A DNA stretch of 64,000 nt from Candidatus Woesearchaeota archaeon (lineage in GTDB: Archaea; Nanobdellota; Nanobdellia; Woesearchaeales; JACPBV01), in assembly GCA_016180135.1 (NCBI GenBank), contig JACPBV010000009.1:19248-83247 (forward strand). The letters run 5' to 3'. Shown in pieces: positions 1-64,000 of the stretch (position 1 is the first letter of the stretch; each line of letters begins with the position of its first letter). A program made the translations under genes and the position numbers. The notes under the pieces were generated by a model. It was not told where the DNA came from. It ran no database searches and saw nothing but the letters and a program-made list of their open reading frames with translations.

Positions 1-1302
1 AGCCAGGACTTTCTTTCCGGGATTGACCATTTTTGCAGCCATCGCCGTCGGCAGCCCTGCTCCCATCGTTGCCAATGCATTGTCAAGCAGGAAAGTTCCG
101 ATAGCATGAGTCTTGTAATGCCTCGAAAACCACAGCTTGTAGATCCCGTTGTCAAGGCAGAGGATATCCTGGGCCCCCATGGCTTTCCGGACATCTGCCA
201 CAACCCTTCTTGGCCTGAGGGGGAAAGAACCGTCATCCGCACCCTCTGAAAAGAGGAGCTTGTCAAGCATTTTTTTTATTGTGCTGCAATATGCTCCGTC
301 AAAGGCATATCCTTTGAGCGCCTCCCCCAGATGCTCCAGCGAGCTCCCAATATCTCCGACAACCTCAATCTGGGGATCATAATGCACCTCTGGCTCAGCC
401 GGAGTGAAATCAATATGAAGGATCTTTTTGTCAAGATGCTTGTTCCACACGCTCGGGGGATGCTCTTTTGTGGCATACCCTATCATGATCATCAGGTCTG
501 ATTTTTCAATCACGCAGTGCACATAATCTCTCTTGTGGAGCCCGAAAGCATACAGTGAATTCTTATGGTCATCTCCCAGCACGCCCTTGCCCAGCTGAGT
601 GTGGATCACAAACAGGTTTGTCTGGTCGCAGAACTTTTTCAGCTGCGAGCTTACTCTTGTCCTCTGCGCCCTTGAAGAGACGATGATAATTGGATGTTTT
701 GCTTTTTTGATCGCCTCGGCAGCAAGCTCTATCGCTTTGGCATCTGCGATCGGCCTGCGGACAGGGAACGGGCGGTGGGGCTTGAACTTCTCTTCCACCG
801 GCTCATCGGCAATGTCTTCAGGCAGCTCAATGTGGCATACTCCCTGCCGTTCTGTCGTCGCAATCTTGAATGCCGCCCTGATCTCATGGGGGATGTTTTT
901 TGGCGTCTGGATCTGTACTGCCCTTTTGGTGATCGGCTTCATCAGGCCGACGACATCCAGAACCTGAAAATTTGCCTGAAGGTTATCCCTGATCCCTTTC
1001 TGGCCCGTAATGGCGACGACAGGCATTCCTCCGAGCTGCGCATGCGCAATTCCCGTCACAAGATTGGTCGCTCCGGGCCCAAGCGTAGCCAGGCAGACCC
1101 CGGCCTTTCCTGTCAGCCTTCCGTAGGTTGCCGCCATGAATGCGGAAGCCTGCTCATGCCTGTTCACAATAAGCTTTATAGAAGACTTCCGGAGGCTTTC
1201 CAGAAGGTCAAGATTCTCCTCTCCGGGAATCCCAAAAACATATTCAACGCCCTCTGCTTCAAGGCATTTCACAAACAGATCAGAAGCTTTCTTTGTTGCC
1301 AT
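1..1302 (-). CDS. Acetolactate-synthase-like thiamine-diphosphate enzyme, large-subunit type (first 434 codons; 3' end lies beyond the window start)
   Basis: Absent from the ORF track because no stop lies in the window. My reverse-strand translation from the ATG (complement of 1300-1302) reads MATKKASDLFVKCLEAEGVEYVFGIPGEENLDLLESLRKSSIKLIVNRHEQASAFMAATYGRLTGKAGVCLATLGPGATNLVTGIAHAQLGG... At the window edge it reads ...LATMGAGLPTAMAAKMVNPGKKVLA. These are PYR- and PP-domain motifs of ALS-type TPP enzymes. The + strand ORFs 599..967, 694..1374 and 1136..1402 are antisense shadows. Confidence 0.8.
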   Translation of the reverse strand, partial: MATKKASDLFVKCLEAEGVEYVFGIPGEENLDLLESLRKSSIKLIVNRHEQASAFMAATYGRLTGKAGVCLATLGPGATNLVTGIAHAQLGGMPVVAITGQKGIRDNLQANFQVLDVVGLMKPITKRAVQIQTPKNIPHEIRAAFKIATTERQGVCHIELPEDIADEPVEEKFKPHRPFPVRRPIADAKAIELAAEAIKKAKHPIIIVSSRAQRTRVSSQLKKFCDQTNLFVIHTQLGKGVLGDDHKNSLYAFGLHKRDYVHCVIEKSDLMIMIGYATKEHPPSVWNKHLDKKILHIDFTPAEPEVHYDPQIEVVGDIGSSLEHLGEALKGYAFDGAYCSTIKKMLDKLLFSEGADDGSFPLRPRRVVADVRKAMGAQDILCLDNGIYKLWFSRHYKTHAIGTFLLDNALATMGAGLPTAMAAKMVNPGKKVLA

Positions 1303-1391
1303 CCTGCCTGTTCACCTCATAGCTTGTTGCCATTTCACTTGTTCACCGCATATTTTTTCCATCTCATTTGTTAACTGCATAGACATTCATC

Positions 1392-2768
1392 TCATTTGTT
1401 AACTGAATAGGCATTGATGCCCTTGATATTCACAAATTCCTTCAGCCCGTATTTTGAAAGCTCCCTTCCGATGCCGCTTTTCTTGACGCCGCCAAAAGGC
1501 ATCCTTGGGTCGGATTTAACGGTTGAATTGATAAAGACGCCTCCTGCCTCAATCTCTTTTGCAAGCCGAAGCCCTCTCCCTTCATCGCCAGTCCAGATGC
1601 ATGCCCCCAGCCCGAATTCAGTCTTATTGGCAGCAGCAGCAATCTTTTCATCAGAGGAAGCAGCAAACACAGGCGCAACGGGGCCGAAAACCTCTTCCTT
1701 CATCACATCCATAGTGGGCTTCACATCGGCGAGAACTGTCGGTTCGAAAAAAAATCCCTTCCCTTCTTTTCTTTTACCGCCGCACAGCACACTTGCCCCT
1801 TTCGAAACAGCATCAGCCACAAACGCTTCCATGCGCTTAACACCCTCTTCGTTAACTAGGGGGCCGACATCAGTTGTCATCTCCATAGGATCCCCAACCT
1901 TAAGCGCTTTGACATAGGCGGTAAATTTTTCTATAAAACTGCCGGCTATTTTCTTTTCAACAATAAATCTCTTTGCTGCGATGCAGCTCTGGCCGTTGTT
2001 CATCGTCCTGCCAACAGCCGCATTTTTTGCAGCAGCATCAACATCAGCATCATCAAGAACAATGAAAGGGTCACTTCCGCCCAGCTCCAGGACGCATTTC
2101 TTCAGGCTCTTCCCGGCAAGAGCAGCGACTCTTGCGCCTGCCTCCGTGCTTCCCGTCAGCGAGATGCCTGCAACAAGAGAGGATTTTATCAGCCCTGCAG
2201 CAGATGTATGGTCAGTAATCACCGTCGTAAAAACACCTTCAGGAAAACCGGCAAGCCTGAATGCTTCCTCGCATGCCATTGCGCATTGGGGAACAACATT
2301 CGAGTGCTTCAAAATACTGACATTTCCAGCTATGACTGTAGGGATTCCAAACCGGAACACTTGCCAATAAGGGAAATTCCACGGCATGATAGAAAAGATC
2401 ACTCCCAGCGGCTCACAGACGACCTTATGCATCTTGCCGTCTGCCTGCACTGCCTCCTCAGCAAGCCATTGCTCCGCATTGTCTGCATACACCTCGCACG
2501 TCCATGCGCACTTCTCAACTTCAGCAAGCGCCTGCTTCAGGGGCTTTCCCATCTCGAGAACGGCAAGCTTTGCATATCGTTCCTTATGCTCCCTCAAAAC
2601 GGCAGCAAGCTTCCTGAACAAGACTCCACGCTCCGCAAAGCTGGTTTTTTTCCACAAAGAAAACGATTCCTTTGCCTTCTTGGCAGCCTCAACCACCTTG
2701 TCCCTGGGCATATACTCATAGCTGGCAATAGCCTCTTCAGTCGCCGGATTGATTGTCGTAAAGCCCAT
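1392..2768 (-). CDS. NAD(P)+-dependent aldehyde dehydrogenase (succinate-semialdehyde dehydrogenase-like)
   Basis: 458-aa ORF with ALDH-superfamily motifs: ELGGSDPFIV (catalytic Glu region), NNGQSCIAAKRF (catalytic Cys) and PFGGVKKSGIGRE near the C-terminus. Confidence 0.85.
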   Translation of the reverse strand: MGFTTINPATEEAIASYEYMPRDKVVEAAKKAKESFSLWKKTSFAERGVLFRKLAAVLREHKERYAKLAVLEMGKPLKQALAEVEKCAWTCEVYADNAEQWLAEEAVQADGKMHKVVCEPLGVIFSIMPWNFPYWQVFRFGIPTVIAGNVSILKHSNVVPQCAMACEEAFRLAGFPEGVFTTVITDHTSAAGLIKSSLVAGISLTGSTEAGARVAALAGKSLKKCVLELGGSDPFIVLDDADVDAAAKNAAVGRTMNNGQSCIAAKRFIVEKKIAGSFIEKFTAYVKALKVGDPMEMTTDVGPLVNEEGVKRMEAFVADAVSKGASVLCGGKRKEGKGFFFEPTVLADVKPTMDVMKEEVFGPVAPVFAASSDEKIAAAANKTEFGLGACIWTGDEGRGLRLAKEIEAGGVFINSTVKSDPRMPFGGVKKSGIGRELSKYGLKEFVNIKGINAYSVNK

Positions 2769-2864
2769 GCTAATCCCTCAGGATATGCCTGAAAATCAAT
2801 ATCATATTTAAATGCAGCTATTCCATCAGGTCTTTGACCGTTGCCGAGGCAAAGCCGAGCGCAA

Positions 2865-3194
2865 CTAAGAAAATCCGAAGATTTTCTGTTGGTGGTTGGA
2901 ATCAGTTTCCACTTCCAGAATGGTTGCACTGAACATATTCCTTGTATTGGCACAATCTGTCAAATACGCCTTGCCATCAGCAGATACCAACTTCAGTTGT
3001 CCGATTTTTTCGGACACTTCAAAACCTTCATCTTGAAGCTTGGTTTTTAAGTCAGACCAATACTTTCTGGCTCTATCTGTTTGAGTTAATGCACCAATGA
3101 TGTCAACTACTGAGAACCACCATTCATCATTAAACCAAGTTCTTCTGATTTTCTTGCCTTGGAATACTACTAATGCTTTGTCTGAAATATTCAT
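2865..3194 (-). pseudogene. BRO-N/DinD-like domain protein, apparently truncated remnant
   Basis: 109-aa ORF. The block KIRRTWFNDEWWFSVVDIIGALT..ARKYWSDLKTKL..KAYLTDCANT matches the N-terminal part of ~270-aa BRO-N-type proteins as I remember them. The ORF stops about 25 codons later. A QPFWKW-like continuation sits in a different frame (ORF 2594..2953) that runs into the ALDH gene. Confidence 0.45.
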
Positions 3195-3524
3195 TTTTCA
3201 AAAACACCCTGATAAGTATATGCTCTGAGGCAAGGCCTAATGTTTATATAAATATTCCGATGAAGGATGGCGACAGATGGGCGCACTCAAACAAAACCTG
3301 TCGCCGGAAAAAAGGTAAAGTTCCTGTAAGTTCCAAAATTTTAGAAATCCTTAAATACTTCTCTTAAACGCCATTCATCAGCAACAAGGGCAAGGCAAGG
3401 GGAGGGTAGGCTCCGCCGGAGTCCCCGAGCAGGAAAAATGTTTCAGAAAAAAATTTGACCGTCGAGCCCCTTTTTGTTGTTGCAATCTTCTACCCTAACT
3501 TTAAAAACTATTTGGGGGATTTCC

Positions 3525-4529
3525 ATGATAAGAATAGCAATCAACGGTTTTGGAAGGATAGGAAGATTGGTTTTCAGGAGAGCATTCCAGGAAAAAGACA
3601 TCCAGATAGCTGCCATCAACGACATCACCAATGCTGATGCGCTTGCCTACATGCTCAAGTTTGATTCCGTCCACGGGAGATTCCCCGGGACAGTCGAGGC
3701 ACGAAAAGATGCGCTTATCGTCAACGGGAAAGAGGTTAAGGTCTGCATGGAAACTGACCCGTCAAAGCTGCCCTGGAAAAAAATTGGCGTTGACGTCGTG
3801 GTTGAATCCACCGGAAGATTCCGCACCAGGGAAGAGGTAGAGGTCCACATCCGGGAAGGGGCAAAAAAAGTCCTTCTCAGCGCGCCTGCAAAAGGCGAAG
3901 AAAAAATAAAAACAATCGTCATGGGGGTGAATGACAGCACCTACCAGGGAGAGAATATTGTCAGCAACGCATCCTGCACCACAAACTGCTTTACGCCGAT
4001 GGCGAAGATCCTGCACGACCACTATGGCATCGTTGATGGCGTTATGACTACTATCCATTCTTACACCAATGACCAGAGGCTTCTTGATACTCCCCATAAA
4101 GACCTGCGAAGGTCAAGGTCTGCGGCATTGAACATGGTTCCGACGTCAACAGGCGCCTCAGAGGCAGTTGCCTCTGTTATTCCTGACCTTGCAGGCAAGA
4201 TCATCGGCTCAGCCATCAGGGTTCCGACTCCAGACGGCTCATTGTGCCATTTTGTCGTTACCCTAGGCAAAGACAGGCACACCTGCAATAAGGAGGAAGT
4301 CAAATCATTGTTCAAAAAAGCATCTCAGGGAGCGATGAAGGGGATTTTAGAATACTCAGAAGATGCCTTAGTCTCTTCCGACATCATCGGCAACCCCAAT
4401 TCCTGCATCTTCGATGCCCAGTTGACCGACTGCATCGGCCAGAAGCTGGTCGTTGTCGGCTGGTATGACAACGAATGGGGCTACAGCTGCAGGATGATTG
4501 ACCTGATAAAGCTGATGATGAAGAAGTAA
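3525..4529 (+). CDS. gap: Glyceraldehyde-3-phosphate dehydrogenase, type I (bacterial/eukaryotic class)
   Basis: MIRIAINGFGRIGRLVFR Rossmann N-terminus, catalytic SNASCTTNC, and WYDNEWGYS near the C-terminus. I start at ATG 3525, in frame with track ORF 3474 and preceded by GGGGGAT. Confidence 0.9.
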   Translation: MIRIAINGFGRIGRLVFRRAFQEKDIQIAAINDITNADALAYMLKFDSVHGRFPGTVEARKDALIVNGKEVKVCMETDPSKLPWKKIGVDVVVESTGRFRTREEVEVHIREGAKKVLLSAPAKGEEKIKTIVMGVNDSTYQGENIVSNASCTTNCFTPMAKILHDHYGIVDGVMTTIHSYTNDQRLLDTPHKDLRRSRSAALNMVPTSTGASEAVASVIPDLAGKIIGSAIRVPTPDGSLCHFVVTLGKDRHTCNKEEVKSLFKKASQGAMKGILEYSEDALVSSDIIGNPNSCIFDAQLTDCIGQKLVVVGWYDNEWGYSCRMIDLIKLMMKK

Positions 4530-4571
4530 AAGATGATACAGAAGTAAAACTAATAAAAATAATAGGTTTGC

Positions 4572-5354
4572 CTAATTGGGGCTGAATGGGTGGATTTTAT
4601 TAATCCTTATCGGCTTGCCTGGCGCTTCACCCTGATATGGGGAATGGTGGTCTCCAGGAATTGGAACTACGATTTCTAAGATGGGCACTACCCTCCTCAA
4701 ATTTTCTAATCCTTGCTTGATAAAATAATCTTTTATTCTATGGATGTCTTTCAATCTTGGATCTTGGTTTGGAACCTTTCCAACTCCCCATGGTAAGGTG
4801 ATTTTAGCCATGTCATAGCCTTTCGGGGAAGTGAGGTGTAATGCCCTTTCTGAAACATTACTGCTGTAACGTTCTGTAAACCTGAGGAGAAAGTCCTTCC
4901 TGAGCACCATCTCAGCAAGAAGCTCATTATTAAAATCCCTATCCTTATAGGTTGGATGCTGCTCTGCGAATCTTTTAGCATCATCCATAATTCCCTCCTT
5001 CTCTGGCCCAAAAAGCTCAATACCAATCGGCCCACTAACTAAGCCGTCAATAGTTGCCCTCTTTCCATCTACTCTTAGGGGGGTTCCGTCCTCAATAGGT
5101 GCAACAAACCTCCAATAATTGGACACCGGTGGTTCAGTCTCTTGAACAACGCCCAGGATGTGCGCAATAAGAAATTCCTTCATCTCTCTTGTGCCCTCAA
5201 TGCCTTGGGTATAGTCCTCTATTTTCGCCTTCTTGACGATATAGAGCATTTCACCCTTAGGGGAAGGTTTGATGAGAGCCATCACTTCCCTTTGATCATT
5301 TGTATCAAGATAAAAGACTCCTAAGGGGTCATTAAGCTTTTCCAGAGGTTTCAT
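4572..5354 (-). CDS. Hypothetical protein (260 aa)
   Basis: Long uninterrupted ORF with normal amino-acid composition. No motif recognised. Confidence 0.6.
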   Translation of the reverse strand: MKPLEKLNDPLGVFYLDTNDQREVMALIKPSPKGEMLYIVKKAKIEDYTQGIEGTREMKEFLIAHILGVVQETEPPVSNYWRFVAPIEDGTPLRVDGKRATIDGLVSGPIGIELFGPEKEGIMDDAKRFAEQHPTYKDRDFNNELLAEMVLRKDFLLRFTERYSSNVSERALHLTSPKGYDMAKITLPWGVGKVPNQDPRLKDIHRIKDYFIKQGLENLRRVVPILEIVVPIPGDHHSPYQGEAPGKPIRINKIHPFSPN

Positions 5355-5386
5355 AGTTCTCTCTAAGAAAGGGCTCGCAGAGTATT

Positions 5387-6223
5387 TTAAAACCTATCGT
5401 TCCCAATAATGCCCTTGCCGATCTTCCTCTGCCAATACATTCTGTTGAACAGCCCCAGAAAGTAAACTCCCGCTATTGCATACCCCCAGACAAACCTCTG
5501 GTAGATCCAGTAATTCTTCACATAAAACAGGTAATTCCCAAAGATGACATTCTTGGCGAAGAGATGGATGAGCAGCAGTGCTCCCCCTAAACCTAAAATT
5601 ATCTTGAGATCCTGCCAAAGAAACCCAAGCGAGCCTTTCTTTATTGCCATAAAAAATACCCTGGCAGGATGCTCCTTCTCCTTAAGATAGGCGAAGTGGG
5701 CGATATTGACGGCAGCATAGGCAATCAGTGAGGCAATGATTGCGCTCAGCGAAGCCCCTAAAAACACAAGGAGCAGCATGATAGGGTCCTGAGCCTGGTT
5801 TGACTTCACACGAAGCATTCCCATCAGGTTCACCAGGATAAAAAAGTAAGCGAACAGCAGCGGCACCATAAGTTTGAGGTTGAAGATAATGAAAGGAAAA
5901 ACTCCTTTGAGCAGGCTCGGATACTTTGAAAAAATTCCCGCTGCTCCGTTTTCCAGAATCCATAAAATATGGTGCTTAAAGAATGAATAAAGGGCAGTAA
6001 TGATCCCTAACACGAGGATTGCCCCGGCAAGATATGCCCCGAGCCACGGCCAGTATGCCGTCTGTTCCCGCAGCCTATAAAAAAATTGGTCAAAGGAAAA
6101 CAGTAGCCCCCTCATCATATACATCAATAAGAAGAAAGCAGCGTCGATGCCAGCCATAAAAAAAAGAAGATAGGGATTTGAGAACATCTGCTTGATCCCC
6201 ACCCTAACATAGTTCTGCCGCAT
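5387..6223 (-). CDS. Polytopic membrane protein (278 aa as trimmed)
   Basis: Multiple hydrophobic helices (FFLLMYMMRGLLF, ILVLGIITALYSFF, LMVPLLFAYFFILVNLMGML, LLLVFLGASLSAIIASLIAYAAV, IILGLGGALLLIHLF). I trimmed the start to MRQNY (ATG complement of 6221-6223) because the upstream part of track ORF 5387..6400 overlaps the better-looking lipoprotein ORF. Confidence 0.6.
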   Translation of the reverse strand: MRQNYVRVGIKQMFSNPYLLFFMAGIDAAFFLLMYMMRGLLFSFDQFFYRLREQTAYWPWLGAYLAGAILVLGIITALYSFFKHHILWILENGAAGIFSKYPSLLKGVFPFIIFNLKLMVPLLFAYFFILVNLMGMLRVKSNQAQDPIMLLLVFLGASLSAIIASLIAYAAVNIAHFAYLKEKEHPARVFFMAIKKGSLGFLWQDLKIILGLGGALLLIHLFAKNVIFGNYLFYVKNYWIYQRFVWGYAIAGVYFLGLFNRMYWQRKIGKGIIGNDRF

Positions 6224-6227
6224 CGCC

Positions 6228-6422
6228 TTACAAAGCGCCTGTTGCCGAAGAGGCTGCCCCTTCCGCAGCATCAACTGTTGGCTCAGCAGGCATCTGTATC
6301 CCGCAGCCTCCTCCGACCGGCCCTGATGGCGGCTGGTAGCTTCCTGAATCCTGCTGAGTGCATCCGGCAGCAAATAGCGCCAAAATCGCAAGCAGCACAA
6401 CCGCTAAAGTTTTTGCATTCAT
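6228..6422 (-). CDS. Small secreted lipoprotein-like peptide (64 aa)
   Basis: MNAKTLAVVLLAILALFAAGC is a signal peptide plus lipobox-like cysteine, followed by a Gly/Pro/Ala-rich tail. The stop lies 4 nt before the start of the downstream membrane protein. Confidence 0.45.
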   Translation of the reverse strand: MNAKTLAVVLLAILALFAAGCTQQDSGSYQPPSGPVGGGCGIQMPAEPTVDAAEGAASSATGAL

Positions 6423-6456
6423 TGTCTCACCTTCAGTTTTTTATGCTTATCCCCGA

Positions 6457-7821
6457 TTATCCTTCGGGCTGGGCTTCAACAGGCTCAAACATGCTGTTGT
6501 TCCCGATGAATTTGAACCTCTGGTTCAGGACTTCAATCTTCCTGAAGATAAAAGACCCATCAGCCTCTATTGTCCCGACCTGCGGCCAGACTCTCACAAA
6601 CTGCTCATACCCCTTTGCTTCTGGAGAAAGCACGATGGTCGGCGCAGCAGAGATGCTGTATTTTTCAATCAGCTTTTTCCCCTCGCTGGAACTGATATCG
6701 ATGCTCTTCTCATCTTTGATTGCAACGCCGTATCTCCGTAAGATGCTCTTGTGCAGCGCAACATCATAACATGCTCTGCATGAAGAGTCATTGATCATCA
6801 CTAACGACACTAAGCCTGTAATCTTCCCGGTTGTTGCATTGGTGTAAGGCATCCCGGTCTCCCGCAGCACATGCATCCCGTCAGGCTCTATGGTGCCGAT
6901 GCTTTCCCATTCTTGGGTTACCTCGGGATACAGGGAGATATCTTCTGAAAGCAGGAGCGCAGGTATCTTTTCTATCCGGTATTTTCCTGCCAGCGCTTTT
7001 CCTTCGGCGCTTGCGAATTCCACCATTCTCTCCTTCCCTATAGCCGCTATCTTCTTGAGTTCAGCCATCGTGGTGTCAAGGTCGCTGCACAGTTGGCAGC
7101 TGCTGTCTACGAGCTGTGTTGCCGCAACGATGCCGACAATCCTTTTTGTCGGGACATCTGTATATGGCGCCTTTACCCCGGAAAAGATTAAAGCCCCATT
7201 GTTCTCTTCAAACTGCCCCAGGGAAGTTTTGTTCAGCTCTCCTGTGACGATGATTGCAGGAACCCTGCTGACAGCATAAGAGCTGAGAATTTTCTGCGCT
7301 TCCTTGCTGCTGATATCAAGATTTTCCTCCTTGGTGATATTCACCTTTCCGCTTTTGAGCGATGTGAGAATTTCCGAAATATCAAAACATTGCGGGCATT
7401 TTTTGTCAGTCACTGCAGTCAATGCGATTTTAGCCGGAACTGCCCGTTCCTTGGCCTCAGCGACTGCTTTTGCGATACTGCCCCCCATCGTTCCTGTCTG
7501 GACGGTGTTGATGAGGAGCAATGCTCCGAGGATTCCGGCAAGCGCGATCGTGATCCACCCTAAGTTCCTTCCCCCGGAGCTTGCGCTTTGATGGCGGTGC
7601 TCATAGGGATGCGCAGCATGATGGCCCCCCGCAGGTTTCACAGGTTTGGCAGTTCTTTTATGGGGCTCGGCGGTAACCGCTTCAGGGCCCAGTCCCGAAC
7701 TTCCGGAATCCGCTTCAGAAATCTTTTCAGGCGCACCTGTTTGCAGAGGACTGCTGTCTTCATTTTTTTCTTCGTTCAAGCAAAACACCTCTATGGATAC
7801 CAGATAAAGCCCCCAAAACAA
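6457..7821 (-). CDS. Membrane-anchored protein with three tandem thioredoxin-fold CxxC modules (extracytoplasmic thiol-disulfide oxidoreductase candidate)
   Basis: One TM helix (LGWITIALAGILGALLLINTV) is followed by three ~105-aa repeats. Each repeat has a CxxC (KKCPQCFD, SSCQLCSD, SSCRACYD) and a downstream [VIA]P[AT] cis-Pro-like position (SRVPAIIV, EKIPALLL, SAAPTIVL). Confidence 0.7.
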   Translation of the reverse strand: MFWGLYLVSIEVFCLNEEKNEDSSPLQTGAPEKISEADSGSSGLGPEAVTAEPHKRTAKPVKPAGGHHAAHPYEHRHQSASSGGRNLGWITIALAGILGALLLINTVQTGTMGGSIAKAVAEAKERAVPAKIALTAVTDKKCPQCFDISEILTSLKSGKVNITKEENLDISSKEAQKILSSYAVSRVPAIIVTGELNKTSLGQFEENNGALIFSGVKAPYTDVPTKRIVGIVAATQLVDSSCQLCSDLDTTMAELKKIAAIGKERMVEFASAEGKALAGKYRIEKIPALLLSEDISLYPEVTQEWESIGTIEPDGMHVLRETGMPYTNATTGKITGLVSLVMINDSSCRACYDVALHKSILRRYGVAIKDEKSIDISSSEGKKLIEKYSISAAPTIVLSPEAKGYEQFVRVWPQVGTIEADGSFIFRKIEVLNQRFKFIGNNSMFEPVEAQPEG

Positions 7822-8146
7822 AAAATTCCACCACCTATTTAAGCTTTGTGGAGATACCTCTATTTTAGTGTGATTAATTTAACTTTGAACAGAGCCGGAA
7901 TACCATTGTTTATGCTGAACCCTAATTATTGCCCATTTATAGATTTGAGCCCGTTTCCTGTTCAGTCCTCCTGGACTCCTAAACATTATTAAACCCTGGC
8001 TGAAAGATACATCGAAGAAATACGATGATTGAGGCTGCGCGCAATGTAATAAACTTCAATGCAATCCAAAGAACATTTAGCAGCCCTAGGAACCTTTAGC
8101 AATTCAAAAATCTTTTATCAATCCAAACACCTAAGGAAGTAGCCCA

Positions 8147-9226
8147 ATGGCAGAAAAAAAAATCGGGATGATCACCCCTTTCCCGCCGGAGCATGACGGC
8201 ATCGCTGTCTATGCTGATTCCCTCTGGCATGCGATGGGGAAGGGGAGGAAAAATGTCCGCATCATCGGAGGTATCCAGAGCAGGGCCCCTTTGAAAATTG
8301 ACAGCCGCTCGTTTGCCCTTAAAGCAAATCTCAATAAACTTATCGAAAAAGAGCATCTCAGCCTTCTCCACTTTCAGTATGTCCCTTCGTTGTTTGGCAG
8401 GCATACCCTGAACCTCAACCTCCTTGCAGCCATGGGCCTCCCGGTGAAGCGCATTGTCACCTTGCACGAAGTCCATGATGGGAAGGGCGGCCTTAAAAAC
8501 CGCATCCTCGAGCGCCTCCAGAGAGCCATAATTAAGAAAGCGGATGCTGTCATCGTCCACACCCCCGAGCAGAAGGAATTCCTCGATGAAAAATACCGCT
8601 CCAGTAACCTCCGCTGCATCCTTCAGGGAATGGAGGTAAGCTCCCGCCCGAAGGATTCCCCCAAAAAGAAAAACCTCTTGTTCTTTGGAATGATATCCTC
8701 TAAGAAAGGGGTGCCCTGCCTGATAGGAGCGATGCAGTATCTTCCTTATTACCACCTCCAGATTGCCGGAAGGTTTGTTGACCGTGGCGCAGAAGCCGAA
8801 GTGATGCAGGCGCTCAGGAAGCATGCGGCCCTGGCCCATCCCGGGAATATGCTTCCGCCCAATAATATTCAGACAGACTTTGGATGGATTTCAGAGCAAA
8901 AAAAATCAGAATACTACCAAAATGCCGATCTTGTTGTCCTTCCCTACACCTGGGCCCCTTACCAGTCCGCTGTGATGCAGGATGCCTTGGGCCACGGCCT
9001 TCCTGTCGTAGTCACCGACGTTGGTTATTTGCCGGAGATGGTCAGCATGTTCAATATCGGCGAGGTTGCAAGGCCGAACAACCCCTTCCTCCTTGCAGAA
9101 GCCATAATGAAAGTATTTTGCAGCTATAAAGAATACGGGAAGGGCATTTTGGCCTATCAGTCTAGGGCATCATGGAATGTGGTCGCAAAAGAGCACTTGC
9201 GCCTGTATAGGGAAGTTTTGCAATGA
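8147..9226 (+). CDS. Glycosyltransferase, GT-B fold, family 4-like
   Basis: N-terminus KKIGMITPFPPEHDGIAVYADSL. The C-terminal half reads FFGMISSKKG...DLVVLPYTWAPYQSAVMQDALGHGLPVVVTDVG, typical of GT4/GT1 enzymes. ORF 8096..8839 (-) is its antisense shadow. Confidence 0.85.
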   Translation: MAEKKIGMITPFPPEHDGIAVYADSLWHAMGKGRKNVRIIGGIQSRAPLKIDSRSFALKANLNKLIEKEHLSLLHFQYVPSLFGRHTLNLNLLAAMGLPVKRIVTLHEVHDGKGGLKNRILERLQRAIIKKADAVIVHTPEQKEFLDEKYRSSNLRCILQGMEVSSRPKDSPKKKNLLFFGMISSKKGVPCLIGAMQYLPYYHLQIAGRFVDRGAEAEVMQALRKHAALAHPGNMLPPNNIQTDFGWISEQKKSEYYQNADLVVLPYTWAPYQSAVMQDALGHGLPVVVTDVGYLPEMVSMFNIGEVARPNNPFLLAEAIMKVFCSYKEYGKGILAYQSRASWNVVAKEHLRLYREVLQ

Positions 9227-9311
9227 TCTCAAATCCCTCAAACCCATGTTAACTATAGTGAAGAAAGATTTATATATCCCAGCTTTATTAACATTCACGA
9301 GGTGATGTCCT

Positions 9312-9515
9312 ATGATGGGATGCAGAAAATGCATGGGAGTAAGCGGAGCAATCTTCCTTGTTTTAGGGTTGTTGTTCCTTTTGGTTGATTTGGGAATCTG
9401 GGACTTTTGGGGCATCCAGTGGTGGTCGGCAGTGCTGATTGTTTTAGGCATCGGCAAGCTGGCGATGAAGACGTGCCCGGACTGCATGGCGATTGCAACT
9501 GGAAAGAAGAAGTGA
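9312..9515 (+). CDS. Small membrane protein with paired CxxC motifs (67 aa)
   Basis: GCRKC...two hydrophobic helices...TCPDC. A GAGGTGAT-like sequence lies just upstream and a T-rich tract follows the stop. Confidence 0.5.
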   Translation: MMGCRKCMGVSGAIFLVLGLLFLLVDLGIWDFWGIQWWSAVLIVLGIGKLAMKTCPDCMAIATGKKK

Positions 9516-9518
9516 GTC

Positions 9519-9570
9519 TTTTCTTTATTCTTTTTTTATTTTGATTTTTCTTTAGTTTTTCCTTCAATTC
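9519..9570 (+). terminator. T-rich tract between convergent genes (archaeal oligo-T terminator candidate)
   Basis: gtcttttctttattctttttttattttgatttttctttagtttttcc lies directly after the stop at 9515 and before the transketolase stop at 9629. Confidence 0.4.
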
Positions 9571-9628
9571 TTTTGTTGTTTATTATCCCTTCCTCGCTTT
9601 GCTTTTTTCTAAAGTTGCCCCTGTTGCC

Positions 9629-11458
9629 CTATTTTTTCACTTCTTTAATAAACGCCTTTGCATCGATTCCCTCAAACTCCAGTAATTGCGCAGGCATCCC
9701 TGATTTCGGAACTTTTCTTACAGCGAGAGAAACAATGTCAACACCGGAATTAACCAAAGCGCCCGCAAGCATCTCTCCAATCCCGCCTTCCGGATAATGG
9801 TCTTCTGCCGCAATAACTTTGTTCCCGTGTTTCCTGGCAAAATCAATGAACTTTTTCCCGTTAAATGGCTTGATGCAAAAGAGGTCAATTACAGCAGCAT
9901 CAATACATTCTTTTTTCAGCTCATCATACGCCTTTACTGCCTCGTGCAGTGTTATTCCCGAGCCGCAAAGCACCGCTTTATCCTTCGATGATTCCTTAAC
10001 AACTTTAAACTCCCCTGGCTTGAACTGCTCTTTGCCGTCATACAAAACTGGCGTTTTTGCCCTCGTCGTCCGGATATATTTGACCCCGGGCAATGTCGCA
10101 GCCAAATGCACCAGCTTTTCGGCAGATACTGCGTCGGAAGGATAAAACACGGAACTATTTGGCAAAGCCCTGAACATCCCGATGTCCTCAAGCCCCATTT
10201 GCGATCCTCCATCCTCCCCAATGGAAACTCCAGCATGAGAGCCGCAGACAGTTATCGGAGGAGAGCTTAATGCCCCCATCCTGAGCTGGTCATGGGCTCT
10301 TGACAAAAACGCAGCAAACGTCGATGCAAACGGAACAAAGCCTCTTGAAGCGAGGCCTAGTGCCATCCCTATCATATTTTGCTCGGCAACAAAGCACTCC
10401 ACAAATTGCTCCGGTTTAACCTTCCTGACATCCTCGGCAAACGTGGAATTGCTTACCTCTGCATCAACCGCTAACACCGAGCTGTCAGCAAGCGCAAGCT
10501 GTGCAAGCGCTTTCCCATAAGCTTCCCTCGTTGCAGCAAGCTCCCCAATTTTGTAGGAGCTAAACCCGGCATCTCTCTTTTCCGCAGCCCGGATAAACTG
10601 CGCTTTTGGCTTTTCAATCTCAACGGCAGGCATTGCACTATCAGGAATTTCCTTCAATGCATTTTCCAGCTGGTCTTTCGGAACAGGCTTTCCATGCCAG
10701 CCGTCCTTATTCTCTAAAAACGAAACCCCTTTGCCCTTGAAAGTCTTGCAAATAATGACAATGGGCTGTTTTGAATTCCTCGCTTTAGAAAAAGCATCCA
10801 AAATCTCCCCTAAATTGTGCCCATCAATCAAATAAGCGTTCCATCCAAAGGCCTGAAACCTGTTCTTATACTGCTCAAGATGATGGCCCGGCATCGTCTC
10901 TCCGCGCTGCCCTAATCGGTTTGCATCGAGCACAGCAACTAAATTGTTCAGCTGGTAATGCGCAGCCAATTGCGCAGACTCATAAACACTTCCTTCTGCG
11001 CATTCGCTGTCTCCAAGTAAAACATAAGTCCTGAAATTCCTTTTCTGCAGCTTTCCGGCCAGCGCAACTCCAACGCCGATAGAAAGCCCCTGCCCTAAGC
11101 TTCCGGTGGCAAACTTCACCCAGTTTCCCGGATGAGGGACAGGATGCCCCTCTAAGATGCTCCCAAACTTTCGAAGAGAAAGTAAATCTGCCTTCAGGCA
11201 TCCAGCCCTCACAAGGCATGGATAAAGAATCGGAGCAGCATGACCCTTGCTGAGGATGAATTCATCATTATCAGGATTTTCAAAATTTTTCACATCATAT
11301 CTCATCTCATGGAAGAATAAGGCGGACATGATTTCAGCGCAGCTCATACAGGTTGTCGGATGCCCGCTCCCTGCCTCAGTCGTCATGCGCAAAGAATCTC
11401 TGCGGAGAATGTTGGCTATTGACTGGAGATCCTGAATGGATAGTTTTTTGTCGGGCAT
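9629..11458 (-). CDS. tkt: Transketolase (N- and C-terminal halves fused, 609 aa)
   Basis: GSGHPTTCMSCAEIMSALFF, LSKGHAAPILY, GSLGQGLSIGVGVALAGK, LLGDSECAEGSVYESAQLA, then the Pyr-domain motif FVECFVAEQNMIGMALGLASRGFVPFASTFAAF. Confidence 0.9.
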   Translation of the reverse strand: MPDKKLSIQDLQSIANILRRDSLRMTTEAGSGHPTTCMSCAEIMSALFFHEMRYDVKNFENPDNDEFILSKGHAAPILYPCLVRAGCLKADLLSLRKFGSILEGHPVPHPGNWVKFATGSLGQGLSIGVGVALAGKLQKRNFRTYVLLGDSECAEGSVYESAQLAAHYQLNNLVAVLDANRLGQRGETMPGHHLEQYKNRFQAFGWNAYLIDGHNLGEILDAFSKARNSKQPIVIICKTFKGKGVSFLENKDGWHGKPVPKDQLENALKEIPDSAMPAVEIEKPKAQFIRAAEKRDAGFSSYKIGELAATREAYGKALAQLALADSSVLAVDAEVSNSTFAEDVRKVKPEQFVECFVAEQNMIGMALGLASRGFVPFASTFAAFLSRAHDQLRMGALSSPPITVCGSHAGVSIGEDGGSQMGLEDIGMFRALPNSSVFYPSDAVSAEKLVHLAATLPGVKYIRTTRAKTPVLYDGKEQFKPGEFKVVKESSKDKAVLCGSGITLHEAVKAYDELKKECIDAAVIDLFCIKPFNGKKFIDFARKHGNKVIAAEDHYPEGGIGEMLAGALVNSGVDIVSLAVRKVPKSGMPAQLLEFEGIDAKAFIKEVKK

Positions 11459-11547
11459 GAAGAATAATAACTCTTGATTTATTTTAAAGGTTTGGGTTTT
11501 GCCTTAGGCGAGTGTGGCAGCTCTTCTATCCATCACCCAAATGATGC

Positions 11548-12573
11548 TCATTGATAAAACCTTGGCCCGGTGACTGAAATTTCCCCGCAGTAGTTTCGGT
11601 GGAGAAGGCTTTTTATAACTTCAATCTTTCTTTTTCCCCCATACTCTGTTGTCCTGCCCAAAGAATACATAAGCTTTTGGAGGCTGGTTTCGAGTGTCAT
11701 ATCCCCGCCCGGAATGGCCCCTGCTTTGATCGGTTCAGAACCGACTTCGTAGATGTTCATATCGGCTGCTCCCACAAGACAGCCTGTAACAACCAGCACT
11801 GGCTTTCCCAGTTCAGTCGCTTTTCTTATTCCGGGAATCAATCTGCTTTGGACGTTTCCTGCGCCGTAACCGACAACCACCATCCCATGGACATCTTTGT
11901 CTTCTATGGCCTTTTCAAAAATACTCGTGCTTGTTCCAGAGCCCTGATGATAGACCCCGACGTTAGTATCAAAATCTGTAAACAGTCTGGGATCCCCATT
12001 ATACCTTTTGATGCGGTGCTCCTTTAGGATCAGCTCAATTCCGTTCTCCCCTATCGGTCCTATTTTTGGCGACTCAAAGGCATTAAACCTTGATTCATGG
12101 ATCTTTACTGACCGATTTCCCCGAAGAAGGTATTCTCCAAAGCAAATGCAGACTTCCCCTAAATCCCCGGTTGCTGCCCTTACACTTCTGAAGATGTTGT
12201 GCTCGGCATCGGTGTCCGGCTCAAAGATTGAAATCTGGGAGCCGGTTAAAACGATAGGTTTTCCGAGATCCTGGACCATCAAGCTCAATGCCGCTGCCGA
12301 GTCTGCCATGGTGTCTGTTCCGTGGATGACCACAAATCCATCGTAGTCTGGATGTGATTGGAAAATGCGTTTTGCAACTTCAGCCCTTTGGCTCGTTGTC
12401 ATATTGGTGCTGTCAATGTTTGCAACCTGCTCAAAAGTAACTTCCGCATGCCTATCCAGATGGTGGACTCTGTTTATGTAAGGCTCATCGGCAGGCCTGA
12501 AAACGCCGTCTTTACAGCGCTTTTGGGATACCGTTCCCCCGGTTCCAAGCACAAGCACTTTAGGTTTTTTCAT
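11548..12573 (-). CDS. L-asparaginase, type I / GatD-related family (341 aa)
   Basis: KVLVLGTGGTVS (catalytic Thr region), VVIHGTDTMADSAAALS, VLTGSQ and a C-terminal VVVGYGAGN. The length fits cytosolic type I asparaginases and lacks the N-terminal extension of GatD. Confidence 0.8.
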   Translation of the reverse strand: MKKPKVLVLGTGGTVSQKRCKDGVFRPADEPYINRVHHLDRHAEVTFEQVANIDSTNMTTSQRAEVAKRIFQSHPDYDGFVVIHGTDTMADSAAALSLMVQDLGKPIVLTGSQISIFEPDTDAEHNIFRSVRAATGDLGEVCICFGEYLLRGNRSVKIHESRFNAFESPKIGPIGENGIELILKEHRIKRYNGDPRLFTDFDTNVGVYHQGSGTSTSIFEKAIEDKDVHGMVVVGYGAGNVQSRLIPGIRKATELGKPVLVVTGCLVGAADMNIYEVGSEPIKAGAIPGGDMTLETSLQKLMYSLGRTTEYGGKRKIEVIKSLLHRNYCGEISVTGPRFYQ

Positions 12574-13114
12574 TTATCTTTACCTCCAGTAATTTTTCCC
12601 CTAAAACTTCCCGAAGCGCTTCAAAGAGAAAGTAAGGATTGGCCAGTATCCCGCTCTCTCTGGTGATGGCGAACTCATACTTCTGCTCAGGATGCTTCTT
12701 TGCCGACTCCAGCATAGAACATGAGAACGCAACAAATGCGATGTTTTCAAGATTTGGAAGAAAAGGCGATATCTCACCTTCCTGCGCTCCCGCTATTTCA
12801 TAAAGTTCCCCCTGAAAAAACCTAACATCTGAATCCCTGGGAATTCCAAGTTCCTTTCTGAGTTGCCTAAATCTTATCTTATGGTCATGGACATAAAGGA
12901 AGCGAACTTTTCCCCCGCTATCTTCATATTCAAGGAGCGAGCCTTGCACAACAGGGATAGTTCCTGAGTCTTGGGGAGGAAAATGACGAGATAGCATCTC
13001 TCTTTTTTCCTCAACAGTAGATGTTTCGAAAGGATACTCATTGAGCCGATAATCTCTACAATCTCTGTTTAGCCTTTCCAAAACTGCATCCAGCGTTGAA
13101 TTGTTTTTGTCCAT
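12560..13114 (-). CDS. Hypothetical protein with weak YbaK/aminoacyl-tRNA-deacylase-like features (184 aa)
   Basis: The ORF overlaps the asparaginase start by 14 nt. The segment GGKVRFLYVHDHKIRFRQLRKELGI...EIAGAQEGEISPF parallels the YbaK pattern (internal Lys strand ... G-x-x-x-G-G-[IV]-S-P). The functional call is tentative. Confidence 0.45.
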   Translation of the reverse strand: MDKNNSTLDAVLERLNRDCRDYRLNEYPFETSTVEEKREMLSRHFPPQDSGTIPVVQGSLLEYEDSGGKVRFLYVHDHKIRFRQLRKELGIPRDSDVRFFQGELYEIAGAQEGEISPFLPNLENIAFVAFSCSMLESAKKHPEQKYEFAITRESGILANPYFLFEALREVLGEKLLEVKINEKT

Positions 13115-13249
13115 TTTAGTTAATCACTCCAAAGTAGTCATTAATACGGAAGAAAATACCAATAATATATAAATTTATTCCAAAAATAGTGGAAAAAAAG
13201 GAAATATTTATATACCATATCGGAAAATATTCCAATTAAGGAGAAGAAT

Positions 13250-13696
13250 ATGAAAAACCTCGACGACAAGGATTACCGCTTGCTGAACATCCTCAAGGAA
13301 AATGCAAAGCTGACGACAAAGCAGATTGCAAAAAAGACAGGCATGCCTATAACCACCATCCACAACAGGATAAAAAAGCTTGAGCGGACTGGCATCATTG
13401 AGAAGTATTCCGTTGTTATGAGCCATAATCTGTTGGGGGATGTGATGGCCTATGTCCTGGTTTCCGTGATGTATCACCTCCCTTCAGGAGTTGTGACTGA
13501 CCAGGCTGCATTGGCAAAAAAGGTGAGAGAAAACGAATTTGTTGAGGAAGCCTCCATCATTGCCGGCAGGTCTGATCTGCTGGTGAAAGTCAGGACAAAA
13601 ACAGTTGATGAGCTGAACGAATTTGTGATAAAGTTCTTGAGAAGCATCCCGGGCATCGAAAGGACAGAAACGCTTGTCGTTCTTCAGTCGGTGTGA
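13250..13696 (+). CDS. Lrp/AsnC-family transcriptional regulator
   Basis: LDDKDYRLLNILKENAKLTTKQIAKKTGMPITTIHNRIKKLERTGIIEKY (HTH) followed by a RAM/ACT-like C-terminal domain. 148 aa. Confidence 0.85.
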   Translation: MKNLDDKDYRLLNILKENAKLTTKQIAKKTGMPITTIHNRIKKLERTGIIEKYSVVMSHNLLGDVMAYVLVSVMYHLPSGVVTDQAALAKKVRENEFVEEASIIAGRSDLLVKVRTKTVDELNEFVIKFLRSIPGIERTETLVVLQSV

Positions 13697-13760
13697 TTGA
13701 GATTCAATGGGGCAATCTTACTCTTTCGCTCTTCATGCCCCCCGAACCCACTCCATCTGC

Positions 13761-14237
13761 TCAGGAAAGAATCTCTTCTTTGTCAGGGATAATGACTCGG
13801 TCTTTCTTTTCAATATCATAGCTAAGTTCTCTTAAAGATTGCTTTGGAATTATCTCCTTGAGAGAGAAAAGGATTGTCTGCAGATCAATAACTTCCAGTC
13901 GCAACTTTTCGGCAAAATGGATTGCTTTTAAATCGTTAGAAACAAAGACAGCATTTCGGCTTTTGGCAAGTGCAATGCCTTCCAACTCCCCCCTTCCGAG
14001 GTTTTGCTGTCCTGAAAAGCTGTTAAGCAATCCGGCTTCAGCATCAGTTAATTCTACAGAAGTAAACAAAGGCGAGGCAGCACTCTCACGGACTGTTTGG
14101 TGCTTGGACTTCCGCAAATCAATCCTGACCGCTGGTGGAACAAGGATTTTTTGCCTGCCAAATGCAGATTTGAGGAGAGAAAGCCTATTGACTTTGGCAA
14201 AGGTGCTGATGATGTCAGCATCAAGGACAAATTCCAT
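13761..14237 (-). CDS. PIN-domain protein (COG2405-type toxin candidate)
   Basis: FVLDADIISTFAKV N-terminal acidic motif, GELEGIALAK and VFVSNDLKA. Immediately downstream of a UPF0175-like partner gene. Confidence 0.7.
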   Translation of the reverse strand: MEFVLDADIISTFAKVNRLSLLKSAFGRQKILVPPAVRIDLRKSKHQTVRESAASPLFTSVELTDAEAGLLNSFSGQQNLGRGELEGIALAKSRNAVFVSNDLKAIHFAEKLRLEVIDLQTILFSLKEIIPKQSLRELSYDIEKKDRVIIPDKEEILS

Positions 14238-14240
14238 GCC

Positions 14241-14570
14241 CTATCTCCTTGCCTTGTCCAGGAGGGCTATCCCTTTTTTTCGTCGTTCCTGGCTCGATGG
14301 AAATTTCCTGGCAATCCCCCTGTCTGCAAGAATATCCTTGAAGTCTGCTGTGCTCATCTCAGCTATTTCTGCTGCTTTTCCCAGGCTGACCGTATCTGAT
14401 ATATACAGCTCAACTGCCGCAGTTATCTTGAGGTTAGGCTTATGCTCAAATAGGCAGCGCATGGCATCTTTGGCCACATCCGATTTGCTCGAGTAATGGC
14501 CGGATTTGACAAGAGCATCAATCTCGCTGCTCATCACTTCCGGAAGGCTGAACGTTTCTGCTTGTGCCAT
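14241..14570 (-). CDS. Antitoxin candidate: ribbon-helix-helix-like N-terminus plus UPF0175-like helix-turn-helix
   Basis: IDALVKSGHYSSKSDVAKDAMRCLFE (RHH-like), then ELYISDTVSLGKAAEIAEMSTADFKDILADRGIA (UPF0175-like). 3-nt gap to the PIN gene. Confidence 0.6.
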   Translation of the reverse strand: MAQAETFSLPEVMSSEIDALVKSGHYSSKSDVAKDAMRCLFEHKPNLKITAAVELYISDTVSLGKAAEIAEMSTADFKDILADRGIARKFPSSQERRKKGIALLDKARR

Positions 14571-14605
14571 ATGAACTATTAATATCTATTAATATTTAAA
14601 TCTTC

Positions 14606-15502
14606 CTACTTCTTCGGCTCCTCATGCCCCCCAAACTCATTCCGTATCGCAGAAATCAGCTTTGAGCCAAAGCTCTGCTTCCTCAGGCTCTTTTCCCTTT
14701 TCTTGATAGACATCTCCAGCAGAGCAAAATCGGCTTTAAACTTTTCTGCAGTTGCCAGAGCCCATCTGCCCGTCTCTCCTCCGCCAACCTTCCCCGACCA
14801 ATTCTTCAGATTTGGGTCTTTCTTGAAAGCCTCCGCTGCTAACTCAGTAAGCCACGACCTGATGACGCTGCCGTTGCTCCAGACTTTTGAAATTTTCTCA
14901 AAATCCAGCTTGTAGGGGCCATGCTTCAACACATCAAAACCCTCGCCATAACCCTCAAGCATGACATACTCAATCCCGTTGTGCACCATCTTGACAAAAT
15001 GCCCTGCACCGGAAGGGCCAGCATAAGCATAGCCGTCCTTAACAGCAATGTCTCGAAACAAAGGCTCTAACTCCAAAAAAACTTTTTCATCCCCACCGAT
15101 AGTTAGGCATGCCCCATTCCTCGCTCCCGTCAATCCCCCGGAAGTTCCCATATCGATAAAGTGTATCCCTTTTTTCTTCAACAGGTTATACCTCCGCACA
15201 GAATCCTCAAAAAAGGAATTTCCGCCGTCAATGATTATGTCACCGGAAGAAAGCAAAGGAACTAATTTTTCAATCATCTCATCGACGGGCTTTCCGGCAG
15301 TTACCATTAGTATTATTATCTTTTTCTTTGGAAGCCTTCCAACAAACTCCTCGAGAGAATAAGCCCCGATAGCCCCTTCTTTTTCAACTTCTTTGACGGG
15401 CTCCGGCGACCTGTTGAAGGCAACAACCTCATACCTCTGCTCAAGCAGATGCAATACAATATTCTTCCCCATCCTTCCTAGGCCGATAAAGCCAGTTTTC
15501 AT
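14606..15502 (-). CDS. 6-phosphogluconate dehydrogenase, short (~300 aa) decarboxylating Gnd-like form
   Basis: MKTGFIGLGRMGKNIVLHLL dinucleotide fold, IIIDGGNSFFEDSVRR, HFIDMGTSGG, GAGHFVKMVHNGIEYVMLEGYGEG. Confidence 0.8.
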   Translation of the reverse strand: MKTGFIGLGRMGKNIVLHLLEQRYEVVAFNRSPEPVKEVEKEGAIGAYSLEEFVGRLPKKKIIILMVTAGKPVDEMIEKLVPLLSSGDIIIDGGNSFFEDSVRRYNLLKKKGIHFIDMGTSGGLTGARNGACLTIGGDEKVFLELEPLFRDIAVKDGYAYAGPSGAGHFVKMVHNGIEYVMLEGYGEGFDVLKHGPYKLDFEKISKVWSNGSVIRSWLTELAAEAFKKDPNLKNWSGKVGGGETGRWALATAEKFKADFALLEMSIKKREKSLRKQSFGSKLISAIRNEFGGHEEPKK

Positions 15503-16642
15503 TTACCTCACCTCAACCACAACCTTCAGCCTCTTAGGGTCATGCACCGCAAACGCCTTCTCATACTCAGAAAGCTTAAACCGGTGCGTAAACATATTGT
15601 CCAAAACATTCCCAAACTTCTCATTGATGCGATGAATGTCCTTAATCGCCATCTCAAAATGATTCCTGTTGGAATTCACGCTGCCGACAATCACCTGATT
15701 ATATCTTACAATCTGCCGGACGAGGGTGTTCCCGTCAAAACAGGTAGTTAATTCACCCTGCGGAATTCCGGTCATAACATAGATGCTTGACCTTGACATA
15801 AAGGGAATCATCCCAATAACTAAATCGGCAGGCCCGCCGGCATCGAAGATGACATTTAATGGAACAGCGCTGCAGCAGATATTAAAAACATCCTGGGGCT
15901 TATTCTTCCTTGCGTCAATGTAATGTGCGCCGACTTTCTTCATAAGCTGTATTGCAAAAAAGCTCTCGTCCTTGTGCCCGACTACCCAAGTATCAACTTC
16001 AGCCAGCCTAAACAGGCACGTCGTCAAAAAAGCCAAAGGGCCCGTCCCGATAATCAATGCAGTCTTGCACCTTCCCCAGCGCTCAACATCAAACTTGTGG
16101 CCGGGATGCAGGCAGCTCCATGGCATCCTGCTCTGGATTATTTTTATCTGCTCTATCCCCTTTTCGGCGATGCTCAACGGCTCAATCAGCACCCCGTATT
16201 TCTCAATCCCTTCAGGGATCTTTATCACATGCCTCTCATCATCAACAGTATACTCTGTCAGAAAGCCGTTCGTCTTATGGATACCGTGCTCATCATATAA
16301 TCCAGTCATGCACATATCGCTCTGGTTATGCAGGCAGGGAGCGCATCTTCCGCATCCTCTTCGCACCGTCATCGTAACGCAATCACCGGGCTTTACCGTC
16401 TTCACTTTTTTTCCCACTTGTTCAACAATGCCCCAGAATTCGTGCCCAAGGACAATCAAATCTTTTCCGGGAGCGATGTCCTTCTTGTCGTGCTTCACCA
16501 TGTTGACATCTGTCCCGTCGATGCCCACCTCTTTGACTTTAATGAGAACATCAGTTTCTTTCTCAATCTTTGGCATTGGAATCCTAAAGCTCTGAATCCC
16601 CTTAATTTCCTTTTTCAGCCCGACTGCGAAGATGGTTTGCAT
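15503..16642 (-). CDS. Zn-dependent medium-chain dehydrogenase, archaeal glucose-1-dehydrogenase-like
   Basis: GHEFWGIVEQVG, structural-zinc region GRCAPCLHNQSDMC, LIEPLSIAEKGIEQ, GTGPLAF, GSVNSNRNHFEMAIKDI. The stop codon abuts the start of the 6PGDH gene with zero spacer. Confidence 0.75.
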   Translation of the reverse strand: MQTIFAVGLKKEIKGIQSFRIPMPKIEKETDVLIKVKEVGIDGTDVNMVKHDKKDIAPGKDLIVLGHEFWGIVEQVGKKVKTVKPGDCVTMTVRRGCGRCAPCLHNQSDMCMTGLYDEHGIHKTNGFLTEYTVDDERHVIKIPEGIEKYGVLIEPLSIAEKGIEQIKIIQSRMPWSCLHPGHKFDVERWGRCKTALIIGTGPLAFLTTCLFRLAEVDTWVVGHKDESFFAIQLMKKVGAHYIDARKNKPQDVFNICCSAVPLNVIFDAGGPADLVIGMIPFMSRSSIYVMTGIPQGELTTCFDGNTLVRQIVRYNQVIVGSVNSNRNHFEMAIKDIHRINEKFGNVLDNMFTHRFKLSEYEKAFAVHDPKRLKVVVEVR

Positions 16643-17014
16643 CTAATCCTTCTCCAAAGGCACTCTTTTTAAGCCTATCTTATCATAAATCTTGTCCGAG
16701 CTGATGATTATTCCATCTCCGCAAAATGAGGCGTGAAAAGCGTCAAAAATGTTAAAATGATATTTTTCAACATAAAATGCGGCTTCAAGAGTTAATTGGC
16801 GATGCTCTTCCAATAAGGGAAGTAGGGCGAATAGGTCGACATAGGATTTAACAACATTCAATCCTATTCTTTGGCAAACGATGCCAAATTCCAACAAGCA
16901 GGAAACTGAGGTGATAATCTCCTCTTTATGCCCTTTCAAAATATCAACTGCATTTCCTTTCAGCCAATCGGAAGGCTTCACAAGAGCAAGAAGGAAATCA
17001 GTATCGGCGAACAT
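16643..17014 (-). CDS. vapC: PIN-domain toxin (VapC-like)
   Basis: Trimmed to MFADTDFLLALVKPSDWL (first acidic residue of the PIN motif). DAFHASFCGDG lies near the C-terminus. The start overlaps the upstream AbrB-type gene by 17 nt. Confidence 0.7.
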   Translation of the reverse strand: MFADTDFLLALVKPSDWLKGNAVDILKGHKEEIITSVSCLLEFGIVCQRIGLNVVKSYVDLFALLPLLEEHRQLTLEAAFYVEKYHFNIFDAFHASFCGDGIIISSDKIYDKIGLKRVPLEKD

Positions 17015-17252
17015 GGCCCATTGCCTCCCTTTCGGCTTCTTCCCTTCCCATCTGTTTAAGCTCTTTGAGGGAATGCCTGTCAATGCCTGCTCTTTTTCCC
17101 ATCTCCTGAAGATGCCGAAGGGGATCCTTTGGAATTGGGATTAATACGAGTTCCCCTGCAGCTTCAATAAGGTAAAATTTTTTTCCGTACTTTTCAGTTA
17201 TCCCGGCGCCCAGTGTTACTCTTCCACGCCCGTCTGCAATGATCTGGCTCAT
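16998..17252 (-). CDS. vapB: AbrB/SpoVT-type antitoxin (VapB-like, 84 aa)
   Basis: Trimmed to MSQIIADGRGRVTLGAGITEKYGKKFYLIEAAGELVLIPI, a swapped-hairpin AbrB-like motif. The upstream part of track ORF 16998..17459 is low-complexity and unlikely to be coding. Confidence 0.6.
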   Translation of the reverse strand: MSQIIADGRGRVTLGAGITEKYGKKFYLIEAAGELVLIPIPKDPLRHLQEMGKRAGIDRHSLKELKQMGREEAEREAMGHVRRY

Positions 17253-17477
17253 GAAAACCACCTCGTGGGTAAAAAGTAAAATTTGTGGGTATAAAAGCTT
17301 TTTGGTGGGCAATAGGTTTTTTCGATTTTTTATATAGCAAAAGACACAAATGCTTAGACAATAAACATGTCTTTTGCTATTACGAACGGACAACTCTTGT
17401 TCAATAATTTTTGTCCGTAAGTATAGCTCTGAGTCGGCAGTATGGTATAGCCCACGCAAGAAAATAAACTTTTTCTC

Positions 17478-18281
17478 TTACTTTCCCCTCTCCACCCACC
17501 ACTCCGCCTCTAATGCAGCCATGCATCCTGTGCCCGCAGAAGTCACCGCCTGCCTGTATCGCGGATCCATCACATCTCCGGCAGCAAAAACCCCATCAAC
17601 AGAAGTTTTAACCAAATTCTTAATCTTAATCCCCTTCACAAACTTATCCCCTGAAACCTCTGCAACCTCGCTGTCCCAGATAACTGAAATCTTATCTTTC
17701 AATCCCAAAACCCTGTCCTGCATGATTTTGCTTGCCCTGAACTCATTTTTCCGGTGGATGATGGTGACTTTCTTTGCAAACTTGTAAAGTGCAAGGCTTT
17801 CCTCCATCGCGCTATCGCCGCCTCCGACAACAGCAACTTCTTTGCCCTGGAAGAGCGCAGCATCGCAGACAGCGCAGGTGCTTACCCCTTTCCCGAAAAA
17901 CTTCTCCTCGCCGGTAATCCCCAGTTTCCGTGCAGAAGCCCCTGTCGCAATGATGATTGTTTTCCCAAAAAACTTATTTTTCTGTGTAGAAACTTCAAAC
18001 CCGGCCTTAGCTGATTGAATTCCAGCAACATCCTCGCCGACTAATTCTGCTCCAAAGCGCTTTGCCTGCTCTTTTGCATTCTTCACCAGCTCAGGCCCCA
18101 TGATACCCTTGACAAAACCAGGATAATTTTCGACTTCAGAAGTTAAGCTAAGCTGGTCAAGCCCTTTCCCCGACACCACAAGAGGCTTCAAGCTTGCACG
18201 GGCAGTATAAAGCGCAGCTGTTAAAGCCCCCATGCCGCCGCCGATAATGATTACATTTCTCAATTCTTCTTTTGATGCCAT
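17478..18281 (-). CDS. trxB: Thioredoxin reductase-like flavoprotein, unusually short (267 aa)
   Basis: IIIGGGMGALTAALYTAR (FAD), redox-active CAVCD, VAVVGGGDSAMEE (NADPH), GVFAAGDV...YRQAVTSAGTGCMAAL. About 40-45 residues between the NADPH domain and the GD motif appear to be missing (see findings). Confidence 0.75.
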   Translation of the reverse strand: MASKEELRNVIIIGGGMGALTAALYTARASLKPLVVSGKGLDQLSLTSEVENYPGFVKGIMGPELVKNAKEQAKRFGAELVGEDVAGIQSAKAGFEVSTQKNKFFGKTIIIATGASARKLGITGEEKFFGKGVSTCAVCDAALFQGKEVAVVGGGDSAMEESLALYKFAKKVTIIHRKNEFRASKIMQDRVLGLKDKISVIWDSEVAEVSGDKFVKGIKIKNLVKTSVDGVFAAGDVMDPRYRQAVTSAGTGCMAALEAEWWVERGK

Positions 18282-18346
18282 AAGTGCAGATTCTTCCGTT
18301 TCTTTTTATAAGTTGTGTTGGGCAGGGTATTTCATTCAAGATGCCA

Positions 18347-18928
18347 TCAAATCTCTTCAAGGCTGCGCTTTCTGATCAGTTCATCAATCTGGCTGGCAAC
18401 CTCAAACTCACTTCTAATTGATCCAGTTATTATAGCATGCCTCCATTTTTCAAGTAACCCAATTGGCTGAAAACTTTGTTTCATCCTTTGGTAAAGCTCC
18501 CATCTTTTTTCCGGGCTGCTGACATGGCCTTTGTTTTCCATCATCCTCTTTTTTGCAACATTATCCGGGCAGGCTACCTCAACCATCATAATTCCTGTAT
18601 GGTATCTATGGGCCGTCGAATAAAGAATCTCCCTATATTCCTTCCTGTCGCACCCAGAAGCAAGTGCCACGCACGCATTGCCTTCAATGAGATTACCAAT
18701 AATATCCGCCTTAGCCATATAAAATTCCATCCTTCTCCTTTGAAGAGCCTCATCTGAAGAGCTTCCAAAATCGATTCCTCTAAAAAAGTCCGTCTTTTTT
18801 CCATATTCGTCGGAATCAAAGAAATAGCAATCCCTGAGCTTTTTAGCAAATAATTTGCAGGCAGTTGTTTTCCCTGTCCCAGGCAGGCCATAAAAAATCA
18901 CCAATATTTTCCTTTTTTTTTGAGCCAT
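18347..18928 (-). CDS. P-loop kinase-like protein (AAA_33/zeta-toxin-like fold candidate)
   Basis: ILVIFYGLPGTGKTTACKLFA Walker A near the N-terminus and FFDSDEY shortly after. 193 aa. Confidence 0.6.
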   Translation of the reverse strand: MAQKKRKILVIFYGLPGTGKTTACKLFAKKLRDCYFFDSDEYGKKTDFFRGIDFGSSSDEALQRRRMEFYMAKADIIGNLIEGNACVALASGCDRKEYREILYSTAHRYHTGIMMVEVACPDNVAKKRMMENKGHVSSPEKRWELYQRMKQSFQPIGLLEKWRHAIITGSIRSEFEVASQIDELIRKRSLEEI

Positions 18929-18938
18929 TGTTCCGCCT

Positions 18939-19790
18939 TCATCTGGATTTAATCCTATTTCTTAATTCAAAAACATAATCCCCTGCCTTTCTCAGGAAGT
19001 AATCTTTTTCCTTTTTTGAAAGAGCTTTTCCTTTTGCCCGAAAATCAATGCACAAATGGACAATATGCCTTTCCTCCTTTTGCAGGTGCTTCGCAAGCTT
19101 TTTGAACGAAGGGTCGAAGGTATAGCCGTAATGGAACTGGGCATCAGCATTGCAGAGCCTCAGGATTGTTTTGATGAAATCGCTGAATGGCCTGTTGAAT
19201 GTTCCTTGGCGGATAGATGCAATATTGCGCTCAGCAAACCGCAGCCAGTAGCCGATTTCTTCTCTAGGGGAAATACCGCTTGTTGGAAATCTTGTGAAAT
19301 CAATTTTCCTGCCCAACACCCTTTTGAAGTGGGGGAATTGCTTCACTAAAACGCGGATGGGGATGCTAAATGATTTTCCTGAAGTAATCCTGCTTTTTGG
19401 CTTCCCCCCTTCAAGCTCACTGAGCGGAATGCCATGAAATTTAACCTCTCTCCCGCCGCACAAGGAATCCTTTTGCTCTTTGAAGAATGCATTGATCTTA
19501 TCTTCCTGACTAAAATCAAATTCTGAGCCTACGATGCAGAAAAGGTCAATATCACTCTCGGGCGTCCTTTCAGGCGTTAAGATAGTGCCTGCCAAATACA
19601 CCGTGATCAAATCCCCCCTAATCTCGTTTACTAAAAATCTGGCAATCCCGTTGATAGTTTTCTTAATCTGCCGGGTTTCTTTTGAATCCCAGGGGTAGGT
19701 GCGGAGCATGAGGGATAAAATATTGGCGAACTTTAAAAGCCTTTCCCGGAATTTTTTCTCGCAGCGTTGCCCGATAACCCTCACTTCCAA
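18939..19790 (-). CDS. Nucleotidyltransferase-domain protein (AadA/ANT-like architecture)
   Basis: ITVYLAGTILTPERTPESDIDLFCIV is a G[ST]-x(n)-DxD pol-beta-type NTase motif. It is followed by a ~170-aa helical C-terminal domain. Confidence 0.55.
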   Translation of the reverse strand: MEVRVIGQRCEKKFRERLLKFANILSLMLRTYPWDSKETRQIKKTINGIARFLVNEIRGDLITVYLAGTILTPERTPESDIDLFCIVGSEFDFSQEDKINAFFKEQKDSLCGGREVKFHGIPLSELEGGKPKSRITSGKSFSIPIRVLVKQFPHFKRVLGRKIDFTRFPTSGISPREEIGYWLRFAERNIASIRQGTFNRPFSDFIKTILRLCNADAQFHYGYTFDPSFKKLAKHLQKEERHIVHLCIDFRAKGKALSKKEKDYFLRKAGDYVFELRNRIKSR

Positions 19791-19984
19791 TGATCAAACC
19801 TCTCAGGGTTTAGCAGCCTCAATCCATGGCCCCTGCAATAGCTGACGAGTTCTCCAATATTGGTTATCAATATTTTTGGAGCGGCATTAATGTTTACGCA
19901 CAAACCCTTACCAAACACCCAATGTGAACCAAATTCAATTTTCGCATAATATGCTGGAGAAGCCGTTATATCCCAACTCACCAA
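19781..19984 (-). CDS. Hypothetical small ORF (67 aa, TTG start), possibly the frameshifted 3' part of the upstream ORF
   Basis: Overlaps neighbours on both sides (7 nt and 10 nt). Its frame stays open upstream through a G-run (complement of ~20004-20015). Confidence 0.3.
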   Translation of the reverse strand: MVSWDITASPAYYAKIEFGSHWVFGKGLCVNINAAPKILITNIGELVSYCRGHGLRLLNPERFDHWK

Positions 19985-20349
19985 ATTAGCAGAAAATATG
20001 GAATACCCCTCCCCCCTAACCTTTTGATATAACCATCAGGCCCGAAGAGTTTTTCAGCAATATCAGCAAAGCCCTTGAATGAGATCGCTCTCGGGCGTAA
20101 TGGCGCAAAAGAATCCGTGTTCACATAAATATTCCCATGCAGGTCACTATCTGGATACCGAAAAGGAGAGTTGCCTGATACCTCTGAATAATCATAGCCA
20201 AATAGTTCCATCCTGCCCTTGCCATTTTTATTCTCAAGTTCCACCTTAATATAATTGAAGGGAGTTTCCTGAGGCGCTAAAGCTAACCTAAACAGCCCAT
20301 ACACATCAGCTGCGGTGATGGTGTTTTTATTCTTTGGTTTTGGTTTCAT
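19978..20349 (-). CDS. Hypothetical protein (123 aa)
   Basis: ORF translationally coupled (4-nt overlap) to the upstream 301-aa gene. No motif recognised. Confidence 0.45.
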   Translation of the reverse strand: MKPKPKNKNTITAADVYGLFRLALAPQETPFNYIKVELENKNGKGRMELFGYDYSEVSGNSPFRYPDSDLHGNIYVNTDSFAPLRPRAISFKGFADIAEKLFGPDGYIKRLGGRGIPYFLLIW

Positions 20350-21251
20350 TTTTCATTCCTCCCCAATAGGATTATTGATAACTCTTTTACTTTTACCTTG
20401 AGCTCCTGAAGCAGATTTGAACAGACTGTTACTGTATCTTCTGCCTGTAAAAGAAACGTTGGCGGTTTCATCAAGCCAGTTCCAGCCAAAATGATTGTAT
20501 TTTCTGGCAGAAACATCTTTCCTTCCATCATCTCAACCTGGATTTTTTTTGATGGCGGCAGATCTTCCCCATGTTGGGTGACAAGGCTGCCATAATCCTT
20601 CAAAACCTTATCAGGCAGGGCAGAAAACAATTCTTTTCTTCCCCTCTCACCCAAAGCAGTTGAATATTTATGGTCAAAAATAATATTTCCTGCCCTTTCA
20701 ACTTTTAGCCCGATAGAAAAATTGATTTTCTCTAGCTCCCCAATATCCACGACAGGCTTAAACTCGCCGATGGCGAGACTTCCATCCCACACTTTGCCAA
20801 AAAAAGTTCCATCATGCCAGTTCCCTTCCTTATCTTTACATCTGCCGCCATATTCAACCTCAGGAGCGGTCAAGTCAATAGCAAGCGCTACTGCAATGAT
20901 CTTATGCTTTTCCCCAAGCAGGAGGGCAAGTTCTGGCTCGGGCCAGCAGGAAACCTTTGGGTTCCCCGGGAAAAGATTTATGCTCTCTCCAACACCAATA
21001 GCCATTTTTTTTGACTTAAGGAAATAGGAAAAATCTTTTTTTTGTGCGCTGTAAAACTTTTCCTCTGGAAGCCCCTTTGTGGCGTTCTTTCTGACTGCAA
21101 GGCTTGTATGGTAGGTGTATGCACATCCAATAATCTGGGGGGACAATATTTTTTTTGGAGGGCTTCCCTTATCTTGCCCGATTTTATTATCCCTGCCCTT
21201 ATCTTCTCCAACATTTTTCCCCCCACCATTACCTCTGCTTTGAATTTCCAT
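20346..21251 (-). CDS. Hypothetical protein with weak fumarylacetoacetate-hydrolase-family-like motifs
   Basis: WPEPELALLLGEKHKII resembles the FAH [DE]-x-E-x-E-L-x-x-[VI]-G block. ILAGTGLMKPPTFLLQAEDTVTV resembles the C-terminal GTP-x-G...GD block. The N-terminal 35 aa are Gly/Lys/Asp-rich. The functional call is tentative. Confidence 0.45.
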   Translation of the reverse strand: MEIQSRGNGGGKNVGEDKGRDNKIGQDKGSPPKKILSPQIIGCAYTYHTSLAVRKNATKGLPEEKFYSAQKKDFSYFLKSKKMAIGVGESINLFPGNPKVSCWPEPELALLLGEKHKIIAVALAIDLTAPEVEYGGRCKDKEGNWHDGTFFGKVWDGSLAIGEFKPVVDIGELEKINFSIGLKVERAGNIIFDHKYSTALGERGRKELFSALPDKVLKDYGSLVTQHGEDLPPSKKIQVEMMEGKMFLPENTIILAGTGLMKPPTFLLQAEDTVTVCSNLLQELKVKVKELSIILLGRNEK

Positions 21252-21252
21252 C

Positions 21253-21912
21253 CTACATCCACCTCACTTTTTGCTTTCGTTTTGGAACAATCAGCTCTCC
21301 ACTGCTTATCCGGTATCTTGTTGGTTCCGTTGGGCCTATAGAAACTATTTTTGGCTTCTGCCGAGCGTAACCAAGCGCAATGATAGATGGAATTGCGAAC
21401 TTTTCAGGAATGTGAAGTGCTTCTTTAATTGCCCGCTCGTCGATTCCTGCAAGGACGCAGCTGCTGACACCTTCAAGCTCCGCCTGCACCACCATAAACC
21501 CGATAACAATTCCAATGCTGATGTCAATAGACCGCTTGGCTTTTTGCGCTTCTTTCCCACTATCCCGCCCATAAAATTTTTTAATGAGCCCATTGACTTC
21601 AACCTTGTCCGCCAGTGGAATGGTATAGGCACTTGGATGTTCACCATTCTTTGGGGCATAGCCTTGTACGCGCCTGGCCCATGAGATAGCCGGGAATATT
21701 TTCTTCCGTTTACTGTCGGATTGAACGACAAGGAATGATAGCGGCTGCAGGTTGCACGAAAATGGTGCATAGTGCGCGCTGTTAACAATCCGCTTCAGTA
21801 TCTGGAGCGGGATTCTCTCATCTTCCATGAACTTCCTTACAGACCTTCTTTTGCCCATTATCTCCAGCGTTTCTTTTGGGTCAACCATTTTGAATCTCAC
21901 CATACTCCTCAA
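21253..21912 (-). CDS. Nitroreductase-family flavoprotein
   Basis: ETLEIMGKRRSVRKF, AHYAPFSCNLQP and IIALGYA are canonical nitroreductase-fold motifs. The true start may be one of the internal Met codons at 21903 or 21888. Confidence 0.8.
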   Translation of the reverse strand: MRSMVRFKMVDPKETLEIMGKRRSVRKFMEDERIPLQILKRIVNSAHYAPFSCNLQPLSFLVVQSDSKRKKIFPAISWARRVQGYAPKNGEHPSAYTIPLADKVEVNGLIKKFYGRDSGKEAQKAKRSIDISIGIVIGFMVVQAELEGVSSCVLAGIDERAIKEALHIPEKFAIPSIIALGYARQKPKIVSIGPTEPTRYRISSGELIVPKRKQKVRWM

Positions 21913-23116
21913 TCAGCTTTTTTCTGATAGGTTCCTTGTACCGCAGGTTCGCCAGGTCATTCCCAAGCTTGCTTGCAAATTCCTCCTTTCCGATGTTCCC
22001 TTCCTGCACATGAAGGTATGCGTTGAGCGTTCTTCCCAGTAAGTGGATGATGGTCTGTGCAATCTGTGCGCTTAAAGCGGGATGTTCAGGAATTCTTAAT
22101 GAAAAGAATCTGACTTCTTTTTTCTGTGCAGCAAGGCTGATACGTCGCTCTATCTCTTTGTCTTGCTCAGTTGAAAAAAACAGGGCAATATCTCCTTCAG
22201 AGCTGTTGTCTGCAATCTCAATAGCATGATTGAAGCCATCGCCTCCGTCATTCCCTACACCGCTGAGGTGGATGAAGTCAAATCCTGAAATCACCATATT
22301 CGAAGGTCTTTTTTGGATGTGGGACAGCCCATCCCATTTGAGGTTGTGCATGCCGTGGTGTGCCTGGATAGCGACATTGCCCATGCAGGGAGCTTCAATG
22401 AAAACTTTCTGCCCATCTGTAAAAGCTTTTGCGATTGATGCAGAAGCCTCAACAATTTGATTAGGATCAATAAGCTGCAATTCCTTGTCAAGCATCTGTG
22501 CATAGTGCTTAATCTGCTCTAGAACATTTTGCTCATCTAACGTTGTAGAGCACGCAATCGAAGCCAGCTGGCAGGTAATCTGCAATGCAGCATGGGTGAT
22601 GTCCTCTGCTATCTGCTGGTCTGGTTCAGCGATGATTACCTGAAGGAGTGGCTTTGCTTCATAATCATTGCAGATCTTCCCGTTCTGTGAGATAGAAATA
22701 GGGACTATTTCTTTTTTCTTGCAGAGTTTTGATACATTAAGGATGTTTAAGGAGTTACCACTTGCAGAAATGAGAACTGCAACATCTCCCTTTCTCCCCT
22801 TTCTGATGACCTCTTGGTTGAACACAATCTCATTAGGCCATTTTATCGCCCGATGATAGGGGACATTGGCGTAGGAATCAAAGGGAAATTCCTGGGGAAT
22901 GCTAAAAATAAGGGAATCGATGAACTGCTCTGCCAATGCAGCGCTTCCCCCATTTCCGAAAGCAAAAACTCTCTGCCCCTGCTTGATGGCTTCAGCTATT
23001 GTGCAGGCTATTTGGATAAGCGCAGCGGGTTCCAATGCGAGTATTCCTTTCAGTAATCGGGGGGTATAATATTTCCAGGTGAAATCTGCTGTAGAGTTCT
23101 CATAAATATTTACCAT
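21881..23116 (-). CDS. Tandem SIS-domain (sugar isomerase/sugar-phosphate-binding) protein
   Basis: First half: QRVFAFGNGGSAALAEQF and DVAVLISASGNS (GmhA/DiaA-type). The second half repeats the layout (QKVFIEAPCMGN...DIALFFSTEQD). Confidence 0.7.
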   Translation of the reverse strand: MVNIYENSTADFTWKYYTPRLLKGILALEPAALIQIACTIAEAIKQGQRVFAFGNGGSAALAEQFIDSLIFSIPQEFPFDSYANVPYHRAIKWPNEIVFNQEVIRKGRKGDVAVLISASGNSLNILNVSKLCKKKEIVPISISQNGKICNDYEAKPLLQVIIAEPDQQIAEDITHAALQITCQLASIACSTTLDEQNVLEQIKHYAQMLDKELQLIDPNQIVEASASIAKAFTDGQKVFIEAPCMGNVAIQAHHGMHNLKWDGLSHIQKRPSNMVISGFDFIHLSGVGNDGGDGFNHAIEIADNSSEGDIALFFSTEQDKEIERRISLAAQKKEVRFFSLRIPEHPALSAQIAQTIIHLLGRTLNAYLHVQEGNIGKEEFASKLGNDLANLRYKEPIRKKLIEEYGEIQNG

Positions 23117-23357
23117 ACCTAAGTGGTTACATAATCTAGATTATTAATGTTATCACTATAATTATACTTTTATTCCAAAAAATATATAAATAAATAGATA
23201 AATGAGTAAGAATAATGCCAGAATTACCTACAATATACCTATAAATCAAGGCAATCATAATGGGTAATCCGTCAAATTTCACCAACTAAAAATCCAAAAC
23301 CTTTAAATACTTAATTTACTTGATATCACGTAAAATACTTAAAACGAGGTGAAAACT

Positions 23358-23576
23358 ATGCCGCATAACATGACCGTAACGATTGAAGACGACCTTTGGG
23401 AGGAGATGAAAAAGAACAACCAGGTGAGATGGAGCGCTGTTATGAGGGATGGTGCTAGGGAGAAGCTAAAGGCTTTGAAGGCTTTTGATGAGCTGGTGCA
23501 TAAAAACAAGCTGAGCGATGAAGAAATCAGGGAATTTGCAGTTTCCTTAGGAAAAAAGGTAACAGGGCGCAAATGA
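23358..23576 (+). CDS. Ribbon-helix-helix-type antitoxin candidate
   Basis: MPHNMTVTIEDDLWEEMKK...WSAVMRDGAREKLK. AGGTGA lies 7 nt upstream of ATG 23358. 4-nt overlap (ATGA) with the PIN gene. Confidence 0.6.
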   Translation: MPHNMTVTIEDDLWEEMKKNNQVRWSAVMRDGAREKLKALKAFDELVHKNKLSDEEIREFAVSLGKKVTGRK

Positions 23577-24025
23577 TTGTGATTGTTGATGCCAATATCC
23601 TAATCTCTGCATTAGTTGGCTCAAGAAGGGTTTTAGCTTTGTTGCTGTCAGAAAAATATTCGTTTTATACGCCAGGAAAGATAGCCCGGGAGGTTAGGAA
23701 ATACCGCCTGGAAATATGCAGGAAAGCGGGCTACTCAGAAGAAATTTTTGAAGGATACTTCAATTTTCTTTTTCTCTTTGTTAAGCTTGTTGATGAATTC
23801 TCTTATGTGGCTTGCATGCAGAAAGCAATATCGATTTTGGGGATGAGGGACATAAAAGACGCAGACTATCTTGCATCTGCCCTTAGCCTTAGTGCAGCCT
23901 TCATCTGGACAGACGACAAAGACTTCACTGCCCAGCATCTTGTCAAAGTTAAAACAACTGCCCAGTTCATTGCAGAGCATAAAGCCAAATCAGAAAACAA
24001 TGGAAACGACAATAGCGCCTCTTGA
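23573..24025 (+). CDS. PIN-domain toxin candidate
   Basis: MIVIVDANILISALVGS (first acidic motif), DIKDADYLASAL, FIWTDDKDF. Confidence 0.75.
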   Translation: MIVIVDANILISALVGSRRVLALLLSEKYSFYTPGKIAREVRKYRLEICRKAGYSEEIFEGYFNFLFLFVKLVDEFSYVACMQKAISILGMRDIKDADYLASALSLSAAFIWTDDKDFTAQHLVKVKTTAQFIAEHKAKSENNGNDNSAS

Positions 24026-24968
24026 TCTCCTCGACAAAAAGCTCATGTATGAGCTTGACCTAAATGCAAGGCTCTCGGCCTCAAAGCTTGCCAAAAAGCT
24101 CAGGAAAAGCAAAGAAACAGTCAACTTCAGGCTTAACCGCTTATTGAAGGAAGGCTGCATCAACTATTTCTACACTGTCTGCAACACCTCAAAGCTCGGC
24201 TACTATTACTATAAAATCTATGCTAAATTCAAGAATCTAACGCCGGAAAAAGAAAAAGAATTGTTTGCCTACATCCAAAAGCAGCCCCATCTTTCCTATC
24301 TTGCCAGCGTAGAGGGAGTTTACGATGCGGTTTTCCTGATCATGGTGAAGAGCCCCGGAGATATGAAATCATTCCTCGACCCTTTTATGGAAACTTATGG
24401 CGATTATGTCCAGGAAAAAGAGATTGTTGCGTTTTTAGAAACACACAGGCTTAACTGCCAGTTCCTCTATGCCGGCGAAGAGCATCGGGACACGTATCAC
24501 GCCGGAATTATCGAGAACTATGCATTGGATGAAACCGACAAAAAAATTCTTTCTCAGCTCTCCGTCAATGCGCGCATGCCAGTCATGAAGATGGCAAAAG
24601 CCCTCAGGATTGATCATAAAGCCATCGCTTACCGGATGAAAAAGCTTGAAAAATCCAACGTTATCATGCGTTATGTCACTTCCCCCAACTTTGAAAAGCT
24701 GGGCTTGCAGTTCTACCAGATGAACATTGCATTAAATGATCCCAGGGCAAAAAAATCGATCATAGACTTCTTTGCAGCAACAAAATCCTGCCTTTTTGCC
24801 ATCGAGCTGCTGGGAAAGTATGACTTATTGGTTGAGCTCCATCTCCCTTCCCATAAAGAGCTGCATGCCTTAATGGACAGCTTCAAGGCAAGATTTGTAG
24901 GCAGGTATAATTACTATGACATTCTGACAATTACCAAAGAATACCTCATGGTGTGGAATCCGTTCTGA
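24000..24968 (+). CDS. Lrp/AsnC-type regulator with two winged-helix modules (322 aa as trimmed)
   Basis: LDLLDKKLMYELDLNARLSASKLAKKLRKSKETVNFRLNRLLKEG, and a second copy LDETDKKILSQLSVNARMPVMKMAKALRIDHKAIAYRMKKLEKSN. Start trimmed to METT (ATG 24000). Confidence 0.7.
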   Translation: METTIAPLDLLDKKLMYELDLNARLSASKLAKKLRKSKETVNFRLNRLLKEGCINYFYTVCNTSKLGYYYYKIYAKFKNLTPEKEKELFAYIQKQPHLSYLASVEGVYDAVFLIMVKSPGDMKSFLDPFMETYGDYVQEKEIVAFLETHRLNCQFLYAGEEHRDTYHAGIIENYALDETDKKILSQLSVNARMPVMKMAKALRIDHKAIAYRMKKLEKSNVIMRYVTSPNFEKLGLQFYQMNIALNDPRAKKSIIDFFAATKSCLFAIELLGKYDLLVELHLPSHKELHALMDSFKARFVGRYNYYDILTITKEYLMVWNPF

Positions 24969-25124
24969 AAAATTCCTTTCTGGCGTTGATCCTCCAACAG
25001 AAAAAATCTCCGTTTTTTCCTCACTGCCCAGTCCAAACAGGTAAAAACCCCGTTCGAAAGATTTATATACTGCAGTATACCTTTCTCAATCTAACGTTTG
25101 GAGAGGTGGTGGGGGTTCGGGTTT

Positions 25125-25391
25125 ATGAACAATAAAGTCTTTAATGTATTCTTTAGAGAAAAGCCTGCAATGATGCTGGTCAACTTGAAGAACACCAAAG
25201 ATTCGACATATGCATCTTCGCTGGCAAAGCAGATTGACTGCACCTATTCCCATGTTGTCAAAATCCTGCAGCAGATGTCCGATGCCGGCCTGGTTAATTT
25301 CGAGAAGCAGGGCCGATTGAAGCTCCTTACCCTGACAAAAAAAGGCCAGGAAGTAGCCGACAACATCGACACGATAAGGGTGGCGCTGTAA
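25125..25391 (+). CDS. Small winged-helix (MarR/ArsR-like) DNA-binding protein
   Basis: STYASSLAKQIDCTYSHVVKILQQMSDAGLVNFEKQGRLKLLTLTKKGQEVA. A GAGAGGTGGTGGGGG purine-rich tract lies before ATG 25125. Confidence 0.6.
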   Translation: MNNKVFNVFFREKPAMMLVNLKNTKDSTYASSLAKQIDCTYSHVVKILQQMSDAGLVNFEKQGRLKLLTLTKKGQEVADNIDTIRVAL

Positions 25392-25392
25392 G

Positions 25393-25650
25393 ATGGCGCT
25401 GACAATCGAAAGGCGGAATGCAAATGGTGTTAGCATCACTTTTCCAGTATATCACTCTATTGAAGAATTAGCGAATAACCCCCCTGCTATTGGTCATTGG
25501 ATAAGCTTTCCAGACCCAACCTGCCACAACCAAACAAGATATGCAGTTATCGTTGATATAGGTGGTTCTCCTTACATTGCTTCTTATGAGGCGCTTGGGG
25601 GGAGACTACATCTTATGGGTTTAGTGAGAGAGACACACCCTTGGAGATAA
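25393..25650 (+). CDS. Hypothetical protein (85 aa)
   Basis: The start is separated by 1 nt from the preceding stop (TAAGATG). No motif recognised. Confidence 0.4.
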   Translation: MALTIERRNANGVSITFPVYHSIEELANNPPAIGHWISFPDPTCHNQTRYAVIVDIGGSPYIASYEALGGRLHLMGLVRETHPWR

Positions 25651-25668
25651 TCATTCCCCTTTGAAAAA

Positions 25669-25803
25669 ATGCCAGCCGAATGCCGAGAGCCAAACTGCGA
25701 AAAGCCTGCCACTAAAGTCTGGAATGGCCGCAATGTCTGCGCAGACCACTTTGACAAATATCAGGACCAGCACGAAGAGATGTTAAGGGATTTGCATCAT
25801 TAG
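25669..25803 (+). CDS. Possible small zinc-ribbon-like protein (44 aa; below ORF-track cutoff)
   Basis: My translation is MPAECREPNCEKPATKVWNGRNVCADHFDKYQDQHEEMLRDLHH, with C-x4-C...C-x2-H spacing. Third ORF in the same orientation after the wHTH gene. Confidence 0.3.
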   Translation: MPAECREPNCEKPATKVWNGRNVCADHFDKYQDQHEEMLRDLHH

Positions 25804-25827
25804 AACAGGGCCCACCTGCACATACAA

Positions 25828-27243
25828 TCAGTTCACAACCTCCTCCCTCGCCCTGCTCTCTAATACCATTTGCGCTTCTTTCATGAAATCTTCAACCTTT
25901 TCCCCTTTGATCATCGCTCCGGCAGCATACATATGCCCTCCTGCCTCCCCGCCTGCTTTTTCAGCGATTCTTTTGATGACATCCCTCAGGTCTATCCCGT
26001 TCCTTCCTGTCATGCGGAGCGAAACCTTGTAATTGCCGTCAAGCAGGTCAGCCATTGACATGATGAATGTCCCTTTCCTGAGCTTAGTGGATTTTGAAAG
26101 AATGGAAGCCATCGTCCCGATCATGCTTGCCTTGATGTCGCTCCCCGCATTGATGATAAGATATCCATCTCCTTTCATGACTTTCCCGCCATCCTTGTTT
26201 TCATCAAACCATCTCATCGCATTGATGATCATCTTCTTGTACCCTACCAGGCTGGCCATTGCCCTTTCTTTCGCTTTTTTATCCCCCAGGCATGCGCCGA
26301 TCCCCAGCGAGGCCTTATCCAGCCTCCCGCAGGCATTGAGCAAAGTCGAGAATTCTTTCATATCACGGAAAGGGCTTTCTTTTTCCTCTTCATTCAGGAT
26401 ATAGACATTCCCCAGCACATCTTCCGGCTTCTCTTCCCCCAATCTTCTGATGATGATCCCGGAAACCAGTTTTTTTATCTCTTCCTGGTCAAGGTGCACA
26501 ATCTTTCTCCATTCATTCCCATTCTTTGCCTGGATGCCCGTCTCATGCAAAAACTGGATTGCACCGGACTCGCTTCCGCTCACTCCGGGAATAAAAGGGT
26601 CAGTGCAGTATTCCAATACTTTATGCAGCGGCCTGGTCTGCGCCCCAAAAATACGGAGCCCTGTGATTACCTTTACTTTTCCGTTCCGGACAGCAATATC
26701 CAGGATTTCTTTGTTTAGTGTCAAAAATCCTTTCCCGTCTTCCTGGACATCCCCAGTTGCCCCCACAAGGGCGATCCCTGCGAGATCCTCAACTGCCTTG
26801 TTCAGGCCTTTTACAAAGAGATAGACAACTCCTGCCCCGGAAATCTCCTTGCCGCCATCAATCCCGAAGAGGTGCGGATTGACATGCACAAAACTGCTGG
26901 GCAGCTTGATCTTTTCCGGCTCATGATGGTCAAGCACGATCACCTGCCGGTCAAAAAGATGTTTCTTCAAAAAACTTAACTGCCCGGACCCAAGATCCGT
27001 AAAGATAAAATGTTCGTAAGGCTCTTTGCTCAATCCAAGGATGACATCATCGGTAAGCTGCTGCACGATGCTCAGAGAATATTTCCTGTTGTCTGTGTTC
27101 AGTGCCTTGACCATGATGGAGCATGCGCATATCCCGTCGGCATCAAGATGCGACACCAGCCGTATAGTCTCTTTCCGGTCAATCTCCTTAAACTTTTCAA
27201 GGCAGACAGCCATATACTCCTTGAATTGCGAATAGTTGTCCAT
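25828..27243 (-). CDS. DHH/DHHA1 phosphoesterase, archaeal RecJ/GAN-like nuclease
   Basis: SHLDADGICACSIM (motif I), FTDLGSG (II), VLDHHEP (III), GATGD (IV), and the DHHA1 motif GGHMYAAGA. Confidence 0.85.
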   Translation of the reverse strand: MDNYSQFKEYMAVCLEKFKEIDRKETIRLVSHLDADGICACSIMVKALNTDNRKYSLSIVQQLTDDVILGLSKEPYEHFIFTDLGSGQLSFLKKHLFDRQVIVLDHHEPEKIKLPSSFVHVNPHLFGIDGGKEISGAGVVYLFVKGLNKAVEDLAGIALVGATGDVQEDGKGFLTLNKEILDIAVRNGKVKVITGLRIFGAQTRPLHKVLEYCTDPFIPGVSGSESGAIQFLHETGIQAKNGNEWRKIVHLDQEEIKKLVSGIIIRRLGEEKPEDVLGNVYILNEEEKESPFRDMKEFSTLLNACGRLDKASLGIGACLGDKKAKERAMASLVGYKKMIINAMRWFDENKDGGKVMKGDGYLIINAGSDIKASMIGTMASILSKSTKLRKGTFIMSMADLLDGNYKVSLRMTGRNGIDLRDVIKRIAEKAGGEAGGHMYAAGAMIKGEKVEDFMKEAQMVLESRAREEVVN

Positions 27244-27322
27244 GAAAACACCTTAAATAAAATTGAGTAAAACAAATTTTTCCGGGCAAGCTTATATTTA
27301 TAACTTTGTAATCATTGATAGG

Positions 27323-27494
27323 GAAAGATTACATTTCGGAAGAAATGCTAATCTTGAAGAAATGTCTCAATACATTTCGAAAGATTACCTTTCCGAAGAA
27401 AGGCTAATCTTGAAGAAATGTCTCAATACATTTCGAAAGATTACCTTTCCGAAGAAAGGCTAATCTTGAAGAGATGCGACCGCAGGAGCATTTC
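27323..27494. repeat. 56-bp tandem direct repeat, about 2.7 copies
   Basis: Units start at 27323, 27379 and 27435. Units 1 and 2 differ at 3 of 56 positions. Unit 3 is identical to unit 2 for 40 nt and then diverges. Unit junctions create the palindrome TTTCGAAA. Confidence 0.9.
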
Positions 27495-27819
27495 GAAATG
27501 ACCTAAACCGCTAATTTTGCACATTTGTGATTTGAAAGGGGCACAAATTGAATCGGCATATAAAGAAACAATCCATCCCCCATGGTGTATTCAGATGATT
27601 TCTCTTTCGTTGAAAATGCCCTACTCACCACTTCAAAGGGAGCAGTCCCCGACAAATCGGTACTTTGGAAAGATTGTTTACGAATCCAACAACATCGGCG
27701 AGGCGAGGGCAGGGGTTGTTGCCGACCAAAGGGAGCGCAACTAGAAAAAAGCGTTAGCTTTTTGCGTGCTGCTAACCCGGGCGAAGCGAGATTTTGAACA
27801 GAGCCACCAAAAGATAAAC

Positions 27820-27827
27820 TTTAAATA
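27820..27827 (+). promoter_or_regulatory. TATA-box candidate for the giant surface-protein gene
   Basis: TTTAAATA is centred ~40 nt upstream of ATG 27864. GGTGTGGGG lies between it and the ATG. Confidence 0.35.
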
Positions 27828-27863
27828 CTTCACCTTTCAAGATTAAAAAAAGATGGTGTGGGG

Positions 27864-30800
27864 ATGAAAAAAGGGGCAATCCTCTTTGTCATTGCGCTTC
27901 TTGGTGCAGGCGCAATCTTGTTCTTTTCGAGTTTGAGCTACGCTGCATCATGCTGGACTTATGCTTCCAATACGACTTGCACAGTTGAAAATGGCTGCGC
28001 ATGGAAATCAGATGCTTGGGGAAGCTGGTGCCAGGAGCTTTCCTGCTGGAGCCTGGAAAACCAGACAGCCTGCACAGGAACAGTTGTCCCGGGAAAGAAT
28101 TGCACATGGACCCCTGGCCACGAATCTTTTTTTTGCACCGAAACAGACTGCTGGAATGGTTTTTCCGGAACGTCTGCCTCCGGATGTGAAAATAACACCC
28201 AAAACTTCAGCTGCAAATGGGCATCTTCCTGTTATAGCATAGGAGGCACCGGGTGTTACAATAAACTTACTCAGGAAGGTTGCACGAATGCGACAGGATG
28301 TGCATGGGGCCAATGCATGCAGAAGAATTGTTATGAATATTCAGATCAGAGCACCTGCAGGGCATCCAAAGGATTTAACAGCCTTAACTGCACTTGGGAC
28401 AGCTCAAATAATTACTGCCGTGAAACAAGCTGCTGGGACTCAAAGATTTACCCCAACCAATCAACCTGCGACGGCGCCGAGAATGGGCTTTGCCTCTGGA
28501 AGTGGGGTTCATGCCAGCAGAAAGCCTGCTACGGCTATGATTTTACCAATGCTTCTGCCTGTGAAAATAACACTGCCGGCCTAAAATGCCTTTGGTCCTC
28601 AGGCTCGTTTTGTGACACTGACACCTGCTGGAAATCAACGACGAATGCAACCTGCGCTGCCAAGCCTAAATGCCTATGGAAGGGCTACAAGAGTTCCGGC
28701 TGGTGTGAGGAAGTGAACTGCTGGAATTGGGACGAGGCCGATGGCTATAATGAAAGCGCTTGCGTGGAAAATCCGTATGGTATCAGCTGTGTGTGGAGCG
28801 GTAATGGGACGGGGACAGGCACCTGCAGCAAGAATATTGCCCAGGTAAAATGCTCCAACATAACGACAGAAAGGTCCTGCATGGACACTTATTATTGCTG
28901 GTGGGAATATTCAAGCTTCAACAACCTGAGCGCAGGTGGCCTCTGTAAGGAGCCTTCATGGGGAAACGGCTCTTTTTCCAGCGGAAGTATCATCAATGAC
29001 TGGAATCCCGGATGCTACATCTTTGACTTTAATGAATCCAACTGCAACAAGACGCTGGGATGCAATTTCACCGGCAGCGTTTGTGACGAGGCCATAAACA
29101 CTTATGGAAGCAACATCTCTGCCGATGGCATCGATTGCTCTTTTATCAACAGCTCGGACTTATGCTCAAGCATTGCTGTGTTGTCCTCTTGCTGCACATG
29201 GAATAATGGGACGTGCCAGAAAGAGACTTATGGCTCCTCATGCTACAATCAGCTGTCCCAGACCCCTGGCGGTGAAAAGTCCTGTGAAGATGCAGAGGCT
29301 AAGGGAAATTGTGAAAAAATTGCCGGCTCTCCGTGGTATATGCCCTGCAAATGGGAGAACTCTTCCCAAAAATGCACCCTGAAATCTGATCAGGTTTTTG
29401 GGAACACATCATCAAAAAGCCTCGTTACCATCGAAAACCAAAAGACCTGTGAGTATGCTGGCGGCAAGTGGGTGACTGAAAATTATTGCGAGGGCAACAT
29501 TTCTGTCCCGACAGGAAGGTGCGAGTACAAGTTTGACGATGAGGAAAATTGCGACAAGGCTTGCTTTGCCTGCGAAAAAAGAGACAGCGATGGCAACACC
29601 ATCAACAGCAGCAACGCAAAAACGGCATGTGAAGCCAGCAATCTGGGCTTCTGTGAATTTACGGGAAGCGCCAATGCTCCTAACACCATTGGTTTCTGCA
29701 AGGCAAAGGAAGAATGGAAGAAAGGGCTTGCAGGGGATTGTGATGCGAATTGCGCTGACTGCACCTTCAAGGGGAATTCTGCCTCGAATGACACGACCAA
29801 GATCCCCAGCCATTATTGCCTGAACAGCAAGGCTAATTCCGCTGGCGGCGGCTGCAAATGGATTGCAGACAACACGACAGGGACCGGAGGCTATTGCATG
29901 AACAAAGGTGAAAAGACCTGTGAGGACGCCTGTGACCGCTGCAAGGCCCAGACGGATTGCGCTAATCTGGGAAGGACGAGTGTGGCTAATCAGACAGGAA
30001 GCTGCAAGTGGGAGGGGACAGAGACTGAGGGCTCTTGTGCCGCAAATATCGGCGAAGATGTGGAGACTTGCTGGGATGGAGTCGATAATGATAATGATGA
30101 GCTGGTTGACTGCGCAGATCCTGCCTGTTTTGCTGATTCTTTCTGCGGTCTTGTGGATGGGGACTGCTTTGGATGGACTGATAACACAAGCTGCAAGACG
30201 AATGGCTGTGAATGGATCAGTGATAAATGGGGAAGCTGGTGCGACTTCAAGGGCAGCAATTGCTGGAAATATGACACAAACAGCTCATTGTGCCAGGATC
30301 AGTCATCGTGCATCTGGAATAATGGTACTGGAAATTCCTATTGCGAGCGTGACTGGAGTATCGCTGAGCAATGCACAGCCCTGAATGAAACTCCATGCCT
30401 GGCAAACTCGGTATGCTCCTGGACGAATGATACTTGGTGTGAGAGCAGCGGAAAAGGCACGAGCTGGTGCGCTTCATCAGGAGGCTGGTGTGACCATAAT
30501 GATTTCAAGCCAAAGAACTGTTGGCAGTATGCCAACAAGGGAAACTGCTCTTCGCAGGCAGGCTGCTCCTGGAAGAGAAATGCTTATTCAAATCCTTACT
30601 GCTCTGTTGATTGGAGCGGCAATTGCTGGAATAATTATAATAATGCCTCATGCAGCAGCGCAGGATGCGCATGGAGGAACGAAACTATTGGCGGAACCTC
30701 AAACAGGTCAGCGTGGTGCGAGAACAATATGAGCATCTGCTGGTGGAAATCGTCAAGAGGGGACTGTGAGGGTATATCTGGTGGGAAATGCAGTTGGAGC

Positions 30801-33800
30801 ACCCAGAGTTGGGGAAGTTATTGTGATGCAGGATGTTATGCGGTCAATGTTACGGGAAACCAGACAAACTGCCAGGGCATTTCAGGCTGTTCGTGGATAG
30901 ATGAAAGCGGATGGTGCGAGGAGCAGCAGTCCACAACCTGTTATAATTCTTCAAATGCAAATAACCAGGCTAATTGTTCAGCCGCTTCCGGCTGCAGGTG
31001 GAAAAATTCAGGGTGGTGCTCCCCAAGAGAAGGCTTCAGCCCGGGAGCAGTTTCATCAGCAGGAGGCATTGGAACTTCCTTTGGCTCGGAATGTTATAAC
31101 AACAAAAACAAGTCTGCCTGTAAAAATAACACCCAGAATATCAGCTGCGGCTGGTTTGCGGAAACAAATCCATTCTGTGATGTTGATTGGGGAAAGAACT
31201 GCTGGAACCAAAGCTCTCAGGCCAACTGCGTAGGCAGTGGCTGCTGGTGGAGCAACAATTCCTACGGCTCAAGCTGCATGACCCTTTATGACCAGTGTTA
31301 TATGAACATGACCCTTCAGAACAATCTTACTTTATGCAGGCAGAACCAGTATTGCAAGAACTCAAGCTGGAGCACCTGTGAGCCCGTCTGTTCAGCAAAC
31401 GCTACTGAATCTTCATGCAATGGGCAGTCAGGCTGCAAATGGGTAGCCGGATGGTGCAATCCCGGAAGCATGAATGACATCTTTGACAAGATTGAAGGGG
31501 GTGCTCCCGTTGTTATCGGGTATGACCTCTGCGTCAATGACACTCCTCAGGCGAGCGTCGATATCTGCGGCTTTGGCATGAAAGACATGGAAGATTCTTT
31601 CGGCTTTGGCGTGGATGTAAAGGACTTCAGCAATGCTTCAGTCTGCAACAAGGAGAAAATCCTGACAGAAGGCTCTGAAATATTTGGCGCAGGTAATGAG
31701 AGTGTTGAATTGTTTGTCTATCTGGATACGGACGGCTCTTCGGCCGGCGGCTGTGCATTAAGCGATAATATCACTGCTGAGGGCTATGAGTTCCGCTTCA
31801 GGTATTCAAGCGCCTGGAGCACCAACAAGAGCAAGGCAGTTGAGACCTTTAACGCCTACCAGTGCGACAGCTCAAAATGGGCGAGCACCGATATCAAGAT
31901 CAGCGCATGGAAAAAATTGATGTGCTCGGATATTGGCGGGGCGATGGTAGCCATCAAGAAGGGCGATTTGGCAAAATATCCGACATTGTATAACTCTAAG
32001 AAAGACATGAGAATCTATGTTTCAACGGTTGGGAACACCGGGAATGCCTCCAGCCCGAGCGATACTGCCGGCCCCGGTTATATCAGCCCTGGCTCCGTTG
32101 ATTTTGAGATAACCGACGTCTTTTCTTATGGGGCCGATGTGGCTAAATTTGAGGATATCCTTAAGAAAGGCTATGTCCAGTATGAGGATTGCTTTAACGG
32201 CATTGATGATGACACGGATAACTCGACAGACTGCTTTGATTGGGACTGCCAATACTCATCCAAGTGCACCGGTTCCGGAATCAATGGCGCAGGCTTCAAT
32301 GACACCAGCTCTCCGTTGGTGACTGGGGTGAAGATTGAGGAGTATCCTGACAGTGCTTTGGTGATGTATGATACCAACAAGCCGACGAATGGCTCTTTGA
32401 AATTCTACGCTAATGACAGCAAGTGCACAACCCTGAACGCCACGGTCAGGGACATCGGCATTACAAGCGCCTCGATGCGGGATTACAAGCTTTGGCATAC
32501 TGCAGACATCTATAATGATACCCTCGGCTATGCATTGGCAAACGAGACAAAATATTATTTCAAGCTGGAAGTCTGTGACTCCGGAGGCAAGTGCGCCCTG
32601 AGCAAATGCTCTTCACTGAAGACTGCCAAGAAGGGGAAGTGCGGGTTCTGCAGTTTTGTGGCAAGGATAAAATCCCCCGAAGGCTGGTCTGTGGGCTTTG
32701 ATGCTGACAGGGACGGAACCTATGAGCACATACAGGGCACAGTCTGCGGTCCGAAGGCAGGCATGAAGATGAACTACACCTTGGGGAGAAAGGTCAATAT
32801 CAAGATTAACAATTCAGATGGCTCAATTTATTTTGAATTTATTAATGCCTCGCTGACAAAGACCGGCTTGAATGACAAGGTGAGGAGCATCAGCGATTCC
32901 GGCGACATTATCGGGACGAGCGCGATAGCCGGCTTTACCTCTGAGACAAGGGACAAGCTCATCAACAACCTCCATCCTGAAACCTGCCGTGTCAAGATTC
33001 CTTTTTCAGGAACCTGTGATGCTATCTTCCACTGTGATGACAGCGGTGCAAATTGTGTGAACCGCACCAATGTTTCCACCTTGATCAATGCGACAACCTG
33101 CGCATGGGAAATTCCTTTCTGTGAGTTCTCAACTTATAGGGAGGCTGCTGCAGCAGGCGGAAGCAGCAGTAGCAGCAGTTCAAGTGGCGGTGGCGGTGGA
33201 GGCGGTGGTGGAGGCGGAGGTGGCGGTGGCGGTGCCGCGGTTGGCTCAAAGGGAAAGTCCGAAACGGTCAACTCAGGAAAATTCAATGCAGGCGAGACTA
33301 AGGTTGTAGATATTGTGTCCTCGCAAATAGCAGTGGATGAGATTGAACTGACACTAAAAAACACAATCACTGCCTCGACGGTTACGGTTATAGATGCTTT
33401 GGAGGATAACCTCGATTCAACTTCCCCTCTTTCACCTGGCGATGGGAAGGCAGTTTACCATTACCTGAAGATTACCCTGGGAAAGATCTCAAACGCCGCT
33501 CTTGCCAAAGCCATCGTCAGGTTTAAGGTTCCAAGAGTGGAGTTTTTTGACCCGTCAAGCGTCGTGCTCAAAAGATACGGCAGTTCTGAAAAGTCCTGGA
33601 CAACCCTTCCGACGGCATTCGTCAGAGAAGATGCTTTGTTTCAGTATTATTCCGCCGAGACCCCTGGGTTCTCAGTCTTTGCGATTGTGGGTAGCAAAGT
33701 CCCCGTTGAACAGAGGGCAGCTTCCGGGGCCGCTGAAGATGCAATCCAGCCTCAGGCTGAGGACCTGCAGCCTGCTGCGCCGGAAAATGCTTCCGCCCCT

Positions 33801-33929
33801 GACGATCCTTCCGAAATTCAGGAAACAAGCGCTGGGAACCCTCTGGGAAAGTTATATGTGCTGATTCTTGTGTTATTATCTCTTATCATAATCTCAGCCG
33901 TTATCAAAAAGAAAAAACTGCAGAAATAA
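27864..33929 (+). CDS. Giant secreted, C-terminally membrane-anchored cysteine-rich surface protein (~2021 aa) with a PGF-pre-PGF-like domain
   Basis: Signal peptide MKKGAILFVIALLGAGAILFFSSLSYAAS. There are dozens of C-x(4-10)-C-x-W-x(2-9)-C-x4-C-[WY] modules up to about aa 1230, and many N-x-[ST] sequons. A Ser8/Gly16 hinge is followed by a domain ending ...YYSAETPGFSVFAIVG. The C-terminus is a TM helix plus KKKKLQK. Confidence 0.9.
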   Translation: MKKGAILFVIALLGAGAILFFSSLSYAASCWTYASNTTCTVENGCAWKSDAWGSWCQELSCWSLENQTACTGTVVPGKNCTWTPGHESFFCTETDCWNGFSGTSASGCENNTQNFSCKWASSCYSIGGTGCYNKLTQEGCTNATGCAWGQCMQKNCYEYSDQSTCRASKGFNSLNCTWDSSNNYCRETSCWDSKIYPNQSTCDGAENGLCLWKWGSCQQKACYGYDFTNASACENNTAGLKCLWSSGSFCDTDTCWKSTTNATCAAKPKCLWKGYKSSGWCEEVNCWNWDEADGYNESACVENPYGISCVWSGNGTGTGTCSKNIAQVKCSNITTERSCMDTYYCWWEYSSFNNLSAGGLCKEPSWGNGSFSSGSIINDWNPGCYIFDFNESNCNKTLGCNFTGSVCDEAINTYGSNISADGIDCSFINSSDLCSSIAVLSSCCTWNNGTCQKETYGSSCYNQLSQTPGGEKSCEDAEAKGNCEKIAGSPWYMPCKWENSSQKCTLKSDQVFGNTSSKSLVTIENQKTCEYAGGKWVTENYCEGNISVPTGRCEYKFDDEENCDKACFACEKRDSDGNTINSSNAKTACEASNLGFCEFTGSANAPNTIGFCKAKEEWKKGLAGDCDANCADCTFKGNSASNDTTKIPSHYCLNSKANSAGGGCKWIADNTTGTGGYCMNKGEKTCEDACDRCKAQTDCANLGRTSVANQTGSCKWEGTETEGSCAANIGEDVETCWDGVDNDNDELVDCADPACFADSFCGLVDGDCFGWTDNTSCKTNGCEWISDKWGSWCDFKGSNCWKYDTNSSLCQDQSSCIWNNGTGNSYCERDWSIAEQCTALNETPCLANSVCSWTNDTWCESSGKGTSWCASSGGWCDHNDFKPKNCWQYANKGNCSSQAGCSWKRNAYSNPYCSVDWSGNCWNNYNNASCSSAGCAWRNETIGGTSNRSAWCENNMSICWWKSSRGDCEGISGGKCSWSTQSWGSYCDAGCYAVNVTGNQTNCQGISGCSWIDESGWCEEQQSTTCYNSSNANNQANCSAASGCRWKNSGWCSPREGFSPGAVSSAGGIGTSFGSECYNNKNKSACKNNTQNISCGWFAETNPFCDVDWGKNCWNQSSQANCVGSGCWWSNNSYGSSCMTLYDQCYMNMTLQNNLTLCRQNQYCKNSSWSTCEPVCSANATESSCNGQSGCKWVAGWCNPGSMNDIFDKIEGGAPVVIGYDLCVNDTPQASVDICGFGMKDMEDSFGFGVDVKDFSNASVCNKEKILTEGSEIFGAGNESVELFVYLDTDGSSAGGCALSDNITAEGYEFRFRYSSAWSTNKSKAVETFNAYQCDSSKWASTDIKISAWKKLMCSDIGGAMVAIKKGDLAKYPTLYNSKKDMRIYVSTVGNTGNASSPSDTAGPGYISPGSVDFEITDVFSYGADVAKFEDILKKGYVQYEDCFNGIDDDTDNSTDCFDWDCQYSSKCTGSGINGAGFNDTSSPLVTGVKIEEYPDSALVMYDTNKPTNGSLKFYANDSKCTTLNATVRDIGITSASMRDYKLWHTADIYNDTLGYALANETKYYFKLEVCDSGGKCALSKCSSLKTAKKGKCGFCSFVARIKSPEGWSVGFDADRDGTYEHIQGTVCGPKAGMKMNYTLGRKVNIKINNSDGSIYFEFINASLTKTGLNDKVRSISDSGDIIGTSAIAGFTSETRDKLINNLHPETCRVKIPFSGTCDAIFHCDDSGANCVNRTNVSTLINATTCAWEIPFCEFSTYREAAAAGGSSSSSSSSGGGGGGGGGGGGGGGGAAVGSKGKSETVNSGKFNAGETKVVDIVSSQIAVDEIELTLKNTITASTVTVIDALEDNLDSTSPLSPGDGKAVYHYLKITLGKISNAALAKAIVRFKVPRVEFFDPSSVVLKRYGSSEKSWTTLPTAFVREDALFQYYSAETPGFSVFAIVGSKVPVEQRAASGAAEDAIQPQAEDLQPAAPENASAPDDPSEIQETSAGNPLGKLYVLILVLLSLIIISAVIKKKKLQK

Positions 33930-33957
33930 ACTGCCGGAATAACATATCTGAAAAAAG

Positions 33958-34010
33958 ATTCTAAAGAAAAATACTAAAGAAAATTACTAAAGAAAGATAC
34001 TAAGGGAAAC
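33958..34010. repeat. 13-bp tandem repeat x4 (ATACTAAAGAAAA-like)
   Basis: CTAAAG/CTAAGG recurs at 33961, 33974, 33987 and 34000. Confidence 0.85.
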
Positions 34011-34070
34011 AGTCACTTTTGGGCCATAGCTGACGGCAATCTTTACGCTGCCCCTCTACTCTTTTCTCCC

Positions 34071-34754
34071 TCACTCCCCAAACCTTCTCTCCCTCCGGGA
34101 AAATTCCTCCAAACACCCGAAAAAGTCTTCTTTGGAAAACTCCGGCCACATCGCATCTAAAAACATCAGCTCAGCATAAGCGCTCTGCCAGAGGAGAAAA
34201 TTGCTCAGCCGCTTCTCGCCGCCCGGCCGTATCAGCAGATCGACATCATCGGGAACGCTGAGGGACTGACTAACATCTTCCTCCGCCACAGGATTCGCTG
34301 CCTTTTCCTTAAGGATCCCAAGCGCATCCGCAATCTCCATCCTTGCCCCATACGCCATCGCAAGGTTGAGCTTAAATCCCCCATTTGCTCTTGTCTCCTC
34401 CATAATCCTGAGCATCTCTTTTTGAAGCTCCCTGGGAAACATTGATATTTTTCCGATAACAGAGATTTTAACCCCATGCTCCCTGATGACGGGATCTTTG
34501 CTGAACCCCGATATTTTCTTTTGGAACATCCTGAACAAAAAGTCTATCTCATCCTTACCCCGCTTGAAGTTCTCCGTAGAAAAGCAATACAGCGTCAGCT
34601 CTTTTACTCCGGCTTCGATGCACCACAGCATCGCTTCTTTGATCTTCTCCAGCCCTCGTTCATGCCCCTTTGATGCAGGCAGCCCGTGTGCTTTTGCCCA
34701 CCGCCTGTTCCCGTCAAGGATGATTGCAACGTGCGAAGGTATTTTCCTGCCCAT
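34071..34754 (-). CDS. uppS: Undecaprenyl/tritrans,polycis-prenyl diphosphate synthase (cis-prenyltransferase)
   Basis: HVAIILDGNRRWA, TLYCFSTENFKR, RPGGEKRLSNFLLWQSAYAEL. Start trimmed to MGRKIPSH. Confidence 0.9.
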   Translation of the reverse strand: MGRKIPSHVAIILDGNRRWAKAHGLPASKGHERGLEKIKEAMLWCIEAGVKELTLYCFSTENFKRGKDEIDFLFRMFQKKISGFSKDPVIREHGVKISVIGKISMFPRELQKEMLRIMEETRANGGFKLNLAMAYGARMEIADALGILKEKAANPVAEEDVSQSLSVPDDVDLLIRPGGEKRLSNFLLWQSAYAELMFLDAMWPEFSKEDFFGCLEEFSRRERRFGE

Positions 34755-34887
34755 AGTGATGAAAAACAATCTCGCCTATATATGCTTTCCTGAGATATAT
34801 TGGGGGCCAACAATACTGGAGCATTATGAAGCTTGGCAGAGCCCCGCTCCGAGGGGAGCTTAATAAATACTGAGAACGATTTTTCTA

Positions 34888-35451
34888 TCACGGGAGCATA
34901 AGTTTACTATCCCCATCCCCCGCAGTATCGAGAACAAACTTTTCAGCTAATGCCACAAACATCTCCTGGGTGATATTGATGCCCGCTTTGACAAGCGCTT
35001 TGGCAAACAGCCTCCCCCGTTCTTTTTCATCCCCTCTCCCCCTGAAGTTGATCAGCTCATCAAGAGTCTCCCTGCACAGAAACCCTTCGTTCATCTGCAG
35101 CACAATCCTCTCAGGCTTGCCGTTTTTTGTTGCTGCTAATCCTTCAGGAGTGAACATGATCTCAATATCTCCCTCCCTGTATATTTCATTCCAAACGACA
35201 AATCCATGGTTGAGAAGCTCTCTTTTTACAAGGTCAAGCATTGCAGCCTTAAAATTATCACCTTCGAAAGGGTGTTCAAGGATGACTGGCCTCTCTTTAA
35301 CCTTCTGGAGCTCATATACTCTCCCAAGATAGCTCAAAACTTTCTGCCGGGATCCCTTCGCCCTTTTTTTATAGCAATTTTCCACGAGATAGGCATAAGG
35401 GTAACATTCCCCCTTTTTTGTCTTGATCTTTTTGATTCGGATGTAAGCCAT
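34888..35451 (-). CDS. Hypothetical protein (187 aa)
   Basis: Clean ORF with a basic N-terminus (MAYIRIKKIKTKKGECYPYAYLVENCYKKRAKGSRQKVLSYLGRV). No confident family assignment. Confidence 0.6.
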   Translation of the reverse strand: MAYIRIKKIKTKKGECYPYAYLVENCYKKRAKGSRQKVLSYLGRVYELQKVKERPVILEHPFEGDNFKAAMLDLVKRELLNHGFVVWNEIYREGDIEIMFTPEGLAATKNGKPERIVLQMNEGFLCRETLDELINFRGRGDEKERGRLFAKALVKAGINITQEMFVALAEKFVLDTAGDGDSKLMLP

Positions 35452-35508
35452 AATCCCTCCAATTCAAAAGTGAATCCTGAATTTGGTATTATTGATGTTG
35501 CCCCAATA

Positions 35509-35579
35509 GGTATACCTCAATCGATAAACTCTAATAGATAAACTCTAATCGATAAACTCTAATCGATATAACTTTAATT
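35509..35579. repeat. 14-bp tandem repeat, 3 near-perfect plus 2 degenerate copies (GATAAACTCTAATC)
   Basis: Units start at 35523, 35537, 35551 and 35565, with a degenerate copy at ~35509. They lie 60-130 nt upstream of the start at 35451. Confidence 0.85.
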
Positions 35580-35830
35580 GGATTATGATTTCAATCTATC
35601 TTTTTTCTGTTAGGCACCACACATTTTTATGCTTTTCGATTAAAAAACAGTCATTATAGGGGCTATAACAAAAGAATTTTACAAGGAAAATCGGAAATAG
35701 GAGTATACAAAAACACCTAAAGAGTATACTGAACCCTCAAAAAGAACACCGAACCACCAAAAAAGAACTGAACTCCTAAAAGGAACTGCTGAAACACATA
35801 AAGAGCCTATTGACTTATCTGTTCCTGCCC

Positions 35831-36097
35831 TTACTTAATCTCTTTCTTGACTTCAGAAGCAAATTTCTCATTAGCCTTTTTCAGCCTGGAGCATCCTGAT
35901 ATAATCGCCTTCCGTGGATCATCTGCCTCGACAATCATCCGGGGTTTTCCCACAAGCGGATGTTTCACAAATATAGTGGCAACTTTGACGTCTTTGTCAT
36001 TCCACAATTCATTTTTGAGCGCATGGAGAAATCCGGTATTCTCATCAACCTCAAATATAAGTTTGTCTTTTTTTTCCTCGATAACAGTCATTTCCAT
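35831..36097 (-). CDS. rpoL: DNA-directed RNA polymerase subunit L (Rpo11)
   Basis: 88 aa. KLIFEVDENTGFLHALKNELWNDKDVKVATIFVKHPLVGKPRMIVEA aligns position-by-position with archaeal RpoL (E-x-H-T-L-x-N-x-L...HPL...). Confidence 0.75.
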   Translation of the reverse strand: MEMTVIEEKKDKLIFEVDENTGFLHALKNELWNDKDVKVATIFVKHPLVGKPRMIVEADDPRKAIISGCSRLKKANEKFASEVKKEIK

Positions 36098-36175
36098 GAT
36101 AAACTCCTCGATGCCTGAAGAAAATATGGCTTATTTAAAAAGCTTTCTTAATTCCATTTTTATCAGCCCCCATCC

Positions 36176-36880
36176 TTATCCTAAACAGTATCCTCCTCCA
36201 GTGCTGTGCCGCTCTTTGCATAGCTGCCCTCCCCCCCTCTCGAAATAAAAAGAGCTGACCCTTATCCGGTGTATTTTCCGTCGGTGGAAGCTCAGGGAAG
36301 CCTTTAAGGGAAAATTAAAATCCTTAACTTCTATTGCCGAAAATCCATGCCGGGATCCAAAGCCTGTGATGAACTCTTTTGTTGAGCTTTTATGGAAACT
36401 ATAAACTGAATCCCCCAGAGAAAACGCCTTTTCAAGGAACTCTTTGTCTGCATGCTCACTTTTTGTCCCAAAAGGCGGGTTCATGACAACTGTATCAACA
36501 CAATGCACGAATCTGCTGATATCCCCAGCCAGAAAATGGGTTTGGGATGCGCTTTTGCACTCACTTTTAATCTGGGGGGCGTTTTCCCTTGCAACCTCAA
36601 GTGACTCAGGATCGGCATCTACAAAATACACTTCACGTGCCTCTAAGAGGATGCACCCTATCCCTAATATCCCGCTCCCGCACCCGAGATCCGCTATGGT
36701 TTTCCCTTTTATATGCCCCCTCAAATAAGCATCCCAAAGGACTGTGGCAGCTATCTCAGGATCAGTAATATACTGCTCAAGTCTCACTTTTGGCTCATTT
36801 ACCCACCCTATCATCGAAAGAGCTTTAGCTAAACCCCCCTTGCTAAGCTTAATTGGTGTTTTTAATTGCGCCATAAACAC
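36176..36880 (-). CDS. Class I SAM-dependent N6-adenine-type methyltransferase (COG2263/METTL5-like)
   Basis: IADLGCGSGILGIGC (motif I), VYFVDAD, and VVMNPPFG (NPPF motif IV). The last ~35 codons look like a non-conserved extension. Confidence 0.75.
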   Translation of the reverse strand: MFMAQLKTPIKLSKGGLAKALSMIGWVNEPKVRLEQYITDPEIAATVLWDAYLRGHIKGKTIADLGCGSGILGIGCILLEAREVYFVDADPESLEVARENAPQIKSECKSASQTHFLAGDISRFVHCVDTVVMNPPFGTKSEHADKEFLEKAFSLGDSVYSFHKSSTKEFITGFGSRHGFSAIEVKDFNFPLKASLSFHRRKIHRIRVSSFYFERGGGQLCKERHSTGGGYCLG

Positions 36881-37608
36881 TTTCTTTCTCCGTTATTCAA
36901 CCCTAGGCTGAAAAGCATTACGATTCAATCACAAATAAGTTTATATAATCCGAACAGCCACTTATTTGTACCATTTTCTTTCTCTAAGGCATGTCTTGAA
37001 GACAAAACAATAAGAATTAACTCTCACTTTTTATACTTTTCCCATCCTATTATGGTTCCTCAAACCAATATAATTTATGGCCTAAGTCATTCAACTCAAA
37101 CTAATATCTATAAACCCTTATCCCCCCTCATCAATTTGGACCTTATCAAAAGCCGCATCTTTACGCCAATTAATGGTTCTATCTAACCAAAAGTCATAAT
37201 AACCAACAATGATTTTCTATAAAACTAGGCGCAATAGAGCGGATAATTTAACAATTTATTAATATGCAAGGCACAATAATACGCCTATACAACCTCCTTT
37301 CAACTCTTTTTCCATATTTAACTGTTACTCTTTAACTCACACTTTCACCAAAAAAATATTTCCAAAAAAGGCTCTAAAAACCTTAAAAAATATTACAAAA
37401 AAATTCTCCAGGATCATGCAAATCTTAATCTCTTTGAACCTCATTTTTTTGCCAACTCCGCTAAATTTTTCTTTCAAAAAATCATACAAAAAACCACCGC
37501 CCGGGCCGCCTTTGTTAACCCAAACCACCTCAGAAATCCAACAAAAAAGGACAATTTTTTTATGACTCTTCTGCTGCCCCCACACTTTTAATCCCTCATA
37601 CCCTCCCC

Positions 37609-37751
37609 TCCCCCCCCATTCCCGCCCAAGTCCCAGCGCAGTCCCATTTGATTCCCAGGACAATCCCACATAAGTCCCAAAAATGTACACACTACCGTCG
37701 GAAAGATATTCCCAATTTAGTCCCATAATCTTCCCAAAATATTCCCAGGAA
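37609..37751. repeat. 11-bp-phased array of A[GT]TCCCA (9 perfect TCCCA cores plus 2 degenerate)
   Basis: TCCCA starts at 37631, 37642, 37653, 37664 and 37675, then at 37710, 37721, 37732 and 37743. Degenerate TCCCC/TCCCG copies at 37609 and 37620 are in phase. The array ends 14 nt before a TATA box. Confidence 0.9.
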
Positions 37752-37760
37752 AGGACAAGA

Positions 37761-37768
37761 TTTAAATA
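37761..37768 (+). promoter_or_regulatory. TATA-box candidate (leaderless spacing) for the 289-aa coiled-coil/wHTH gene
   Basis: TTTAAATA is centred ~27 nt upstream of ATG 37792. Confidence 0.45.
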
Positions 37769-37791
37769 GTTCCGGTTCTCATACCCAAAAA

Positions 37792-38661
37792 ATGCCGCCA
37801 TTCAGGAGCTCAAAAAAAGTAGAACGGGCAATCCTGCACATCGAACAGCTTCACCATCTCCTGGGAAACTCATTCCAGAATGTTCATAAGGACATCCAGC
37901 TCATCTTCGCCAGGATGGAAAATCTTGAGCAGAAGCATGCCTCGGGAAAAGCCCATTCAGAGAAAGTATTGCGCCATCACAACTCTCTTTTTGCAACGGT
38001 TCAGGAGCTCAGGAAATTAGCCCTTTCACAGCACCACCATCTCAAGAATCTTTATCAGAAAATTGCCTCGCAGAGCCTTGAGATTGCCGGAATGAAAACA
38101 GATATAGAATCATCGAGATTATCTAAGGAAAAAGTCAGGGAGATCATCGATGAGGTCCTCGGGTTAGACAGCCTCAATCAATCCATACAGGCAACTCAGG
38201 AGGAGATAGCCGAGCTGAGGAAGCATCACTCCGAGCTCTTGAGGAGCCATCTAGAATTGGCTCAGAAGCATCACGAATTTGCCGCCGTCCAGGCCCAGGC
38301 TTTGCCCCAGCAGCAGCCCCGGCTTGAGATGAAAGAACTCACTGAAAAACTTGGCAGGCTGGTGGAAAGGCGCTCTCTTGCCCACGAAAAGATCCTTAAG
38401 AAGATCGCTAAAAACACAAAGGCTTATGTCCATACTATTGCCTTAAGCCTCATCAAAAAATACGGCCAGCGCACTGCCTCCCAGCTGAAAGAGATGATAG
38501 TGGACGAGCAGGGCCTTTGCTCGAAATCTTCCTTCTACCGCCTTCTGGAGGAGATTGAGCAGGACCCCGACATCGCCGTCATCAGGGAAGGGCGCGAAAA
38601 GAAGTATCTTGCGAAGCTCCCTGTTGCTCAAAAAGTGAGAGAAAAACCGAGGAAAAAGTAG
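37792..38661 (+). CDS. Coiled-coil protein with C-terminal winged-helix DNA-binding domain (289 aa)
   Basis: Heptad-rich, His/Gln-rich N-terminal 190 aa. C-terminus: IALSLIKKYGQRTASQLKEMIVDEQGLCSKSSFYRLLEEIEQDPDIAVIREGREKKY (wHTH-like). Confidence 0.65.
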   Translation: MPPFRSSKKVERAILHIEQLHHLLGNSFQNVHKDIQLIFARMENLEQKHASGKAHSEKVLRHHNSLFATVQELRKLALSQHHHLKNLYQKIASQSLEIAGMKTDIESSRLSKEKVREIIDEVLGLDSLNQSIQATQEEIAELRKHHSELLRSHLELAQKHHEFAAVQAQALPQQQPRLEMKELTEKLGRLVERRSLAHEKILKKIAKNTKAYVHTIALSLIKKYGQRTASQLKEMIVDEQGLCSKSSFYRLLEEIEQDPDIAVIREGREKKYLAKLPVAQKVREKPRKK

Positions 38662-38675
38662 CCATCAAACGCTCC

Positions 38676-38825
38676 TGCATACTCAATGGTAAACTGACAA
38701 CATTGAGGGGGGTGAGGTTGAGCTCTTCTGTCCAAATCTCGTGCATACTCAAAGGTAAACTGACAACCGAAGTCAGAACCCTAACTGGAATCAGAACCAT
38801 AACCGAATTCAGAACCCTCGCAGCC
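38676..38825. repeat. Composite direct repeats: 26-bp x2 (66-bp period), then 18-bp x3
   Basis: TGCATACTCAA[T/A]GGTAAACTGACAAC occurs at 38676-38701 and 38742-38767. TCAGAACC cores lie at 38773, 38791 and 38809. Confidence 0.85.
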
Positions 38826-38991
38826 AATCAGGCCACACGCTCCTCCTTACTCACCTGAAAACTCGGCATAGATTGTTGCCATACTGAAAAATATTCTCCA
38901 ACCTATATACTCCACAATAACAATCTATTTAAACCCCTCCGAGCAGAAAAAGCCTCCCGCGTCACAGCGGAAAAAATTTGGGGGTGTGCAT

Positions 38992-39534
38992 ATGTTAAGT
39001 GATGAAAGGAAAGCTAGGCTCTACTATGAGCTGTTTACAGACGATAACCGGAAGCTGCAGGATGCATTCTGCCAGGTCCGCGATGAATTCGAAGAGCATT
39101 TGACGGCAATCAACGAAAATACTGCCGAAGTGCAGGCAGCCAACGAATTCTTGATCAACGTTGAGCAGAAGATGGCCAAGATTGAGGATAGGCTCGACAA
39201 GCTCTGCCTTTTCTTTGAAAAAGCCGGTCTCCCTATCGAGCAGGAGCAGGAATTCCAGCCGATTAAGCTAACCAAGCGTGAACAGGAAGTTTTTTTGGTC
39301 CTCTACACTCAGGAAGACATTAAAGGCTCTTTGACGTACCTTGACATCGCCCACTGTACAGGCCTGCCTGAAGACCTTGTTGCGTCCTACCTTTCAAGCA
39401 TGATGGGCAAAGGTGTCCCGATAAGGAAAAACTACGTCCATAATCAGGCCCATTTCAGCTTAAATCCAAAGTTTAAGACTGTCCAGGCGAAGGAAAACCT
39501 CCTTCAGATAGAGCAGAAGATGCTGGTGTATTGA
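38992..39534 (+). CDS. Coiled-coil protein with C-terminal winged-helix/HTH domain (180 aa from ATG 38992)
   Basis: The N-terminal helical region has a LINVEQKMAKIEDRLDKL heptad pattern. C-terminus: LTKREQEVFLVLYTQEDIKGSLTYLDIAHCTGLPEDLVASYLSSMMGKGVPI. GGGGGTG lies upstream of the ATG. Confidence 0.65.
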   Translation: MLSDERKARLYYELFTDDNRKLQDAFCQVRDEFEEHLTAINENTAEVQAANEFLINVEQKMAKIEDRLDKLCLFFEKAGLPIEQEQEFQPIKLTKREQEVFLVLYTQEDIKGSLTYLDIAHCTGLPEDLVASYLSSMMGKGVPIRKNYVHNQAHFSLNPKFKTVQAKENLLQIEQKMLVY

Positions 39535-39539
39535 CACCA

Positions 39540-39585
39540 TTTTTTTTAATTTTTTGTCTTCTTCTCAATTTTTTCTATCGCCTGT
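39540..39585 (+). terminator. Oligo-T terminator candidate
   Basis: T8 at 39540-39547, T6 at 39550-39555 and further T-runs lie directly after the stop at 39534. Confidence 0.45.
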
Positions 39586-39930
39586 CATTTTTTCTTATCC
39601 TTCTTTTATCCGGAAAACTCTCCCCAATTCTCCTTTTTTGGAAGCATGATTTTTCAGAAAAAAACAGATTAAAACTTTCGGCAAAAACTTAAAATATCTA
39701 ATATTGACAAATGCCTACAACTTATAACAAAAAACTAAAACATTTAATCAACAGAATTCACAGGTTTTCAGTCCAATCTCTGCCCCAAAAATGCATTTGA
39801 TCTTCCAAGAATTCTTTATCTAACAATCCACGAGTAAAAATGTCGTCTAATGCAAATTGTACGACCTTTTCGAAAAATTTAAATAAGAAATGGCAAAAAT
39901 GCATAAATCAGATTAAAATCAGGTAACCTC

Positions 39931-40037
39931 AAGCCAATAATTGGAATTAAGCCAATGATGGGGTTTAAGCCCAGATGAGAATTAATCCAATGATGAGAAT
40001 CAAGCCAATGATGAGAATTAATCAAAAGATAAGATTA
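39931..40037. repeat. 18-bp tandem repeat x6 (AAGCCAATGATGAGAATT-like)
   Basis: Units start at 39931, 39949, 39967, 39984, 40002 and 40020. The array ends 12 nt before the GTG start of the recombinase. An in-frame TAG at 40047-40049 excludes an N-terminal extension of that gene. Confidence 0.85.
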
Positions 40038-40049
40038 ACCTTCGATTAG

Positions 40050-40937
40050 GTGATTAAAATCCAAAAAGATCTTTTCCAGGAGTTTGAAACTGAACTGAGG
40101 ATTAGGGCATACAGTCCAAGGACAATCGAGAGCTATCTCTATGAGACAAAGCGTTTTTTTGATTTCCTCAGCCTTGGAAAGGCGGCATCGGAGTTCCAGA
40201 GCTCTTTGCTCGACGAAGCCTCAAGGCCGGTTCAAAGCATATCCCAAAAGGACCTGAAATCCTACCTCGCAAAACTGATGGCTGAAAAAAAGCTCAAACC
40301 AGCTTCAATTCACCTTATCCTTTCGGCTTTAAAGTTTTTTTTCAGGGAGATAGCAAAAAGAGACATCTTTGAAGGCATAAAAATGCCGAAAAAGCAGCGA
40401 AAACTGCCTGAAATCTTATCGAAAGAAGAAATCGTTTTACTGATGGAAAAAATAAAAAATAAAAAGCACCGCATCCTTATTGACCTTCTTTATGGCTCCG
40501 GATTGAGAGTTTCTGAAGCAGTAAGCCTTAAAATCTCTGATATTGACCAAAATCAAAAGATAAACATTCTCAAAGGCGGCAAGGGCGGCAAGGACCGCAG
40601 GATTATCCTCTCAGCCAAGCTAAGGAAGTCTATTGATTCATACGTGAAAAGGAGAAAAGACAGGAATCCCTACCTTTTTCACTCCAGAACCACCCATCTA
40701 ACCTCAAGGCAAGCGCAAAGGATCGTGAAAAAAGCAGCTGAGAGGGCAGGTATAAAAAGAAGAGTCCACTGCCACATGTTAAGGGCAAGTTTTGCCACTC
40801 ATCTGCTCAATGCAGGCGTCGATATCCGCAAAATCCAGGTCCTGTTAGGCCACGAAAAAATCTCAACGACGGAAATCTACACAAAAGTTTCAACTGAAGG
40901 GCTGGAAAACATAACCTCGCCGATGGATAAGCTCTAA
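40050..40937 (+). CDS. xerA: Tyrosine recombinase, XerA/XerC/D-like (295 aa, GTG start)
   Basis: N-terminal SAM-like core-binding domain (RIRAYSPRTIESYLYETKRFFDFL). Catalytic residues: GSGLRVSEAVSL (Arg), HMLRASFATHL (H-x-x-R), LLGHEKISTTEIYTKV (His, Tyr). Confidence 0.85.
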   Translation: MIKIQKDLFQEFETELRIRAYSPRTIESYLYETKRFFDFLSLGKAASEFQSSLLDEASRPVQSISQKDLKSYLAKLMAEKKLKPASIHLILSALKFFFREIAKRDIFEGIKMPKKQRKLPEILSKEEIVLLMEKIKNKKHRILIDLLYGSGLRVSEAVSLKISDIDQNQKINILKGGKGGKDRRIILSAKLRKSIDSYVKRRKDRNPYLFHSRTTHLTSRQAQRIVKKAAERAGIKRRVHCHMLRASFATHLLNAGVDIRKIQVLLGHEKISTTEIYTKVSTEGLENITSPMDKL

Positions 40938-41169
40938 GATAATATTTTGTTTTAACCGCATTTTAACCGCATTAGAACCATTTTCAGATAGGCAAAAAAC
41001 TTTTATCATGAAAATCTATTTAATCTTTTTTTGCTGCATCCTTGAACCTCTAATTGAGAAATTTGATTTGAAAAAGATTTTATTAACCACTTGCCAATAT
41101 TGCTCTGCCCACTCTTTTCAGCACTAAGAAAGTCAAAAAATATTATTTAAATATTTCTGAAAAGAAAGA

Positions 41170-41367
41170 TTATCTGACAGTCAAGATTCTCATCATCGCT
41201 TCTTCCATCCGCTCAATCCTTGCTTCCAGCCGTTCTATCTTTTTTTCAATTTCTTTATCTCTGCCGTCGAGAGAAATAATCCAGCCATGGACATTGTTCT
41301 TCAGCTCCTGAAGCTCACGTTTCGCTTTTTTGAACGAGTTAACAACATTCCATTTGAAATTAATCAT
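41170..41367 (-). CDS. Small coiled-coil protein (65 aa)
   Basis: KEIEKKIERLEARIERMEEAMMRI heptads. An isolated ORF with AT-rich flanks. Confidence 0.4.
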   Translation of the reverse strand: MINFKWNVVNSFKKAKRELQELKNNVHGWIISLDGRDKEIEKKIERLEARIERMEEAMMRILTVR

Positions 41368-42062
41368 AGATAGTCACTATAAAGTAGAATTAAATCTGTT
41401 TTAAAAACATTTGCATTTTGAAACTGAGTTTTTTAAAAGTATATCCTACAATCTATATACCCCAAAATACATAACATAAACTATATACCCAAGAACTAAT
41501 TTCTACCAAAAATAATCCATTCAATATTGAAAAAAAAAGATTAGCTCATACGGCAATTGAGAAAAAAGTGAGAGTTAAAACCTCGAGTTATGAAACACCT
41601 TCTTTAATCCACCACAAATGCCAAAACAAAAGCCGGAAGTCACCAAAAAAGTCAGCATAAAACCAAAGATTCGCCAAAGCTTTAGAGAATCTTCTGTTAG
41701 GCACCATTGATGTTAAAACGTAATTCCAGGTTATAACGCTTATAACCTCAAATATTTGGCTGATTAAACTTTTGGGAATCTTTTGAAAAAAGAAATAAAC
41801 CCTAATTTCAATAAAAACCTGTTTCTTGGGAAGATCTTACTGCCCAACTCAAGCCTAAATGCCAGATGCTGAACTTGGCCGCCTTTTTCACAAACAATGG
41901 CTAGAATAACCTTAATATCCGATATGCATTTAAGCTACAATTACTGGATAATTTTGGAAAGTGAGGGATGATAAAGGCCAGGAGATAAATAGAATAATCT
42001 AAACCCCCTCAAACAGGAGAAAATCTTCATTTAGGGAAGAAATCCCATTATCTTTGCAACCA

Positions 42063-43571
42063 TTATTTTTTAGCCTTTTTCTTGATATCAATCAAAACAT
42101 TTTTTGCAAAATCTCGTAACCTATCTTTCTTTTTTGATAGTTTAGTTCCTTTTTTTTCAAGGGAAAGGAGTTTTTCATGAATTTCCTTAACATGTTTAAG
42201 ATTATCCCCTCTAAACCGAAACCAGCCAGTTTTTGGAAATAATTGTTCCAACCGCCTATTCATCTTATCCACATCACTTGAGATATAGGCATAGGGGAGA
42301 TTAAAATTGGCTTTTGATAGGCTTTCAAGGTTTGTTTTGATTCCTTCAAGAAGCTGGGCCTGTTGAACCAACTTTATTTGCTCTCTATTCTCCCCCTCCG
42401 ACGCCTCTTGTTCTGATTTTGCTTCCTGTTCTAAGAGCTTTTTGGTTTTCTCGTCAAGAATTTCTTCCTTTTTCTCTTCGTTAATAATTGTCTTTGTATC
42501 AGAAGGGCTAAAGCTTTGATCATACAACGAGGCAACCTCTCCTTCTGCTGCAAAAACCTCTTTTGCTTTTTGTTCACTAACTGCCTCAGCTTTGAAGATG
42601 TTTGGAAGGGTTGCATAAGTTGCAGATTCTAACGCCTTTCTCTGCTCATTCAGGCTGGACATTTCCTTAATCTTTCTCTCCATATTGGGAATAAGTCCAT
42701 CAACCACTTTCCTTTCCAAAGATTCAATCCATTCCTTGTTAACTCTTAAGCGATAAAGAAGGTCTTTTTTTGCAGGATTATCTTGGTATTCCTTTAGCTG
42801 TTTTTCAAAAGAAGCTTTTAATTCTCTTAACTTAATCAAATCTTTCTCAAGATCAGATTTCATTTGTCCAAGGAGTTTTTCATCTTCGTAAGACAAGTTA
42901 TCAATCTCCGTTTGTTTTAAAAGTGTTGCTTCCCCATATCGTTGCAAGCTTTTACTATAAGCTTCAATCTTTTCTTCATCCTCCATCTCAGTTTCAACTT
43001 CTCCCTCAACATCTTTTAAGTTAGCTCTCCCTTCCCTCCACGACTTAATCTTGTTCAGTATCGGGCTCTTCTCCCAATCCACCATCCTGCTCCCAAATGC
43101 TTTGGCGCCATACGTCCCGCCCCATGCCGCAGAAGCCCCTGCGCCGGCCTTCCCCCACCCCCACTTCAAGGGCCTTCCTGCCTGGCCTAAACCCCACTTC
43201 CCCAACCTTCCACCCTGGTTCCAAATCCATCCCCTCGGCCTCGAGGTTAATCCCCATCCTAATCTTCCCAGCCCTTTTACACCTTTTCCAACTGCCATAG
43301 TTCCGCCGATTCCCATCCCAATCCCCAGCCCGGCAGCTCCCACGCCGAGTTTTGCCAGCGTTCCTCCTCCCAAAGCCCGATACTCGTCCCTTGAATTTAT
43401 CCCCGGATGCCCGCTCTCATGCTTCGAAAAAAAATAACTAAAGATAAATATCATCGTTAATCCAAATCCGATGCTTGTCAGAATTCCCGTCGTCTCAGAA
43501 GCAAAAAACGCCGCAGACACCGCAGGCAGGCTCAGAAGAAAAGCCAATAGGACAACAATCCTCTTTCCCAT
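42063..43571 (-). CDS. Signal/TM-anchored protein with Gly/Trp/Arg-rich repeat region and long coiled coil (502 aa)
   Basis: MGKRIVVLLAFLLSLPAVSAAFFA plus a second hydrophobic helix. Then GLGRLGWGLTSRPRGWIWNQGGRLGKWGLGQAGRPLKWGWGKAG, followed by ~300 aa of Glu/Lys-rich helix. Confidence 0.65.
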   Translation of the reverse strand: MGKRIVVLLAFLLSLPAVSAAFFASETTGILTSIGFGLTMIFIFSYFFSKHESGHPGINSRDEYRALGGGTLAKLGVGAAGLGIGMGIGGTMAVGKGVKGLGRLGWGLTSRPRGWIWNQGGRLGKWGLGQAGRPLKWGWGKAGAGASAAWGGTYGAKAFGSRMVDWEKSPILNKIKSWREGRANLKDVEGEVETEMEDEEKIEAYSKSLQRYGEATLLKQTEIDNLSYEDEKLLGQMKSDLEKDLIKLRELKASFEKQLKEYQDNPAKKDLLYRLRVNKEWIESLERKVVDGLIPNMERKIKEMSSLNEQRKALESATYATLPNIFKAEAVSEQKAKEVFAAEGEVASLYDQSFSPSDTKTIINEEKKEEILDEKTKKLLEQEAKSEQEASEGENREQIKLVQQAQLLEGIKTNLESLSKANFNLPYAYISSDVDKMNRRLEQLFPKTGWFRFRGDNLKHVKEIHEKLLSLEKKGTKLSKKKDRLRDFAKNVLIDIKKKAKK

Positions 43572-43722
43572 CCTTCCACCAATAAGAAAGACCTATTTAA
43601 TGGTTGCTCTTTTGCGCCCTTATCGTCAATTCAAGAAGCCGTTTAACTCTTATGAAAAATTTGTCAGTCAAGATTCCGTTAACTATTTAAACTTTGAAAG
43701 ATTTAATCCAGAAGATTTGAAG

Positions 43723-43860
43723 ATGCAGGAGACCATAACAATACTAAAGGAAGAATACGACCGCCTCAAGAAGCTGGAGATGGTGGAGTGGGATCTCGTG
43801 CATAGCTTTAAAAATAGCCTTGACGACCTGAAATCAGGAAGGGTAAAACGAGTCAGGTAA
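43723..43860 (+). CDS. Possible small antitoxin-like ORF (45 aa)
   Basis: MQETITILKEEYDRLKKLEMVEWDLVHSFKNSLDDLKSGRVKRV. The ...SLxDLKxGRV ending resembles small archaeal antitoxin C-termini. The rest of track ORF 43471..43860 is antisense to the 502-aa gene. Confidence 0.3.
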   Translation: MQETITILKEEYDRLKKLEMVEWDLVHSFKNSLDDLKSGRVKRVR

Positions 43861-44170
43861 ATTTTATAAGCTCCCCGATTAGCCTTTTAAACTCTGGAAG
43901 GTACACCTTAATTTCTTCAATGGTTGCCTGTTGGGTCTTTTTGTCGCTGATGGAAACCATAAGGGCGGCGCGGTATTCTTCATAAACAAGAAAATAAACC
44001 CTTTTTCCGGAAATTCTTTTTTCCCTGATGAATGGGTATCCTAATGGGTCTCCTGTTATCCCTTTTTCTGCAATCTCCCCTTCAATGTTTTCAACTCTCA
44101 GCATTTCCTCCGGAGTCAGCAGCTTTCCCATCAATTTCTCAAACTCATCAGTCCTAAAAACTTTAAACAT
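43853..44170 (-). CDS. RelE/HigB-superfamily toxin candidate (Gp49/PF05973-like)
   Basis: FIREKRISGKRVYFLVYEEYRAALMVSISDKKTQQATIEEI fits the R-x-x-Y-f...l-x-x-f-x-KKTQK-x-P-x-x-EI pattern as I remember it. 105 aa. Confidence 0.55.
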   Translation of the reverse strand: MFKVFRTDEFEKLMGKLLTPEEMLRVENIEGEIAEKGITGDPLGYPFIREKRISGKRVYFLVYEEYRAALMVSISDKKTQQATIEEIKVYLPEFKRLIGELIKFT

Positions 44171-44208
44171 GGTTGCAGTCCCGTATCGATGGGTTGTTCT
44201 TCCCGAGC

Positions 44209-44919
44209 TTATCCCACATAGCTCATCTTCTTCTTCTCGCTCAACTCCTGCATCTTGTTGCTCTGCTCAAGGATGCCGGAGAGCTTTTCCTCAAACTTCT
44301 CCGCCTGCTTCAGCAGCGGCTGGTAGTCAATCTCAAGCCCAAGATACTTGTCCAATGCCTCGATGATCCTTGCGGCAGCCTTGCTGTCCGGCAGATTCGA
44401 TGCGGTGTCAGCAAAGAAAGCGCACTTCGGAAAAGCTTTGTCTTTCAGCAGCAGTGCCCCGGTGACTCCCATGATAATCCCCTCTTTCAGCGGCTTCAGC
44501 CCGATATGGCTTAAAAAATCAAGCTTGTTGTTTTGGTTGGTATAATAAAATGCATCCGGGCTCAGCTTCAGCCCTGTCGAGCCAACTCCCTCAATGCTTA
44601 AGATCTCACGGGCATCAAGCTGTTTCGCTATCTGTATCAGCGCATCTGCAAGCTTCCATTCAAATCCCGACGATGCGGTGATGGCATGCAGCATCACGAT
44701 ATTGTGCTTCTTGTTGTAGAAAATCCCCAACGGCTCAACAACCTTGCCGTCATGGATAGCTGCCATCGGCGGCATCTCTTCAAGCATGATCCTTCCGATC
44801 TGCTCGCACTCAAGGTGGTCTATCAGGAATTCTGTAGCAATCGTCCCGACTAATCCAAATCCCGGAAATCCCTCGATGACGATGGGATTCTTTGGCTTTT
44901 TCTCAAGGATGATGTCCAT
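44209..44919 (-). CDS. PAC2-family (proteasome assembly chaperone 2-like, COG1938) protein
   Basis: PIVIEGFPGFGLVGTIATEFLIDHL N-terminal motif. 236 aa with an acidic/helical C-terminal tail. Confidence 0.7.
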   Translation of the reverse strand: MDIILEKKPKNPIVIEGFPGFGLVGTIATEFLIDHLECEQIGRIMLEEMPPMAAIHDGKVVEPLGIFYNKKHNIVMLHAITASSGFEWKLADALIQIAKQLDAREILSIEGVGSTGLKLSPDAFYYTNQNNKLDFLSHIGLKPLKEGIIMGVTGALLLKDKAFPKCAFFADTASNLPDSKAAARIIEALDKYLGLEIDYQPLLKQAEKFEEKLSGILEQSNKMQELSEKKKMSYVG

Positions 44920-45048
44920 AATGCCTCTTTTTTTGGCGGTGAAGGAACAGGCCCCCGTCTGTGGCTGGGGGGTGGTCGGATTTCTTTTGAATTACTGAGG
45001 AACAAACTTGGCCCTTTATTCTGGCGCACAGCCTAAACCAAAATGGGA

Positions 45049-45438
45049 TTACAGCTCCATCGCAAACGTCGCAATCATCAAAAACAGCCCCATCACGACA
45101 AAGATGATGTTGAAAAATATCCCTGAAATCCACCCCATCGCCAAAAACCCGGAAACAACCCCGAACTGCCCCAGCACCTGCATAACCCCGATAGATGTTA
45201 CTGCTGCAGCGGTGATGAACGAAGGCCAGCCGATGACGTTGCTGTTGGTTACTTCAATGATAGAGTTGATAGCAAGATAGAATCCCCCAAGGGCAATCAC
45301 CCAAGAAAGCAAAGCCACAGGGAGGCTGAAGTCAAACCAGCCCGGCCCGATGCCCACCCTGTTCAGGATAGGCAGCAGCCCAAGGAGGAAGATAAGCGTT
45401 CCCGCCCCTCCGCTAAGCCAATCTTTCATCTGCATCAT
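45049..45438 (-). CDS. Small polytopic membrane protein (129 aa, ~4 TM)
   Basis: Four hydrophobic stretches (GTLIFLLGLLPIL, ALLSWVIALGGFYLAI, FITAAAVTSIGVMQVLG, IFFNIIFVVMGLFLMIATFA). Confidence 0.55.
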   Translation of the reverse strand: MMQMKDWLSGGAGTLIFLLGLLPILNRVGIGPGWFDFSLPVALLSWVIALGGFYLAINSIIEVTNSNVIGWPSFITAAAVTSIGVMQVLGQFGVVSGFLAMGWISGIFFNIIFVVMGLFLMIATFAMEL

Positions 45439-45512
45439 GGTCTATCCCTCTTTTTTTAATGCCAACTGCCCCGGTATAAAAAAATAAATTTCCCTGTAAA
45501 AGATTACCCTCT

Positions 45513-46514
45513 TTATGCAGCCATCCTCAGCTCTGCGCTTGCCTCTTTTTCAAGCTTTTCTTCGCTTGCGATGATTCTCCTGAATCCCTGCGCAAGGACT
45601 TGGAGCTTTTTCTGGAGCCTCTCCTTTAGCTCTTCAATCTTCTCTTTATGACTGTCTTCAAGCGCCTTGGGCATATAATGCTGGATGACATACTGCTGCA
45701 TCTGTTTTTCTTCATCGTTCAGCAGGTTAAGGTCAGTAAGGCACAGCAGGAAATCCCTCCTGAGCAGGTAGTAAGCGCCCTCGAATGCCTTTTTCATATT
45801 TGCTTCAATGTCTTTGAAAAGCCGCCCCAGCTCCTTAATGGCTTGCCCGTGATCTTTTTCCGTCCCTTTTTGAACAAGCTTTCGAAGCTCGCCATTGATT
45901 TTCTTCTCTTTTGCTTTTAATGCGATTACTCCACTTTTAATTGCCTGGATAGTCAATCTTCCTCCAAGCCTGCCAAGATTGGAAACTTGTTCCTTTTCCT
46001 TCATGAACTGGGCAACCTTTGCCATGAGGTTCGGATCGCTCGCTGCACCTTTGCCTGCATATCCAATGATTGCAGCAAGTTCCCCAAGATACAGCCCCCT
46101 TTCCTGTTTTTCAACTTCATCAGTTTGTTCCTCCATACTCAGCTGGAATTTTCTCCCAAGCTCTTTGATTTCTTTAGTAAATTTTCCCGGATGATTTCTT
46201 CGAGCATCAGAAATATCCGTTTCAATCTTGTGCAGGTAATCTAACCCCTCAGACATCTCGATCTGAGTATTGAAGCCCAGCTTCACAACATTCTCCCCGA
46301 CAATTTCAGCATAGTCCTCGGCATTGCCCTGATCCTTTGAAGCTGCTTCGATATCATGCTCATCCAGCACATCGTGGGGTATTCTGACTACAACTTCTCT
46401 TTTAAGGCGGTTCACGTTTTTAATGCCTCTTCGGATCTCCATTCTTTTCTTAAAAGCGAGAATTCCCCCTGTCTTATGAAACACCATAATATAATAGTTT
46501 TTGACCCATCCCAT
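45513..46514 (-). CDS. Hypothetical helical/coiled-coil protein (333 aa)
   Basis: Clean ORF, Lys/Glu-rich helices, no motif recognised. Confidence 0.6.
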   Translation of the reverse strand: MGWVKNYYIMVFHKTGGILAFKKRMEIRRGIKNVNRLKREVVVRIPHDVLDEHDIEAASKDQGNAEDYAEIVGENVVKLGFNTQIEMSEGLDYLHKIETDISDARRNHPGKFTKEIKELGRKFQLSMEEQTDEVEKQERGLYLGELAAIIGYAGKGAASDPNLMAKVAQFMKEKEQVSNLGRLGGRLTIQAIKSGVIALKAKEKKINGELRKLVQKGTEKDHGQAIKELGRLFKDIEANMKKAFEGAYYLLRRDFLLCLTDLNLLNDEEKQMQQYVIQHYMPKALEDSHKEKIEELKERLQKKLQVLAQGFRRIIASEEKLEKEASAELRMAA

Positions 46515-46637
46515 TTTCCTTCCACCTCGATTGTGTTTTTCTCAAGCCTCTTTTTTATCTCTTTTGAGTTTGAATGTATTTAAAGGTTCTGATTTCTTTT
46601 GCAAATATTGGTATGTGGGCCAGTTCCTCCTGTCTTT

Positions 46638-48278
46638 TCATTTTTTTCCTTCTTTCTTATCAATATGCGCTTGAATTAACTTTGCTATGTCTTCATGCCC
46701 ACTTTCATTTGCCCGATCTATTGCCGTTTTCCCATATTTATCTTTGGCAAGAGGATCAGCTCCATTCTCTAACAAAATTTTTACAACCTCAAGAAATCCT
46801 AGTCCAGCAGCATTCACTATACAGGGTTTCTGGTACCTATTGGCAATATTCGGATCAACCCCCTTCCCCAGCAAAATTTTTACTATCTCAGGCTTGCCAT
46901 ATTCTACTGCTTGGACTAAATAAGCTTCTCCTGATTGACCAATGCTTTTTTGATCAACGCCCTTTTCGAGAAGCTTTTCAACAACGTTGGTGCGTCCTAT
47001 GTAAATTGCCCATTCAATTGCGGTTAAGTTGTTCTTTTCATCAATAGCGGCCGGATTAGCTCCTGCTTCAAGCAATTTTCCTACAATATCCGCATAACCC
47101 CCTATGGCTGCCGTAATTAGGGGTGTAATTTGGTATTTTTCAGTTACAGCATCAACATTGATACCTTTGGCTGACAACAATTTTTCAACAGTTAAGGGCA
47201 TTTTCCATCTTGCAGCATAATGCAGGCATGACTCTCCATCGAGCAAAATGTTTGGATCAGCCCCTTGACTGAGCAGCTCTTCAACCTCTTGATCGCGATT
47301 CCACCGGACTGCCTCACTCAGTTTAGTATTTAAATCAGCCTTTTCCTCAGCGCTATCAATCTCTCTCTTTTCCGTATCTCCTTTGGCATCAGGAGGGGCT
47401 TTGGGGCTTTCACCTTCAGGCTGCTTTTGTGGAGTTTCATCAGCTTTTTCTTTTTCATTTTTTGCCGAAATCTCCTTTGCTTTGTCAAGGATAATTTGAA
47501 TCTCATTTTGGGCAGATTTAAGTTTTTCTTCAATTTCCGGAAGTTCTTTCTCATCAATAGTTTTTTTATGTGCTCTAATTGAATTTGATAATCTGTTTCT
47601 GAAATCCAAAAGGTTTCCTAACACTCCTTTTTGCTTAAATCCATTAATCAGGGTTTTGAGCTCATCGCCCCCCTCTGCCGCTATAAGAGACCTAGCCGTT
47701 TTAAGATTATCAGTTAGTTTGGAAATTCCATTTTCAAGATTCCGGATTCTGCCTATAAATGCAATAATTTCCTCATCCTGCTGGTCATTGGGTGTTTCCT
47801 TTAATTTAAGGTAGTTGGTATAGCGTTGAAATGCAGAATTCAAGTATCCCTGCTTCCTGGATGCATCTCCCCTTATCCTTAAAGTAATTGCCTTTTGGCT
47901 GTTCGATAGCTTATTCCAAACCTCACCGGACAATAATCTGTCAGTAGAGAAATCACAATCCTGGTATCTCCCAAGCATATAATAAATTCTTGCAAGGAGC
48001 AGTTCTGCAAAATAATCATCAGGATTAGCGCCAAGATGCAATTTAAGCGACTTCCGGTATTTATCTTGTTTTATCACTTTTATGATGCGGGTATCAAAAA
48101 CCTCCATCTTATTGAGCATATAATCCGTATATTTTTCTCTGGACTGGAGTATAGGGAGCCGGAGTGTAAGCAACTTTAGCCCCTCTCTCCCCAGCTCTTC
48201 CTCCATTACTTTGACTGTAAAATAGTCTCCTTTCTCAGGCTTCACTTCGACTGTAAGGTTTTTTTGTTCTTTTCCCAT
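46638..48278 (-). CDS. TPR-like plus coiled-coil plus ankyrin-repeat protein (546 aa)
   Basis: At least six C-terminal ankyrin repeats (CLHYAARWKMPLTVEKLLSAKGINVDA; TPLITAAIGGYADIVGKLLEAGANPAA; LTAIEWAIYIGRTNVVEKLLEKGVD; YLVQAVEYGKPEIVKILLGKGVDPN; IVNAAGLGFLEVVKILLENGADPLA; KTAIDRANESGHEDIAKLI). The start codon overlaps the stop of the 1720-aa gene by one nucleotide at 48278. Confidence 0.85.
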   Translation of the reverse strand: MGKEQKNLTVEVKPEKGDYFTVKVMEEELGREGLKLLTLRLPILQSREKYTDYMLNKMEVFDTRIIKVIKQDKYRKSLKLHLGANPDDYFAELLLARIYYMLGRYQDCDFSTDRLLSGEVWNKLSNSQKAITLRIRGDASRKQGYLNSAFQRYTNYLKLKETPNDQQDEEIIAFIGRIRNLENGISKLTDNLKTARSLIAAEGGDELKTLINGFKQKGVLGNLLDFRNRLSNSIRAHKKTIDEKELPEIEEKLKSAQNEIQIILDKAKEISAKNEKEKADETPQKQPEGESPKAPPDAKGDTEKREIDSAEEKADLNTKLSEAVRWNRDQEVEELLSQGADPNILLDGESCLHYAARWKMPLTVEKLLSAKGINVDAVTEKYQITPLITAAIGGYADIVGKLLEAGANPAAIDEKNNLTAIEWAIYIGRTNVVEKLLEKGVDQKSIGQSGEAYLVQAVEYGKPEIVKILLGKGVDPNIANRYQKPCIVNAAGLGFLEVVKILLENGADPLAKDKYGKTAIDRANESGHEDIAKLIQAHIDKKEGKK

Positions 48279-51200
48279 CAGCTATCCCTTTTGAAAGTTA
48301 AAGCGTATTTCCGTACTCCGGAGGATACAGTTACTGGTTTTCCATCAAGCTTGGCAGGAAGCTCATCAGATTGCGCCTGTTGGATGATGTCTTGAGCCTT
48401 TTCCGGAGAAATTTCTTCTTGTGCAGCAGGAAGCGCATAATCCGATGTCGGGTTGGGGATTTTATTAAACTTTTTGACCGGAATAACAATAATAGTGGCT
48501 TCATCTAAAAGCCTATTATCCTTCTGATTTAAGCATTCAACGATATAATTCCCGGAAAATAATGGGCCCACCTCAACTTCTCCAGTCTTTCCAGGCTTGA
48601 TTTCCTGTGTTATTTGCCGTTCGACCCGATAAAGCCCGGGTCGTGTCGGAATAAATCTTTTTAATTTCCATAAGACCTGAAACCCCTTTCCCCCCGCATT
48701 GGCAACAATAGTGGAGAGTAATGTGCTTGAGGGAACCTGGACGGTCTTATGCAATGGGACTGGGTATGCTCTTCCCCCGATAACAATCTGGGAGATAGAA
48801 AATTCAGGATTTACCAATATCACTATTGTTGCAGTTTGCTGGCCGGTAATATACCATGAATCAATCCCCCCATACTCTTTAACTCTGCGTAATGCCTCAA
48901 AAGTCACCGTATATTCCCCAGGCTTTTCAAAAGTACGCAATGTTGTGAATATCTCCTTCCCATGATAGGGAAAAAATGTCGGGGTTCCTTGTATATCTGA
49001 CCAGACCCATCGGTATCCATCAGGTCTTTCCTTTAATTTCAGGGGAACTGTAATCTCAAGGGTCTCTCCAAGTTTTGCCTTAAATGCCTTACCATCCCTG
49101 AAAACCGCCCCTTTTGACTGCGTGCTGCGAACCATAACCTCCCCAAGAACTATCTTTCCTCGCTTAGCTTCCCTTTTTGGGATCGTCGGAGAAGGCTGCT
49201 TAATCTGCGTTTGGGCAAAAGGCACTTTTTCTTCGTGCCTGCCGACTGAAAGATAGGCTCTTTTTACCTGTGTGCTAAATCCAATTGGCGTGAAGATGAT
49301 TTCATATTCTCCTTTGGGGAGGCGCGTATCGGGATAAACAATAACTTCTGAAGAGGAAGATTCACCTTCTTCGGGTTTGCGGTGGTTTCTTCGCATTGGT
49401 AAGATAACTGCTGAATAAAAGAATTTCCTTGGGGGATTCTTAACTGAAATGCTGAAATCAACAACATCTGTCGGAAGGAGTCTATACCCTATAACTTCTT
49501 TTTTTTGATATTGAATCCATGCTGGATCCAACCTTTTTCCATTAACTCTCGGTATGATTGGGCCAAGGCTCAGAGGAGGGGGTTCTTCCGTTTGATAATC
49601 TGCGCTTTCTCTTGATATCTGTTCCTGCATCTTTTCGACAGAATCAGATTCCTTATCCTCAGGTATTGCATCTACAGATTTTTTCCTGGATTCACTTGGG
49701 CTTGAAGCCTCATCTTCGTTTACCTTGCCTTCACCCCCCATTTTCTTTTTTTGCCGTTTTGGGCCGGGTTTCTCCATGAAAGAAATAATCGATTGGATGT
49801 CCTCTAGTACTGTTTTTACATTCCTGGCTGTTTGCTCAATAATAAGATTCTGCCATTCTCTATACCAACTTAATAGATGTTTATGGGCAAAATCCCAGTT
49901 AAATGAAAGCACCATGCTTCCAATTAATCGTTGCATCTCTTCAACAATCTCGGGAGAGATTATCTCCTGCGTTTCTTGTATTGCTTTGTCAAGAGGGGTA
50001 GGATATTCTTTCAGACGGGAAATCTCAGTTTTAAGTGCAACAATCCATTCATAGGAATCCTTGAATTCAGCCTTTTTATTTCTTATCTTTGGATAAACCT
50101 CAAGGAATTTTGCGATCGCATCTGTTACTGGCTTCAATCCTTGGTCAATAGCTGCCCCCCACCCCCCTCCAATGGAGAGGAGTTCTTTTAATTCTTTGTC
50201 AATCTTTTCTACGAATACTTTATATCCTACACCATCAAAAACATTTCCGTTTTTTTTCCATTCCTCTTCACCGACGTAATCACGGATACCCTCGTTGATA
50301 AAATCTTTGGGACCCGTAAATTTCCCTTGTGCCCTTCCTCGGATATATTCTTTAATAGAGCCAAGGGGCTGTTTTGAAAGCTCGACAGCAAATTTTTTTC
50401 GGAAGGCTTCAAACTTTCCTTGATCGGCTTTAGCTACAGGGAACTTGTTCCTGATGTTCTCCAAAAATTCCTTGTTTGCTCGTTTCTCAAGATTGTTTAT
50501 TGCCTGCTTTAGTTTTTCCTCAATGTCCTGGGGCATCAACTTTAGTTTATGTTCCAGCTCAAGGAGCCTTGACGACTGGTAGACTCTGATGCTATGAATC
50601 AACCTTCTTAACATATCCCTGTGCATCGATTCAACATCTTCCTGAGATTCCCGGTCTTTACCGCCTGGGTCATCAAATCTTCTTTGTCTCCTCAATTTTT
50701 CTTCAATCCCCCTCTGCCTTGCCTGTTTCCTTTCTTCCTTCTTAACCACTTCATAAGGCAGTTCCGGAGTTTCAGGTCTTTTTAATATGACCTGAACTTC
50801 AGCTTGGTTGAATGGAATGAATTCATCAATAACTGTGGCGGTAACTTTTAATTTTGCATGTCCAGGGGCATGATCCGATGCGATCGGAAGAGAGCTTGGA
50901 CTGCTTCGCAGGAATCTTCCTTCATGAAGAAGCTTTTCTTTTCCATTATGGTCTTGTATATACCAGCGGTATTTGAATTTCTGTTCATCATGGAAATAGC
51001 TTGGATAGGCCCCCTCAAAATCCGCTTCCAAATCATATACTGGCTGTCCAATGATTAGTTCAGCGTTGTCCCTCGGTCTGACAACTACCATCTCATTCCT
51101 AACCACGGTGATGGGCACTTCAGCAAACGCGCGGGTTTGGTTGTTTTCAAATTCATAAAGTATTACATGAATAATTCCCTTTCCAGAAACCTGGGGCGGT

Positions 51201-53440
51201 AATATTGCTGGATTGTCTTTATTGGATTCATGCCCATCAAAAAATGGAATCCCCTCCCCTTTCTGGCTAATAAAGAACCATCGGAAAGAAAACCTTTTTG
51301 TGTTGTAGAACTCATCGGGGAACGGCCCAGTTACAGCTGCTTTAAGGTGAGTCAAAGGCACTCCGGAGAAAAGCACTTCCCCTTTTCCGGGTTTTTCTAT
51401 TGCAAGCCCCATGACTCTCACAGGAACTTCGGTGAAGGCAAAATTGTTCCGTTCACCATTGACTATCTCAAAGGCATACAAAGAAACTTTAGCATTTCCT
51501 ACTTGAGAACTAGGACTGATTATCTTGCTCTGGTTCTTTTGAAGGGTGGATAGCCCATTAAAAAGATGTTGTGTGTGTGGGTTAGATTCTTGTAGATACC
51601 ATTGAAAGAAGAATTCCTGGTGCTTAAATGGCTTAACCGGCTTATGGAACTCTGCCTGCAACTTCGGGATAGGCATCCCCGCAAAAACAGGATCATTTGG
51701 CTTCGGATGAATAATCTCAAGGGCATTTTGTTGCTTTGGTTCAACAACAAAATATGCAGCTTTTTGGACAGCGCCTTCCCCCTTCTGAGGATAAGGGAAA
51801 GCAGCCACTCTGATGTAATGGATTCCCCTTTCTGAAAATTTTACTTCGGTTGTAAGCTCAGGGTCGTTGTTGTAGGGGAATCTTTTTATATCACTTTTTC
51901 CTTTTTTGCTTTTTGGCATCCCGTAGTCCCAAGATATCTCCTCAGGAGAGCCGTCAAGAACTTTGGATATAGCAGTAATCCAGGTATTCTGGGGAACTCT
52001 GTAGAAATTTCGGTTTTTCTGCACACCTTCACCTTCGATTCGTAAATCTGCCAATATAATTGGTGCTTTCTCTAAATCTGGCAATTGCAGCCTCCTAAGC
52101 GGTATCACCACCTGGCTGTTCTCAAAGTTAAAATCTGTTGTATGCAAATAATGGCCAGGAATCCCGCCAAAATCCTTGAGAATGTGCCATCCCAGATGCA
52201 TCGCATCAATCGGCGTTGTGCCAGTGAATGCAACCACAAGGACAGCTTTCTTGCCGATGGGAATCTGGAAATCAAACTCTCGGTCATAGGGGACAGGAAG
52301 GAATTGGGTTTCACCCCCGGTGGGTGTCTTTATCCTCAAGGCCGCCTGGAATATTCTCCGGTCAGGTTGTCCAGTTTTGAGCCATTCTTCCAATAATGAA
52401 AGAATCTCCGGTGTGCAGTTTTCAACAGCAAAAATCGTAACTGTAGAGAACTTCCAGGGGTCTTTCGGATCGACTTTTACAGTTATTGTTGAAGTCGGCG
52501 GCCCAGTAGGTGGTGAAGGAGTTTGTGGCTTAGGCTCAGGTGGTGGCTCTTGAGCCCCTCCATCTCCCCCAGACCCCCCATCTCTCTCATCCTGACCTCG
52601 TTCCACAACCTCTTTATGAGTGGCAGTTTGTTTTTCTTCGGCAGGCACATCTTTATTTTCCTGAGGCTCTTGTTTGGGTTGCGGAGTATCCCCTTCATCT
52701 AGATCCCCGCCCTCACCTTGCCCTTTTTCTGTAGGTGTGCCAGAAATGGTTGCATCATCTGATTGGGGGGAAGTTGTTCCTTTCAGATTCTCATCCGTTA
52801 CATCTTCGGTTGGCGATTCACCGGATGAATCTTTCTCTGTAGCAGGTTCGAGTTCAGAATCTTCCGTGGCTGTAAAATCCCTTTTAATGAGTTTCAGTTC
52901 TTCGGGAGTTAAAATTGTTCCAGATTCAGATTCTTGACTTGTGTTTGGGACAGAATCTTTAGGTTGGCCTTTTGATTTATTGAATTCTTCTCTCTGCCCT
53001 GCAATAGTGTGCATGGTGCGAGAGAATGGTTGACCTTCTAATATACCAGATTCTTCTCTTCCCTCACCTGCCTGAGGAAACACTCGGCCTAAAGACAAAA
53101 TGAGGCCGTTAATCTTTAAACTCAAATCCTGCTGATCAATAGGATTATCAGTCCCCTTAAACTCAATTGTTTGTAAATTGGTTAGGGTGGCTTTTGCATC
53201 TTCCCTTTCATCCCCTTTAAGCTTTTCTATCAACATCTCTTTTAGCCTACTAAGATAACTCACCTCCTCAGGGGATAGGCTTCTGTTTACCGCAATATTC
53301 GCAGCCCCAGCTAAAGCCTCAATCGCATCCTCAGAGGTTTTAATTTCTTTGTTAATATCAAGCATTGTGGCATTCTCTTCAGTAACATGGGGGATCTCTC
53401 TTTCCCGACCTGCGATAGTGCTTGGGTTTGATATTGCCAT
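48278..53440 (-). CDS. Giant hypothetical protein (1720 aa), no N-terminal signal peptide; acidic/Pro-rich N-terminus, beta-rich repeat modules, central helical region
   Basis: Uninterrupted 5.2-kb ORF. Acidic low-complexity aa ~150-300 and a PPPEPKPQTPSPPTGPPTS linker. Three tandem ~105-aa repeats (nt ~50780-51720). The C-terminal third contains further beta-sandwich-like segments. Confidence 0.85.
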   Translation of the reverse strand: MAISNPSTIAGREREIPHVTEENATMLDINKEIKTSEDAIEALAGAANIAVNRSLSPEEVSYLSRLKEMLIEKLKGDEREDAKATLTNLQTIEFKGTDNPIDQQDLSLKINGLILSLGRVFPQAGEGREESGILEGQPFSRTMHTIAGQREEFNKSKGQPKDSVPNTSQESESGTILTPEELKLIKRDFTATEDSELEPATEKDSSGESPTEDVTDENLKGTTSPQSDDATISGTPTEKGQGEGGDLDEGDTPQPKQEPQENKDVPAEEKQTATHKEVVERGQDERDGGSGGDGGAQEPPPEPKPQTPSPPTGPPTSTITVKVDPKDPWKFSTVTIFAVENCTPEILSLLEEWLKTGQPDRRIFQAALRIKTPTGGETQFLPVPYDREFDFQIPIGKKAVLVVAFTGTTPIDAMHLGWHILKDFGGIPGHYLHTTDFNFENSQVVIPLRRLQLPDLEKAPIILADLRIEGEGVQKNRNFYRVPQNTWITAISKVLDGSPEEISWDYGMPKSKKGKSDIKRFPYNNDPELTTEVKFSERGIHYIRVAAFPYPQKGEGAVQKAAYFVVEPKQQNALEIIHPKPNDPVFAGMPIPKLQAEFHKPVKPFKHQEFFFQWYLQESNPHTQHLFNGLSTLQKNQSKIISPSSQVGNAKVSLYAFEIVNGERNNFAFTEVPVRVMGLAIEKPGKGEVLFSGVPLTHLKAAVTGPFPDEFYNTKRFSFRWFFISQKGEGIPFFDGHESNKDNPAILPPQVSGKGIIHVILYEFENNQTRAFAEVPITVVRNEMVVVRPRDNAELIIGQPVYDLEADFEGAYPSYFHDEQKFKYRWYIQDHNGKEKLLHEGRFLRSSPSSLPIASDHAPGHAKLKVTATVIDEFIPFNQAEVQVILKRPETPELPYEVVKKEERKQARQRGIEEKLRRQRRFDDPGGKDRESQEDVESMHRDMLRRLIHSIRVYQSSRLLELEHKLKLMPQDIEEKLKQAINNLEKRANKEFLENIRNKFPVAKADQGKFEAFRKKFAVELSKQPLGSIKEYIRGRAQGKFTGPKDFINEGIRDYVGEEEWKKNGNVFDGVGYKVFVEKIDKELKELLSIGGGWGAAIDQGLKPVTDAIAKFLEVYPKIRNKKAEFKDSYEWIVALKTEISRLKEYPTPLDKAIQETQEIISPEIVEEMQRLIGSMVLSFNWDFAHKHLLSWYREWQNLIIEQTARNVKTVLEDIQSIISFMEKPGPKRQKKKMGGEGKVNEDEASSPSESRKKSVDAIPEDKESDSVEKMQEQISRESADYQTEEPPPLSLGPIIPRVNGKRLDPAWIQYQKKEVIGYRLLPTDVVDFSISVKNPPRKFFYSAVILPMRRNHRKPEEGESSSSEVIVYPDTRLPKGEYEIIFTPIGFSTQVKRAYLSVGRHEEKVPFAQTQIKQPSPTIPKREAKRGKIVLGEVMVRSTQSKGAVFRDGKAFKAKLGETLEITVPLKLKERPDGYRWVWSDIQGTPTFFPYHGKEIFTTLRTFEKPGEYTVTFEALRRVKEYGGIDSWYITGQQTATIVILVNPEFSISQIVIGGRAYPVPLHKTVQVPSSTLLSTIVANAGGKGFQVLWKLKRFIPTRPGLYRVERQITQEIKPGKTGEVEVGPLFSGNYIVECLNQKDNRLLDEATIIVIPVKKFNKIPNPTSDYALPAAQEEISPEKAQDIIQQAQSDELPAKLDGKPVTVSSGVRKYALTFKRDS

Positions 53441-53464
53441 TTTTTTCAGTTTTTTTTATTTGGA

Positions 53465-56077
53465 TTATTTGTTATTAGGTTGTCCACTCTGCTTCCATTT
53501 AAGCGAGGAAGCTTCTTGGGGAATTCTTAACTGGCCATTTCCCATTTCTGCATATCTTTTATTGAGGTCTGGAACATCGCTCGGCCCTTGCTCTCGAGCC
53601 ACCACCTCACTCCAGACTTGTTGAATAGTTACATCCTCACCCCTAATTTTTCGTCTTCTAAACTCCTCTCGGACAATTTCCCCTATTCTTGGATTACTTC
53701 TTTGCCCGTCATCTTGTTTATGGTCACCCCGAGCGTTTATGATGGTTGGGGCTAAATATCCATAGGAATCAATTGGTACCATTCCTCCCCCCCGGGGGAT
53801 ATAGTTCACCATCCCCCGTTGGGTTGTTGGCTTTCCTTCTATGACTTTACCTTTAAACGTCACATAATTTCCTCTCAGCACAAGAGGGACTTTTATATTA
53901 TCAATAAGCCCCGTGATAGTAGGTATTGGATTCAATCCTGAGCCCCCAAGCGCAGTATTTGTGTGATAGCCAATTCCAAGGGCATCTTCATGGTAAGCAA
54001 TGACAATAATATTCTTTGTCCCAGCTTTAACCCCATCAATGATGAACCCCCCATCATTTTCGGTTTTTTTGTTAGCATTGAAGCGGGGTCTATTCTCTAA
54101 AGCCTTTTCAAGTTCTTGTTTTGTTATGAGCGTCTTATTTCCTAATCTTTGGATAAGGCCGGGAAATGCCTCTGCCGCAATAACTTCCGCATTTCCAACG
54201 CCTTCATCAGTATTCGCCTTGATGACTTTTCCAGAAATGCGGGAATCGTAAGTGAAAGCCTTTTCTAATGTTGCCTTGAAAGTATTAGCTTCAATAACAA
54301 GGTCAACGGTCTGTCCGGGAGGGCCTGCAGGAGTCACTCCTTTGATAGAGGTTCCCTTGAGGTCTATCTGGACATTAGTTAAAGGATTGCTTCCTAACAG
54401 GATTCTCGTTGCCTGGCCGATATTAGCGCAATAGATGGTAACTGTTGTGCCCCCGGAAGCAGGGCCACGATTAGGATTAACAGAAAAAATAGTTGGCTTT
54501 TTAATCTCACTTAAAGATTTTAAAATTTTGATTTGTTCATTTAATTTTGTTATCATTAAGTTAATGAAATGAAATTGGCAATCAGTTGTTAGGTGTGTCA
54601 CGTCAAATGGAGTAGTTGTTGTCTTAAGACAAGATTCTATTATTTGTTTTATAGCCTCAACTCTTGTTTTTGCCCATTTGCCAGATAACCTGTCTTCCAG
54701 CCTTTTTTCAAACGCAGCTTGTGATTCTCCTAGGGCTTTTTGTTCATTGAGATGAATAAGTTCGGTATCTGTAACCCCCTCTTCCTGTTTGAGGGGTATT
54801 TTTATCTTTCCAGCAAAGCCTATAACCTCATTGCAGATTGAAATTCCACCTTCTAATACTTTTATCTCTCTAAGAATTTGTCCAACAATATAATTATCGT
54901 GCCCTACTTTTTTTAATACATCATTCAATCTATCTTTGTTATCAGTAAACATTTTCAGGTAACCATTCTCCATCCTTTCTATATGGTTAATTCCTTGGTT
55001 AAGCTGTTTGATTCGTTCTTTATTATCGAGCTGGAGAAACCAGAGCTGCCATACTGTCTCGTAAAGGTGTTTTCTCAGGATGAACTTTTTGACAGCATGG
55101 CCAACTAAATATGTCGGCGGCCTGAGATAAGCTCTCCAGTTATCAGAATCTGCGCCCATTAATCCCTGTTTTGGGGGTTTTTCCCTAATGTCCCACATCT
55201 TCTCAAGGAGCTTTTTCTTACCATCCTGTATATTTGTTAACTCGTCTATTGCTTTTTTCTTTCCTTCGATAGAAATAGCCAATGGTGTTAGAGGTGGAAT
55301 CTTCCCCTTATGTTTCCAAAACAGCAATAACAGCAAAAGCACCACCGCCAACAGCCCTCCCCCGCCATACCCGGCTATCTTCCCCCACGGAAGGCCGTCT
55401 TCTTTTTTCTCCTCTTTTTTAGGCGTCGCTTCTTCTTTTTTCTCCGGTCTGTCCGGCGTTGGAACTGGAACTGGCTGAATTCCGCCGTCAGGAGGCGTAG
55501 TTCCCTGATATGGCGCAGGCGCTAATGGCCCGCCCCTGCCTCCGAATCTTCCGCCCAATCCTGAAAACCAGTCCAAAAATCCAGTCCCAAATCTTCCTTC
55601 CTGGGTCATGTACCATGCCCACAGCACCAGCAAAGTCGCTATCAGGAAAGCCAAAAACAAAGCCCATCCTTTGTGGTTCTCCAACCCCATCTTCAGCAGC
55701 AGCAGATAAATAATCAAAACAAGGATCAAATACGCCAGCCCGAGTGCGATATACCCAAAATTGATGAGCTTGAACTTATTCGTCACAACAAGGATGATGG
55801 AAGCGAGCATCGCAGCTGCCAAACAGAACACCGTTACCGGCTTAGTGATCTCGCCGAACGCGGTCTTTGAGCCGATGAGGAACGCAGCAAAGAAAAGGAA
55901 GAACAGCAGCAAAAATCCGAGCGTTGCCTCATACCGTTCCCAGCCGCTCTGGAAAAAATTTTCCATCGAATCCCATACATTGAAGAAAGCATCCCCGATT
56001 GCCCCAAAAGCAAAAGGCGCGAGCGTGATAGCTAGGAAAATCCCCAGCGCCAAAATTCCGATCATCTTCCTGCTCAT
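53465..56077 (-). CDS. Polytopic membrane protein with IPT/TIG-like and carboxypeptidase-regulatory-like beta domains (870 aa)
   Basis: About 5 N-terminal TM helices, a Gly/Arg and Pro-rich linker and one further TM (GGGGLLAVVLLLLLLFW), then a helical region. IFSVNPNRGPASGGTTVTIYCANIG...GVTPAGPPGQTVDLVI is IPT/TIG-like (nt ~54250-54490). ISGKVIKANTDEGVGNAEV follows. Confidence 0.85.
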   Translation of the reverse strand: MSRKMIGILALGIFLAITLAPFAFGAIGDAFFNVWDSMENFFQSGWERYEATLGFLLLFFLFFAAFLIGSKTAFGEITKPVTVFCLAAAMLASIILVVTNKFKLINFGYIALGLAYLILVLIIYLLLLKMGLENHKGWALFLAFLIATLLVLWAWYMTQEGRFGTGFLDWFSGLGGRFGGRGGPLAPAPYQGTTPPDGGIQPVPVPTPDRPEKKEEATPKKEEKKEDGLPWGKIAGYGGGGLLAVVLLLLLLFWKHKGKIPPLTPLAISIEGKKKAIDELTNIQDGKKKLLEKMWDIREKPPKQGLMGADSDNWRAYLRPPTYLVGHAVKKFILRKHLYETVWQLWFLQLDNKERIKQLNQGINHIERMENGYLKMFTDNKDRLNDVLKKVGHDNYIVGQILREIKVLEGGISICNEVIGFAGKIKIPLKQEEGVTDTELIHLNEQKALGESQAAFEKRLEDRLSGKWAKTRVEAIKQIIESCLKTTTTPFDVTHLTTDCQFHFINLMITKLNEQIKILKSLSEIKKPTIFSVNPNRGPASGGTTVTIYCANIGQATRILLGSNPLTNVQIDLKGTSIKGVTPAGPPGQTVDLVIEANTFKATLEKAFTYDSRISGKVIKANTDEGVGNAEVIAAEAFPGLIQRLGNKTLITKQELEKALENRPRFNANKKTENDGGFIIDGVKAGTKNIIVIAYHEDALGIGYHTNTALGGSGLNPIPTITGLIDNIKVPLVLRGNYVTFKGKVIEGKPTTQRGMVNYIPRGGGMVPIDSYGYLAPTIINARGDHKQDDGQRSNPRIGEIVREEFRRRKIRGEDVTIQQVWSEVVAREQGPSDVPDLNKRYAEMGNGQLRIPQEASSLKWKQSGQPNNK

Positions 56078-56601
56078 CTTCTTGCCTTCCGGATAGCTTC
56101 TAAGATCATCTCTTCGCCGAACAGCGCTTTTCCTTTTGCAAGGATGCCCGCAACATCCGCTTCTTTTTGGATCAAAGCTGCACTGAACTGCTCTTCAGTC
56201 TTGCAGATAACATTCACTTCCTTCATCTCCCTGTAGATTGCGCTCTTCACCTTTTCAGCCTGAGAAGTCACAACAAGCAGCTGTTTTCCGTCAAAGATCG
56301 CAGCTTTGCTTTCGTGGGCGATGCTTAAGAAAGGAATCTCAGCGGCTTCAGCCTTCTCCAGCAGCGCTATCGCTCCCAGGTGAAATGCTTTTCTCTCGTT
56401 AAGGTTGACCTCATAGAACAGCCCAGTCCCAAGCTTCTCTGCCTTGACTATGCCGTTGCTCTCTAATTTCTTCAGAGCCGCATGCGCCCCTGCTGCGCTG
56501 AGCCCCATCTTCACAGCAAGCTCGTTGATAGTATGCCTTTGGGAGAAGTTTCTAAGCAAAAATCCGATTATCGCAAATTCGTTCTTGCTTATCGAGAGCA
56601 T
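56074..56601 (-). CDS. Winged-helix transcriptional regulator (175 aa) heading the operon
   Basis: FAIIGFLLRNFSQRHTINELAVKMGLSAAGAHAALKKLESNGIVKAEK. 4-nt overlap with the 870-aa gene start. Confidence 0.7.
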   Translation of the reverse strand: MLSISKNEFAIIGFLLRNFSQRHTINELAVKMGLSAAGAHAALKKLESNGIVKAEKLGTGLFYEVNLNERKAFHLGAIALLEKAEAAEIPFLSIAHESKAAIFDGKQLLVVTSQAEKVKSAIYREMKEVNVICKTEEQFSAALIQKEADVAGILAKGKALFGEEMILEAIRKARR

Positions 56602-56639
56602 TATCCGTTTTTACCTGATAAGGCATCATTATTATTGAG

Positions 56640-56935
56640 GTATTATATAAATATTATGATTTACAATACAAAGAAGCTTATTGAACCTACTAATTAAAAA
56701 CTAGCTAATATTAAAAATATGGAGTCTAATCATAAAATTAAAGAGTATAATACTAAAAATAAAATGCATAGTAATAAAAAGATGTATGCCTAGTGATATA
56801 AATACTAAAAATATAAATAAAAATAGGTTAATAATATTAAAAAAACTAATAATTAATAATAAAAAATGTTCGTTTATACTAAAAAAATTACTAATATAAA
56901 TCACCACTAAATAATAGTCACAAAAACCAAAGCTT
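56640..56935. promoter_or_regulatory. Extremely AT-rich divergent intergenic core (roughly 80-85% A+T by eye)
   Basis: Lies between the divergent starts at 56601 (-) and 56965 (+). ATACTAAAAA recurs at ~56750, 56802 and 56876, and there are many CTAATA words. Track ORF 56701..56907 here is an AT-composition artefact. Confidence 0.6.
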
Positions 56936-56964
56936 TAAATAGCCGTAATAATTCTTCCCACCCT

Positions 56965-57108
56965 ATGAAGCACCGCATCTCGGTCTCAGTAGAAGAAAGC
57001 ACCATAAAAGCCGTTCAGGATACCTTAAGGACGGGAAAGTTCAGGAACAAATCGCACATCATCGAATTTGCGGTGCAGCAGTTCCTCGGAGGAAAAAATG
57101 GCCGATGA
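56965..57108 (+). CDS. Ribbon-helix-helix (CopG/Arc/MetJ-type) DNA-binding protein (47 aa; below ORF-track cutoff)
   Basis: My translation is MKHRISVSVEESTIKAVQDTLRTGKFRNKSHIIEFAVQQFLGGKNGR, a beta-strand/helix/helix pattern typical of RHH proteins. It overlaps the next gene's ATG (57098) by 11 nt. Confidence 0.55.
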   Translation: MKHRISVSVEESTIKAVQDTLRTGKFRNKSHIIEFAVQQFLGGKNGR

Positions 57109-57853
57109 TCACGGACATGATGCTCCAGCCCATGATGCCCATGGCGCTGCTCCGGCAGCTCCCTCAGCAAGCCCGGCAGCAGTCGGAAACTTCTTGGAAG
57201 ACCTGGTAAAAGGCACCGAAAGCCTATGGGAAGGCGTTAAAGGTATTCCTGAAGTTGGGAAAGACGTTATGAGAGTTTCTTGGGATGTCTCGATAGCGCT
57301 TGGCTCAGTAGGATTAAGCTATTCTTGTGTTGGCATGGACGCTTTGATCCTTGGAGGTGGCTTTGGGACCGGAACTCTGGTAAAAAACCTTATCAAAGGA
57401 GAATCTCCTTCCTTAAACGAGCTTTCAAAATCAATCCGTGTTGGCGCTATCCTTGCAATCCCTACCCATTACACATTTGAAGGTGTTGGCATGGCCGGAG
57501 CATGGGCAAAAGCCCATTATGGCAGGACAGCAGGCATCGCCGCAAGGGCGGCATTAGGCGTTGCAAACATCCCCCCGTTCATTGAGATTGACGAGATGAT
57601 AAGGAGAATGATGATTGCTGATTACAAGCCAGTTCCATGGGAAGAGCGCTGGAGAAAGAACCTGGCAACAACGGCAATGTTCTCCCCTCTTGTAGCCGTT
57701 AACCTTAACCTCCCTGAGTTTTTCCCAGGTTACAACCCCATGTTCGGCGCAGCATTCAACACAACAGTCTATTCAGCCGCCTTTGGAGTCCCAAGACAGA
57801 AGAAGGAAGATAAGCCTGCCCACGCATCAGTCGGGCCTCAGGAGCATAATTAG
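57098..57853 (+). CDS. Hypothetical membrane-associated protein with His/Asp-rich N-terminus (251 aa from ATG 57098)
   Basis: MADDHGHDAPAHDAHG..., then Gly/Ala-rich hydrophobic segments (ALGSVGLSYSCVGMDALILGGGFGTG, VGAILAIP, GMAGAWA). No family recognised. Confidence 0.6.
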   Translation: MADDHGHDAPAHDAHGAAPAAPSASPAAVGNFLEDLVKGTESLWEGVKGIPEVGKDVMRVSWDVSIALGSVGLSYSCVGMDALILGGGFGTGTLVKNLIKGESPSLNELSKSIRVGAILAIPTHYTFEGVGMAGAWAKAHYGRTAGIAARAALGVANIPPFIEIDEMIRRMMIADYKPVPWEERWRKNLATTAMFSPLVAVNLNLPEFFPGYNPMFGAAFNTTVYSAAFGVPRQKKEDKPAHASVGPQEHN

Positions 57854-58020
57854 GAAACAATGGTGTTGAAATGTATCTATTTCTTGAAAACAATAACATT
57901 GAAAGGTATCTATTTCTTGAAAACAATGGCATTGCAATGGAGCTGTTTTTGAGAAATGATGAATTAGGATGTGCCTAAATCTTTAAACTTGGCACTGAAA
58001 TAAGCTCATTTCTGAAGAAT
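57854..58020. repeat. ~33-bp tandem repeat, 2 good plus ~3 degenerate copies
   Basis: Units start at 57854, 57886 and 57919 and then decay. The shared core is TTGAAA[T/G]GTATCTATTTCTTGAAAACAAT. A T8 run follows at 58039-58046. Confidence 0.8.
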
Positions 58021-58090
58021 GACTCCGCCCCACCCTGATTTTTTTTGGTATCCCCTTTATTTATGTTTTGATTAAGTTTATGGTCAGAAT

Positions 58091-60100
58091 TTAACTTTTA
58101 TCCCCCCTCAATTTTTTGTTTATTGAAGTGATGTCTATGCTAAACGGATCCATATTGAGATCACTCCCAAAAATGCGCGGACCATAATCGAACCCCAAAG
58201 TTTCTTTGGCAGCATGTTGGAGGTCATGATGTATCTCTTCAATCTTTTTCCCATTCCGGCAAATGTATTCTATAAAAAACATAGACATGCCTCTGGTTGT
58301 AAGGACGGGAGAAATTTGCTCATTTTTGGGGACATTCTCAACATGCTCATAATATCTTTTTTTTCCAATATACATAAATCCCAATAATCCTTCTTCCATA
58401 AGATGCTCAGATAAAACTCTAAAATCGCATGCGGGATTTAGGTTAGTTGCCTCCCTTGTCGGGGATACCTCATTGAAAGTATCTCCCTTCTTTGTTGTGT
58501 GGGGATGACGAAATCTTAAAGTGTAATCCCTAAATGATTTGCGCCCCGGCATTGGCGGATCTGCAAGCTTTTTAGCTGCCTCGATATTTTTTCCTTTATT
58601 TTGCCTAAACACAGGTACATCAACAAAATCCCACGCACCTTCTGGTGTGGGATTATTTGCCATAATATAATCCATGACGGTTAGGCTGTGGGGGTGATAC
58701 CTGCCATCCCTCAGATCATCACGGTATTCATCCCACTCATTAAATATATAATTCACCATCTCAAGGGCATCAACATCAGTGATCAAATCATGATATTCTT
58801 CGGGGATGACTCTCCATTGACCTCCTCGATCAACATAGTCTGAATCAGGAAAACTGAATACGTCCAGAAGAAAAGTGCCTTTCTTTAATCTCTTTTTTTT
58901 ATATTCAAGGCTTCCATCAGGGGTTTTTGTAATGCGTTTAAATTCATAATCTTCATTAGCAACTTCAAACTCCATGCCATATTCATCCAAAAGATACTCC
59001 ACTTCCTCAATCTCTTGTCCTCTGTTATCCTTATTAAGATCTAATGCCCCGCCTTTGCTTTTACTGCGAATCAATTTATTTCTCTCAAAAAGGGTTTTTA
59101 GCTCAGTAATTTTTATCTTTTCTTTAATTCCCTTCTCACTAATATCGAGGGAACTCGTTTTTATTGTTTCATATGTGTGCCTGTATAAAATGTTTTGGGG
59201 AATATTCGATTTAACCATTATCCGATAATTCCTAAGCTCCTTATGAAGATTTATCAACCCATCCAAAAATGATTTGTGTTCTTGCTCACGCACAACAATA
59301 GATTTGTATCCGGTTGATTCCCATTCACCAAAAAAAGTGGCTAACTGACTTATAATCTCCTCGATACCTGATTTGAATCCACCAAAAAAAATTCCCCTCT
59401 GTTCATCAATAGTATTTAAGTTCGGCGCCGGTATGTTTGTCCTAATCCAATGTTCAACATGCAGATTAATCTTATCAATTATACCGGTGTAAATCTTTTT
59501 TAGAGCTTCATGATGATCATAACCGAAGTATCTTACCCGTTGCACATATCCTGAGGGGAAGGTTATTTCAACTTCTCGCGGAATTGGAACTCCAAATTTC
59601 TTCCCAAGAATCTCAAAAGGCTCAGCTTTAATCTTACTCCCACGTATAGCACTTTCTTTCCCCGTTGATTTATGGATGATAATTTTTTCAAAATCCTCTT
59701 CAAATTCGTAATACTCACCTTCATTAACGCTTGTTGCTTCTTCAAAACCAGTCCCACCCCTTAAAGAATATTCGCTCTCAACAACATCTGGGTGCGTGTA
59801 AGGTCCAAGTTTAGCATAAATCCCAGCTATGTTTGGTCTTAAATCCTCCTCAATATTATAATACGTGGGAAATTCTTTGCTTGGGTTTTCAATAAGCTTT
59901 AAATGTTCGTTTAGTTTGTTTAAAATTGAAAATAACTCCTCAATGTCTAGGGTGGGTTCAAGACTCTTTTTACCAGCCCTGCTAAATCTAAAATTTAGCC
60001 CAAAACGCCTAAATGGTTTCGTAAACCTCCTTAAACCAGCTTTTATTTTGTCTCCAACCCACCCAGCGTATTGGTTTCTTTCGCTTCCAGCTTCAGACAT
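58091..60100 (-). CDS. Hypothetical protein (669 aa from MSEAGS), paralogue of the 610-aa protein; G-R-Y-HPHSL motif
   Basis: Clean ORF. Start trimmed to ATG 60100, giving an 8-nt overlap with the upstream gene. The motif GRYHPHSL is encoded at ~58682-58705. Confidence 0.8.
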   Translation of the reverse strand: MSEAGSERNQYAGWVGDKIKAGLRRFTKPFRRFGLNFRFSRAGKKSLEPTLDIEELFSILNKLNEHLKLIENPSKEFPTYYNIEEDLRPNIAGIYAKLGPYTHPDVVESEYSLRGGTGFEEATSVNEGEYYEFEEDFEKIIIHKSTGKESAIRGSKIKAEPFEILGKKFGVPIPREVEITFPSGYVQRVRYFGYDHHEALKKIYTGIIDKINLHVEHWIRTNIPAPNLNTIDEQRGIFFGGFKSGIEEIISQLATFFGEWESTGYKSIVVREQEHKSFLDGLINLHKELRNYRIMVKSNIPQNILYRHTYETIKTSSLDISEKGIKEKIKITELKTLFERNKLIRSKSKGGALDLNKDNRGQEIEEVEYLLDEYGMEFEVANEDYEFKRITKTPDGSLEYKKKRLKKGTFLLDVFSFPDSDYVDRGGQWRVIPEEYHDLITDVDALEMVNYIFNEWDEYRDDLRDGRYHPHSLTVMDYIMANNPTPEGAWDFVDVPVFRQNKGKNIEAAKKLADPPMPGRKSFRDYTLRFRHPHTTKKGDTFNEVSPTREATNLNPACDFRVLSEHLMEEGLLGFMYIGKKRYYEHVENVPKNEQISPVLTTRGMSMFFIEYICRNGKKIEEIHHDLQHAAKETLGFDYGPRIFGSDLNMDPFSIDITSINKKLRGDKS

Positions 60101-61703
60101 TGGTTCCCACCCCAGAATGAGTTTCATCCAAAATGGCGAAATATCCAATCAATTCTTTGGATTTTTCCAATATCTCAACTCCTTTAGAAATTATCTCCTT
60201 TGAAAGTTCGCTAGTTTTTTGGACTATCCCCCCTACCTGCTCCTCGGAATTTTTTTCTAAAGAGTGCAGACCTGTAAAATACCCCAACAACGAGTAATTT
60301 AACATTAACAGCGTTCTCGTATTCTTCGCTCTAAAACTTTTGCTTGCTGCTTTAGTTCTTCCTAACATCCCCACCATGCCTGAGGAATCTTCTTCGAGGA
60401 GCCTTATTCTGGAATCAAAATCCACCTCTTGATTGAAAACTAGTAATCTGTTCATAAATTCCGCCTTCAGCCCTAGTAGGGTATCCTCTTTTTTTAAGAA
60501 TAGTTTTCGAAGTGAATATAACTTTCGAATAAGCTCCTTCTTCTTATCTTTTGCAATTCTTCTTAGCAATAGTATTTGGGGTCTTGAAATGGATAAACCC
60601 CTTTTCAGAATCTGTAAAAAACTATCTTTAAGTTCATTAAAGCTTTTTTCTGCCTTTGTTTCAACTGCTTCATTGGACAGGTTAAAAAGAGCAAGAAGGC
60701 TTTGTTGGCCATCATAAATTATTTGGCTCGAATTTTCTAATGAGTATATCATTTTTTTAAGCTTTTCTTCCCATTTAAGGGGCTGTTGGCCATATGAGGC
60801 ATGATCCTTTAATGCAGCCTGGAGTTCGTTGGAAGCAACAGGATCATGGTAATACTCAAATACCCTTTTATAAATATGTTTCATATTCCCATAAACCTGG
60901 AGAAAGCTCTTCCATTCTGCCTCATCTTTGCCAATCTCAATCCTTCTCAATATATCCTTAAGAAATAAAATTTCCTCTTTAAGAAGTGAGAAATGCTCCA
61001 ATCTCTGGTCCCTTAGAAGAGAATCTATATCTGGGTTAGCAAATGACTTTAATATCTCTTGGTAATGTTTGGCTTCTTCAATATACTCTGAAAGATACCT
61101 TTCAGACAGCCTCCATCTTTTAACCTTTTCCTCAAAGGAAAAGATATACCTCCTTTGCTGGCCTCTTTTGATCATTATCTCCCTAAAAGCATTAATAAAT
61201 TGGATAAACCTTAATCTCAAGTCCTTTTGAGTTATTTTACCAATTTGTTCGGTAATCTGACTTGCGGAAGACCTTAGGAAAATTTCGAGTTTTTCTTTTG
61301 TGCTTTGCATGAATTCGTTATAAACGGATAACACTTCTTTTGGGATTTTTGAAAGGCTTGCTATATCAGTTGCCCTTTCAGCAAGCTCAGGATCAGATTC
61401 TCGAATTGGGCCTATTTGGTTTAGAAGAGCATCAACAAAACCCCTTTCATCTTTCTTGTGATGTTTAAACGTATTTAAAATGGTCTCGCACGCAATCAAT
61501 TGTGGAAAAAACTTAGCCTGATTTTTTTCATCAAAGATAAATCTTCTTATGAATTTAATCTTTTCTTCAGTAACTCTTAACGGTTTAAGGATGTGATTAA
61601 CGATTATCAAGTATGTTCGTTTTATTGAGAAATGTAAAGAATCTCCTAGACTACTGCGATCTTCTCCAATTTTTTCTGGGCGGTTAGTATTCGTCATTAT
61701 CAT
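60093..61703 (-). CDS. Hypothetical all-helical protein (536 aa)
   Basis: Clean ORF, Lys/Glu/Leu-rich, no TM and no motif recognised. The start codon directly abuts the stop of the 610-aa gene. Confidence 0.8.
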   Translation of the reverse strand: MIMTNTNRPEKIGEDRSSLGDSLHFSIKRTYLIIVNHILKPLRVTEEKIKFIRRFIFDEKNQAKFFPQLIACETILNTFKHHKKDERGFVDALLNQIGPIRESDPELAERATDIASLSKIPKEVLSVYNEFMQSTKEKLEIFLRSSASQITEQIGKITQKDLRLRFIQFINAFREIMIKRGQQRRYIFSFEEKVKRWRLSERYLSEYIEEAKHYQEILKSFANPDIDSLLRDQRLEHFSLLKEEILFLKDILRRIEIGKDEAEWKSFLQVYGNMKHIYKRVFEYYHDPVASNELQAALKDHASYGQQPLKWEEKLKKMIYSLENSSQIIYDGQQSLLALFNLSNEAVETKAEKSFNELKDSFLQILKRGLSISRPQILLLRRIAKDKKKELIRKLYSLRKLFLKKEDTLLGLKAEFMNRLLVFNQEVDFDSRIRLLEEDSSGMVGMLGRTKAASKSFRAKNTRTLLMLNYSLLGYFTGLHSLEKNSEEQVGGIVQKTSELSKEIISKGVEILEKSKELIGYFAILDETHSGVGTNV

Positions 61704-63536
61704 TTATGAATGCCCTCCTTCTGTTTTTGTCTTGGCGGGTGCCCCAACAAAGACTTCCTTCGAAGTTGGGCCCCCCCAAATAAATTTCCCAGCCTGAGCT
61801 TTGCCAAATTGGTCTGCAAAATGTGAAAGGTAGCTTCCAACAAATGCGCTAATCCCCGAAGTTGTTAGCGTTGGATAGGGGTTTGCAGGCTCATTTTTAA
61901 TAAGGGATTCTTCAACTTTTCCAATATCTTTGATTCCCCAATAAATAAATTTTCCTGAATCTTTGAGAGCCTCTAAATCAAATGCAGGGTTTCCATCTTG
62001 AGCTTCTCCGGCTTGATGGATATCCTTAAAAATAATGCTTTTTCTGTCTAATAATTCCTCATAGCTAATTGCAAGAAGGCTATGGGGATGGAATGTACCA
62101 TGGATAACATCTCTCACAAAATAATGCCAATCACGTTCCATAGTTGCTAGCGGGATAGTCATATCAGGATGATCAATAATATTGTTGATAATGACCCTTT
62201 TTCCACCGACAATAATATATTCCACGGGCTTAATCCTGTAGAGTGGGATTGTCTCATCTCCACTATATCTGATTTGGTTCAACTGCTTAATAAAATACCC
62301 ATCTAAGTCAACCTCGTAATCAAGGATATTCCCAATCTTATACCTATCGGGGTCTCTCTGAGATTTGTTGCCCACAACCCCCTCTTCATGTTCCCCGGAT
62401 ATTTTTATAGTATAAAAAACATCACTCCCCTCCTTTTTGACAGTATAGGTTACTTTATATTTGGTTGCACCAGCTCTTGCAAACTTATAGAAATGGCAAA
62501 ACTTTCCAAACATCAGGTATTGATTAAAAATAATCAGCCTTGCATTCTTAAGCTGGTTATGGCCAGAATATCTCTTAAACTCCCCAGGATACCTTTTCTC
62601 AGCTGTTCCTTTTGGTCCTTGAAATGCAAGAAGGTTTCCATTCATCTCTCTGATTAGGTCCCCCTCATTTCTTTTTTCGCCCATTTTTAGATCCATAAAA
62701 ATATGTTTATCCGATGCTCCTCCCGCAGATGGGGGGGTTAAAAATTTTTTAATATTGCTAAAAAAAGTTAAGATCACAATATGATTTGCCATTCCTCCAT
62801 AAAGTGTTTGGAAGCTTTGATTATTTAGAAAATCTCCATTATTTTCTACATAATAACCCTCTTTCCTAGGTAAAAGGTCTATCGATTCCCCAAAATTTTT
62901 ATTGTCGTATTTCCAACCCCATTTCAATATATCATACCTCAACTCAACTCTTCTTGGATCATAATAAGCAAGGGCGGTACCTCCTTCATCTTTTTCTTCA
63001 GTGTAAGTGGTAGTGTAAATTTGAGATATTTCCTTAGACTTCCCACTAACATAATTTGCTTTTCCAAAATAAACTTCAAGCCTAAGCATGTAATTCATGT
63101 TTGCCCAAAAAAGGGCCCAAAGCTGCCTTATTGTTGGATTAAGCTCTTCATCTGTCGTACCGCCAGCATTAGTTGTATACTTTAATCCCCATTGCTGGAT
63201 GAACCACCTTATAACTCCCCAATCCAAACGATGGAGATTTTTTGTAAACTCTTTAATATTGTAAGAGAGGTCATCCATAAACCCACGTTTTGCTTTTTCT
63301 TTTGCCTCCCCTTTCCCGATTGACATCAGCATCACAACAATGACAGCTAGCATCACTAATCCGCCAATCAAAGTCCCCACTATTTTAAACGCCCCGGAAA
63401 ACTGCCCGCTCCCCTCACCAGTAACTCCTGCGCTTTTCAGGGAAAGGACAATAATCCCGGTGATGACAGCAGTAGCTACTAGAGTAAGAATCCATCCTTC
63501 CATGCTGTCCGGGTCCTTAAACTTTCCAATGTCCAT
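61704..63536 (-). CDS. Hypothetical protein with two N-terminal TM helices (610 aa), paralogue of the 669-aa protein; G-T-F-HPHSL motif
   Basis: WILTLVATAVITGIIVLSL and IVGTLIGGLVMLAVIVVMLMSI are the TM helices. GTFHPHSL is encoded at 62076-62099. GAGG lies upstream of the ATG. Confidence 0.8.
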   Translation of the reverse strand: MDIGKFKDPDSMEGWILTLVATAVITGIIVLSLKSAGVTGEGSGQFSGAFKIVGTLIGGLVMLAVIVVMLMSIGKGEAKEKAKRGFMDDLSYNIKEFTKNLHRLDWGVIRWFIQQWGLKYTTNAGGTTDEELNPTIRQLWALFWANMNYMLRLEVYFGKANYVSGKSKEISQIYTTTYTEEKDEGGTALAYYDPRRVELRYDILKWGWKYDNKNFGESIDLLPRKEGYYVENNGDFLNNQSFQTLYGGMANHIVILTFFSNIKKFLTPPSAGGASDKHIFMDLKMGEKRNEGDLIREMNGNLLAFQGPKGTAEKRYPGEFKRYSGHNQLKNARLIIFNQYLMFGKFCHFYKFARAGATKYKVTYTVKKEGSDVFYTIKISGEHEEGVVGNKSQRDPDRYKIGNILDYEVDLDGYFIKQLNQIRYSGDETIPLYRIKPVEYIIVGGKRVIINNIIDHPDMTIPLATMERDWHYFVRDVIHGTFHPHSLLAISYEELLDRKSIIFKDIHQAGEAQDGNPAFDLEALKDSGKFIYWGIKDIGKVEESLIKNEPANPYPTLTTSGISAFVGSYLSHFADQFGKAQAGKFIWGGPTSKEVFVGAPAKTKTEGGHS

Positions 63537-63562
63537 TTTTTTTCCTCTTAAGGATGTGTTGC

Positions 63563-64000
63563 TCAGGGGGGTGTACCGCCGCCCGCAGCTGCTCTTGCTC
63601 CGATTATCCTTTGAATGAACCTCACGATGAAAAAGATAATGGCCCCTATGATAAGGGTTGCAATGTAGATATTGCTAAACACCCATTTGATAATCCCCCA
63701 AATCCCATCAATAAACACTGCATGCAGTATTCCCCCCGTCGAGGGAAATGCAAGATTTGCAAGCAGCAGGACCAATATCACTGCCCCAATGCCTGCAGCC
63801 TGGTTATTCCCAAAAGTGCTCTTGAGCTGCGTAAAGAACAACAGCCCAAACACAATCTCCCCGAAGGCAATCACCATCTCAACCCCTGTTTTGGGCGAAT
63901 TAGCCATCGAATAAGCGATGATTATTGCCATCATCCAGTTTAGCCCTTTGATTTCTCCTCCCACTTTGAGGATATTGGAGATTAAAAGCAGTGTCACCAG
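63563..64000 (-). CDS. Polytopic membrane protein (at least 144 aa; reading frame still open at the window end)
   Basis: Hydrophobic helices (WMMAIIIAYSM, VIAFGEIVFGLLFF, IGAVILVLLLANLAF, IYIATLIIGAIIFFIV) and a Gly/Ala/Pro tail. First gene of the operon as seen here. Confidence 0.6.
   Translation of the reverse strand: MVTLLLISNILKVGGEIKGLNWMMAIIIAYSMANSPKTGVEMVIAFGEIVFGLLFFTQLKSTFGNNQAAGIGAVILVLLLANLAFPSTGGILHAVFIDGIWGIIKWVFSNIYIATLIIGAIIFFIVRFIQRIIGARAAAGGGTPP

Follow-up and report, generated by a model that had tools for sequence, protein, structure and literature searches.

A lineage-restricted operon of Woesearchaeota encodes a membrane protein, its soluble paralogue and an intervening helical-type protein

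Modules of lineage-specific 'hypothetical' families have been described in Woesearchaeota and Pacearchaeota (Castelle et al. 2021, PMC8204110; Meheust et al. 2022, PMC9258230), and a membrane-bound or extracellular location has been noted for many families specific to DPANN (PMC8204110). In the keyword-searched passages of these two papers such families are treated as presence/absence modules only, and those passages give no account of the A-C-B operon or of its paralogy, motif and fold. Here we analysed this operon in a 64,000-nt stretch of woesearchaeal DNA (the window) and in related genomes; in NCBI deposits the proteins of the cluster are named just 'hypothetical protein'.

The cluster lies on the minus strand and begins, within the window, with the 3' part of A-N, the gene for the polytopic membrane portion of protein A (63563..64000; 144 of 303 codons), which the ORF list gives as a membrane ORF truncated by the window edge (63563..63997, minus strand). 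The complete A-N gene, encoding 303 aa, was found on Logan contig L001 (301-1212). It is followed on the same strand by A-C (610 aa, HYU14_02690; 61704..63536), which has two TM helices at its N-terminus, then a basic segment next to the membrane, and a soluble module of the A/B type, and then by the C gene (60093..61703), whose 536-aa product is soluble, poor in Pro and Gly and presumably helical. Last comes the B gene (HYU14_02680; 58091..60100, minus strand), encoding a soluble paralogue of the predicted cytoplasmic module of A, with an ATG at 60100 giving 669 aa and a TTG at 60148 giving 685 aa as alternative starts. The first-pass annotation had described a tight four-ORF minus-strand cluster, and both the ORFs and their junctions were confirmed (26 nt between the membrane ORF and the 610-aa ORF, 0 nt between the 610- and 536-aa ORFs, and an 8-nt overlap, ATGTCTGA, between the 536- and 669-aa ORFs); the peptides it quoted were likewise recovered by translation at the residues given. 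Its count of four genes did not hold, as one split gene accounts for both the membrane ORF and the 610-aa ORF and a 55-aa gene lies upstream of A-N. This additional gene overlaps A-N by 11 nt, making this a five-gene operon, of which the window holds the 3' four-fifths. Its order here is very probably a gene for a 55-aa putative ribbon-helix-helix (RHH) regulator, A-N, A-C, C and B.

As judged from sequence comparison, the 610-aa ORF and the membrane ORF together correspond to a single gene, which most relatives have in fused form. Protein A is encoded by a fused gene in 26 loci and by a split one, as here, in 16; the 303-aa A-N ORF matched the membrane domain at the N-terminus of fused A proteins (BLASTP, 1e-10 and 2e-8) and the 610-aa ORF the part after it, A-C being the orthologue of the fused 759-aa protein in locus L002 over residues 211-755 and of the 809-aa protein of L003. 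A word-indexed search overlooked these two orthologues of the 610-aa protein (E 1e-59 and 5e-26, respectively). C orthology was weak yet consistent (6e-8 and 2e-7), and the C HMM family comprises 52 members located between A and B. The B family is represented by 261 clusters at 50% identity and is present in 53 GTDB species-level genomes, nearly all labelled Woesearchaeota/Nanoarchaeota. With a family of this size and clear orthologues of the 610-aa protein, the earlier label 'ORFan' had to be dropped; the operon is instead Woesearchaeota-specific (GTDB Nanoarchaeota) and vertically inherited.

We found the order A-C-B in 47 of 53 loci, and the remaining six end at contig ends, such that the order was kept in all 47 loci with sufficient flank. 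Over these 47 loci the gap from A to C is around -4 nt and that from C to B is -8 to -26 nt, while junctions across informative loci mostly fall between -26 and +12 nt. The same genes therefore occur in the same order and on the same strand, translationally coupled by short or overlapping junctions, in many genomes, and the neighbourhood survey for which the first-pass annotation had called showed A, C and B conserved together. In relatives the surrounding chromosome is also recognizable, with rpl35ae/secDF upstream and proABC, PAC2 and a Xer-type recombinase downstream.

Base composition had earlier been noted as unusual, and the deviation was confirmed: G+C content is 0.36-0.39 in the three large genes, compared with 0.443 in the window and 0.48-0.50 in housekeeping genes, and GC3 in the cluster (about 0.35; range 0.34-0.36) falls below that of housekeeping genes (0.49-0.585). 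It is, however, no marker of foreign DNA, as the cluster is syntenic, and other lineage-specific large genes in the window (the 1720-aa and ankyrin genes) have a GC3 of 0.35-0.39, which indicates that low GC3 follows gene class rather than an island. Low G+C and GC3 would fit an island that was gained horizontally or is mobile, such as a virus, plasmid or defence island, and so would a tyrosine recombinase gene 17 kb off (40050-40937) and the AAA+ ATPase gene that adjoins the cluster in relatives. We nevertheless consider such an origin extremely unlikely: gene order and chromosomal neighbourhood are constant in 47 species-level genomes, the downstream recombinase is the same Xer-type gene as in the conserved context of relatives, the window contains no tRNA, and the cluster had no relatives among 2.9 million IMG/VR contigs, GenBank phages (INPHARED) or PLSDB plasmids. 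The variable location, hallmark genes and viral or plasmid relatives by which a mobile element, provirus or defence island is recognized were thus not found, and the PADLOC and PHROG searches returned only one weak match, of the 536-aa C protein to TmtA (PADLOC, E 8e-4).

The slot upstream of A is occupied by an ATPase with AAA_14/AAA_16 and HTH_45 domains in 34 loci and by the 55-aa protein in seven. The latter is RHH-like by sequence pattern (PVKIDAELKKKIE...NFIDKAVLKLL), and Pfam gave RHH_1 for one of four orthologues, weakly (E 0.056). A TATA box and a GTAAC/GTTAC palindrome are conserved upstream, in the promoter of the 55-aa gene. Non-orthologous replacement in this slot is consistent with a regulator, and the upstream gene, RHH-like here and an AAA+/wHTH ATPase in most relatives, would control the operon.

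Mpv17/PMP22 proteins form channels in the membranes of eukaryotic peroxisomes and mitochondria. A distant likeness to them was seen in P261, the convergent neighbour of the cluster, a Gly-rich membrane protein of 251 aa from an ATG (57098..57853, plus strand) or 261 aa from a TTG at 57068. P261 is conserved beside the cluster in 20 loci (L002 orthologue, 1e-18) and belongs to a family with two subfamilies; hhalign between these (98.4%, E 6e-15) ties the window protein to members of which one scored 31 bits against PF04117 (27-bit cutoff) and another 20.6 bits. Further downstream on the minus strand are a 175-aa wHTH protein (56074-56601; Pfam HTH_24/MarR_2) and, overlapping it by 4 nt, the gene for a protein of 870 aa (53465-56077) that has a polytopic N-terminus, a coiled coil and a TIG domain (Pfam). 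Downstream of B, the wHTH family and the TMN family each occur in 20 loci, and orthologues are present in L002 and L003.

A and B are, on the evidence of their sequences, true paralogues with one large common module. Direct BLASTP between A610 and B669 gave E 1e-5, the B-family profile matched the 610-aa protein (93.8%, E 1.8e-7), and alignment of the A- and B-family profiles extended over 396 co-linear columns (hhalign, 99.5%, E 6.2e-23), placing aa 136-584 of A610 (61785..63131, minus strand) against aa 53-629 of B669. The relationship was repeated inside L002 (2e-7) and L003 (2e-8). The proposal that the 610- and 669-aa proteins are paralogous and co-linear was thereby upheld over about 400 columns at E 6e-23, and the similarity extends far beyond HPHSL, which is not an isolated coincidence. 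Both families carry the signature W-x5-D-x-R-x-G-x-[FY]-H-P-x-S-x5-Y followed by PAFD, G[RK]KxY and [ST][ST]xG; by translation, it reads WHYFVRDVIHGTFHPHSLLAISY in A610 (62061..62129, minus strand) and WDEYRDDLRDGRYHPHSLTVMDY in B669 (58667..58735, minus strand).

An 'invariant His-Pro-His' was where the earlier interpretation failed, because the second His is variable. The first His is kept in 91% of B and 96% of A proteins, and the Pro and the Ser are conserved too, whereas the second-His column reads N 24%, H 23% and G 13% in B and F 19%, H 15% and L 12% in A. A His-x-His metal-site enzyme needs both His to be invariant and was rejected as a candidate. The surrounding columns are far more constant, with D457 (100%), R460, D461, R464, D465 and R467 (99% each), G466 (88%), H469 (91%) and S472 (73%), against H471 (23%), among 75 B proteins, and W (96%), D (96%), R (77%), G (100%), H (96%), P (92%), S (100%) and Y (100%) among 26 A proteins. 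That the A/B module might be an enzyme with a metal-binding His-Pro-His active site, as first suggested, draws on the occurrence of HPHSL in both window proteins and on its many invariant, active-site-like polar neighbours (D, R, D, R, H, S, Y), but the variable second His in both families, and the lack of hydrolase or metalloenzyme matches in Pfam, NCBIfam and PDB and of any fold match, make it very improbable. In A610 of the window the family R-x-G-R is degenerate and reads I-H-G-T, such that at least this copy may be non-catalytic.

Searches against known families and folds were negative throughout. The best Pfam match of the window proteins had an E of 0.032, far below the cutoff, NCBIfam, PHROGs and PADLOC gave nothing significant, and single scans of 75 B, 47 C and 26 A members revealed no recurrent family; nor did PDB sequence-profile and Foldseek searches return a significant match to a solved fold. 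These results agree with the first-pass annotation, which had seen no NTPase, protease or nuclease signature; AlphaFold models compared by Foldseek likewise had no neighbour. The AlphaFold2 model of B669 (pLDDT 84.1, pTM 0.84) contains three helices of about 30 residues, and its motif occupies the end of helix 445-465 plus the subsequent loop. Foldseek found no neighbour for this model (best E 1.4 in PDB and 0.36 in BFVD; query-normalised TM-scores <=0.11). The modelled A/B module, a helical bundle with beta insertions and a C-terminal alpha/beta domain, thus has a predicted fold without a detectable solved relative. Protein C matched neither Pfam nor PDB significantly; its Pro+Gly content of 0.06 and its weak PDB matches of coiled-coil type are consistent with the all-helical nature given in the first-pass annotation. 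Its family alignment has one invariant residue, W264, and such poor conservation counts against the complex proposed below.

Several of these features could also describe a purely structural scaffold, whether cytoskeletal, envelope-anchoring or membrane-shaping, in which the charged helix face is a protein-protein interface. Long helices prevail in the A and B models, C is helical-type and fast-evolving, B has large variable insertions and a total length of 396 to 1154 aa, and the invariant D/R at i, i+3, i+4, i+7 and i+8 lie on one helix face, as would suit a salt-bridged interface. Over its first 45 residues B is basic (median +4, versus about 0 for the whole protein), which would also fit the membrane-anchored complex proposed below, and in the window protein this stretch forms an amphipathic helix with a hydrophobic moment of 0.81. 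However, the C-terminal alpha/beta domain bears dense conserved polar residues, and its loops hold invariant Gly, Pro, His, Ser, Tyr and Asp (PAFD, GRKxYY, TTRG, DYGPR), a pattern that suits a pocket better than a coiled-coil interface; there is also no likeness to known cytoskeletal or membrane-remodelling proteins. We regard a scaffold as rather unlikely, though it deserves to be weighed.

The topology of A was assessed from hydropathy, which gave seven peaks for A-N and 5 to 11 TM segments across A proteins by a crude count (mode 8). As these counts vary, the assignment relies on the positive-inside rule and on B and C being without signal peptides. The 25 residues past the last TM helix of A contain 5-9 K/R in most of 26 proteins and 3 in three, and TM-like segments occur in none of 75 B and two of 47 C proteins. 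On this basis the soluble module of A would face the cytoplasm. This orientation bears on the suggestion that the operon encodes an apparatus for host contact, secretion or pore formation in an episymbiotic DPANN archaeon, with A as conduit and helical modules resembling alpha-pore-forming toxins or needle-tip proteins. The A model (57-residue helix; membrane domain of low confidence, pLDDT 42-74) gave weakest-level Foldseek matches to XaxB/PaxB, NheA, IpaD and flagellins (E 0.4-4, the best being 0.4; probability <=0.15), TIG, PKD and ankyrin domains occur in very large products of neighbouring genes, and DPANN-specific families are often membrane-bound or extracellular in the account of PMC8204110. 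All of these fold matches are far from significant (TM-scores <=0.25), though, and with B and C devoid of signal peptides or TM segments, the module of A predicted to be cytoplasmic by the positive-inside rule and no secretion ATPase in the cluster, an apparatus of this type seems improbable.

The explanation towards which the evidence leans slightly is a vertically inherited operon for a cytoplasm-facing, membrane-anchored A-C-B complex. B and C would assemble with the module of A, A and B forming a pseudo-symmetric pair of paralogues and C serving as a helical adaptor; a cytoplasmic membrane-anchored hetero-complex as such we hold to be about evenly poised. The C-terminal polar cluster would be a pocket at the membrane's inner face, for ligand binding or for catalysis, any catalysis perhaps proceeding via D/R/H/S and not H-x-H, although we are doubtful that a pocket of either kind, rather than a purely structural role, is the correct assignment. 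We suggest only tentatively that the three proteins A, C and B make up a membrane-associated molecular machine that has not been described before, with a new fold and a new pocket, as a defining vertical trait of Woesearchaeota. If so, the machine would serve a core envelope, membrane or host-dependence role that is performed differently, or not at all, in other archaea.

Compared with known systems, the A model resembles ClyA-type toxins (XaxB/PaxB, NheA) and the T3SS tip protein IpaD in its elongated bundle of helices and its small beta element; sequence similarity is absent, however, the confident B model does not retrieve these proteins, and A, C and B are predicted not to be secreted. The likeness to Mpv17/PMP22 (PF04117) covers about 40 residues only, with the window P261 itself lacking a Pfam match, and concerns this neighbour, which is outside the four ORFs. 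The upstream gene of relatives resembles archaeal Walker-type ATPases (AAA_14/AAA_16 plus HTH_45; PDB 2qen, P. abyssi) and has the Walker A motif GxRKSGKT, although its matches to AAA_14/AAA_16, HTH_45 and 2qen are weak and all Pfam scores are below gathering cutoffs; unlike in those 34 relatives, the slot in the window holds the 55-aa RHH-like gene, and no window ORF matched the HMM of this ATPase family. A further parallel is with the families in the passages of PMC8204110 and PMC9258230, as the A-C-B genes are likewise restricted to these DPANN lineages, and such families are mostly unannotated and in many cases membrane-associated.

Very probably, the cluster is the core of an operon that is specific to Woesearchaeota, is inherited vertically and codes for three uncharacterised protein families, among them a pair of ancient paralogues: A, a membrane-anchored protein, B, a soluble counterpart of A's soluble module, and C, encoded between them. 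On the minus strand of the window, the ORF list gives the 3′ part of the membrane half of A (63563..63997, 144 aa, open at the window end), the 610-aa soluble half of A (61704..63536), the 536-aa protein C (60093..61703) and B (58091..60148), whose length is 669 aa when counted from the ATG at 60100 and 685 aa when a TTG is taken as the start. Gaps of 26 nt and 0 nt and an overlap of 8 nt (ATGTCTGA) join these genes in turn, exactly as read in the first-pass annotation. An exact-sequence look-up of the 610-aa protein led to a contig, L001, which reaches about 300 nt past the window; on it the membrane gene is whole (303 aa), with a 55-aa gene on its 5′ side that overlaps it by 11 nt. NCBI lists the 610-aa protein as HYU14_02690 and the 669-aa protein as HYU14_02680, both ‘hypothetical protein’ of Candidatus Woesearchaeota archaeon, and the proteins are publicly known solely through such entries.

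We assessed family size by homology searches. A word-indexed search with the 610-aa protein returned the query alone, as a single sequence and as a five-sequence profile, a misleading result because orthologues exist and were recovered via synteny. The same kind of search with the 669-aa protein returned 14 homologues, and an exhaustive HMM search from their alignment returned 261 representatives (50% identity) at E ≤1e-3, 159 of them at ≤1e-30. With each GTDB species represented by one genome, a scan gave 53 loci with the B family, so the genes are not the ORFans they had been taken for. Most of the 53 record titles name Woesearchaeota, Nanoarchaeota or Nanoarchaeia; ‘uncultured Methanosarcinales’ is the title of some sixteen bin records, a label we presume to be wrong because the same cluster is present in those bins. 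Two genomes each contain two B-family loci (L054 and L055 in JAGVZX01; L050 and L060 in CAYOWR01), so that either the cluster is occasionally duplicated or the bins hold two strains.

The lack of a match to known families, as first reported, persisted in wider searches. The four products gave nothing above noise against Pfam, PHROGs, NCBIfam and PADLOC, no match recurred when 75 B-, 47 C- and 26 A-family members were scanned singly against Pfam, and profile searches against all PDB sequences returned nothing significant. Matches to DUF5856, DUF5752 and PADLOC TmtA were rejected as below threshold and not recurrent. The resemblance of the B N-terminus to influenza HA2 and SARS-CoV-2 HR1 (weak PDB profile matches, E 0.03–0.2) and that of C to apolipoprotein and three-helix bundles, likewise weak, were put down to coiled-coil composition instead of homology. 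Neither Rfam nor tRNA searching turned up anything in the 64-kb window.

Gene order was surveyed in the 53 loci with B, leaving out the window and duplicates, by classifying ORFs with HMMs built from the window cluster and its first relatives. A, C and B lie in that order on one strand in 47 of the 53, and the remaining six are cut by contig ends. Junctions are mostly overlaps (A to C mode −4 nt; C to B −8 to −26 nt). A is one gene of 730–1040 aa in 26 loci and is divided into membrane and soluble halves in 16, as in the window; in the fused proteins the N-terminal membrane domain matches the 303-aa ORF and the next region the 610-aa ORF. The description of a four-gene operon thus needs revision, since two of its members are halves of a gene that is elsewhere fused and a 55-aa gene lies upstream. 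In several loci rpl35ae and secDF precede the cluster. Downstream, a wHTH protein (172–175 aa) and a large polytopic protein, which in the window has 870 aa and a TIG domain, occur in 20 loci each, sometimes with proABC, PAC2, HEPN/nucleotidyltransferase or Xer-type recombinase genes lying between them and B (in the window, PAC2 at 44209-44919 and the recombinase at 40050-40937). The context of the cluster is chromosomal and vertically inherited.

Base composition was considered together with the alternative of a mobile island. The three large operon genes have G+C of 0.36–0.39 and GC3 of 0.34–0.36, against a window mean G+C of 0.443 and a GC3 of 0.49–0.585 in the housekeeping genes for transketolase, aldehyde dehydrogenase and DHH phosphoesterase, so the deviation from core genes noted earlier is correct. 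Low GC3 (0.35–0.39) is also found in the neighbouring 1720-aa and ankyrin genes; it therefore marks a class of large lineage-specific genes, not one island, and no relative was found among IMG/VR viral contigs, GenBank phages or PLSDB plasmids. Elsewhere in the window, a 2023-aa ORF at 27858-33929 (+), with no Pfam match at E ≤1e-4, has atypical codon-position G+C (0.41/0.52/0.56, GC1 lowest) and either encodes a giant protein of unusual kind or is a spurious frame across opposite-strand genes.

The slot upstream of A is filled in one of two ways. In 34 loci it directly holds an ATPase of about 380 aa (for example L003:4801-5925 and L007:4307-5452, along with 30 other loci). The protein carries a GxRKSGKT Walker A, resembles a Walker B at L-D-N-F-E and has a winged helix at its C-terminus; it matches AAA_14/AAA_16 and HTH_45 weakly. 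Its mean column identity is 57%, reaching 83% between species, compared with 13–27% for A, B and C, more than would usually be expected of a gene that merely regulates an operon. An HMM of this ATPase matched no ORF in the window, whose subclade (7 loci) carries the 55-aa protein instead, 82% identical between L001 and the related locus L002. Upstream of the 55-aa gene, just past the window's 3′ end and 5′ of the operon, a TATA box (TTTAAATA / TTTATATA) is followed by GTAAC repeats on both (L001:95-137; L002:660-695), and on L001 the repeats form the palindrome GTAACTA-T-TAGTTAC before the gene, whose product is RHH-like in its sequence pattern. These elements are likely a promoter and an autoregulatory operator, and the upstream DNA-binding protein would control operon expression.

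We found that the paralogy proposed for the 610- and 669-aa proteins extends well beyond a shared motif. BLASTP between them reaches weak significance (E 1e-5), the profile built from B homologues matches the C-terminal 145 residues of the 610-aa protein (93.8%, E 1.8e-7), and the A- and B-family profiles align over 396 columns (99.5%, E 6.2e-23), pairing residues 136-584 of the 610-aa protein with 53-629 of the 669-aa protein. These matches indicate that A and B are co-linear paralogues across essentially the entire soluble part, and the similarity recurs within other genomes. Columns from 75 B and 26 A sequences define a common signature, W-x5-D-x-R-x-G-x-[FY]-H-P-x-S-x5-Y, followed in both by PAFD, G-[RK]-K-x-Y(-Y) and [ST]-[ST]-x-G; B adds near-invariant D457, R460, D461, D465 and R467 and a C-terminal D-[YIF]-G-P-R, and the window's A has V-I-H-G-T in place of the family's x-R-x-G-R. 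A His-x-His metalloenzyme was weighed here, following the suggestion of an invariant His-Pro-His site: the first His is kept in 91% of B and 96% of A sequences, the second in only 23% and 15%, and the invariant site is therefore unsupported.

The AlphaFold2 model of B (75-sequence alignment; mean pLDDT 84.1, pTM 0.84) begins with a basic N-terminus of low confidence and then helical hairpins (48-115). After a small beta unit (157-189) come three helices, each of ~30 residues (194-297), a further helix (322-347) and a beta hairpin (386-404). In the C-terminal alpha/beta domain, the signature makes up the tail of helix 445-465 and the loop that follows. Foldseek searches of this model returned no neighbour, the best E being 1.4 in PDB and 0.36 in BFVD and query-normalised TM-scores staying ≤0.11. 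The model of a fused A (L002 protein, 26-sequence alignment; pLDDT 70.3, pTM 0.52) is good in the soluble module (75–91) and poor in the membrane domain, whose fold search therefore says little; the best Foldseek matches of the fused A model, ABCB6, XaxB/PaxB and flagellin, are insignificant (E 0.4–0.7). Past A's last TM helix, the next 25 residues contain 5–9 K/R in most of the 26 proteins and 3 in three; TM-like segments occur in 0 of 75 B and 2 of 47 C proteins; B residues 1-45 are basic (median charge +4), and residues 15-34 of the window B form a strongly amphipathic helix. Taken together, these features suggest that the A module, B and C sit on the cytoplasmic membrane face. A host-contact or pore apparatus was weighed as a rival explanation. 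We give even odds to a membrane-anchored A-C-B complex, in which A would be the anchor, the paralogous modules of A and B would pair and C would bridge them. In the same favoured mechanism, a conserved polar pocket in the C-terminal domain would bind a ligand or convert it on the inner side of the membrane; to such a pocket, set against a purely scaffolding role, we give clearly less than even odds.

Two sets of neighbours accompany the operon. The convergent P261 gene, for a Gly-rich membrane protein (57098-57853, +), lies on the opposite strand in 20 loci, upstream of the ATPase or, as in the window, downstream of B. One family member scores 31 bits against Pfam Mpv17/PMP22 (cutoff 27) and another 20.6 bits (family genes include L029:993-1868 (−) and L025:2080-2985 (−)), and hhalign ties the window protein to these members (98.4%, E 6e-15). 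Mpv17/PMP22 proteins are channel-forming membrane proteins, largely eukaryotic, of peroxisomes and mitochondria; an Mpv17-like protein kept in Woesearchaeota may deserve a separate look. The gap left by the facing stop codons of B and P261 (57855-57953) is taken up by a 33-nt unit repeated three times in tandem (100/85/70% identity), the copies overlapping an imperfect palindrome of 27 nt; it might serve in protein binding or as a terminator for both directions. Further downstream, 46638-56601 (−) holds a second tightly coupled, co-oriented string, low in GC3 throughout: the wHTH gene (175 aa), the 870-aa protein (4-nt overlap), a 1720-aa protein (24-nt gap) with a sub-threshold PKD match (18.4 bits, cutoff 23.5) and a 546-aa ankyrin-repeat protein (1-nt overlap). 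The 870-aa protein combines polytopic, coiled-coil and TIG regions. Both it and A start with a signal-like helix and then A-x-(I/V)-G-D. An hhalign comparison of their N-terminal membrane domains for homology gave 46%, which speaks neither for nor against common descent.

DPANN archaea are abundant, mostly uncultured and set apart from other archaea largely by ‘hypothetical’ proteins. The literature, as far as it was available to us, contains no description of this cluster and reports only anonymous lineage-specific modules for these archaea. One such block is now defined as three large families in invariant gene order in about 50 species, with an ancient duplication whose two products share a module, anchored in the membrane in one and soluble in the other, recurrent gene splitting and fusion, a sharply conserved polar signature, and, in B, a confidently predicted fold without a solved or viral neighbour. 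Experimentalists gain residues for mutagenesis, partners for co-expression and a promoter/operator to test, and three or four new families could be defined by those who curate databases. Should the complex turn out to be enzymatic or to work as a membrane machine, it would set Woesearchaeota apart as a lineage-defining innovation.
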